Sequence record: NZ_CP019224.1
Length of the DNA: 64,000 bases
From: a plasmid
Strand: one strand, 5' to 3'
Part shown: positions 1 through 64,000 of the stretch, piece after piece
Numbering within the stretch: the stretch's first letter is position 1
How the letters are laid out: each line of letters starts with the position of its first letter
Program-made: the position numbers and the translations under genes
The notes under the pieces: model-generated
The model's database searches: none
What the model was told of the DNA's origin: nothing
What the model saw: only the letters and a program-made list of their open reading frames with translations

Positions 1-9089: not shown

Positions 9090-10742
9090 TCATGCGGCGT
9101 CCCCTTGCGGGGTTGGGGTTTTGGCCTCTCCGCGTCCGGCCCCGCGTGGGCGGGGTCTTACGGATGCTCCGCCGGCACCGGTTGATCCGGTGTCCGCGCC
9201 ATGGCCTGTACCAACCGATTCGGTTGGCCCGGGTACCGATGGGGCCGTGGTCCCGACTGGACCACAACTGGCGTAATCCGGCCAGTCACGGAGATTCAAA
9301 GCAGCATTTCTATCGCGGTCGACCATTTCACCTGTCTGCGGGCAGATGAGGTGCTTGTCGATCCGGCCCTTACCGACCAGGCGGCATGGGGTGCCGTTGG
9401 GGTGGGTGCAGCGGTGGTGGAGCTGGCTTGATGGGAACCAGCGATCCGCCACGATCAGGGTGCTGCCGTGCCGAGTGGTCTTGTAGGCCAGCATCGGCGC
9501 GACCAATCCCATTGCGGCATCAGAAACAGACCGGCGAAACGCCCGCCGGCCCATACTGCGTTTCATCGCGGCCACATCGAGATCTTCGATCACGACCTGG
9601 CCGTAGGTGCCCGCCAACTGCGTGGTGAGTTGGTGGGCTGCTTCCCGCCGCAGATGCACGCACCGACGATCCAATCGGGTCAGCTTGGCTTTCGCTGCCC
9701 GATGACCGTGCGATCCGGGGATACGGCGGGAAAGTTCACGACCAGCCCTGCGGCGGGCGGCAAGTGTCGCCTTGAGCGGGGCCGGATTCTTATACTCGAC
9801 AACGGTTTCGACGCCGGTGGCGGGGTCGATCGTGGCGACGGTGGCCAGCGTGCGCACCCCCAGATCCACCCCGGCGCGCACCGTGGGCTGAGTCGGCGTT
9901 CTTCCCGCGCTCGGGGTGCGCAGCGCATAGCCGACCGACACGAACAACCGGCCCCACCGCTGGGACAGGGTCATGTTCAGGATGCGGGCGCGCCCCGATG
10001 CGAGATGACGTTGCACGCGGCGGGTGTTCTCCTTGGACCGCAGCGCGCTGATGACCGGGACCGTGATGCTATGGCGGTCATCCTCTACCCGCATGGTGCC
10101 GGTGGTGAACCGGACCCGGCCGGGATCGCGTCGCGCCGTGGCGAACCGCGGGAAACCCACCCGCCGACCCTGGCGTCTCCCGTTCTTGCTGGCGCTCCAG
10201 TTGCTCAGTGCCTGGGCCAGATCGGCCAACCCTGCCGAGTAACACTCCTTGCTGTTAGTGGCCCACCACGGCGCCACCTCGTGCTTAGCGAGATTCCACG
10301 CTTTGCGTAGCGCGCCGAGGTCCCAGCCCAACGACTCATGTTCCGGATCAGCCGATTTCGCGTCGAGGTCGGCCTTCACCCGACCCAGACCCCAGTTGAA
10401 CGCCTTGCGGCGAGCACCGAAATGCGACCGCACCAACGCCGCCCGCTCGGGCTCCGCTGGCCATTCCACCTCGAACTTCGCCGCGGTCACCAGCCAACCA
10501 GAGGCCACTTCCGCACCCAGCGAACCGTTGACCGCATAACCGGCGGCGTCCCCGTCGTAGAGCTTGAACAAGACAGACACCGATTCCACCACCGCACGGT
10601 GCGACTCGAAATCCGCGCCCACATCGACATAACGTGACAATGTTTGGCTGCCATCGGGTTTCGGTTTCCCCGGCAACTGCACACCACCGGTCAGCCCGGC
10701 CACCTTCGCCGCCTGACCACAGGTGCGCATCCCGACGATCAT
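9090..10742 (-). CDS. tnpB: TnpB (IS605/IS607 OrfB, RuvC-like plus zinc finger)
   Basis: C-terminal CTHPNGTPC...CPQTGEMVDRDRNAALNLRDW matches the TnpB zinc-finger/RuvC-III region. ATGA overlap with the tnpA stop at 10742. C-terminal 60 aa are low-complexity and may be read-through. Confidence 0.75.
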   Translation of the reverse strand: MIVGMRTCGQAAKVAGLTGGVQLPGKPKPDGSQTLSRYVDVGADFESHRAVVESVSVLFKLYDGDAAGYAVNGSLGAEVASGWLVTAAKFEVEWPAEPERAALVRSHFGARRKAFNWGLGRVKADLDAKSADPEHESLGWDLGALRKAWNLAKHEVAPWWATNSKECYSAGLADLAQALSNWSASKNGRRQGRRVGFPRFATARRDPGRVRFTTGTMRVEDDRHSITVPVISALRSKENTRRVQRHLASGRARILNMTLSQRWGRLFVSVGYALRTPSAGRTPTQPTVRAGVDLGVRTLATVATIDPATGVETVVEYKNPAPLKATLAARRRAGRELSRRIPGSHGHRAAKAKLTRLDRRCVHLRREAAHQLTTQLAGTYGQVVIEDLDVAAMKRSMGRRAFRRSVSDAAMGLVAPMLAYKTTRHGSTLIVADRWFPSSQLHHRCTHPNGTPCRLVGKGRIDKHLICPQTGEMVDRDRNAALNLRDWPDYASCGPVGTTAPSVPGPTESVGTGHGADTGSTGAGGASVRPRPRGAGRGEAKTPTPQGDAA

Positions 10743-11323
10743 CACGCAGCCCCTGGCTCCCGCTTGGTGGCCGTCACCGCACGCATCGCCCGATTCCGCG
10801 CACCACGACGGCCGTAGAGCCGCGCACACATACTGGTCAGGACCTCGATCATGTCGCGCACCAGATCATCGGTGGTCTCACCCGGATCAGCGACCACGAT
10901 CCGGCGGCCCTGCGCCGACAACGCCGCTTCCAGGTGTTCCACCCCGAAACGCGCCAGCCGATCCCGATGCTCCACAACGATCACCCTCGCATCGGGGTCC
11001 GACAAGATGCGGCGCAGCTTGGGCCGCTTCCCATTCAGCCCGGAACCGACCTCGCACACCACCTGGCCCACCTCAAGATCACGCTCCGTGGCCCACGCGG
11101 TCACCCGCGCCACCTGACGGTCCAGATCCGAGCGCTGATCATGGCTGGACACCCGCGCATACACCACCACCGTCGCCGCCGCACCCGATACCGAGGCTGC
11201 CGCCTTGACCAGAATCAGCCGCCCAACCCGCTCCGCGGGCACCGGCAACGTCCCCTCCCGAAACCACCGATAAGCGGTATGCCGGTTCACACCAACCGAT
11301 TCCGCCCAATCCGCCAGATTCAC
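10742..11323 (-). CDS. tnpA: IS607-family TnpA serine recombinase (MerR-like HTH + resolvase catalytic domain)
   Basis: 193 aa; N-terminal HTH ...VGVNRHTAYRWFREG..., catalytic YARVSSHDQ...DLDRQ serine-recombinase motifs. Confidence 0.85.
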   Translation of the reverse strand: MNLADWAESVGVNRHTAYRWFREGTLPVPAERVGRLILVKAAASVSGAAATVVVYARVSSHDQRSDLDRQVARVTAWATERDLEVGQVVCEVGSGLNGKRPKLRRILSDPDARVIVVEHRDRLARFGVEHLEAALSAQGRRIVVADPGETTDDLVRDMIEVLTSMCARLYGRRGARNRAMRAVTATKREPGAA

Positions 11324-11394
11324 AACACCAATTAGAAGACACTAACGCACACTTAAATGCACTCACTGCGCAACAGCTCGCAACCCCGCCCACG

Positions 11395-12830
11395 GGGCAG
11401 GGACTGTCGCAGTAAGGGTGTAAACGGCCTGATCGGCCCCGGTGTGTCGGGGCCGGAAAGGTCGCATGATGACCGAAACTGTCGTGGCTGTGGAGCCATC
11501 GCAGAATCTCGATGTTGAGGCCGCTGCGGCGGCCATTGAAGTCCCGGATAGCCGTGAGGTCGACGAGCTCGAGGTCGCCCGGGAGCTGGTACGCCAGGCC
11601 CGCGAGGCCGGCGTGGCGCTGACCGGCCCGGGCGGCCTGCTCAAGGCGATGACCAAGACGGTCATCGAGACCGCCCTGGACGAGGAATTATCCGAGCACC
11701 TGGGCTATGACCGCCACGATCCGGCCGGGTACGGCTCGGGCAACTCCCGCAACGGAACCAGGGCCAAGACCGTGCTCACCGATGCGTGCGGGCAGATCGA
11801 GATCGACGTCCCGCGCGACCGCGCCGGCAGCTTCGAACCCGAGATCGTCAAGAAGCGTCAACGCCGCTTGACCGATGTCGATGAGGTGGTGTTGTCGCTG
11901 TATGCCCGCGGGCTGACCACCGGTGAGATCAGCGCCCATTTCGCCCACATCTACGGCGCGGCAGTCTCCAAGGACACGATCAGTCGGATCACCGACCGCG
12001 TGGTCGAGGAGATGACCGCCTGGCACACCCGCCCGCTGGAACGCGTGTACGCCGCGGTGTTCATCGACGCCCTGCACGTCAAGATCCGCGACGGCCAGGT
12101 CGGCCCCAGGCCCATCTACGCCGCGATCGGGGTGGACCTGGCCGGGCATCGTGACGTGCTGGGCATGTGGGCCGGCGAGGGCGATGGCGAGTCGGCCAAA
12201 TACTGGCTGGCGGTGCTCACCGAGCTGAAGAACCGCGGGGTGGCCGACATCTTCTTCCTGGTCTGCGATGGGCTCAAAGGCTTACCGCAATCGGTGGGCG
12301 CGGTGTTCCCCGACACTGTGGTCCAGACGTGTGTCATCCATTTGATCCGTGGGACGTTCCGCTATGCCGGGCGCCAGCACCGCGACGCCATTGCCAAGGC
12401 GTTGCGGCCGATCTATACCGCGGTCAACGCTGAGGCTGCAGCGGCAGCGCTGGACGCGTTCGAGGCCGAGTGGGGTAATCGCTATCCGGCAGCAATTCGA
12501 TTGTGGCGCAACGCGTGGAGTGAGTTCATTCCGTTCCTGGACTACGACACTGAGATAAGGAAGGTGATCTGTTCGACCAATGCTATTGAATCGTTGAACG
12601 CCCGCTACCGCCGCGCCGTCCGGGCCCGCGGTCATTTTCCGACCGAGCAGGCAGCGCTGAAGTGCCTATACTTGGTCACCCGGTCGCTGGACCCGACCGG
12701 GACCGGACAGAAGCGATGGACCATGCGCTGGAAACCAGCCCTGAACGCCTTCGCGATCACCTTCGCCGACCGCATGCCCGGCAGCGAAACCACTTAACCG
12801 AAGATGCCGCTTACACCGTTAATCTGACGG
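11395..12830 (+). mobile_element. IS256-family insertion sequence (ends approximate)
   Basis: Contains an IS256-family (mutator-type) transposase gene; flanks approximate. Confidence 0.5.
11442..12797 (+). CDS. IS256-family transposase
   Basis: 451 aa with the conserved IS256/mutator transposase core ...RVYAAVFIDALHVKIRDG...IFFLVCDGLKGLPQSV...ICSTNAIESLNARYRRAVRARGHFPTEQAALK. Confidence 0.85.
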   Translation: MCRGRKGRMMTETVVAVEPSQNLDVEAAAAAIEVPDSREVDELEVARELVRQAREAGVALTGPGGLLKAMTKTVIETALDEELSEHLGYDRHDPAGYGSGNSRNGTRAKTVLTDACGQIEIDVPRDRAGSFEPEIVKKRQRRLTDVDEVVLSLYARGLTTGEISAHFAHIYGAAVSKDTISRITDRVVEEMTAWHTRPLERVYAAVFIDALHVKIRDGQVGPRPIYAAIGVDLAGHRDVLGMWAGEGDGESAKYWLAVLTELKNRGVADIFFLVCDGLKGLPQSVGAVFPDTVVQTCVIHLIRGTFRYAGRQHRDAIAKALRPIYTAVNAEAAAAALDAFEAEWGNRYPAAIRLWRNAWSEFIPFLDYDTEIRKVICSTNAIESLNARYRRAVRARGHFPTEQAALKCLYLVTRSLDPTGTGQKRWTMRWKPALNAFAITFADRMPGSETT

Positions 12831-12831
12831 A

Positions 12832-12972
12832 CCCACGGGGCTGGGTGCGCCGGGTTGCAGGGCTCACCGATGCCATCGCTGGGGATGGACTTCGGGCGAG
12901 GTTTAGCGGCGGGTGCTGCGGCGGCAGCGGGTGTTCCGCCGGTGACATCGGCGCCGATGACGTCGTTGGCGA
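12832..12972. repeat. about 140-bp duplicated fragment of the internal Pro/Gly-rich region of the 5726-8050 gene (matches 6757-6897)
   Basis: Near-identical DNA (cccacggggctgggtgcgcc...ggcgccgatgacgtcgttggcg) found at both sites; sits next to the IS256-family element. Confidence 0.7.
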
Positions 12973-13078
12973 GATCCAAATAGAGACTCAACGAGTCTTG
13001 CTGTTACACAGGCGAACTGCCGAGGTTTCGACTCGCGAGCTGTACGAACACGCGGGGCAGATGAATTAGTTGGGACCG

Positions 13079-13501
13079 TTAGGGCGCTGGCCAGTAGCCG
13101 ATGACGCCGTTGAATTCGAGGTCGGTTTGGGTGAAGTCGTTGCCGATGGCGATGAGGGGTTCGTGTGCGAGTTTGGCGGTGGCGTAGGCCATGGTGTCGC
13201 CGTAGTTGAGGGCGGCGGGGTGGCGGCCTTTTCCGTAGTGGAGGTAGGCGCGGTGGGCGGCGATCGCGTGTTCGAGGGTGAAGGGCTGGAAGCCGAGGTT
13301 GATTTCGGATCGTAGGCGGTCGAAGACGGTGCGCGCGGTCGCGCCGTGTCGGTTGGTGAGAACGATGAGGCATTCGGCTGCGTTGGCCGTGGACATGACG
13401 GGGCTGGGATCGGCGGCGATGGCGGCCGCGATCTGTTCGGTGTAGGGGTCCTCGCCCTGGATGAGGGCGACGATCGCGGAAGAGTCGATGATCAGGATCA
13501 A
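13079..13501 (-). CDS. vapC: VapC PIN-domain toxin
   Basis: 140 aa; [13 protein letters not shown]... PIN N-terminus; 4-nt overlap with upstream vapB. Confidence 0.85.
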
Positions 13502-13761
13502 ACTCCCGTTGCTGTGTCGTATCCGAGGGCTTGTTCGCGTTCGGTTTTGGTGATTGGGGATCGGTCGTCCAGTAGTGGCCAGATCTCGGTTTTGAGGACG
13601 TCGAGCAGTTCTGCGGAGCGGTTTGCGGTGCGGGATTGGGTGACTTCGATCTGGGCTCGCAGGGCGTAGCGGATGGCGTCGATGCGGCTGGGGAGGTGGA
13701 GGCGCGCGGCGAGCTCGTCTGCGAAGCGGATGACCTCTTCGTCTTTCACGTTGAAAGCCAT
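13498..13761 (-). CDS. vapB: VapB antitoxin
   Basis: 87-aa C-terminal segment of track ORF 13498..14379 ([34 protein letters not shown]...); the rest of that ORF is Arg/Pro-rich reverse-strand artefact. Confidence 0.7.
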
Positions 13762-13862
13762 GGGTACATGGTACCCCGTGGACGGTGTCCGGTACTTCGC
13801 GGGTGATCGCTTTGCCGGCGTGGGTGTGGCCCGGCTGGGTAGTGCCGGGTTAATTTTGTGGG

Positions 13863-14837
13863 GTGAGTGTTGCGGCGTTTGTGGCTGGGGTTGATCGGTT
13901 GCTGAGCCGTGCGCATGAGTTGTTTCCGGCCGGGGGTGCGGGCGGGGCACTGCCGAGCTCGGGTGATGTTGCGGTGCCGGGCTCTCCGGAGGGTGGCAGT
14001 GGTTTGCGGGCCGGGGTGGTACGCGCGGCCGGTTCTTATCAGCAGGCTCGCAGTGGGGCGGCGGGCCTGGATGGGGAGCTGGCGCAAAGCGCCGAGGAAG
14101 GCGCGCAGATCGGGGCCCAGGGCCGGGAGGCGTCGGGGTTGATTCGCGATCAGGCCCGTACCAGCGCGGCCGCGCTGTTGCCGATGGCTCGCACGCCAGC
14201 GGGTGCGCACCTGCTGATGGCGACGATGGATCAACATTTGGCGGCGATGCAGGACCAGCTGCAGACCACCAAAACCCAGTACCAGGCCATCTCGGCGGGA
14301 TTGCGCCAAACCGCCGCCGGCTATCACACCTTGACTGACGGCGCGAAGGACTCACCGCCGGCGGCGCCGCTGGACTCATCGGATAAGTGGAAGCCAGGCG
14401 ACAAGCATCATGAGCCTTACGGGGCTGGCGTGGGCGGGATGGGTCCGCCGAACTATCCCCATTCGCCGCCGTGGGTGGACATTTACGACAGGACGAAAGA
14501 TCCGGATCAGGTTCCGCACTATTTCGTCAGATCTGACGAGATTCCCGGCTACCAGGTCCTTCCGCCGGGGCGCTATGGTCCCGCGACGGTTTACGACGAG
14601 CACGGCAACCCTGATCCTTATGTCCAGTTGGGCCCGAATTCTGGTGTGTGGGTGCCGCAGTCGGCTTTCCCGGGGGCGAAGGTCTATCCGCCGGGTGGGG
14701 GTGAGTTGCCGCCGTATGGGTGGAGTGAGTATGTGCCGGGCTCGGGGATTTTCTTGTGGCACGGGGATTTGATGCCGGAGCCGTATAAGCCGTATGGCCC
14801 GTCCGGGCCGCCGACGATTCCGCAGGGCGGCCGCTAA
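13863..14837 (+). CDS. paralog A of a three-gene family: shared N-terminal helical domain + Pro/Tyr/Gly-rich C-terminus
   Basis: GTG start. N-terminal about 150 aa homologous to the next two genes; C-terminus rich in P/Y/G ([12 protein letters not shown]...); no Sec signal peptide. Confidence 0.6.
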
Positions 14838-14857
14838 ACCGGCCCGAACTGGCGGTG

Positions 14858-15478
14858 CGTGGCTGTGGCCGGGGGGATTTGCTCGGGTTAATTTTGGTGG
14901 GTGAGTGTTGCGGCGTTCGTGGCTGGGGTTGATCGGCTGCTGAGTCGCGGTCATGAGTTGTTCCCGGCCGGGGGGCCGGGTGGTGGGCAGGTGTTCGCCG
15001 CTGGGGGTCGGGTGCCGGTGCCGGAGGCCCCGGATGGCCACAGCGGTTTGACGGGTGGGGCTCGGGCCGCCGGTGGGGCGTATCAGCAGGCGCAGGCCGG
15101 TGCGGATGGTCTTGACGGGGACTCGGGGCAGGCGGTAGCCCAAGGTGGTGAGGTTGGTGCGCAGGGCCGCGCCGGGTCGGGGTTGATTCGGGATCAGGCC
15201 CGCGCGGTGGGTGCTGCGACCGCGGGGATGGGTCGTTCGCCGGCGGGCGCGAAGTTGATCATGGCGGCCATGGATGATCATTTGGCCGCGATGCAGCGTC
15301 AGTTGGATCAGACCACGGCCGAAAACCGGCTGTTGGCGATGCGGATGCGTCAGCTGGCGGCGGGCTATCGCGGTCTGGGTGCAGGTGGGATGGGCGGCGG
15401 TATGCCCCTGTCCGGGCTGGGCGGCTTGATGTCGGGCGGCGGCGGTGGCGGCGGCCTGAGCGGGTTAAGCGGCTTGGG
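14858..15478. repeat. about 620-bp near-identical direct repeat, copy 1 (5' UTR + N-terminal domain of paralog B)
   Basis: Near-identical to 16047-16667 (compared by eye); the two encoded N-terminal domains differ at a single residue over about 190 aa. Confidence 0.8.
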
Positions 15479-16004
15479 GAGCGTGCCTGGAGGGTGGAGC
15501 CGTTTGGTGGGATCGGTCCGCGGGGGCCGGGGGCCGCGGAGCGAGGAAGCGGCGCCGCGCGGCGATGTGGGGACTGCGCTGGGCGGGTTGACGCAGGATT
15601 CGTCTCCGCGTGAAGTGGCTGCAGCGATCATCCATGAGGCTCGCCGGCGCGGCTACTCGCCGCACCAGACGATCGCGATCTTGTCTACGGCGATGCAAGA
15701 AAGCGGGTTGCGTCCTCGGGCTGTGAGTCCGAATGGGTTGTGGAGAAGCATTTTCCAGCAAGACTCGGGTTATCCGGGCCGCAATAATCCCAACACGGCG
15801 ATTTCGGGATTTTTCGATCGGCTGGCCCACCATGGCGGTCCGTCGTCACCGGACATTTGGAAGTCGATCTTCTGGTTACAGCAGCGCCCGGGCGATTCGT
15901 CGGCTGAGGCGGCAGTGGCGCACGGACGTAGGGGCTATTTGAACGAGATCCAGAGTCAGTTGCCCAGGGCGACGGCGTTGTATCGCAGCATCGCCGGAGT
16001 TTGA
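14901..16004 (+). CDS. paralog B: shared N-terminal domain + C-terminal domain with possible lysozyme/transglycosylase-like motif
   Basis: C-terminus ...IIHEARRRGYSPHQTIAILSTAMQESGLRPRAV... has an E-S pair reminiscent of SLT catalytic motifs; this is speculative. Confidence 0.6.
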   Translation: MSVAAFVAGVDRLLSRGHELFPAGGPGGGQVFAAGGRVPVPEAPDGHSGLTGGARAAGGAYQQAQAGADGLDGDSGQAVAQGGEVGAQGRAGSGLIRDQARAVGAATAGMGRSPAGAKLIMAAMDDHLAAMQRQLDQTTAENRLLAMRMRQLAAGYRGLGAGGMGGGMPLSGLGGLMSGGGGGGGLSGLSGLGSVPGGWSRLVGSVRGGRGPRSEEAAPRGDVGTALGGLTQDSSPREVAAAIIHEARRRGYSPHQTIAILSTAMQESGLRPRAVSPNGLWRSIFQQDSGYPGRNNPNTAISGFFDRLAHHGGPSSPDIWKSIFWLQQRPGDSSAEAAVAHGRRGYLNEIQSQLPRATALYRSIAGV

Positions 16005-16046
16005 CCACCACCACCACAACGATGTACGAGGATGCTGCGAATTTTG

Positions 16047-16667
16047 CGTGGCTGTGGCCGGGGGGATTTGCTCGGGTTAATTTTGGTGGGTGAGTGTTGC
16101 GGCGTTCGTGGCTGGGGTTGATCGGCTGCTGAGTCGCGGTCATGAGTTGTTCCCGGCCGGGGGGCCGGGTGGTGGGCAGGTGTTCGCCGCTGGGGGTCGG
16201 GTGCCGGTGCCGGAGGCCCCGGATGGCGACAGCGGTTTGACGGGTGGGGCTCGGGCCGCCGGTGGGGCGTATCAGCAGGCGCAGGCCGGTGCGGATGGTC
16301 TTGACGGGGACTCGGGGCAGGCGGTGGCCCAAGGTGGTGAGGTTGGTGCGCAGGGCCGCGCCGGGTCGGGGTTGATTCGGGATCAGGCCCGCGCGGTGGG
16401 TGCTGCGACCGCGGGGATGGGTCGTTCGCCGGCGGGGGCGAAGTTGATTATGGCGGCCATGGATGATCATTTGGCCGCGATGCAGCGTCAGTTGGATCAG
16501 ACCACGGCCGAAAACCGGCTGTTGGCGATGCGGATGCGTCAGCTGGCGGCGGGCTATCGCGGTCTGGGTGCAGGTGGGATGGGCGGCGGTATGCCCCTGT
16601 CCGGGCTGGGCGGCTTGATGTCGGGCGGCGGCGGTGGCGGCGGCCTGAGCGGGTTGAGCGGCTTGGC
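16047..16667. repeat. about 620-bp direct repeat, copy 2
   Basis: See copy 1. Confidence 0.8.
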
Positions 16668-17130
16668 GTCGGGGATACCGGCGTCACTGATGGGCAGCCT
16701 GAGTCGCGGCGGCGGTGAGAACGGGGGGCCGGGTGAGCAGTCGGGCGCTTCGCTTCTGGGCGGCGGTGGCAGTGGGACGGCGCTGCGGGCGGTGCAGTTC
16801 GCCGAGACCAAGTTGGGTGATCCGTACGTGTGGGGCGCGACAGGGCCGCGCCAATACGACTGCTCCGGGTTGGTGATGGACGCCTACCGGCACGCGGGGG
16901 TTCAGTTGCCGCGCATGACCTACGACATGATTCACAAAGGTATGACGGTGGATCGCGCTGAGGTGCGGGCCGGTGATCTGGTGTTTTCCAATTTCTCGAG
17001 CAGAGGGCCGGAGCATGTGCAGATGGCGGTGTCCTCGACGAAGGTCATTGAGGCGCCCACCCCGGGGGGCCACGTCCAGTATTCGGGCTTCCCGCGTGGG
17101 CATGTTGTCGTGAAAAGAATTGTCGGATAA
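16090..17130 (+). CDS. paralog C: shared N-terminal domain + C-terminal NlpC/P60 peptidoglycan endopeptidase domain
   Basis: C-terminus LGDPYVWGATGPRQYDCSGLVMDAYRHAGVQLPR...H carries the NlpC/P60 Cys-His signature. Confidence 0.75.
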   Translation: MSVAAFVAGVDRLLSRGHELFPAGGPGGGQVFAAGGRVPVPEAPDGDSGLTGGARAAGGAYQQAQAGADGLDGDSGQAVAQGGEVGAQGRAGSGLIRDQARAVGAATAGMGRSPAGAKLIMAAMDDHLAAMQRQLDQTTAENRLLAMRMRQLAAGYRGLGAGGMGGGMPLSGLGGLMSGGGGGGGLSGLSGLASGIPASLMGSLSRGGGENGGPGEQSGASLLGGGGSGTALRAVQFAETKLGDPYVWGATGPRQYDCSGLVMDAYRHAGVQLPRMTYDMIHKGMTVDRAEVRAGDLVFSNFSSRGPEHVQMAVSSTKVIEAPTPGGHVQYSGFPRGHVVVKRIVG

Positions 17131-17147
17131 CGATTTAACGGTGGGTA

Positions 17148-18689
17148 TTGACGGTGGTTGAGCCGGGAGTGGATAAGGACGACGAGTCGCGCTGGCGCGG
17201 GCGCGGTCTGGGGCTTTCGACGCGGGTACAGGTGTCGGGGCACATGTTTTTCGCCCGTCGCGCGGTGGCGGCGATGACTCGGCGGCGGGTGCGGATGGAG
17301 GCCGAGCCGGGCCGGCGCCAGTCGATGGCGATGTTGGCGGGTGTGACGCTGACCGCTGTGCTGTGTCTGGGGGCGTTGTTCTGGTCGTTTGTGCGCCCGG
17401 CCGGTTCGGCGGGGCAGGCGCGGATTGTGGCCGATCAGGATTCGGGGGCGCTGTATGTGCGGGTGGGCGAGAAGCTGTATCCGGCGTTGAATTTGTCCTC
17501 GGCGCGGTTGATCGCCGGGGAGGCGGCCAGCCCGGTTCGGGTGCGCCGCAGCGAGATTGACGCAGCGCCGCGCGGGCCGCTGGTCGGTATTGCCGGCGCC
17601 CCGCAGGATATGGTGGCGACGTCGCCGGGTCGCTCGTCGTGGTTGGTGTGTGATGAGATCACCAAGGCGTTCGGGGCGGCTGCGCCTGAGCCGGTGACGG
17701 TGACCGTCATCGACGGCCAGCCCGAGCTGGGTCCACGCCGCCACGTGCTGGGCCCTGATGATGCGATGGTGCGCCGCTATGGGGATGCGGTGTGGTTGAT
17801 CCGCGATGGGCGGCGCTCGTTGATCAATCAGGGTGCTCGGGCGGTGCTGTTGGCGTTGGGGCTGGGCGAGGATGCGGTGTTGGGGTCGCGCCCGATGAGC
17901 CGGGCCTTATTCGATGCGATCCCGGTGGGCCCGGAGTTGTCGGTGCCGGTGATCCCGAATGCGGGCTCGCCGGCACGGTTCGCGGGGGCGCCGGGCCCGG
18001 TGGGGACGGTGGTATCGACTCCGCAGGTGGGTGGGCAGACCGCGTATTCGGTGGTGCTCACCGATGGCGTGCAGCCGGTGTCGCCGGTGGTGGCTCAGGT
18101 GCTGCAAAATGCCGGGCCGGCCGGTGCGGTGATCCCGGTGGTGGCTGGCCCGGTGTTGGCGAAGTTGCCGGTGGTGCAAACCCTGGACTTGTCGGCGTTC
18201 CCGGCTACCCCGCCGCGGGTGATCGATAGCCAGGTCAACGCCGCGGCGTGCTGGCACTGGGAGAAGGTGAGCGGTGAGGCGCTGGCTAGCACGTCGGTCA
18301 TCGCCGGCCCGAGCATCCCGGTGGCCGAGGGCCAAGTGGACAAAGTGGTGGACTTGGTGAAAGCCCCGGGGCCACAGATGCAGGCCGACCGCGTGTATCT
18401 GGGCCCTGAGTACGCCAATTACGTGGTGTCCACCGGTAATTCGCCGTCAGCGGCCACGGTGGAGTCGTTGTGGTGGATATCCGAATCAGGGGTGCGGTTC
18501 GGGGTGCCGCGCCAGGAGGACACGATGAACGCTTTGGGTTTGAAGAAGCATTCCCCGAGCCCGGCGCCGTGGCTGGCGCTGCGGCTGCTGGCCGCCGGGC
18601 CGGCATTGTCGCGCTCTGATGCGCTGGTGCGTCACAACACGCTGCCTGTCGATGCCAACCCGGCCGAACTGGAGGTCCCGAAGTCATGA
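17148..18689 (+). CDS. eccB: ESX type VII secretion membrane component EccB
   Basis: N-terminal ...LSTRVQVSGHMFFARR... EccB signature, single TM, large periplasmic domain; ATGA overlap with eccC. True start may be a few codons downstream. Confidence 0.9.
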   Translation: MTVVEPGVDKDDESRWRGRGLGLSTRVQVSGHMFFARRAVAAMTRRRVRMEAEPGRRQSMAMLAGVTLTAVLCLGALFWSFVRPAGSAGQARIVADQDSGALYVRVGEKLYPALNLSSARLIAGEAASPVRVRRSEIDAAPRGPLVGIAGAPQDMVATSPGRSSWLVCDEITKAFGAAAPEPVTVTVIDGQPELGPRRHVLGPDDAMVRRYGDAVWLIRDGRRSLINQGARAVLLALGLGEDAVLGSRPMSRALFDAIPVGPELSVPVIPNAGSPARFAGAPGPVGTVVSTPQVGGQTAYSVVLTDGVQPVSPVVAQVLQNAGPAGAVIPVVAGPVLAKLPVVQTLDLSAFPATPPRVIDSQVNAAACWHWEKVSGEALASTSVIAGPSIPVAEGQVDKVVDLVKAPGPQMQADRVYLGPEYANYVVSTGNSPSAATVESLWWISESGVRFGVPRQEDTMNALGLKKHSPSPAPWLALRLLAAGPALSRSDALVRHNTLPVDANPAELEVPKS

Positions 18690-21600
18690 AGATTGGGTTC
18701 GCGCGCAAGCAAACTGCGCAGGCGCCGCCGTTTAAGCCTGAAACCCTTGACCTGCCGACTCCACTGAAAGTGCCGCCGCCACAAAGCAAACCGCTGTGGT
18801 CGGTGGCGTTGATCATCGGCCTGCTTGCGCTGTTCGGCGGAATGATGTGGATCAGCTTCGCCAGTGGTGCGCGCTCGTTTACCGGCGCGGGGTCATTTTT
18901 CCCGCTCCTGATGGTGGGCGGGCTGGTTGCGATGCTGTTCGGTGGCCGCGGCGGGTCGCAGGAGATGTCGCGCTCGAAGCTCGACGCGCTGCGGGCCCGG
19001 TTTTGCATGGTCATGGACGAGCTGCGAGGAACCACCTCAGAGTTGGCGGACCGGCTCGATCAGAATCACCGCTGGTATCACCCCGCACCGGGCACCCTGG
19101 AAGCGGCCGTGGGCAGTATGCGGATGTGGGAGCGCAAGCCCAACGGGTCTGATACATGGTTCGGGGTGGCCCGGGTCGGGGTGGGCATGACGGATCTGAT
19201 GGAATCCAATGCCGCCGTGTTCAACGAGCCGCAGGACGCGCCGACCGATATCGAGCTCGAACCGGTGACCGGCAAGGTCCTCCAAGAGTTCATGCAATAC
19301 CAGACGGTGGCCTACGGCACGCCGAAACTGGTGTCGCTGATGGTGGAGCCCGGCTATGAGCTACGCGGCCCGCGTGAGCGGGTGCTGGGCCTGATGCGCG
19401 CGATCCTGTGCGAATTGGTGTTTTTCCACGGCCCCGATCATCTGCGGCTGGTGGTGGTGACTTCTGATGCGGCCGAGTGGGATTGGGTGAAGTGGCTACC
19501 ACACGCCGGTGATCCGAAGCTCATTGACGGTGCGGGCCCGGTGCGCATGGTCTATGGGTCGGTCGCTGAGTTCCTTGACGCGCAAACTGAGGCAATGTCG
19601 CTGTCCACCCGCGGGGACTTCCGCTCGCGCCTGGGCGCGTCGAAGGACCCTATTGAGCCGTTGCCGCACACGGTGGTCGTGTGCGACACCGAAGCGGGAT
19701 GGGAGCGTCTCGGAAGCTCCGAAGGCGTCGCTGGGTTGACATTTTTCGACGTGCGCGGCCTAGGCCGCGTTCCGGCGTGCCGCGACGCGCGCCGGCGAGT
19801 GTTGTACATCGGTGAGAACGCTGTCATCTCGGCGGTGCCGCGCGACCCGATGACATGGGATCCGCAGGGGAACGATCCCCAGTTTTTCGCCTACGCCGAT
19901 CAGATGAGCCGCGATGAGGCCGAGACGTTCGCCGAGCGCATGGCGCGCTTCCGGCTCGCCGAGGCCTATGAGGCGATCGAAGTTGATTCCGGCAAGCAGG
20001 TGATGGCCCGAGACATCCTGTCGTACTACGGGATTGAGGACGCCGCCAATATTGATTTCGACAAGTTGTGGGGCCCGCGTAGTGACATCAACTCCCTGCA
20101 GCGGTTGAAGGTGCCACTGGGTAACCGGATGGACAACAATGAGCTGTTTTTCGTCGACATCAAGGAGGACTCGGAAGGGGGCCAGGGCCCGCACGGGGTG
20201 ATGGCCGGCACGACTGGCTCGGGCAAGACGACGATGCTGCGCGCCTTCATTGAGTCTCTGATGTTGGGGCACCCGCCGCAAAACCTGCAGTTCATGTTGG
20301 CCGACCTCAAGGGTGGCTCGGGTGTTCGGCCCTTTGCCGGGGTGCCTCACGTTTCGCAGATCATCACCGACCTCGAAGAGGACCAGGGTTTGATGACCCG
20401 TTTCATCGACGCGCTGGATGGCGAGATCGCGCGGCGCAAAGCCTTATGCGATGTGCCTGGCGCTGATGATGTGGGGGTATACAACAAGATCCGTGCCGAT
20501 CAGCTCGCAGCGGGGGCTGCTGAGGTGTTGCCGCCGCTGCCGGTACTGGTGGTGGTCATTGACGAGTTCGCCGAACTGTTTAAGTTGATGGGTCAAGAGA
20601 TTCAGGACTCGTTGTATCAGATCGCCCGCCAAGGCCGCGCGTATTGGATTCATCTGCTGATGGCCAGCCAGCAGATCGAAACTCGCGCTGAGAAGCTGCT
20701 AGAAAACGTGGGGTACCGGATGGCCCTGCAGACCAATACGACACAGTCAGCCACGGCGATCGGTGTGCCGAATGCGGTGAACCTCAAGGGTTCTGGGCAG
20801 TGCTATTTCTTGCAGGGCAGCCCCGCGAACGGCACGCTGACGAAATTTCAGGGCGAGTTCTTGTGGCGTGAGTACCGCAAGCCTGGCACGGAGGACCTCG
20901 ACGACGCGCCGCAAGTGAGCGCGGCGTCAGTGAGTTATTTTGCGCCGCAACTGTTCTCCACGGACTTCACACCGTTGCCGCCGCCTGATGAGCTCGACGA
21001 GTCGCCAGCTGTGGATGGGGAAGTGGCTGATGTCGACGAGGTGACCGACGCGGGCGATAGCGAGGACGCCGAGGAGCGCAATGCGTTGATGCGCCCACAG
21101 GTGGGGCGCATCATCATCGACCAGCTGCGCCGGATTGACTTTGAGCCTTACCGGTTGTGGAAGCCGCCGCTGGATGCGCCGTGGAGCATCGAGAAACTGG
21201 TGAACACCTATCTGGGGCGGCCCTGGGACAGCGACTATGCGCGCACCCCGAACCTGGTGTTCCCTGTGGGGCTGGTGGACCGGCCATTCAAGCATGACCA
21301 GCATCCGCTGACCATTGACGTGTCGGGCCCGGGCGGCAATGTGGTGATCGTGGGTGCTCAGGGCTCGGGCAAAACGACTGCGCTGCAAGACCTGATCTGC
21401 GCGGCGGCCATGACGCACACCCCTGAGCAGGTGCAGTTTTACTGCCTGGCGTTTTCGTCGGCGGCCCTCAGTAGTGTGTCGGGGCTACCGCATGTGGGTG
21501 GTGTGTCGATGTCGCTTGATAGTGACGGTGTGCGCCGCACCGTGGCGGAGATCGCGGCGTTGCTCGCCTCGCGCAAGCGCAGCTTCGAGGCGACCGGCGT

Positions 21601-22912
21601 GATGTCGATGGAGGTGTTTCGCCGCCGCAAGGCTGGGCGTGAGCCCGGGGCTGTGCCTGAGGACGGTTACGGCGATGTGTTCTTGGTGATCGACAACTAT
21701 GCGGCGATGGTTAGCGAATATGAGGCGCTCGTCGAAGACAAGGTGAACAGGATCATCAAAGAGGGGCCCACGTTCGGGATTCACGTGGTCGCCGCGGTGA
21801 CCAAGAACACCGATCTGCAGGTGACGGTGCGGGGTAACTTCGGGTCTCGGGTGGAGCTTCGTCTGGCCGACTTCAACGAAGCGACGCTGGTGGCTAAGGC
21901 GAGACTGGCCACGGCTGTGCCGGCGCGGCCAGGGCGCGGCATGATTGGGCAAAATTACGAACGCACCGGCGTAGACCCCGTGGGGTTGCACACGTTGATG
22001 GCGCGCCCGGCGCTGGAGTCCACCGCCGCGGAGGTGTTCGATTCACGCAGTGTCGCCGAGGCTGTCAGCCGCCAGGCCGGTAGGTTCAATCCTGCACGTA
22101 AGGTGCGCAGGCTGCCAGGGCGGGTTTCGCCGGCCGAGCTGGCGGCGACAGCCGCCACCGATGATCGCACCCCCACGTCGATCGTGTGGGCGCTCGACGA
22201 GACCGAACGGCCGGTGTTTTTGGCCAGTCAGCATCTGATCATCGCCGGGCAACCCAAGTGTGGGCGCACGACGGCGTGTGCAACATTGATGCGCGAGATT
22301 CGCAGGGTTTACGCCCCGGGCGCTGACGGCGCTACGGGGCCGGGGCTGGAAGAAACGGCCGACCGCCCCGCGGCCCAGGTGTGGCTCATTGATCCGCGCC
22401 GCCAGCTACTCAACGTGCTGGATAAGTCCTACGTGCAGCGTTTCGCCTCGACGCCGGACTCGGTCAAAGCGCGCATGGGCGAGCTGGCCGCGGTCCTTGC
22501 GCCGCGGCTGCCCAGCGACGATTTATCGGTCGATGACATCGGCCGGCGCCACTGGCAGGGTCCGGAAATCTTTTTGATCATCGACGATTCTGAGCGGTTG
22601 CCGGTCGGCTTCGACTCACCTCTGGGGGTGATCGAACGGTTCGTGCAGGCCGGCGACGACGTCGGGTTGCACATCATCTACACCCGCCAGTTCGCGGCGT
22701 TCATGGCGGGCCTGGGGGCCGACCCCGTGTTCAGGATGCTCAAGCAGGCCAGGGAGCCGGAGCTGATCATGGATTCCGACCCCGATCAAGGATTCGTGAA
22801 GGGCAAATGGAAAGGCCATTGGATGCCCAAGGGCCGCGGATTCTTGCTGAATACCGCCGAATCGGGCGAATCGGGAATTTATGTCCAAGTCGCTGACGCC
22901 GGCCTCGGATAG
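18686..22912 (+). CDS. eccC: EccC, FtsK/SpoIIIE-family ATPase with three NTPase domains (single fused ORF)
   Basis: 1408 aa; N-terminal TMs; Walker A motifs GTTGSGKTT, GAQGSGKTT and GQPKCGRTT. Confidence 0.95.
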   Translation: MKIGFARKQTAQAPPFKPETLDLPTPLKVPPPQSKPLWSVALIIGLLALFGGMMWISFASGARSFTGAGSFFPLLMVGGLVAMLFGGRGGSQEMSRSKLDALRARFCMVMDELRGTTSELADRLDQNHRWYHPAPGTLEAAVGSMRMWERKPNGSDTWFGVARVGVGMTDLMESNAAVFNEPQDAPTDIELEPVTGKVLQEFMQYQTVAYGTPKLVSLMVEPGYELRGPRERVLGLMRAILCELVFFHGPDHLRLVVVTSDAAEWDWVKWLPHAGDPKLIDGAGPVRMVYGSVAEFLDAQTEAMSLSTRGDFRSRLGASKDPIEPLPHTVVVCDTEAGWERLGSSEGVAGLTFFDVRGLGRVPACRDARRRVLYIGENAVISAVPRDPMTWDPQGNDPQFFAYADQMSRDEAETFAERMARFRLAEAYEAIEVDSGKQVMARDILSYYGIEDAANIDFDKLWGPRSDINSLQRLKVPLGNRMDNNELFFVDIKEDSEGGQGPHGVMAGTTGSGKTTMLRAFIESLMLGHPPQNLQFMLADLKGGSGVRPFAGVPHVSQIITDLEEDQGLMTRFIDALDGEIARRKALCDVPGADDVGVYNKIRADQLAAGAAEVLPPLPVLVVVIDEFAELFKLMGQEIQDSLYQIARQGRAYWIHLLMASQQIETRAEKLLENVGYRMALQTNTTQSATAIGVPNAVNLKGSGQCYFLQGSPANGTLTKFQGEFLWREYRKPGTEDLDDAPQVSAASVSYFAPQLFSTDFTPLPPPDELDESPAVDGEVADVDEVTDAGDSEDAEERNALMRPQVGRIIIDQLRRIDFEPYRLWKPPLDAPWSIEKLVNTYLGRPWDSDYARTPNLVFPVGLVDRPFKHDQHPLTIDVSGPGGNVVIVGAQGSGKTTALQDLICAAAMTHTPEQVQFYCLAFSSAALSSVSGLPHVGGVSMSLDSDGVRRTVAEIAALLASRKRSFEATGVMSMEVFRRRKAGREPGAVPEDGYGDVFLVIDNYAAMVSEYEALVEDKVNRIIKEGPTFGIHVVAAVTKNTDLQVTVRGNFGSRVELRLADFNEATLVAKARLATAVPARPGRGMIGQNYERTGVDPVGLHTLMARPALESTAAEVFDSRSVAEAVSRQAGRFNPARKVRRLPGRVSPAELAATAATDDRTPTSIVWALDETERPVFLASQHLIIAGQPKCGRTTACATLMREIRRVYAPGADGATGPGLEETADRPAAQVWLIDPRRQLLNVLDKSYVQRFASTPDSVKARMGELAAVLAPRLPSDDLSVDDIGRRHWQGPEIFLIIDDSERLPVGFDSPLGVIERFVQAGDDVGLHIIYTRQFAAFMAGLGADPVFRMLKQAREPELIMDSDPDQGFVKGKWKGHWMPKGRGFLLNTAESGESGIYVQVADAGLG

Positions 22913-23005
22913 ATCTGCGATGGGCCGCGCGTAAGCCCGCGGGCGTCGATACACTTTTGTCATCAGACCGGTCAATGTCCGGTCGGCTCTTTACGGGAGG
23001 GTTCC

Positions 23006-23302
23006 ATGTTTGTCGAGGCATTACCTGCGGGCATTGATGCATCCGCGTCCGGGTTGGCCGGGATCGGGGCGGCGGTAGCGGCGGGCAACGCCGCAGGAGC
23101 CGCACCCACACTGGGCGTGGTGCCGCCGGCGCCAGAGCCGGCGTCGGTTCTGTTGGCCGCGGCGTTCGGCACCCATGCCGGCGTGTATCAGGCCACCCAA
23201 GCCATCGGGGAGGTCGTCCACCAGATGTTCGTCTCGACCATGGGCATCAGCTCGGCCGACTACGCCGCCACCGAGGTCCTCAACACCGCTGCGATGGTCT
23301 AG
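23006..23302 (+). CDS. PE-family protein
   Basis: 98 aa, matching a PE consensus recalled from memory (conserved ...GVVPPAP... core); GGGAGGG RBS. Confidence 0.85.
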   Translation: MFVEALPAGIDASASGLAGIGAAVAAGNAAGAAPTLGVVPPAPEPASVLLAAAFGTHAGVYQATQAIGEVVHQMFVSTMGISSADYAATEVLNTAAMV

Positions 23303-23331
23303 GTCTAGCCCGCGGGTTAGCGCCCACAGCC

Positions 23332-24486
23332 ATGGATTACGAGCTGCCACCTGAGATCAACTCGGGCCGCATGTATGCCGGCCTGGGTTCAGCGTCTCTG
23401 ATGGAATCAGCCGCCGCATGGCAGGCACTGGCCGCGCAGCTCGGGTCCGCAGGAGCGGCGTTTGGGGCGGTGATCGAAGCGCTGACCAGCACGGCGTGGG
23501 CGGGGCCCTCGTCGATGTCGATGGCGCTGTCGGCAGCCCCGTACGTGGTGTGGATGATCGAGACGGCCGCGCAATGCCAGGAAGCCGCCGCGGCCGCGGC
23601 GGCGGCCGCGGCGGCGTTCGAGGCTGCCCGGGCCGGGGTGGTGCCCCCACCGGTGATCGCCGAGAACCGGGCGCAGCTGGCGGCCCTGGTGTCGACGAAC
23701 TTCATGGGGTTCAACACTCCGGCGATCATGGCCAACGAGGCTCACTACGGTCAGATGTGGTCCCAAGACACCGCGACGATGTACGACTTCGCCGGGAATG
23801 CCTCGGGGATCACCGGCGCGCTGGTCCCGTTCGTGCCGCCAGCGCCCAACTCGGACCCGATCGGGTTGGCCGCGCAAGCGGCCGCGTTGGGCCAGTCGGG
23901 CGGCACCGCCGCCGGGCAGCAGCCGTTCAATTTCGCCAGCAGCGCGGGAAGCATGCCGGCGGGTTTGGACGGCGAATCCATGTTGTCGATGGGCCCGCAG
24001 CTGGTGAGCACGATTCCCCAAGCGCTGCAAGGGCTCTCGTCACCGCTGAGCCAGGGGTTGGGGGGCAGCGGTCTGGGCCAATTCAATTCGCTGCTGAGCC
24101 CGTTTATGAGTTTTATGAATCCGGGCATGTTCGGTGGGGGCACTGCGTCGACCTTGACCAGTGCGACCGGGCCCGGACTTGCGGGGATGGGCGGGGCAGC
24201 CTCGGAGGTGGAGGCCGTGGCGGGCCGCGCGGGATCGCTGGGCGGGTTGTCGGTGCCGGCAACCTGGACGGCCGGCGCCAGCGGGGAGTCGGCTAGTACG
24301 GCGCGGGCGGTCGCACCGGTGGCCGCCTCGGGCGGGGGCACGTCGATGGGGGCTGCACCGGCCACCACCGGGGGCTCCGGCATGTATGGGGGCACGCCGA
24401 TGGCCGCGGGTATGCACGGGCGCGGCACGGACAGCGACGGCTCACCTCGCTATGGAAAACCCGTCAAAGTGCTACGCCGACGTTAG
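23332..24486 (+). CDS. PPE-family protein
   Basis: MDYELPPEINSGRMYAG... PPE N-terminus; Gly/Ala/Ser-rich C-terminus. Confidence 0.9.
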   Translation: MDYELPPEINSGRMYAGLGSASLMESAAAWQALAAQLGSAGAAFGAVIEALTSTAWAGPSSMSMALSAAPYVVWMIETAAQCQEAAAAAAAAAAAFEAARAGVVPPPVIAENRAQLAALVSTNFMGFNTPAIMANEAHYGQMWSQDTATMYDFAGNASGITGALVPFVPPAPNSDPIGLAAQAAALGQSGGTAAGQQPFNFASSAGSMPAGLDGESMLSMGPQLVSTIPQALQGLSSPLSQGLGGSGLGQFNSLLSPFMSFMNPGMFGGGTASTLTSATGPGLAGMGGAASEVEAVAGRAGSLGGLSVPATWTAGASGESASTARAVAPVAASGGGTSMGAAPATTGGSGMYGGTPMAAGMHGRGTDSDGSPRYGKPVKVLRRR

Positions 24487-24599
24487 CGCCGAATTGGTGA
24501 CATCATGTGCACGGAAAAATTCGTTCAAATAGCTTGCGCCGGCCGTTGCCCGGCGTTAGATCGGGCCAATAGACTGGCAACACAGCAACGCTGAAATAA

Positions 24600-24926
<327 letters not shown>

Positions 24927-24970
24927 CCGCCAGGTCCCTACCCACTTTTACGCCAAGGAGACGTACAACC

Positions 24971-25255
24971 ATGTCGATCAACTATCAGTTCGGCGACGTC
25001 GACGCCCACGGCGCCCTGATCCGCGCCCAGGCCGCTTCCCTGGAAGCCGAGCACCAAGCGATCGTGCGCGATGTGCTCGCGGCCGGGGATTTTTGGGGTG
25101 GCGCCGGGTCGGTCGCCTGCCAGGAGTTCATCACCCAGTTGGGCCGCAACTTCCAGGTGATCTACGAGCAGGCCAACGCTCACGGACAGAAGGTGCAGAC
25201 CGCCGGAAGCAACATGAACAGCACCGACAGCGCCGTCGGATCTTCGTGGGCCTAG
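24971..25255 (+). CDS. WXG100 protein, ESAT-6-like (EsxA family; closely resembles ESX-5 EsxN/Mtb9.9 subfamily)
   Basis: 94 aa MSINYQFGDVDAHGALIRAQAASLEAEHQAIV...FWGGAGS...AVGSSWA; AAGGAG RBS. Confidence 0.9.
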   Translation: MSINYQFGDVDAHGALIRAQAASLEAEHQAIVRDVLAAGDFWGGAGSVACQEFITQLGRNFQVIYEQANAHGQKVQTAGSNMNSTDSAVGSSWA

Positions 25256-25333
25256 CCCGCACTGTTCCAGCCAACGACGTGGCGGCACCGGATTCGGTGC
25301 CGCCACGTCAGCGTTTGAGCAAGGAAACCTGCT

Positions 25334-26254
25334 ATGACGAGCGCCGAAATTCCGGCCACCCCGACTTCTGACATCACCGTCAACCTCGAGGGACTGTGGC
25401 TGCTGCAAGCCATGCTGGGCATTCCCCAGCTCGCCCCCGAACTGCGCGGACGCCCCTACGGACAACCACGAAACACCGACTGGCTCACCGCGCACCCGGG
25501 TTTGGCGGTGCTGGTCGACCAAGGCATCGCCGATGAGGATGCGATGGTGCGTGCTGATATCGCCGCGCGCATGAAGGTGCTGGCCGCGCCCGACGTTGAA
25601 GTCATCTTGCTGGTCTGCCGCGGGGCGATGAACGTGGTGACACCGGTGGTGATGGATGATCCCACTACCTGGCGCGCGATCCCCGATGAGCAGCTGCGCG
25701 TTGTGCTGGCCCGCCGCGACGGCCGGTGGGCCTCTGCGGTGCGCGCCGGGTCCTACGTCACCATTGACGACTGTCCGGGCACCGACCAGGAATGGGTGCA
25801 ACGCCTAGTCTTTGAAGCTCTGGACTCGGTGCACTGGGTGGAGCCGGCGCGGATCAGCGCGGTCAACGTGCCGCTGGATGACATGCGTACCGCGATCACG
25901 TTGCACGCCAAGGCGGGCTCGGCAGCAGCGAAAATGGCTGCGCTGCGCGCACTGGGGCTGCGCGGGGGTGCGCTGGCTGAGCTGGGCGCGGCGTTAGAAG
26001 ATCCCCAAGCTGAGGCGTTGGTTTATGCGCGCGCCCATGTGGATGCCGACACGGTGTGGAGCGAAACGGTGCTCAACCTGCGCGACACTGCCTCGGGGCG
26101 GGTGGCGCTGTACCGACTGAACCCGCCCGCGGGCAGCCAGCAGGAGTGGCTGGCCATCGCCCCGGCGGGTCCTGCCCAGCTGCATCACGCGCTGACGACG
26201 GTCTTCGACAGTGTCGGTGTGCGCGCCTGGGACAGTCATGAACGAATGGCCTGA
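25334..26254 (+). CDS. espG: EspG chaperone for PE/PPE substrates (EspG5-like)
   Basis: 306 aa; ...DITVNLEGLWLLQAMLGIPQLAPELRGRPYG...ARMKVLAAPDVEV... recalled as close to EspG5. Confidence 0.85.
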   Translation: MTSAEIPATPTSDITVNLEGLWLLQAMLGIPQLAPELRGRPYGQPRNTDWLTAHPGLAVLVDQGIADEDAMVRADIAARMKVLAAPDVEVILLVCRGAMNVVTPVVMDDPTTWRAIPDEQLRVVLARRDGRWASAVRAGSYVTIDDCPGTDQEWVQRLVFEALDSVHWVEPARISAVNVPLDDMRTAITLHAKAGSAAAKMAALRALGLRGGALAELGAALEDPQAEALVYARAHVDADTVWSETVLNLRDTASGRVALYRLNPPAGSQQEWLAIAPAGPAQLHHALTTVFDSVGVRAWDSHERMA

Positions 26255-26374
26255 CAAAAAGCGGTACCGCCGTGCCAGCAAAGTGTTCTCGATGAATACC
26301 GAGCGGGCGTGGTATAGCGAGAATTCTGCCTTTAGGATCGGACATAGTAACCGCCAGCCATATGGGGACTAGGA

Positions 26375-27847
26375 ATGACTGACAATTCGGACTTCATGTC
26401 GCGTTATCTGCCGCCGGAAAACAGCGAGCAACAGCGCGAGCATCCGGCGCCTGCCGAGGATGCCACCGAGGAGGTGTCGTTGGCTGATGTGCGGGTGCCC
26501 GAGCCGGGTGCGCCGCCGCCACCTCACATGCCGCCGGTGGGTGGCTACGAGTTCGGGCCACCGCCAGCCGAGGGGAACCGCCACGAGGCGTGGCCCGCGG
26601 CGCCGGGGGGCACTGAAGGTGCTCATGCTCAGGCCGAACCGGCACCACCGCCGCCGCCGGGTGCGGGGCCCTCGTTCGGGCCGCCGCCGCCGGGCGGGCA
26701 TCCCCATGCTGTGCCGCGGCCCCCGGCGCCTCGGGCACCGGACGCGGAGCCGTCAGTTGGGCGCGGCCCGGGAGGGCAGGCGCCCGACCCGATCCCGCCG
26801 CGCCCGCAGTTCGATCAGCGCAACCCGCCGCCGCCGCCGCGGTGGTCACCCCCGCGTGTGGACCCTAAGCAACGGTGGGCGCCGCGGCCAGACCTTCGCA
26901 CTCCCAGCTCGGCACCGACCCGGCATGTCCAGGTCGAGGAGGTCGTGAAACGGCGCCGCGAACCGGCGAAAATGGGGTGGCGCAAGGCGGTTCACGCCTG
27001 CACAGGTGGGCTGGTCAATCTGGGTGCGGGTGCTCATGAGCGTCAACTGATCGACTGGAAGTCTCGTGTGGCTTCCAACATTCCCGGCACGTATCAGATC
27101 GCGGCGATTTCGATCAAAGGCGGCGTCGGCAAGACGCGGGTGACTGCCGGTGTGGGCACCGTGTTCGCCTTTGAGCGTGGGCAGCCGGTCTTGGCGATCG
27201 ACGCCGACACCACCTACGGGGGCCTGGGTCGCTTCGTTGATCGCGAGGCGCTGAACTCGATTGGCGATCTGCTTGCGGCCAAGGAGGTGGTTGTCGACTA
27301 TCCCAAGGCTCGTCACTACACCGGGAAGAACCCCCAGGGCCTAGAAGTGTTGCCGGGCAACCAGAATGTGGCCAACCCGATGGACCTGGACAAGGACGTG
27401 TTCTACGACACCGCTGAGCTGACGCGGCGCTTTTACCAACTGACACTGGTGGATTGCGGCGCCGAAGTCGAGACCGAATTTTTCAAAACAGTGTTGTCGA
27501 ACACCGACGCGTTGATGATCATCGGCAGCTGCAACGCCGAGGGCGGACTGGCGATCGAGACCACGGTGGAGTGGCTGGCCGCACGCAACGGTCACGAACT
27601 GCTCAAGCGCTCGGTGATTGTGCTCAACGACATCCATGACTGCGCGTCCAAGGCGTTTATCTCCCATATCACCGAGACGCTGGGGCCGCGGGTGCGTTCG
27701 GTGAAGACGATCCCATGGGATGCGCATTTGCGCGACGCGGATACGCTCGATTTTCCGGCCTTGCACAAGCGCACTCGGTTGGCGTTTTTGGAGCTGGCGG
27801 CCGAGCTGGCCGAAGGGTTCCCGACCGCGGGGGCGCTGAGCGCGTGA
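26375..27847 (+). CDS. EspI-like protein: Pro-rich N-terminus + ParA/MinD-type ATPase domain
   Basis: N-terminal 200 aa P-rich; deviant Walker A IKGGVGKTRVTAG; GTGA overlap with eccD. Confidence 0.8.
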   Translation: MTDNSDFMSRYLPPENSEQQREHPAPAEDATEEVSLADVRVPEPGAPPPPHMPPVGGYEFGPPPAEGNRHEAWPAAPGGTEGAHAQAEPAPPPPPGAGPSFGPPPPGGHPHAVPRPPAPRAPDAEPSVGRGPGGQAPDPIPPRPQFDQRNPPPPPRWSPPRVDPKQRWAPRPDLRTPSSAPTRHVQVEEVVKRRREPAKMGWRKAVHACTGGLVNLGAGAHERQLIDWKSRVASNIPGTYQIAAISIKGGVGKTRVTAGVGTVFAFERGQPVLAIDADTTYGGLGRFVDREALNSIGDLLAAKEVVVDYPKARHYTGKNPQGLEVLPGNQNVANPMDLDKDVFYDTAELTRRFYQLTLVDCGAEVETEFFKTVLSNTDALMIIGSCNAEGGLAIETTVEWLAARNGHELLKRSVIVLNDIHDCASKAFISHITETLGPRVRSVKTIPWDAHLRDADTLDFPALHKRTRLAFLELAAELAEGFPTAGALSA

Positions 27848-29358
27848 CCCTCGAGCGGCAGCACGACAACCCTGTCACGGCGGCGGCTGCGCCGGCCCTG
27901 CCTGATCGGGTGTTGGTGGCGGTCATCGCGGGGGCCACCAAGATCGGGGTGGTGTTGGATGCCACCGCCTCAGTGTCAGTGCAGTTGGCGGCGCTGGTGG
28001 ATCTGGTCAACACTCGACTCGGTGAACTGGGGGAGCCGGCGTTGACGGCAGGCCCGCGGGGCCGCTGGACACTGTGCTGGGTCGATGGCAGCCCCCTGAA
28101 GCCAGGCCTGTCTTTGGCCGCCCAAGGGGTCAGCGACGGCACCCGGTTGTGGCTGCGGTTCGCCGCCGACACCGAGGCCCGGATCAACGTCGTCGAACAC
28201 GTCACCTCGGCGGTGGCCGCTGAGCTGAGCAGACGCTGGCCTGCTGTCACGCCGGTGTGGGCGGCGCGCGTCGGCGCGGGCATGGTGGTGGCCGGCGTGC
28301 TGGCCGCCACGGCCCTGCTGGGGCGTTGGCGTTACGGGCATCTGGGCTGGGCGCCGGCCATCTATTGTGGCGGGCTGGCGGCGCTGCTGCTGGCGGCGGC
28401 GGCGATCATCTTGGCGCGCCAAGCCAGTCGGCTGGCGCGCGGCGTCGGTGACACGCTGTTGTTGACCGGATGCCTCCCGTTGGCGGTGGGGGCTGCTGCT
28501 GCGGTACCGGGGCCGATGGGTGCCCCGCACGCCGCGTTGGGATTGGCGAGCGCGTTGGTCGCCGCGGTGCTGGTAGTGCGGTTCACCGGCCGCCATATCG
28601 CGTTGGGCACGACGGTGATCGTCACTGCGGCAGTCGGTGTTGTGGTGGGTTCGGTGCGTATGGTGCTGGTGACCTCGGCGCCGATCCTGTTGGCGGTCGT
28701 GCTGCTGGTGTCGCTGATCGGGATGCATGTGTCGCCCACCGTGGCGCGCTGGGTGGCCGGGATTCGGCTGCCGGTCTTCCCTTCAGCGTCGGGCCAGTGG
28801 ATTTTTGAGGCGCGTCCGGATTTGCCGGCTGATCATGCGGTGGCCAGCGGTCAGGTGGCCACGTTCGCCGGGCCTGAGTCGGTGCGTGAGGTGACGGTGG
28901 CCACCGACCGGGCCCACTCCTATCTGACCGGGTTGCTGGTTGCGACAACAGGTTTGGTGGTGGTGTGCAGCGTCGGGTTGTGCGATCCGCATGCGCCGCG
29001 ACGCTGGCTGCCGCTGGTGTTGGCGGGGCTGGTGGCGGTCGCGGTGCTGCTGCGCGGCCGTTCGTTCACCGATCGCTGGCAGGCGACGATCTTCGCGCTG
29101 GCCGCCGTGGCATTGGTGATCGGGGTGGCCGGGCGCTATGTGTTGGGGTTGTGGACGATGCCGGCATTGCTGGCGGGGGTATCGGCGATGGTGGCCGTCC
29201 CGGTGGCTGGCTTGGTGGCCGGTGTGGTGGTGCCCAACCGCTTCTACACTCCGACGTTCCGCAAGATCGTCGAGTGGGTCGAATATGTCTGCCTGACAGG
29301 CATTTTCCCGTTGGCGTTTTGGCTGATGGGTGTGCTGGCCGCGATCCGGTACCGATAG
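27844..29358 (+). CDS. eccD: EccD polytopic membrane channel component (EccD5-like)
   Basis: GTG start overlapping the upstream stop; ubiquitin-like N-terminal domain followed by about 11 TM helices; ends ...GVLAAIRYR like EccD5. Confidence 0.9.
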   Translation: MTLERQHDNPVTAAAAPALPDRVLVAVIAGATKIGVVLDATASVSVQLAALVDLVNTRLGELGEPALTAGPRGRWTLCWVDGSPLKPGLSLAAQGVSDGTRLWLRFAADTEARINVVEHVTSAVAAELSRRWPAVTPVWAARVGAGMVVAGVLAATALLGRWRYGHLGWAPAIYCGGLAALLLAAAAIILARQASRLARGVGDTLLLTGCLPLAVGAAAAVPGPMGAPHAALGLASALVAAVLVVRFTGRHIALGTTVIVTAAVGVVVGSVRMVLVTSAPILLAVVLLVSLIGMHVSPTVARWVAGIRLPVFPSASGQWIFEARPDLPADHAVASGQVATFAGPESVREVTVATDRAHSYLTGLLVATTGLVVVCSVGLCDPHAPRRWLPLVLAGLVAVAVLLRGRSFTDRWQATIFALAAVALVIGVAGRYVLGLWTMPALLAGVSAMVAVPVAGLVAGVVVPNRFYTPTFRKIVEWVEYVCLTGIFPLAFWLMGVLAAIRYR

Positions 29359-29374
29359 CGGGGGTGGTTGTTCG

Positions 29375-31075
29375 GTGAGTCGTGCACAAAAGGCCTGTGC
29401 GGCGGTATCGGCTGTCGCCGTGGTGGGGTTGACCGGGTTGTGGGGCGCCCCGGCTGCGGGGGCGGTGGAGCCCCCGCAGATTGATGTGGGCGCAACTCCG
29501 CCCGATGGGCCGCCGGGTCCGGATCAACCGATGCGCCAGGGCGCGTTTTGCCCGAAGGTGGGCACGCTGCCGGGTACGGACTATCGGGTGCAGCCGCATT
29601 ACATGGACATGCTGGATTTGGCTGAGGCGTGGCGGTTTGGGCGCGGGGCGGGGCAGAAGGTGGCTGTGATCGACACCGGCGTCACCCCGCATCCGCGGCT
29701 GACCGACCTTGTCGGTGGCGGCGACTATGTGATGCCCGGCGATGGCTTGTCCGACTGTGATGCTCACGGGATGATCGTGGCCTCACTGATCGCGGCCCAG
29801 CCCGCCGATGGCAAGACGCCGCTGCCCCCGCCGCGCCAGGCCCGCCGTCCTGAGACAGTGCCCACCACCGAGGCGCCGCCGCCCCCGCCGCCACCGCAGA
29901 CCGTGACGGTGCAGCTGCCGCCCCCGCCTCCGCCTCCACCCCCAGACGGGGCGAGCTGGCATCCTCGCGCGACTCCCACGGTGGTGGTGCCCGCCGGTCA
30001 CCCGAAACTATCCCCGCAGAGTCCCGCGCCTGGTCCTGATGATCCGGTGCCACCCGCGCCGCCTGGCCCGCCGGAGCCCCCGCCGCCGCCGGCGCCGGCT
30101 GCGGACGGGTTTTCTGGTGTGGCCCCTGATGTGCAGGTCATCTCCATCCGGCAAAGCTCAAAAGCGTTCTCTCCCAAGGACGCTTTCGCAGGCAACCAAG
30201 ACCCGGCGACCCGGCGCAAGGCGGGCGATATCCGCACGATGGCTCGTGCGATCGTGCATGCGGCCAACATGGGTGCCACGGTGATCAACATTTCGGAGGT
30301 GTCGTGTATGAGCGCGACCGACATGATTGATCAGCGCGACTTGGGCGCGGCGATTCACTACGCGGCCGTGGACCGCAACGCGGTGATCGTGGCCGCGGCC
30401 GGCAATGTCGGCAACGAAAGCGCTGCCATGGGCAACGACTGTAAACAGAATCCGATCTATAACCCGTTGAATCCCAACGATCCTCGCGATTGGGCGGGAG
30501 TGACCACGGTCGTTACTCCGGCGTGGTTTTCCGACTATGTGCTCACCGTCGGCGAGGTGGATGCCACCGGCGCTCCGCTGGACGGCAGCGTGGCCGGACC
30601 CTGGGTGTCGATCGCGGCGCCAGGCACTGACATCGAAAGCCTCTCACCGCGCGATGACGGGCTGATGAACGCGGTCGAGGGCAGCAAGAACACGCTGGTG
30701 CCGCAGTCGGGCACCTCGTTTTCGGCGGCGATCGTATCCGGCGTGGCCGCCCTGGTGCGCGCGAAGTATCCGCAGCTGACCGCCCATCAGGTGATCAACC
30801 GGCTGCTCTCAACCGCCCGGGCACCGGCGCGCGGGGTGGATAACCAGGTCGGGCACGGCATCGTCGACCCGGTAGCCGCCCTGACCTATGACCTGCCCCC
30901 CGGTGAACCTGTTGGGCCGCAACACCTGGCGGCACCCCTTGTGCTGGCCCCGCCCAAGGTGGGCCGCGACATGACCCCCGTGTGGGTAGCCGCCGCTGGT
31001 GTGGGCGGACTGGCGCTGGTGTGTTCGCTGGTGCTGGGCTCAGCAGCGCTGATGCGGCGACGAGGAGCGCGGTGA
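29375..31075 (+). CDS. mycP: mycosin MycP, subtilisin-like serine protease with C-terminal membrane anchor
   Basis: Signal peptide; catalytic triad VAVIDTGV (Asp) / DCDAHGM (His) / GTSFSAAIVSG (Ser); Pro-rich insertion; C-terminal TM. Start taken at GTG 29375 (signal peptide) rather than track ATG 29330 inside eccD. Confidence 0.9.
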   Translation: MSRAQKACAAVSAVAVVGLTGLWGAPAAGAVEPPQIDVGATPPDGPPGPDQPMRQGAFCPKVGTLPGTDYRVQPHYMDMLDLAEAWRFGRGAGQKVAVIDTGVTPHPRLTDLVGGGDYVMPGDGLSDCDAHGMIVASLIAAQPADGKTPLPPPRQARRPETVPTTEAPPPPPPPQTVTVQLPPPPPPPPPDGASWHPRATPTVVVPAGHPKLSPQSPAPGPDDPVPPAPPGPPEPPPPPAPAADGFSGVAPDVQVISIRQSSKAFSPKDAFAGNQDPATRRKAGDIRTMARAIVHAANMGATVINISEVSCMSATDMIDQRDLGAAIHYAAVDRNAVIVAAAGNVGNESAAMGNDCKQNPIYNPLNPNDPRDWAGVTTVVTPAWFSDYVLTVGEVDATGAPLDGSVAGPWVSIAAPGTDIESLSPRDDGLMNAVEGSKNTLVPQSGTSFSAAIVSGVAALVRAKYPQLTAHQVINRLLSTARAPARGVDNQVGHGIVDPVAALTYDLPPGEPVGPQHLAAPLVLAPPKVGRDMTPVWVAAAGVGGLALVCSLVLGSAALMRRRGAR

Positions 31076-32667
31076 TGAGGACGACCTTTCCGTTAAGCGT
31101 GGCGGCCGGCTGGCCGCGCCTGGTGGCGCTGTTCGTCGTCGACGTCGCATTAGTGGCCACCGGGGCGGCCGTGGCGGGCCGCCCGGGCTGGTGGGCCGGC
31201 GCCGCGCTCGCCCTTGTGGTGTCGCTGCTGGCGTTGCTGCGTTGGCGCGGTGCAGCACTGTTGACGCTGGCGTGGCGATCGGTGAGCAAACGGCACGTAG
31301 CTGATCTGCCGGGCGGTGAGCTGGCCGACTACGAGCGCCACTTCGGCTCAGGGCGGGTCGGAATCCGTGCTGTGGGGCCACATTTGGTAGCGGTGGTGGC
31401 CGTCGATGGGCCACCACACAGTCCCTCGGCGCTCGATTATTCCCGGGTCGAGTCGATGACGAAGCTGCCGCTTGAGGCGGTGGCCGCCGGGCTGGAGCAG
31501 TTCGATGTCACCTTAGAAGGCATCGACATCGTCAGCGCGGGGGTGCGCCGGGCATCCAAAAGCCACCACCCGTATGCCCCGGTGTATTCAGGGGCGGTGG
31601 GTGATCATCCCGCGGTCGGGCAGCGCCGCACCTGGCTGGTCGTGCGCCTGGACGCGCTGGCCAGTGCGCGGGCGATCGTGTGGCGCGAGTCGGTGGCGGC
31701 CACGATGAGCGCGGCCGCCGAATGGCTGGCCGCAGAACTGACCAGCCTGCGTATCCCGGCGCGGGTGTTGACCGCGGCCCAGATCCGCTCGGCCGATGAG
31801 GCGCTGCTGGCCGGGATCGACCCGAACGGATTGACGCCAGGGTGGAGCCGGCTGCGTCACGCCGGCGGTTACGTGCAGACCTATTGGATGTCGCCACGCG
31901 ACATTTCGAGCACCACGATTGACCGGCTGTGGGCGCCGGAGACCGCTGCCACGGTGGTGTCGATCCAGGTGCGCCGCGCCGATACCGGCGCTACGGCCGT
32001 GGGGGTGATGGTGCGCTATCACAGCGGCGGGCCGCTGGCTGAGCCGCCGCTGACCGGGCTGAACCCGTTTGTGGGTCGTCATGACGCCGGGCTGCGGGCC
32101 GGGCTGTTGAGCGCGGGCAATGGCGGGCTGGCGGTGCCGGCGCGCGAACTGGCGGCCAACGAAAAGGTGGCGGTACCGATCGGCGCGACGGGCATCATCG
32201 TTGGCACGCTTCCCAGCGGTCACCCGCTGCTGGTCGACCTCAGTGATCCGACCGAGCTGGCCACCGTGACAATCTGCGGCGAGTTCGCCTTGCTGGTGCA
32301 GGTGTCGTTGCGTGCGGCCGCAACCGGGTACCAGGTGCTGGTCTGCACGCAGCGGCCCGGGCGGTGGCGCCAGGTCATTGCGGCCGGGTTGCAGGTGATC
32401 GACACCGCCGGGCTGGTCGAGCAGTTGCCGGCCTCGCAGTACCCGTATGTGATCGTCTACGACGAGGTGGCGGGCTCGGTGCCCGCGGGGGCGGCCGTCA
32501 CGGTGCGCACCGTGGACAAACGGTCGGCCAGCGGCGCTGACATCCATATCGAACAGGAAGGCCCGGGTGCGGCGGTGATCCGCACGTGGGCGTTTCAGCA
32601 TCGGCTCCGGATCAACCTCGATTATGAGCGCCGCTTGCTCGAGGGCGGCCCCCGGCGGGCCGCCTAA
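31075..32667 (+). CDS. eccE: EccE membrane component
   Basis: Start ATG overlapping the mycP stop (TGATGA). Two N-terminal TMs (WPRLVALFVVDVALVATG...) aligning with the EccE5 N-terminus from memory. Confidence 0.85.
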   Translation: MRTTFPLSVAAGWPRLVALFVVDVALVATGAAVAGRPGWWAGAALALVVSLLALLRWRGAALLTLAWRSVSKRHVADLPGGELADYERHFGSGRVGIRAVGPHLVAVVAVDGPPHSPSALDYSRVESMTKLPLEAVAAGLEQFDVTLEGIDIVSAGVRRASKSHHPYAPVYSGAVGDHPAVGQRRTWLVVRLDALASARAIVWRESVAATMSAAAEWLAAELTSLRIPARVLTAAQIRSADEALLAGIDPNGLTPGWSRLRHAGGYVQTYWMSPRDISSTTIDRLWAPETAATVVSIQVRRADTGATAVGVMVRYHSGGPLAEPPLTGLNPFVGRHDAGLRAGLLSAGNGGLAVPARELAANEKVAVPIGATGIIVGTLPSGHPLLVDLSDPTELATVTICGEFALLVQVSLRAAATGYQVLVCTQRPGRWRQVIAAGLQVIDTAGLVEQLPASQYPYVIVYDEVAGSVPAGAAVTVRTVDKRSASGADIHIEQEGPGAAVIRTWAFQHRLRINLDYERRLLEGGPRRAA

Positions 32668-32689
32668 CCGGTTAGATTCGTAGCTGATC

Positions 32690-34522
32690 ATGACAGGTAT
32701 TGAGGCAGAATCCCCGGCTCGCAGCGCCTTTCGCCGCGGCCTGTTGGCATCGGGCATCGGCGTGGACGGTCTGGTGCCCAGCCATAACCGGCAGGTGGCC
32801 GCCGACATGTTCCGCACGGTCACCCAGGCCGACCCGGGCGTATGTGACGGCTGGATGGGCCGGGTGCTCGCCGGTGAAGACAGCGTGGAAGTACTGGCCG
32901 GAGGCTGGGCAGCCGCAGAAACCTTCGGCCGGGAGATCCGCCGGCTAGGGGTGCTGGGCGCAGACTTTCGCCCGCTGGTGTTCGACGGCCTGTTTTTGCA
33001 GTTGCCGATCGGCTCAGTGGATGCCCTGCGTTGCGCATACGCGACCGTGTTGATCCGGGAAGCCAACTACAGCCAAGCCCACGAGCTGCTGAGCTCGGCG
33101 ACCAAGCCGACCGATCCGTTTGACGCCGACATGCACACCTACGCCTGCGGGCTGTTGCATTTCCGCACCCAACGCTGGAGCGATGTGTTGGGCCTGTTCC
33201 CGATCGACAAACGTTGGTATCGGCCCGAATACGAATGCGCGGCCACCGCGATGGCCACCACAGCGCTAGCGTCGCTGGGGGTATTCGAGGATGCGTTTCG
33301 CCGCGGCGACAAAGCTGCCCGCGATGACCGCGTACCACCGGCGGCCACGGTGATCCTCTACACCCAAGCGATGTGTCTTCGTCACTTGGGCCGCGAGGAC
33401 GAGGCCGCCCAACTGCTGCGCCGCGTCTATTCCCGCGACCCGAAATTCGCCCCCGCCCGTGAAGCGATGGACGACCCGAGCCGGCGCCTGGTGCTCACCG
33501 ACCCAGAAACCATCGAGGCCCGCACCGACCCGTGGGACCCCGCGAGCGCCCCGAGCCGACTAGAGGCCGAAACGGCCCGCGACGCCGAAAAGGCCTCGCA
33601 GTATCTGGCCGAGGGGCAAGCCGAGCTGGACGCCATGCTGGGCATGGAGACGGCCAAACGAGAAATCAAACGCATCCGCTCGACCACGAAGGTCAACCTG
33701 GCCCGCACCAAGGTCGGGTTGCGGGTGCCGGTCACCTCTCGACACACCCTGCTGCTGGGCCCGCCCGGAACCGGAAAGACCTCTGTGGCACGGGCTTTCA
33801 CCAAGCAGCTGTGCGGGCTGAAGGTGCTGCGCAAACCGCTGGTGGTGGAGACCAGCCGCGCCAAACTGCTGGGCCGCTACATGGCTGATGCGGAAAAGAA
33901 CACCGAAGAGATGCTCGAAGAAGCCCTCGGTGGGGCGGTGTTCTTCGACGAGATGCACACCCTGCATGAACGCGGCTACTCCACCGGCGACCCCTACGGC
34001 AACGCGATCATCAACACACTGCTGCTGTATATGGAGAATCACCGCGACGAACTGGTGGTGTTCGGGGCAGGCTACGCCAAAGCCACCGAGCGAATGCTAG
34101 AGGTGAATCAAGGTCTGCGACGACGGTTTTCGACCGTGATCGAGTTCCACAGCTACACCCCGCCAGAGTTGATCGAACTGACCAAGCTGATGGCGGCTGA
34201 AGATGAGGACGTGACCACCGATGAGGCCGTTGAAGTCCTGCGCCCAGACTTCGAGAAGTTCTATGCCGATGAAAGTCTCACCGCTGAAGGCGATTTGATC
34301 CGCGGCATAGACGTATTGGGCAACGCCGGGTTTGTGCGCAACGTGGTGGAAAAGGCCCGCGATCACCGCAACGACCGCCTGGATACCACCGAGCTTGATG
34401 AGCTGCTGGCCAGCGACGACGTCGAAGTCACCGACGCGCAGCTGCAGCGCCTGCGGGAGCTCACCCGCGAAGACTTGGCCGAAGGACTGCGGGCGGCGGT
34501 CTCCGAAAAGCGTTCAGAATAG
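32690..34522 (+). CDS. eccA: EccA cytosolic AAA+ ATPase (CbxX/CfxQ family) with TPR N-terminus
   Basis: 610 aa; Walker A LLLGPPGTGKTSVARAF, Walker B VFFDEMH; N-terminal TPR-like repeats. Confidence 0.9.
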   Translation: MTGIEAESPARSAFRRGLLASGIGVDGLVPSHNRQVAADMFRTVTQADPGVCDGWMGRVLAGEDSVEVLAGGWAAAETFGREIRRLGVLGADFRPLVFDGLFLQLPIGSVDALRCAYATVLIREANYSQAHELLSSATKPTDPFDADMHTYACGLLHFRTQRWSDVLGLFPIDKRWYRPEYECAATAMATTALASLGVFEDAFRRGDKAARDDRVPPAATVILYTQAMCLRHLGREDEAAQLLRRVYSRDPKFAPAREAMDDPSRRLVLTDPETIEARTDPWDPASAPSRLEAETARDAEKASQYLAEGQAELDAMLGMETAKREIKRIRSTTKVNLARTKVGLRVPVTSRHTLLLGPPGTGKTSVARAFTKQLCGLKVLRKPLVVETSRAKLLGRYMADAEKNTEEMLEEALGGAVFFDEMHTLHERGYSTGDPYGNAIINTLLLYMENHRDELVVFGAGYAKATERMLEVNQGLRRRFSTVIEFHSYTPPELIELTKLMAAEDEDVTTDEAVEVLRPDFEKFYADESLTAEGDLIRGIDVLGNAGFVRNVVEKARDHRNDRLDTTELDELLASDDVEVTDAQLQRLRELTREDLAEGLRAAVSEKRSE

Positions 34523-34529
34523 GCAAGTT

Positions 34530-34856
34530 ATGAACGATTCAGACCAGATGATGGCGCTGTTCGTGGCGATCCTCGTGATGATCGGGCTGCTTTACCTGCT
34601 TTGCCGCCTTATCTATGTCATCGTCGACGAGGCATGGGTAGCCAAGAATGCACGCGAGCAACAGCGCGTACAAGAAATCCGCTCAGCTCAACAGCGCAGC
34701 GACCTGCTGGCCGAGCTGCGCGAATTCGGCCTGAGCGAAGAAGACCTTGATCTGCCTCACGAAGAGATCGCTGCCAGGGTCACCTACGCCGCCGGGCTGC
34801 ACCGCCAAGCCGCCGAAGGACTCGGGCGGGCGGGCAGGGTCGCTGCGGCCAGTTGA
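34530..34856 (+). CDS. small single-TM membrane protein
   Basis: 108 aa; MNDSDQMMALFVAILVMIGLLYLLCRLIYVIV TM then a charged tail. Start chosen just after the eccA stop. Confidence 0.4.
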   Translation: MNDSDQMMALFVAILVMIGLLYLLCRLIYVIVDEAWVAKNAREQQRVQEIRSAQQRSDLLAELREFGLSEEDLDLPHEEIAARVTYAAGLHRQAAEGLGRAGRVAAAS

Positions 34857-34929
34857 TCCACATCAACCCAGGGCAGCAGTGCTCGTCTGCTCGTTGCGCT
34901 ACGGTGAAACGGCTTTACACTCCACCGAT

Positions 34930-35151
34930 ATGGACTATGTGGAGCAAGCTGGAATGATTCTGTATGCGCTTAAGAAGATTCTCCAGGAGCGCCAAAAACT
35001 ACGGGGTGTGAGCTCCCCGACCGAGGATGAGTGGCGGGCGATCAACGGGGCGATCGCGGCCACCGGATTCAAGGTCGACGAGCCGTGGTCGTCGGCGGGT
35101 ATGGGCGAGTGGCAAGCCACGCTCGAGCACGCGCTCACCGCCTCATACTAG
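34930..35151 (+). CDS. small hypothetical protein
   Basis: 73-aa frame with balanced composition; weak evidence. Confidence 0.25.
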   Translation: MDYVEQAGMILYALKKILQERQKLRGVSSPTEDEWRAINGAIAATGFKVDEPWSSAGMGEWQATLEHALTASY

Positions 35152-35184
35152 ATCGGCTGCGCCACAAGCGCTTTCGGTCTCTCG

Positions 35185-37254
35185 TCAATGTGTGGGACGG
35201 CCCTTGACAGGGGTGCTGTCCTCGTCGACGTCGACTCTGTCGGGCTGTGGGCGCGTACTGGGGCGCTGCGGCTGGTGTGGCGGAGAGGCTGGGTTGGCGC
35301 GCTGGTGCGTGGGGCGCTCGGGGCTGCCGCCCCGGCCGGGGGCTGGGGTTGGCGCTGGTTGGGCGCCGGCAGGCGCGGCGGGACCACCTTGGGGCGAAGA
35401 GTTGGGGGCGCCGGCCGGGGGGTTGGGTTGCTGTGCGCCAGTAGAGCTGTGGTCGCGGTGGCGGCGCTGAGCGACGTGACCGGCGACGGCGGCCGCAGCG
35501 ACGGCTTCGGGTGCCACGACGGCGGTGGCGGCCTCACCGGCCATCATGGCACCATCGGCGGCGGCCGCAGTCCCGCCGGCGGTGGAGGAGGCCGCCACGT
35601 CAGCGGCGGGGGCCTGTGGTGCTGGGGTTTGTTGAGAGGCGCGCCCGGGTGAGGGTGGGCGTCCGCCGGGGGGGCGGCCGTTGACTGGGGGGCCGGTGAG
35701 GGGCTGGTCGGGCTCGTCGGGGGTATCGGAGGAGTCGTCGTCGGGTTTTTTGGCCCATGGTGCGCGCGAGTTGAGGTCTTTGGCTCGGTCGTAGGCGTCT
35801 TGTCCGCGTTGGTATCCTTCGCGGCCGCGGTGGACGAGTTCACTGATGGTGTGGGTGAAATCTTGGCGGGTGTGATCGCCGAGTTCGCGTTTGAGCCACC
35901 AGAACACGCCGATGGCGACGGCGGAGATGATGGCGATCATGAATAGCCGCGCGAGTGGGTGGGTCATGCCGACCTGGTCGGCGTAGCCGCCGCGGGCGCC
36001 CATTTTGAGCACGATCATGGCCGCGATGGAGATGTAGGTGGTGTAGGCGAATACCAGGGCGGCGTGTTTGAAGAACATGGTGATGCGCCGCGCGGCGCGC
36101 CGGCGCGGGTGGCCGTGGATCATGGCGGGTGCGGCGGCCACGATGGACATCAGGGCGTTGACGAAGGCCGCGCAGCATACCATGACGTAGCTGTAGGTGA
36201 CGTAGCAGACGAAGAACGCGAAGACTGCGCCCAGGAGGCCGTAGCAGGCGCCCAGGGCGAGGTTGGCGCCGCTGAGGTGTTGGGCGAAGGACAGGGCTTG
36301 GGGTGCGCCGCAGGAGGCCATGGCGTGGGCGGGTGCTGCGAGGTCGCCGGCGTTGGGTGGGGTGAGCATGGCGGCGGTGTAGGCGCCACCGCAGGTGCCG
36401 ATGTTATCGACGGTGGTGCCGAAGTTCATCAGCTGTAACGGCATTCGCAAGGTGGTGTCGGCGATGAGGCCGGTGAGGTGTTGGAGCTGGGCCTGGCCGC
36501 CGCCGCTAGTGATGGTGCCGTTGGCGAAGGCTGCTTGGGAGATGCTGAAGCCGAGGTTGCGTCCTTGGGTCAGTAGCCCGTTTTCGCTGTAGAGGTCGGA
36601 CAGCGGGTCGCGGGTGAGCACGATGCCCAGGATGCCAACGGCGATGGTGGACACCATGATTCCGGCGCCGAAGCCTTTGCGACCATGCCACAGGATGTGG
36701 AAGGCGCCGACTGAGACACCGAGCAGTAGGCAGATGGGGAAGACCCACAGGTCGGCAAGGATCACCCGGATTGTCTCGAAGACCGGCCGAAACCAGGTGG
36801 CCAGCCACACCAGCCACGTGTTGGACATGGCGAACCGCAGCAGCCACAGCGACATGGCGATCATGAAGATGTAGATGCCGGCTTGGGCTTGCAGCAGTTC
36901 GATCACGCCTTCATGGGTCATGCCGGTGGTGACGGCGTTGGCCAGCCAGCGGGCCCAGCTCGACGGGTCCCAGCTGAGGCCAGGTCCTGCTTTGGTGATG
37001 GCTTCGGTGGTGCTGACCACGGACAGGTAGTAGTTGCCCACGGGGACGCCGTGGCTGTCGGTGACCCCGGTCCAGTTCAGTGCACCGGCCAGGGTGGAGG
37101 CGGCCGCGGGCGGGGCGGCTCCGATCGCGGCGGCGGCCAGGGTGTGGGTGATGAACCAGAAGGTGGTGACGCGCCGCAGGCGTGGGCGGGTGGCCATCTG
37201 GTAGCCGAGGTATTCGGCGGCGCGCTGGCCGAATGTTGTTGGCGGGGTGGTCAT
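35185..37254 (-). CDS. polytopic membrane protein with Pro/Ala-rich C-terminal tail; candidate VirB6/TrbL-like conjugation channel subunit
   Basis: 689 aa with 8 or more hydrophobic segments. ATGA overlap with the upstream VirB4-like gene, so last gene of the minus-strand operon. VirB6 assignment is by architecture only. Confidence 0.55.
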   Translation of the reverse strand: MTTPPTTFGQRAAEYLGYQMATRPRLRRVTTFWFITHTLAAAAIGAAPPAAASTLAGALNWTGVTDSHGVPVGNYYLSVVSTTEAITKAGPGLSWDPSSWARWLANAVTTGMTHEGVIELLQAQAGIYIFMIAMSLWLLRFAMSNTWLVWLATWFRPVFETIRVILADLWVFPICLLLGVSVGAFHILWHGRKGFGAGIMVSTIAVGILGIVLTRDPLSDLYSENGLLTQGRNLGFSISQAAFANGTITSGGGQAQLQHLTGLIADTTLRMPLQLMNFGTTVDNIGTCGGAYTAAMLTPPNAGDLAAPAHAMASCGAPQALSFAQHLSGANLALGACYGLLGAVFAFFVCYVTYSYVMVCCAAFVNALMSIVAAAPAMIHGHPRRRAARRITMFFKHAALVFAYTTYISIAAMIVLKMGARGGYADQVGMTHPLARLFMIAIISAVAIGVFWWLKRELGDHTRQDFTHTISELVHRGREGYQRGQDAYDRAKDLNSRAPWAKKPDDDSSDTPDEPDQPLTGPPVNGRPPGGRPPSPGRASQQTPAPQAPAADVAASSTAGGTAAAADGAMMAGEAATAVVAPEAVAAAAVAGHVAQRRHRDHSSTGAQQPNPPAGAPNSSPQGGPAAPAGAQPAPTPAPGRGGSPERPTHQRANPASPPHQPQRPSTRPQPDRVDVDEDSTPVKGRPTH

Positions 37255-38690
37255 GCCGCGCGCCCGGGGGTGGTGTCGTAGGCGTCGTGCACGGCGGCGT
37301 CGGGTTCGGTGGCTACCCAGATGGGCGATTTGCGGCGGAACTCGTCGACGAAGAATCCGTAGCCTTGCCGCGCGCCGCGGTTGGGGCCGGCGGCGGAGTC
37401 AACCTCGTCGAAGGCGGTGGGGTCGCGCATCTCATCCGGGGAGGGCTGAGCGAGGAAGAATTCTTCGATGTCGGGGTAGTCGTCGAGGCGGATGCCGACT
37501 TTGGCGGCGACTTGGCGTGCCAGGTCTTCGTTTTCAAACGGCATGATCAGTTGCTGGGTGATGAACTCATCACCCATGAGCGCGAGGTCTTTGATGGGAT
37601 TTTGGGTGATGATCAACAACCCTGTGTAGTGCTTGCGAGCTTGGCGGCTGATCAGGTGTGCGTCGTCGGCGCCGGCGCGGGAGTTGAGCAGGGCGGAGGC
37701 TTCTTCGAGGACGATGAGCCCAAACCGGGTGGGATCGGCGAAAAATGTCACTCTGGCTAGTCTCACGAGCATGCCGTAGATGGCCACGGAGGCACGTTTG
37801 CGGTCGGAGAGCTGTTCGTAGAGGTGCGGGGTGTTCATCTCTTTGGCGGTGGGCAGGTCGAGGCTGCCGGTGAGCCAGATCGTGACGTCGAGTCTGGCCA
37901 GGTCGGGCACGGGCAGCGTGTCGTCGAAGATGGCTCGGGTGAAGGCGTGGCTGGCCCACGATTGCAGGGCGGCAAGGATGGGGGCGAGGTCGTCGGCGAG
38001 TCTGACGACTTGCGGGGCGCGATTGTCGGGCCCAGTCGAGGGGGCCTGGATGTGGCTGATGTATTTCATGAGCGCTGCGGTGCTGGTGATGTCGAGCGCG
38101 GCAGCGACGTCGGCCTGCAGGATGGCGCGTAGGCGGCGCACTCCAACGCTGCGCGCATCCAGGCTCATCATGGGAACCATGTAGTCCAGCCAGTAGCCGC
38201 CGGCGACGTCGGCGGGGAAGACACGCAGCGGGTCGCAGCTGAACTGGTTGCCGGCCATGTCGATGACGGCTTTGTTGTCGACATCGGCGAGGGCTTTTTC
38301 CCACTCGGTGCCGGGGTCGACGATGAATGCTTGTGCGCCGCGTTGGATTTCGCCGCGGGTGATGCGTTTGGCGGCATAGGATTTGCCGTAGCCCAGCGCG
38401 CCGCTGCACACCAGGCAGGGGTTGCGGTTGCGACGCGCGGCGGCGGGCAGGTCGAGCAGCACGGCGCTGTTGAGGGCGTTGTTTCTGTTGAATCCCAGTA
38501 GGATTCCGGTGCTGTTGCCGACCATGGATGAGGTGAACGGCACGAAGCGTGACCACTTTTTGGTGGTGGTGGGTTGGGTGAATTGGTCGATGGTGGTTTT
38601 GTGGGCGGGGGCGGCGGGGTTGAAGGCTGCCCAGAGTTTGGTTTGGGCGCCGCGGTAGTGGCGGATGGCGATTTGGCCAGATTGGGTGAG
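37251..38690 (-). CDS. VirB4/TraC-like conjugative ATPase, C-terminal NTPase part (gene split by IS3-family insertion; 5' portion at 40267-41812)
   Basis: Walker A SGALGYGKS, IVDPGTEW, Walker B LIVLEEA, IITQNP motif. The frame continues upstream without a start codon to 38705 and reads straight into the IS left inverted repeat. Confidence 0.8.
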   Translation of the reverse strand, partial: LTQSGQIAIRHYRGAQTKLWAAFNPAAPAHKTTIDQFTQPTTTKKWSRFVPFTSSMVGNSTGILLGFNRNNALNSAVLLDLPAAARRNRNPCLVCSGALGYGKSYAAKRITRGEIQRGAQAFIVDPGTEWEKALADVDNKAVIDMAGNQFSCDPLRVFPADVAGGYWLDYMVPMMSLDARSVGVRRLRAILQADVAAALDITSTAALMKYISHIQAPSTGPDNRAPQVVRLADDLAPILAALQSWASHAFTRAIFDDTLPVPDLARLDVTIWLTGSLDLPTAKEMNTPHLYEQLSDRKRASVAIYGMLVRLARVTFFADPTRFGLIVLEEASALLNSRAGADDAHLISRQARKHYTGLLIITQNPIKDLALMGDEFITQQLIMPFENEDLARQVAAKVGIRLDDYPDIEEFFLAQPSPDEMRDPTAFDEVDSAAGPNRGARQGYGFFVDEFRRKSPIWVATEPDAAVHDAYDTTPGRAA

Positions 38691-38754
38691 TGACGTGTGT
38701 TTGAGTTAATGAGCCATTCGCGGTTGGAAATACCCAGCCAGGTCCGCGGCGTGC

Positions 38755-39870
38755 TCATCGGTTTGCTCCTGTGGTTGTGTCTCGACGGTATGCGATGCGG
38801 TTCTCGCGTGCCTGGGCGAGTCCGTCGCGGCGATTCTGGCGTATCGCGTCACCTCGTCCTTCGTGTTCGTCGTGGGGAGTCACATAGCCGATTCCGGCAT
38901 GCAACCTGATGGTGTTGTATTCCGAGCGCACCCGGTCGAGTTCGGCGTCGAGCTCACCGGGATCGCGGATGTGTTCCAGGTGCGGCCACTCGCCCTTCAC
39001 GTGGCCGAACAGGGTCTCGATCCACGCCTGATCCTGGGGGGTGTGCGGGCGGCCGAACTGCTGGGCGATCGCGACCCCGGCGAGGAACTCGCGGGTGGAG
39101 TGGCTGCGCATCTGTGGGCCGTTGTCGCTGATCGCGAGCAGCAGCGGTCGCTGCCCGTCGCCGATGGCGGCCTCGACGGTGTCGCGGTCCCCGGAGTCGA
39201 GCGCGGCGACCAGCGCCGCGGTGGCGCGGGCGTCGGCGGCCTCCCACAGGCCCTCGGTCTGCAGCGCTTCGATGAAGGCGACCTCGACCTGGGACGAGGT
39301 CTCCTCGGCCGAGACGACGGTGGCGATCCACTTGCGGCTGACGATGTCGAGGATCGCGATCGCGGCCCGTTTCGCGCGGGTGAAATGGGTGAAGTCGTAG
39401 CCCCACACCCGGTTCGGTTTCCACTCCAGCCAGTCCGGCCACGGTGTGCGCGGGATCGGCTCGCGCAGCGGATTGCCTTGCAGCGCAAGACCTTCCTCAG
39501 CCAACACCTTGCGCACCGTGGATTCGGACACCCACACCCGATGCAGGTATGAGCCGCGGTGGGCCAGCTTGCGGTGGGAGCGGTCGACCTCGCCCCACTC
39601 GGCGTGCAACGCCACGATCGCGGCCCGTTCGCACGGCAACAGCCCATGCAGCGGATGCCCACCGGGCGGCAGGTCCTCGAGCCGGTCAGCGGCGCGGCGC
39701 TCGGCCCACCGGGCCGCGCGCAGGTCGTCGACTCCCAGCGACAGGCAGGCGCGTCGGGCCGGCCAGCCCGCCTCCACGGCATGGTCGATCAAGTCGAGCA
39801 GGCCGGCCTTCACGTCAGCGTGCACCCGCGCCGGGACCGGGCCGGTCGTCAGCCCCAAGCGAGTTTTCCC
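38755..39870 (-). CDS. IS3-family transposase OrfB (DDE integrase core), expressed by -1 frameshift from orfA
   Basis: DDE residues within YDFTHF...ISDNGPQ...IETLFGHVKGE; the track ORF 38755..40347 includes out-of-frame N-terminal junk overlapping orfA. Confidence 0.8.
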   Translation of the reverse strand, partial: GKTRLGLTTGPVPARVHADVKAGLLDLIDHAVEAGWPARRACLSLGVDDLRAARWAERRAADRLEDLPPGGHPLHGLLPCERAAIVALHAEWGEVDRSHRKLAHRGSYLHRVWVSESTVRKVLAEEGLALQGNPLREPIPRTPWPDWLEWKPNRVWGYDFTHFTRAKRAAIAILDIVSRKWIATVVSAEETSSQVEVAFIEALQTEGLWEAADARATAALVAALDSGDRDTVEAAIGDGQRPLLLAISDNGPQMRSHSTREFLAGVAIAQQFGRPHTPQDQAWIETLFGHVKGEWPHLEHIRDPGELDAELDRVRSEYNTIRLHAGIGYVTPHDEHEGRGDAIRQNRRDGLAQARENRIAYRRDTTTGANR

Positions 39871-48337: not shown

Positions 48338-49450
48338 GTGAACGTCGAAGATGCTCAGTTCATGGCGCTGCAGCTGCTGTCGAAGTCGACCTACACCTCG
48401 GCTGCGCCGGTGACGACGCGGCGTTATTCCCACACTGCCGGTGTGGCCGCGACCGCTGGGCGGCTGGCGCGGGTACTGGCACCCGGACATGAGGAGGACA
48501 TCGTTACTGCGGCGTGGCTGCATGACATTGGCTATTCCCCGGATTTGGTGGATACCGGTTTTCACCCGCTCGATGGCGCCAGATACGCCCAACAGGCCGG
48601 GATTTCACCCAATGTGGTGAGTTTGATCGCGCATCATACGGGCGCGGTGGTCGAGGCTCGTGAAAGAGGGCTGCACGAGCAGCTAGCAGCGTTTCCGTTG
48701 CCGGCCGACGTGGCGGAGCTGGCCATCCTCAGCTGTGCCGATTTGTGCACAGGCCCCGATGGCGTCCCGATCGATCCGGCCGAGCGGCTCGCCGAGGTAC
48801 TTCAGCGGTACCCGACAACAGATCCCGTGCACCGCGCCATCACCACGTCAGCGCCACTGCTGATCGCTCAGGCGCGGCTGGTTCTCGCGGCCGCGGAGGC
48901 GGCCGGATACGAGGCGCCGCGGGTGGACCTTCCTGGCCGCGTTGACTATGTGCCGGCGGGGCGGCAGTGGTGTGCGGTGTGGTCGGATGTCCACTACCGT
49001 GTCAGCGCCCGCCGGGTGTCACAGGAGGTCAGCGGCAAGACGTCGAAGATTGCCAACGGCGTCGGGATCTGTCTGGCGAGCCCACCGGAGGTGTGGGATT
49101 GCGTCGAGGCCGAATCGCTGAGTGCTGATCTGGGCGCGGCGAGCGCCGCTGCGTCAGGAAATGCGTTGTTCTGGCAGGAATACCGCGCTGATCCTGCGGA
49201 ATTTTGGTTCCGCGTCGACGACGAGGACCCGACTAGCACATTCTATTTCGACGATGTTGTCCAACTCCTGCTCGACATGGCAGCGCGCGCCCGTCCAGTC
49301 CGGATTCAGCAACGCACCTTCACGACCCTCAGCGACGTTAGCGAATGGACCGACATTGCACGCCTCACCAATGATCGACCGGTCGATCTGCGCAGTGTGA
49401 AGTTCATTCCACGGTCCACTGTGGTTGGCGAAAGTGCCAGCGATGCATGA
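48338..49450 (+). CDS. HD-domain phosphohydrolase fused to an uncharacterised C-terminal domain
   Basis: HD signature H...AAWLHDIGY...H in the first 130 aa; C-terminal 200 aa have no motif I recognise. Confidence 0.6.
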   Translation: MNVEDAQFMALQLLSKSTYTSAAPVTTRRYSHTAGVAATAGRLARVLAPGHEEDIVTAAWLHDIGYSPDLVDTGFHPLDGARYAQQAGISPNVVSLIAHHTGAVVEARERGLHEQLAAFPLPADVAELAILSCADLCTGPDGVPIDPAERLAEVLQRYPTTDPVHRAITTSAPLLIAQARLVLAAAEAAGYEAPRVDLPGRVDYVPAGRQWCAVWSDVHYRVSARRVSQEVSGKTSKIANGVGICLASPPEVWDCVEAESLSADLGAASAAASGNALFWQEYRADPAEFWFRVDDEDPTSTFYFDDVVQLLLDMAARARPVRIQQRTFTTLSDVSEWTDIARLTNDRPVDLRSVKFIPRSTVVGESASDA

Positions 49451-49596
49451 AGTTACGGCGTTTATCGGCTGCGGTATCCGTGGCCGCCGGCTCTGTAACG
49501 GGACTGTGCCCGCGGCAGTGCCGGTCATCAACCACAGGACCTGGGCCAAACACTCGCGGCCCAGAACACCAACCATCACCAAGTTAAGGAGCACAA

Positions 49597-50013
49597 GTGA
49601 GCACAGTGGATGATCCAACCATCCTGGTAGGCAGCCCGTCCGAGGCGATGACAGCAGCTCAGGCGCTACTGGATTCGGCGTCGGCCGGACGCGACCACCA
49701 CTACGACGTCTGGGCCACCGTGGCTGTGGCCCCGCTCGCGGCGATGCTGTATGCGGCATCCCCAGTAGGCAACAGCCAGGGCATCAGCTGGGTGGTGCAG
49801 GCCGCCACCACTATCGACGTGGCCACCGATGCGGACACACCCAGCTGGCGCAACACCATTGCGGCATTGGATGACCAACCGCTGCTGAGTAATTCGCTCG
49901 AACGCGTGCTGGGCTGGGACACCCGCCAACGGGACAGCATCGCAATCACCCTGCGCGATGCACTGCTGCCATGGCTGCCGACCGAAAGCGCAAGGCGCGC
50001 AAGCGGTGAATGA
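49597..50013 (+). CDS. standalone paralog of the T4CP all-alpha domain
   Basis: 138 aa; APLAAMLYAASPVGNSQGISWV...DTRQRDSIAITLRDALLPWL aligns with T4CP residues (APLAAMLYAASPCGNGKGIEWV...DPRQRDSIALTMRKAVTPWM); AAGGAG RBS 6 nt upstream of GTG. Confidence 0.6.
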   Translation: MSTVDDPTILVGSPSEAMTAAQALLDSASAGRDHHYDVWATVAVAPLAAMLYAASPVGNSQGISWVVQAATTIDVATDADTPSWRNTIAALDDQPLLSNSLERVLGWDTRQRDSIAITLRDALLPWLPTESARRASGE

Positions 50014-50234
50014 CTCACGGAAGTTTCCGTGGCTGGGCGGCCTCGCCGCGGCCATCACCGTAGCGGTGCTGCTGATCGCGGTGGCCATCCACGGCACGCT
50101 GCAGGTGATCGACGACGTTGCCAACCAGGTCACAGACGCAAGTTACCAGCCCTAACGTTGCCCTCATCGCCGCGGCCAACTTCGCAATGGCCAGGGCGAC
50201 AACAATAATCACGACCAAAGATCGGGAATCACCA

Positions 50235-50801
50235 ATGGCTGATACGCCGCACTTCCTCGACTCCATTGACGTCGACCCAGCAGACCCAAACAGCAACGAT
50301 CCCTGGGGGACGGACCCGGAACCGCGCTACGCACGCTTCGAGGCCGACGACGCTGCGGTACGCAAGGACGCAGCGATAGATTTCGCCCTCGACGAGGCGC
50401 ATAGCAATGCCCGATGGTCGCGCATTTACTCCGACTGCGCGCGTAGTGAAGCCAACCGGGCCACGATCTACCGTGACACCGCCGAGACCTGGGCCGCCTG
50501 CTCGGATATCGATGCCGACAGAGCAAGTGTGAGCGCCGGCAGTGCCTGGTTAGCTGCGGAGACGGCTAACCTAAGTGCTGAAATCGCCGGCAGTGCAGCG
50601 CGATCGGCCACCGCGGATCGCCGCCTGGCGTTTAGCCTGACCATGTTCGTGCTAGGGCTCATTCTTGGCGTCATGCTCGCTGTCCTGATCTATCTGTGGG
50701 TGATCGCGATTGCCCACGATGCAGCGCCTGGAACGCCAGGGCTACTACCGCACCACGGTGCCACACCGACTGCAGACCAGCAGTTCAAGCTCGCATCGTG
50801 A
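50235..50801 (+). CDS. hypothetical protein with C-terminal TM
   Basis: Start uncertain (track ORF from 50118); C-terminal hydrophobic helix FSLTMFVLGLILGVMLAVLIYLWVIAIA. Confidence 0.35.
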   Translation: MADTPHFLDSIDVDPADPNSNDPWGTDPEPRYARFEADDAAVRKDAAIDFALDEAHSNARWSRIYSDCARSEANRATIYRDTAETWAACSDIDADRASVSAGSAWLAAETANLSAEIAGSAARSATADRRLAFSLTMFVLGLILGVMLAVLIYLWVIAIAHDAAPGTPGLLPHHGATPTADQQFKLAS

Positions 50802-50828
50802 TCTGACAAGCGCGAAAGGCGTTCGCGA

Positions 50829-51155
50829 ATGAACCCATCACCGCTGCCGGCGACACCCACTGAGGCGCCACCACATCTCTGCCACGCTCGCGGCTGCGAC
50901 ACTGAGATTGAACCGCGGTTATTCATGTGTCCGGCCCATTGGGCTCAAGTACCACCTGTGCTTCGTGAGTCGATCAAGTCGACCTATCGGCCAGGCCAGG
51001 AACTCGACAAACAGCCCAGTGAGCAGTACCTGGCATTCGCGGCCGCCGCGATCGCCGAGGTAGCGCACAAAGAAGAACGGCAGCGGCAGCGAGGCCGCCG
51101 CGCACCTTCCAAACCGGTGCAGCTGGCCCTGTTCGACGTCGCACCCAGACGATGA
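50829..51155 (+). CDS. small protein with putative zinc-ribbon (C-x4-C...C-x2-H)
   Basis: 108 aa; CHARGCDTEIEPRLFMCPAHW. Confidence 0.4.
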   Translation: MNPSPLPATPTEAPPHLCHARGCDTEIEPRLFMCPAHWAQVPPVLRESIKSTYRPGQELDKQPSEQYLAFAAAAIAEVAHKEERQRQRGRRAPSKPVQLALFDVAPRR

Positions 51156-51197
51156 AAATTATTTTTGAAGATTGCAGCGCAAGGAGATTAGGGCAGG

Positions 51198-51524
51198 ATG
51201 CGCGAAGGCGATGGCGACCCGCCACGGTATTTCGTGGCGCTGAGCTCGGGAACCGGGTACCTCACTGACCATACCGGTCTTGTCGAGACGCTTCAGCGAC
51301 AGAGCGAGTTTGATTGGTACGTGGCCGAAGACGTGCCCATGGTCCCCACTATATGGATAAGCGTGGGCGACAGTGAGTTTCGGCAGCTCCGGATGACACG
51401 GAGACACGTCGGCGGCTCCCGAACCTGCATCGAAGAGCAATGGACGCTAATCGACACACGTACCGGGCAAGTGGTTGAACGGCTCACCACTTCCTACGCC
51501 GAACCCGAGCCGGGGTGGGCCTAG
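51198..51524 (+). CDS. hypothetical protein
   Basis: 108-aa frame, balanced composition. Confidence 0.4.
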   Translation: MREGDGDPPRYFVALSSGTGYLTDHTGLVETLQRQSEFDWYVAEDVPMVPTIWISVGDSEFRQLRMTRRHVGGSRTCIEEQWTLIDTRTGQVVERLTTSYAEPEPGWA

Positions 51525-51623
51525 GAGCAGCACCGCTTGGCGATTCTGAACTAGTTGGTGGTTACGACATGTCCTATGCCGCTGAGAGAATGCCGCAAAG
51601 ATAAGAATCGAACTGGGGTGGCG

Positions 51624-52145
51624 ATGAGCATTGAAGATGACACGTTGGGGCCGGCCGATGTCACGTTCAGTGACGGTCAAACGGAGCGGTACGCGGCCGT
51701 TGAGCTACTCAATGATGGGGTTCTCAAAACCACGCAGCGCGCCGCGTTCGAGCACCCGGAGTTCGGTACCGGAATCGGCGAAACACAGGTGCGTTACCAC
51801 GCGCCACACACGTGGCGCTATGTAGAGCTCGTGGCCATCGAGAACGGCACCTTGTGGGTCAGCGACGCCGACTGGGAGAGCGAAGAAGCCGCCAAATGGG
51901 AACAGCTCGCAGGGTGCGTCTCGGTCGAAAACGCGTACCAGGTGATCGCCGACTATTTGCTAAAGCACTACGCCAAGTACTACGGAGCGCACGCCCTGGA
52001 GAGTGCCCGGACGACCTTCAACCTTGAGCCCAATGAATCACGGGCGTCAAAAGAGGTCAGGAACGATGAGGGCGAGCCCCGGCGGCTGGCCTTCCGCTGG
52101 GCAAGCACCCCGAGGGCGACGGGGCCTTTTAGCCCTTTTATGTGA
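51624..52145 (+). CDS. hypothetical protein
   Basis: GGGGTGG RBS before ATG 51624; 173 aa, balanced composition. Confidence 0.45.
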   Translation: MSIEDDTLGPADVTFSDGQTERYAAVELLNDGVLKTTQRAAFEHPEFGTGIGETQVRYHAPHTWRYVELVAIENGTLWVSDADWESEEAAKWEQLAGCVSVENAYQVIADYLLKHYAKYYGAHALESARTTFNLEPNESRASKEVRNDEGEPRRLAFRWASTPRATGPFSPFM

Positions 52146-52188
52146 AAGACGGGGGCGCACCAAATTGGGCTGAGCGTCGCGCACGGCC

Positions 52189-52800
52189 GTGGTGTCTCGG
52201 TATGGTTTTCCCATGTCGTTGCTTGCGACGTCGCCGATGATTTCGGATGTCTGGGTGGCTCAACGGCTGCCTGACTTGCCACCGGCCCGTGAGTTTCTGA
52301 TGTCAGCCGGGTTCGGCGGGGCTGCGGCCCTGCTGGCAGCCCTCGTGTTGGCCGCCGTCGCACTGTTTGCGGTCGGGCGGGCCACCAAGCGCTACCAGCA
52401 AATTCGTGATGCCGAACGCGACAATGCGACAGTCCAGCAGTGCTGGCAGCGGCTGGTGTGGATAGTGGAAACCGCCGGTGTAGAACCGGCCGACAACCAA
52501 CGCGCCACCGTGGGATTGGGGCCAGAATTAGCTCTCGAACTGCTGCGGGGTTTGTTGCGCGACGCTGAGGATCTGCGCGCCGACACCCTCGCCGAGGCGG
52601 TCACGGTCTATCTGAACGAATTCTCGCGGCTCTTGGCCCACCAGGGCAGCGTGCCCTCAGAACCGTCCGCTACAGCCCCGGCCGACCAGCGGCCACGAGG
52701 AAATCAGCCCGCGGCCGAACCGGCACAGACTAATGGCGCACCGCCCGAGACCCCCAGCAAAGTGGCGGTCGCCAGCGATCGCCGCCGTCAGCGCCGATGA
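52189..52800 (+). CDS. hypothetical membrane-anchored protein
   Basis: N-terminal TM AALLAALVLAAVALFAV; start uncertain. Confidence 0.4.
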   Translation: MVSRYGFPMSLLATSPMISDVWVAQRLPDLPPAREFLMSAGFGGAAALLAALVLAAVALFAVGRATKRYQQIRDAERDNATVQQCWQRLVWIVETAGVEPADNQRATVGLGPELALELLRGLLRDAEDLRADTLAEAVTVYLNEFSRLLAHQGSVPSEPSATAPADQRPRGNQPAAEPAQTNGAPPETPSKVAVASDRRRQRR

Positions 52801-54164
52801 CACACCTGCGGCAGCACATCGAGGAACTCGACGTCGATCGCTGGGCGCCGATCACCAAACGGGCCGCCACCGCCGCGGTCGATGCTGCGCAGCGGCACGG
52901 CAAAGCCTCGCCTGCAGAGGTAGCCGCGGCGGCCGCGATGAGTGAATCTGAGCTCATCGAGCACCGCAACCGCGAAGGCCCAGCACCGCAACATCTTTCA
53001 CCGGTGATGCGGCTTGTCGAGGCCGATCATCGTCGCGCGGTAGCCGAGCATCAGACGCGCCAGGCCCAGCAGCTCCAACGCGACGCGGAAGCGGCCGCAC
53101 AGATAGCTCGCAGCGAGGCCGCGGAGTCCGCCCGGGCGGCCGCCGAGGCCCGCGAACAGGCGCGCAGAGCAGACACCGCGGCCGCGAGTAAGGCCGCCCA
53201 ACACGCCGCCGAACTTCGCAGCGCCCAACAGACTTTGGACGAGCTGCGCGCCGAGCTCGAACAGGTACGCGCCGACGCCGCCACCGAGCAGACCACGGCC
53301 GCCGAGCAGCTGCGCGCCGCCAATGAGCGGGCCGAAGAACGAGCTGCAGAGCGCCGCGAGGAACGCGCAGCCGCTCAGCAAGCCCTCGAAGAGGTCCGAG
53401 CCGAGCTCGAAAGGGTACGCGCCGACGCCGGCGCCGAAGTAGCAGCCGCCCAGGAGCAGGCGCGTGCCGCACAGGAACGCGCCGAACAACGCAGCGCCGA
53501 GCGGGCCGCCGAGCGCGGTGCAGCGCACCAAGCCCTAGAAGAGTTGCGCGGCGAGCTCGAAGAGGTCCGCGCTCGCTCGGCGGCCGAGGTCGCGGCCGTG
53601 CAGGGCCGCGCCGATGGCGAGGTTGCCACGGTGCGCGCTGCACTGGCACGGGCCCGGGCAGAAGCTGACGACGCTGTGACGGCTCTACATGCGGCTCAAG
53701 CAGAGGCCGCGCAGGCACGCGCAGAAGCCGAGCAGGCCCGCCTGGCCGGCGCGGGCGCCCCGGATCTGCTCAGTGTTCCTATTCCCGCCCCGGAAGTGCG
53801 GGCGCATACCGGCCCGATCGAAGACGCGCTCTCGGCGGTCGCTGCCCTTGACCAGGTACTGGAAGCCGGCATGATCAGCGACGGTCAGCCGGTCGACGGT
53901 GAGGCTGTCCGCGCCCTGGTGGCGACGGTGCAGCGGCAAGCCGCCGATCTGTCTGAGCAGTTACACGCCTTGTCGGCCCGGTACAGCGATGGTTGGCAAG
54001 CCCACGCCGCGCACACCTACGTGGGCGCGGCTACCCAGGCATACGGCGGCCTGCTGGCCCGAATCGCCTCGGCGACACAGCGGCTGGGCCAGCAAGATCC
54101 GACCGGTGACGCGGTGGCTGAGGTGGTGACGGCGATGCTCGACGCTCATCCTTGGCGGCGTTGA
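52797..54164 (+). CDS. coiled-coil protein with three internal tandem repeats of about 40 aa
   Basis: 455 aa; repeats ...ALEE[VL]R[AG]ELE[QRE]VRA... at about 53200-53620; Ala/Glu/Arg-rich heptads. Confidence 0.55.
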   Translation: MTHLRQHIEELDVDRWAPITKRAATAAVDAAQRHGKASPAEVAAAAAMSESELIEHRNREGPAPQHLSPVMRLVEADHRRAVAEHQTRQAQQLQRDAEAAAQIARSEAAESARAAAEAREQARRADTAAASKAAQHAAELRSAQQTLDELRAELEQVRADAATEQTTAAEQLRAANERAEERAAERREERAAAQQALEEVRAELERVRADAGAEVAAAQEQARAAQERAEQRSAERAAERGAAHQALEELRGELEEVRARSAAEVAAVQGRADGEVATVRAALARARAEADDAVTALHAAQAEAAQARAEAEQARLAGAGAPDLLSVPIPAPEVRAHTGPIEDALSAVAALDQVLEAGMISDGQPVDGEAVRALVATVQRQAADLSEQLHALSARYSDGWQAHAAHTYVGAATQAYGGLLARIASATQRLGQQDPTGDAVAEVVTAMLDAHPWRR

Positions 54165-54204
54165 GACCGACCGGACGCCAGATGGCGAATTTCGCCACCA
54201 AAAC

Positions 54205-54498
54205 CTACACGGGTGGGACGGCACGCAGCAGCTGATCTAGATGCGGTGCGGCGACGCTGTGCTGGTAGGCGCTAAGGCAGTCAGTGAGTTCAGCTTTGAG
54301 GTCGGCGGGCAAGGGCACGGCGTGCTGCACTAGCGCGCGCAAGACAGTGGTAATGGCGCGGTAGGAGTCACCTGCACCGAGCACGGCGTAAAGCTGGGCA
54401 CTTTCGGCGGCGGAAAGAGACGGGCTGGTGACGTCGACCAGCTTCCACGCCAAATCGGCTTCGGCCCAGGTGTCCACATGGTTATTGTCGCGGGACAT
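54205..54498 (-). CDS. hypothetical protein downstream of the relaxase
   Basis: 97-aa frame, balanced composition. Confidence 0.4.
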   Translation of the reverse strand: MSRDNNHVDTWAEADLAWKLVDVTSPSLSAAESAQLYAVLGAGDSYRAITTVLRALVQHAVPLPADLKAELTDCLSAYQHSVAAPHLDQLLRAVPPV

Positions 54499-54581
54499 CG
54501 ATGAAAGCGCTGCCCGACGCGAGACGGTGGTCTGGGCCCGTGCCGGGAAAAATTACACTGCTGCACCCACACGGTGGGCGG

Positions 54582-57500
54582 TTAGAGTTCGAGGCCGTTG
54601 CCGCGGTCTTGGTCGCGGCCGCGTGCGCGGTCGCGGGCAGCGATGGCATCCAATCGTGCTGTGCTGGTGGCGATGTCGGCCAGCTGGCCGAGAACCTGGT
54701 CGCGTTGGCGCAACAGTTGCTCGGCGCGGCTGCGCTCGGTGCTGGGCGTGTTGGTGGCGGCCACGTGGTGGGCGGCGCGGTCGATGGCGGTGCGGGTCTG
54801 GCGATACTCGGGGTCGGGGACGCCGAGTTGCTGGGCGTGCGGCAGGTCGTTGGCCAAGACGGTGAGCAGCGTGTGGTCGGGTTGCTGTTCGCCGGGGGTG
54901 GCGATGAGCAGGAGTTTGGTGTTGGTGGCGGCGGCGCTGTGGGCGAGCCAGCGCAGCTGATCGGCGGTGAGGGCATGGTCGTCGTCGACGATGAGCAGGC
55001 TGCCCAGCGGTAAGGTGCGGTGCTTGCTGGTGACATCGTCGCGGTAGGCGTCGATGGTGGTGGTCGCGTCGGCGTAGGTGCGCTCGGCGGACTCGGTGTC
55101 GGTCACTGCGATGGCGGGCTTGTTGTGGTGGTGGGCGGTGGCGGCCAGGGCGGCCAGTGCGGCGGTTTTGTCGGCGCCCGGGTGCACGTGGAGCAGTTGG
55201 ACGCTGTGGATGTTGGTGGTGATGGCGGTGACTGCGCGACGGTGCTTATCGTCGAGGGCTTCAAGGGCTGCCGGCGGGGGGCTGTACATCGCGGCGGGGC
55301 TGGCCGCGCTGGCGGCGGCAAGGAAGTCGACTTCGGCGTGGAGTTGGTCTAGGTCGGCGCCCAGATCGTAGGTGTGGGCGGGGGTTTGGGCCAGGGCACG
55401 GGCCGCGGCGGCTTCGGCGCGGGCGAGTTGGTCGTCGAGGGCGCGGGCCTGGCGGCGGGCGGCATTGAGGGTTTCGGTGTCGGCGCGCAGTGCGTAGGCG
55501 CGCCGGTCGTGCAGGTGTTGTTCGGTGACGATGCCGGCCGCGCCGCCGACGGTGGCGATGAGTTCGGCGCGGGCCTCATCGAGGCGGGCGCGGGCGGTGC
55601 GCACGGCGGTGTCGACCCGCTCGGTTTGTGCGCTGGCTTGGTTGTGGTGCTGCTGGTAGCGGTCGGCGGCGTCGTGTTCGCCGCGTTCGGTGGCCGCGGT
55701 GATCGCGGCCTCGAGCTGGGTGAGGAGTTGGCGGTGTAGCTCGGCGGTGTCTTCGGCGTGCACCCAGCGGGTGTGCGCGGCGGCTAGGGCCTGCTGGTAG
55801 GGGCGTTGGTCGACGAGCTGTTGGTGCAGTTGGGTGAGCTCGGCGGCGGCTGCGCGTTCGGCGGGCCCGCCGCCGCCGGTGAGGATGGCGTCGGCGAGCT
55901 GTTGTGCGTGCTGGTGGGCGGCGTCACGGTGGGCCCGCAGGCCGGGGATGTCGATGTCGTCGACGCGGGCGGGTGTGGCGGGCCGGGTGGTGGGCAGGTC
56001 GGCGATGTCGAGGCCGGCGAGGTCGTCTTCGACAAAGCCGTAGGGGTAGTCGTAGGGGTCGGGCGGGGGCTCGTGCAGATCGGCCTCGCTGATGAGGTGC
56101 TCGTTGAGGTCGAATTGTTGTTGGCCGGTGGGTGTTTCGGCTTGTTCGGCGGGGTGGGGGACGTCGGAGTCGATGGTGGCGGCGTGGTGGGCGAGCAGCT
56201 CGACGCGGTAGGTGAGCAGGCGGGCGTACTCGTCGGGGCGGATGGTTTGGGTGGCCGAGATGTCGTGGAGGTGTTCGGCGGCCGCGGCGAGCAGATCGTG
56301 CGGGGGCCAATCGGCGGCGGTGACCGCGGCGACCAGCCCGGGCCAGGCGGGATCGGTGATGACGGCCTCGGCGATGCGGGTACCTAGGAAGTGGTGCAAG
56401 TCGGCGGTCCAGGCGGGCCGCAGCTTGGTGTCGGTGCCTTCCAGTGAGGGGGGTGCCAGCGTACCGGCCAGTCGCCACCACAGGGCCGCGGCGGGCATTT
56501 CGGCGGGCAGGGGCCCATGTTGGGCCACGGCGTCGTGCAGCAGGGCGGCGACGTCGGCGCCGGCGCGGGCGGCGCCGTCAAGGTGGGTGGCCAGCCGCGG
56601 CCAGAACGGGTCGTCGGCGATGTGGGGGTCGAGGGTGGCGGTGAGTTGGCGCCAGCGGGTGGTGTCGGCGCCGGCGCGGGTGAGGGCGTCGTCGAGGCGG
56701 GTGTGGATGGCTTGTTGGACGATGGCTGAGCGGGTGGCGTTTTGGTGGGGTCCGGTGATGCGGGTGTCGGCTGGGTCGACGTTGTGGGCGGCGCGGAAGA
56801 CGGCGATTTCGGCGAGCAGGTTGCGGTGGTCGTCGAGCAGGGGGCGCGCCCATGCCGGTGCGGTGGCGGCATCCCAGCCGCGGGCGGTGGTGCGAATGTT
56901 TTCGGCGAGTTCGCCGACGAGTTGAGCGCGTTGCTGCAGGCAGGTCGCCCACGTTGGATCGGCGGCCAGGACGTCGGGGATGGCGGGTAGCCAGCGCAGC
57001 GGGCCGAGGTCTGCGGCGGTGTTGCCGATGGGGGCGGGCAGGCGCCAGTCGAGTACGGCGGCGGGGTCGTGCGCGTCGCCGAGCTGGGTGGCCGCGGCGT
57101 CGTGTAGGGCGGCGATGGGGTCGTGTCCTTCGATGGCCAGCAGGGCGAGGTGGCGGCGCAGGACGGGCCATGCTTGGGCTTCGGTCACCTGGTGGGGAAG
57201 CGCGGCGGCGGTGGTGTCGATGCGGGCCATGACGGCAGGGCCGGCGTGGTGTTCGGCGCCGGCGGTCAGGGCGTCGGTGTACATGTCGGCGACGCGGTGC
57301 AGCCGGTTGAAGGGGTCGATGTGGGCGGCGGCGGCGCTGTGGGCCGATAGTTGGGCTCCGTCGCGGGCCAGGATCGCGGAAAGAATGTCGACGGCGGTGG
57401 GGGGGTGGGTGGCTTTGGGCGCCAGGATGCGGTGCGGGTCGGCTTCGGCGGTGGAACCGTAGCAGTGGTTTTCGGTGCGGCCGCGGGTTAAGGCCACGTA

Positions 57501-64000: not shown

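Follow-up and report, generated by a model that had tools for sequence, protein, structure and literature searches.

What do three paralogous genes contribute at the head of the type VII secretion locus of a mycobacterial conjugative plasmid, and how would their products reach the cell wall? The window analysed here, a 64,000-nt stretch of plasmid record NZ_CP019224.1, comes from a conjugative Mycobacterium plasmid of the pRAW/pMyong1 type that is 95% identical to p20KCMC460_01. It carries genes for a TrwC relaxase, a VirD4-like coupling protein, TcpC and a VirB4-like ATPase, together with a complete ESX (ESX-P) locus. As an earlier note on this DNA had described, the triplet (genes A, B and C) heads the ESX locus on the same strand; the gaps are 63 nt (A–B) and 85 nt (B–C), and 17 nt separate the stop codon of C from eccB. 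The genes of the region are as follows.

5726–8050, + strand: 774-aa ORF; its C-terminal ~285 aa (7166–8020) are homologous to a ~280-aa gene that most related loci have 5′ of the hydrolase array.
13863–14837, + strand: gene A, 324 aa; A-type N-domain, aa 1–160 (13863–14342), and a Pro/Tyr/Gly-rich C-terminal beta domain, aa 164–324 (14352–14834).
14901–16004, + strand: gene B, 367 aa; B/C-type N-domain, Gly-rich linker and putative lysozyme-like (Phage_lysozyme2 / lytic-transglycosylase-like) domain, aa 225–367 (15573–16001).
16090–17130, + strand: gene C, 346 aa; B/C-type N-domain, Gly-rich linker and NlpC/P60 (C40) domain, a predicted endopeptidase, aa 243–332 (16816–17085).
17148–18689, + strand: eccB, with which the core genes of the ESX-P locus begin (Pfam T7SS_ESX1_EccB, 2e-143; TIGR03919, 1.5e-139).
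18686–22912, + strand: eccC, starting inside the end of eccB.
3′ of eccC: PE/PPE genes, with the PPE gene at 23332–24486.
25334–26254, downstream of eccC: espG.
26375–27847, downstream of eccC: ParA-like gene.
27715–29358, downstream of eccC: eccD.
29330–31075, downstream of eccC: mycP.
30982–32667, downstream of eccC: eccE.
32690–34522, downstream of eccC: eccA.

The C-terminal part of the 774-aa ORF is 55% identical to the ~280-aa upstream gene (gord_1, tblastn against the window; E 2e-92), whose position is kept in loci L010, L011, L013, L018, L020, L022, L026, L030, L031, L033 and L037. A Pfam search with this family gave zero matches. The ~280-aa gene preceding the array carries the annotation 'chemotaxis protein', and its pS2a equivalent 'WXG100 family type VII secretion target'. 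Between the 774-aa ORF and gene A, the window has IS elements and a VapBC-like pair.

The proposal that A, B and C are paralogues with a common N-terminal domain is upheld by alignment. The first ~160 aa can be aligned across all three proteins, A being 58–59% identical to B and C, and a single residue differs between the first 160 aa of B and C. An AF2 model of this N-domain (pLDDT 90.9) predicts a short helix and a long helical hairpin (helices 49–112 and 114–162) whose turn coincides with a conserved SPAG motif. Foldseek searches with the hairpin model returned generic coiled-coil neighbours, no significant PDB neighbour and no structural tie to WXG100, PE or LXG domains. Both canonical T7SS motifs, WxG (W.G) and YxxxD/E (Y...[DE]), are absent from the N-domain; the search for a YxxxD/E-type export signal that the earlier note had suggested thus came back empty, and the conserved Tyr156 has no acidic residue at +4.

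The N-domain is remotely homologous to DUF4226 (PF10774), as judged from a profile–profile alignment by hhalign covering its full length (92.5% probability, E 4.8e-7, 149 columns) and from an end-to-end BLASTP alignment between A and a DUF4226 protein of M. lentiflavum. A, B and C themselves give zero matches to the Pfam DUF4226 model at E ≤ 0.1, and 4 of 57 N-domain family members match it (best 9.6e-5). Proteins with DUF4226 carry Pro/Tyr cargo like that of gene A, a DUF4226–NlpC/P60 fusion adjoins EspC, PPE and YbaB genes in locus L046, and DUF4226 has weak similarity to EspA/EspE (PF18879). DUF4226 relatives retain a WxG-like 'GWxG', whereas the N-domain of the window lacks it. The N-domain family comprises 211 representative clusters. 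The A-type and B/C-type domains form two old clades. About one-third of the sequences examined are stand-alone proteins of ~160 aa; the remainder fall into at least 12 recurrent C-terminal classes, with peptidoglycan hydrolases making up four of the six largest and with alpha/beta hydrolase domains and Gly-zipper-like hydrophobic tails among the others.

Gene C ends in a clear NlpC/P60 endopeptidase domain, as had been recognised from the letters of the sequence, scoring 71.4 bits on Pfam NlpC/P60 (PF00877, MEROPS C40; cut-off 23, E 7e-20, aa 243–332). The Cys/His catalytic pair on which that assignment hinges is present as Cys258 (codon 16861–16863, in DCSG) and His309 (17014–17016, in PEHV). 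Together with Glu321 (17050–17052, in VIEAP) these residues fall opposite Cys, His and His in the alignment to 7cfl, and a Glu in the third position agrees with the RipA-type triad. A PDB search with C returned 36 NlpC/P60 chains at E ≤ 1e-3 (7cfl at 1.6e-15), and its matches include the FtsEX–RipC complex 8idc; the top NCBIfam match is RipC-like (1.5e-19) and covers the catalytic domain only. C is therefore best described as a predicted stem-peptide endopeptidase with a triad as in RipA, its catalytic domain being related to those of RipA, RipB and RipC.

The C-terminal domain of B, which the earlier note had tentatively called lysozyme- or transglycosylase-like from its AMQESGL motif, does look lysozyme-like and is putatively glycan-cleaving. 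MQESGL is present and contains the putative catalytic Glu267 (codon 15699–15701), which is invariant in 30 homologues of this C terminus (alignment position E43) and is matched in the alignment by the LVESNI Glu of the fungal muramidase 8b2h. On PF18013 (Phage_lysozyme2) B scores 15.3–17.2 bits, below the cut-off of 28.2, and it has zero matches to Pfam SLT (PF01464). Among the homologues, 25 of 30 match Phage_lysozyme2 (best 8e-6) and 7 of 30 match SLT, and their profile matches 8b2h at 4.9e-4. By tblastn the B C terminus is 54–56% identical to part of mycobacteriophage lysin A (E 4e-43), with which it has the catalytic domain in common, and it matches 473 phage records, among them Gordonia phage tape-measure proteins. 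Lysin A and RipA/RipC show the same mix-and-match modular build as A, B and C but lack their N-domain. Endolysins reach the wall via holins, and RipA and RipC via signal peptides.

Neither kind of export signal is apparent in A, B or C. We assessed Sec and Tat signals by inspection and by Kyte–Doolittle averages over 19 residues (maximum ≤1.15), and these revealed no basic N-terminal region, twin-arginine motif or membrane-helix-grade hydrophobic segment, so the earlier statement that none of the three has a Sec signal peptide stands. Their substrate nevertheless lies outside the cytoplasmic membrane, and we therefore propose that the N-domain could be a module recognised and exported by the ESX-P machine. 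The C-terminal domain of gene A supports such a carrier role. It is the Pro/Tyr-rich domain noticed previously (aa 164–324), beta-rich and also rich in Gly, with no fold match and no PDB or viral fold neighbour. Elsewhere this type of cargo is fused to PPE (PF00823, 5e-17), to PE+PPE/WXG100, to an EspC-like N terminus (PF10824, 4e-8) and to a DUF4226 N terminus. Altogether, T7SS carriers of five types bear this cargo, each time on a mycobacterial mobile element. A conserved YGWxE sits inside the beta domain of A and does not follow a hairpin.

Each of the three genes has its own promoter-like element, and B and C share a long direct repeat.

13851–13862, + strand: promoter-like element of A; TAATTT (a TANNNT −10 hexamer), then 6 nt, then the GTG start.
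14856–15477, + strand: repeat copy 1; promoter-like element, B/C-type N-domain and Gly-rich linker of gene B.
14889–14894, + strand: TAATTT of the promoter-like element of B, within repeat copy 1.
16045–16666, + strand: repeat copy 2; promoter-like element, N-domain and Gly-rich linker of gene C.
16078–16083, + strand: TAATTT of the promoter-like element of C, within repeat copy 2.

A common GTG start context had been claimed for all three genes. For B and C it is exact, the 23-mer GGGTTAATTTTGGTGGGTGAGTG recurring at 14885 and 16074 on their 5′ sides, whereas A has the variant GGGTTAATTTTGTGGGGTGAGTG. In 12 paralogues from five plasmids the −10 element TA[A/G]TTT is followed by 6 nt and GTG; TTA[A/G]TTT is invariant there, as is a GGGTG whose last three letters are the start codon, and 3 variable nt lie between the two. 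Because every gene has its own conserved TA[A/G]TTT 6 nt 5′ of GTG, A, B and C are each probably transcribed as a leaderless mRNA.

The repeat copies are 622 nt long, differ at 5 positions and lie 1189 nt apart; the near-identical block is as the earlier note reported, with coordinates shifted by 2 nt. The conclusion drawn from it, that one duplication is recent, does not survive comparison with other plasmids. In 7 of 7 plasmids the N-modules of the glycosidase and peptidase paralogues are 97–100% identical over ~570–680 nt, a stretch that starts near −50 and stops where the Gly linker does, while orthologous N-modules are 60–84% identical between those plasmids. Near-identity thus recurs within plasmids whose orthologues have diverged, and it is upheld by concerted evolution, through gene conversion or unequal crossover, rather than being the trace of a single recent event. 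The repeat also drives gain or loss of gene B, which is absent from pMyong1 and pRAW. That the triplet is a mere local duplication with domain swaps and no functional significance, or a set of decaying paralogues, would fit these absences and the 99% identity of the B and C N-modules in the window. Besides the recurrent within-plasmid identity, this reading has against it the intact ORFs and conserved catalytic residues across Mycobacterium and Mycolicibacterium plasmids and the old split between A-type and B/C-type N-domains, and we consider it very improbable. Selection may be needless all the same, as the B/C identity could be purely mechanical gene conversion between adjacent repeats.

About 20 further loci have the order [N-domain + Pro/Tyr]–[N-domain + glycosidase]–[N-domain + peptidase]–eccB–eccC. 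Within a class, domains are replaced by non-orthologous ones, the glycosidase being lysozyme-like or SLT and the peptidase NlpC/P60 or LAS-type (the latter matching PDB 9flh at 2e-12). The N-module, homogenised between B and C by gene conversion, doubles as a recombination substrate through which cargo cassettes are swapped, added or deleted.

Hydrolases in conjugation loci are familiar from VirB1 of Gram-negative T4SS, CwlT of ICEBs1, PrgK of pCF10 and TraG of pIP501; as a group they combine lysozyme or SLT glycan cleavage with an NlpC/P60- or CHAP-type peptidase and are presumed to open the wall locally. The window genes likewise lie within a conjugation locus and pair glycosidase with peptidase activity, both predicted here from sequence. 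They differ in that the two activities are on separate polypeptides, a DUF4226-like helical domain takes the place of a signal peptide or membrane anchor in each, and the genes reside in a T7SS rather than a T4SS locus; beyond the catalytic superfamilies we found no sequence relationship to VirB1, CwlT, PrgK or TraG. Such a role has been proposed before. The ESX-P1 genes mmarE11p_00580 and mmarE11p_00590 of pRAW (M. marinum E11) were described in 2014 and suggested to replace VirB1 (Ummels et al. 2014, PMC4173767), and an NLP/P60 gene reported in most ESX-P loci and in the ESX-2 synteny block was linked to CwlT in 2016 (Dumas et al. 2016, PMC4779608). The two pRAW genes are direct orthologues of A (MMARE11_RS26630) and C and occupy the same place, opening the ESX-P locus, with N-domains 67% (A) and 72% (C) identical and a C-terminal domain of A 74% identical; pRAW, unlike the window, has no B-type gene. 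Both genes were named 'NLP/P60' (PMC4173767), but that domain occurs only in C, A having just the N-domain in common. In PMC4173767 and PMC4779608 we found no description of the common N-domain, its DUF4226 link, cassette exchange or concerted evolution. Conjugation of pRAW needs ESX-P1 (eccC); the transposon work on pRAW tested only eccC and virB4 (PMC4173767). Our literature search found no report of ESX-dependent secretion of these proteins and no mutant of an A-, B- or C-type gene.

Taken together, we consider it rather likely that A, B and C are a modular cell-wall-acting set of the plasmid ESX-P locus, exported to open the wall for conjugation. The earlier speculation that they are ESX-secreted hydrolases serving conjugation is accordingly plausible, and export to open the wall for plasmid transfer is what they are probably for. 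Each protein consists of the DUF4226-like N-domain of ~160 aa, a flexible Gly-rich linker in B and C, and a different cargo. The N-domains might pair as EsxA/B and PE/PPE do, one of B/C type dimerising with one that is A-type or stand-alone. Once outside, glycosidase and peptidase would make local cuts in peptidoglycan that let ESX-P and the T4SS-like conjugation apparatus span the wall, a role equivalent to that of VirB1 in Gram-negative T4SS and of CwlT, PrgK and TraG in Gram-positive conjugation. One related locus, L030, has a single N-domain gene in the DNA examined, which makes obligatory dimerisation less likely, and pRAW conjugates efficiently with no B-type gene, so the glycosidase, at least, is dispensable.

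The hairpin invites a different interpretation. RipC, EnvC and PcsB dock on FtsX through long helical hairpins. Instead of a secretion signal, the N-domain might be a coiled-coil arm for regulation or docking, of the sort seen in RipA, RipC, EnvC and PcsB, which would tether and gate the enzyme at a membrane assembly such as the EccB periplasmic domain or T4SS-like parts, with export taking another route. The RipC-like top match of C, the FtsEX–RipC structure among its PDB matches, the long modelled hairpin with its generic coiled-coil neighbours and the absence of WxG and YxxxD/E would all suit such an arm. However, the RipC and RipA matches are limited to the catalytic domain, no Sec/Tat signal or membrane anchor offers another export route, and genuine T7SS substrate domains (PPE, EspC-like, PE-PPE) bear the cargo of A in other proteins. 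We regard a docking arm in place of a secretion signal as unlikely, although the two roles are mutually compatible.

The layout of the family also recalls polymorphic toxins. LXG toxins of Firmicutes T7SSb likewise have an elongated helical N terminus of ~160–200 aa and exchangeable enzymatic C termini in a type VII locus, and their small helical partner proteins have possible counterparts in the stand-alone N-domain proteins. The cargo here differs in being mostly wall hydrolases with a fixed glycosidase and peptidase pair, and the system is a T7SSa of a diderm mycobacterium. Membership of the LXG family itself finds no support: A, B and C have no Pfam LXG match and no detectable LXG fold match, and the gaps of 17–85 nt are too short for any ORF, including one for immunity. 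As a T7SSa counterpart, A, B and C might still be polymorphic antibacterial effectors directed against competing mycobacteria or recipients, in keeping with a conserved helical N terminus followed by at least 12 exchangeable C termini, with recombinational exchange of cargo cassettes, and with alpha/beta hydrolase and Gly-zipper-like C termini. Toxin loci are typically variable. Here the glycosidase and peptidase keep a fixed place in ~20 plasmids, heading an ESX locus that is essential for conjugation, the enzymes resemble housekeeping ones or endolysins in type, and candidate immunity genes are missing from the A–B, B–C and C–eccB gaps (63, 85 and 17 nt), all of which makes an effector role quite improbable.

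Within the favoured reading of exported, wall-opening hydrolases, a bolder version is possible, if doubtful. The DUF4226-like hairpin may represent an unrecognised, heterodimeric class of T7SSa carrier, an actinobacterial counterpart of LXG that delivers at least 12 cargo domains via plasmid ESX systems, and the beta domain of A may be a conjugation-specific surface or mycomembrane module of new fold. If this is true, the need of both hydrolases for identical N-modules would be explained by their B/C-type N-domains having to pair with one that is A-type or stand-alone.

The window belongs to a conjugative Mycobacterium plasmid of the pRAW/pMyong1/pMAH135 type, with genes for a TrwC relaxase, a VirD4-like coupling protein, TcpC and a VirB4-like ATPase. 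Three adjoining genes, A, B and C, lie directly upstream of eccB:

13863-14837, + strand, gene A, ORF of 324 aa
14901-16004, + strand, gene B, ORF of 367 aa
16090-17130, + strand, gene C, ORF of 346 aa

A complete ESX locus follows 3′ of the three genes in an ESX-2-like order (eccB, eccC, PE/PPE, espG, a ParA-like gene, eccD, mycP, eccE and eccA). The 13500-17500 region is matched by 16 Mycobacterium plasmid records, and p20KCMC460_01 shares 95% identity with it over the full length of the region.

The first ~160 residues of A, B and C align, with A 58–59% identical to B and C, which differ from each other at one residue of the first 160; the shared N-terminal domain (N-domain) proposed in the earlier note is thus borne out. 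In an AlphaFold model (pLDDT 90.9, 80-sequence alignment), a short helix (residues 3-19) and a Gly/Pro loop precede a hairpin of two long helices (49-112 and 114-162), with a conserved SPAG motif at the turn. A Foldseek search of the PDB returns generic coiled-coil or BAR-like matches alone, all with E > 1, showing no structural link to WXG100, PE, EspB or LXG, and Pfam returns nothing for this domain in any of the three proteins. Profile–profile comparison matches the whole domain to DUF4226 proteins (92.5% probability, E 4.8e-7), and A and a DUF4226 protein of an M. lentiflavum plasmid align over their full lengths. On a metagenome contig (L046:2350-7793), a DUF4226+NlpC/P60 fusion lies beside genes for a 580-aa DUF4226 protein, an EspC-like protein, PPE and YbaB; canonical DUF4226 can therefore also serve in the carrier–hydrolase architecture, here at a site not next to eccB.

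Searching 1.84 billion representatives with a profile yields 211 clusters of the N-domain family. By tblastn, the domain is confined to 19 plasmid records, each from Mycobacterium or Mycolicibacterium and each matching at one to five places. Among the 169 family sequences examined with a locatable C-terminal end of the domain, 60 are stand-alone (<40 aa past the domain). In the longer proteins, 12 or more C-terminal classes recur; those with most members are, in the top six, NlpC/P60, a Pro/Tyr domain, a lysozyme-like domain, SLT, a ‘DPRNPF’ domain and a LAS-type metallopeptidase. The ‘DPRNPF’ cargo, fifth commonest in the family, spans ~230 aa (DPRNPFxGDxRFGxW ... YKFRIxGEDxTxYT ...; family members P0176, P0196, P0208, P0213, P0228 and P0308) and has no Pfam match. 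Gly-zipper-like hydrophobic tails with a terminal Cys and an Abhydrolase_8 domain are further cargos. Divergent stand-alone N-domain proteins of ~160 aa are encoded between the glycosidase and peptidase genes at two loci, L009:6125-6604 (M. crocinum plasmid) and L033:7198-7671, both on plasmids without the Pro/Tyr gene. By analogy with the Lap proteins of LXG toxins, these may be partner proteins.

The C terminus of C is an NlpC/P60 domain, as the earlier note had read it, matching Pfam at 7e-20 along with many solved NlpC/P60 structures, and residues Cys258, His309 and Glu321 form a RipA-like triad. Neither of the two conditions that the earlier note set for its own refutation holds. The possible lysozyme-like identity of the B C terminus also gains support. 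The window B sequence itself scores below Pfam thresholds, and the domain has 111 close homologues in mycobacteria; of 30 that were aligned, 25 match Phage_lysozyme2 (best 8e-6) and 7 weakly match SLT. A profile of these homologues matches the solved structure of the fungal muramidase 8b2h (4.9e-4), where the invariant Glu267 of B (MQESGL) lines up with the Glu of LVESNI. Part of mycobacteriophage lysin A is 54–56% identical to the domain (E ~1e-42), and tape-measure proteins of Gordonia phages contain the domain too; 473 phage records match. Together, the Phage_lysozyme2, 8b2h and lysin A matches mark B as a predicted lysozyme-like, glycan-cleaving enzyme.

Single-sequence PDB searches with A and with B give no matches. 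The Pro/Tyr-rich C-terminal domain of A is also found fused to an EspC-like domain (PF10824), in sequences labelled ‘type VII secretion target’ by their sources, to DUF4226, to a PPE domain (M. riyadhense plasmid, adjoining a MobF relaxase), and to a PE+PPE/WXG100 domain (M. rufum plasmid), all in plasmid-like contexts. Nearly all homologues of this domain conserve Y-G-W/Y-x-E, which in A is YGWSE (residues 285-289, window 14715-14729). This sequence fits YxxxE but sits within a beta-rich domain instead of following a helical hairpin, and is unlikely to serve as a T7SS export motif.

The gene order recurs in annotated plasmids and about 20 further genome loci: a conserved ~280-aa domain, [N-domain+Pro/Tyr], [N-domain+glycosidase], [N-domain+peptidase], eccB and eccC. 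Across the compared loci the glycosidase cassette comes in two forms, lysozyme-like and SLT, as does the peptidase cassette, NlpC/P60 and LAS-type.

Glycosidase and peptidase cassettes in the compared loci.
Lysozyme-like with NlpC/P60: window, p20KCMC460_01, M. interjectum
SLT with NlpC/P60: pS2a, pMA100, M. chimaera
SLT with LAS-type: M. gordonae p1, M. kyorinense
No glycosidase, NlpC/P60: pRAW, pMyong1
No glycosidase, LAS-type: L030 (a related genome locus)

The LAS-type metallopeptidase domain (WHPNGxAIDVM ... DHVH) replaces the NlpC/P60 cassette in L008:8117-9196 (M. gordonae p1), L030, L031 and L033. It has no Pfam model match and aligns with the catalytic domain of PDB 9flh (‘LysM domain-containing protein’) at 2e-12, including the H...D...DHVH residues. 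The swapping of an enzyme for an unrelated enzyme of the same class, in either cassette, provides strong evidence that the selected function of the cassettes is cleavage of the glycan strands and stem peptides of peptidoglycan. A genome scan, whose patterns find only close relatives, returned no M. tuberculosis locus, and the literature mentioning Rv3896c offered nothing useful on a link to M. tuberculosis ESX-2.

In the window, the ~280-aa domain is the C terminus of a 774-aa ORF (5726-8050, + strand) without a Pfam match. In most related loci a separate gene, annotated ‘chemotaxis protein’, stands before the hydrolase array, and it is homologous to the last ~285 aa of this ORF. The pS2a equivalent of the ORF (769 aa) bears the annotation ‘WXG100 family type VII secretion target’. 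The ORF may encode one more conserved partner in this system. Mobile and addiction elements (9090-13785), called by resemblance and annotation of related plasmids rather than by HMM, separate this gene from gene A:

10742-11323 and 9090-10829, − strand, IS607-like pair
11442-12797, + strand, IS256-like transposase
13079-13501 and ~13498-13785, − strand, VapC/VapB-like pair

The VirB4-like ATPase region (37251-41812, − strand) seems split: an integrase-core (rve) ORF at 38755-40347 lies between an AAA_10 ORF (37251-38543) and a 519-aa ORF (40253-41812). The flanking parts match pMyong1 at 98%, where the span is ~1.5 kb shorter. The arrangement looks like an IS insertion, which may have inactivated transfer of this plasmid.

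Upstream of every paralogue in five plasmids, TTA[A/G]TTT and GGGTG, the latter ending in the GTG start, are invariant and separated by 3 variable nt:

13847-13862, TTA[A/G]TTT/GGGTG element upstream of A
14885-14900, the same upstream of B
16074-16089, the same upstream of C

The claim of one start context for all three genes holds exactly for B and C, where the 23-mer quoted in support is intact, whereas A has a 2-nt variant. A TANNNT −10 hexamer lies 6 nt before GTG, and in mycobacterial promoters a −10 element this close to the start predicts leaderless transcripts. A sigma-70 consensus scan gives no matches, and a terminator scan finds weak, poorly conserved hairpins, each with a T-run after it, that overlap the −10-like element. 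We prefer leaderless mRNAs for A, B and C, as predicted from this spacing, to a terminator reading.

B and C share a 622-nt block with 5 mismatches (14856-15477 and 16045-16666), spanning from ~45 nt 5′ of the start codon to the end of the Gly-rich linker. The near-identical block described earlier is therefore present; the single recent duplication drawn from it is rejected. Within each of seven plasmids, the genes for the glycosidase and the peptidase have in common a ~570–680-nt block (from about −50 to the linker end) that is 98.7–99.4% identical within a plasmid. Over the first 560 nt, within-plasmid identity is 97.3–100%, against 60–84% between orthologous N-modules of different plasmids. 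A-type N-domains are 63–80% identical among plasmids and 48–60% identical to the B/C type, and form a separate, older clade. This contrast, together with the A-type clade, also contradicts a functionless recent duplication, and the B/C identity is instead read as concerted evolution. p20KCMC460_01 and pMyong1 are 100% identical in the A–C region except for one exact 1180-bp repeat unit missing from pMyong1, the expected product of recombination between the 624-bp repeats. The repeat therefore homogenises the N-module and also adds or removes cargo cassettes. This homogeneity may be selected, for example through a shared partner, or may be purely mechanical.

A, B and C lack a membrane-spanning segment, a basic N-terminal region and a twin-arginine motif, in agreement with the claimed absence of a Sec signal. 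The lack of a Sec or Tat signal in proteins with an extracytoplasmic substrate, the position at the head of a T7SS locus, the DUF4226-like hairpin, and the presence of the A cargo on PPE, EspC-like and PE-PPE domains point to the N-domain as a probable ESX-P export module. ESX-P would recognise and export the three proteins through this domain, and exported B and C would open peptidoglycan locally for ESX-P and the T4SS-like transfer apparatus. Local wall opening of this kind resembles that by VirB1 in Gram-negative T4SS and by CwlT, PrgK and TraG in Gram-positive conjugation. EssH opens peptidoglycan for the staphylococcal T7SS. The T7SS (ESX-P1) locus is essential for transfer of a pRAW-type plasmid (PMC4173767). 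Against this model stand the missing structural match, the transfer of pRAW even though it has no B-type gene, and the absence from the N-domain of the canonical motifs WxG and YxxxD/E, the latter a signal that the earlier note had thought worth seeking. The hairpin could instead be a RipC/EnvC-like docking or regulatory arm, a role compatible with export. Polymorphic antibacterial effectors would likewise join variable C termini to a common N-domain, but this is unlikely, given a fixed enzyme pair and gaps of 17–85 nt devoid of immunity genes. Export by ESX-P, dimerisation and a role in conjugation are what we infer for A, B and C; an obligatory N-domain heterodimer is left as speculation, as L030 has one N-domain gene alone in the DNA covered.

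The functional idea of hydrolases serving conjugation or secretion is already published. Ummels et al. 2014 (PMC4173767) called both pRAW genes ‘NLP/P60’, of which the second alone carries the domain, and proposed that they replace VirB1; neither was mutated in that published work. With reference to CwlT, Dumas et al. 2016 (PMC4779608) noted that most ESX-P loci, and also the ESX-2 synteny block, have an NLP/P60 gene. The literature searched holds nothing on DUF4226 or later functional work on ESX-P hydrolases beyond these two papers, and no description of a common DUF4226-like carrier domain, a lysozyme-like B cassette common to phage lysin A, non-orthologous enzyme-module replacement, N-module concerted evolution, or an orphan Pro/Tyr domain on five kinds of T7SS N-domain.

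The A-B-C feature is real and well defined, and its predictions on ESX substrate recognition are testable. It bears on how the mycobacterial conjugation apparatus, or any ESX machine, passes through peptidoglycan and the mycomembrane, and on what marks ESX substrates beyond the Esx, PE/PPE and Esp families. The locus is a small, convenient system for testing this: its enzymes are easily assayed, lack a Sec signal and share a helical N-domain, and pRAW is genetically tractable. The homogenised N-module within each plasmid is also an example of repeats promoting the shuffling of cassettes among accessory genes of a secretion system. Should export not be confirmed, the result would be a neat annotation of wall hydrolases on plasmids, already published as to their existence and likely role; should the N-domain prove to be an export module, ESX systems would gain a further substrate class and a tool to target cargo to them.
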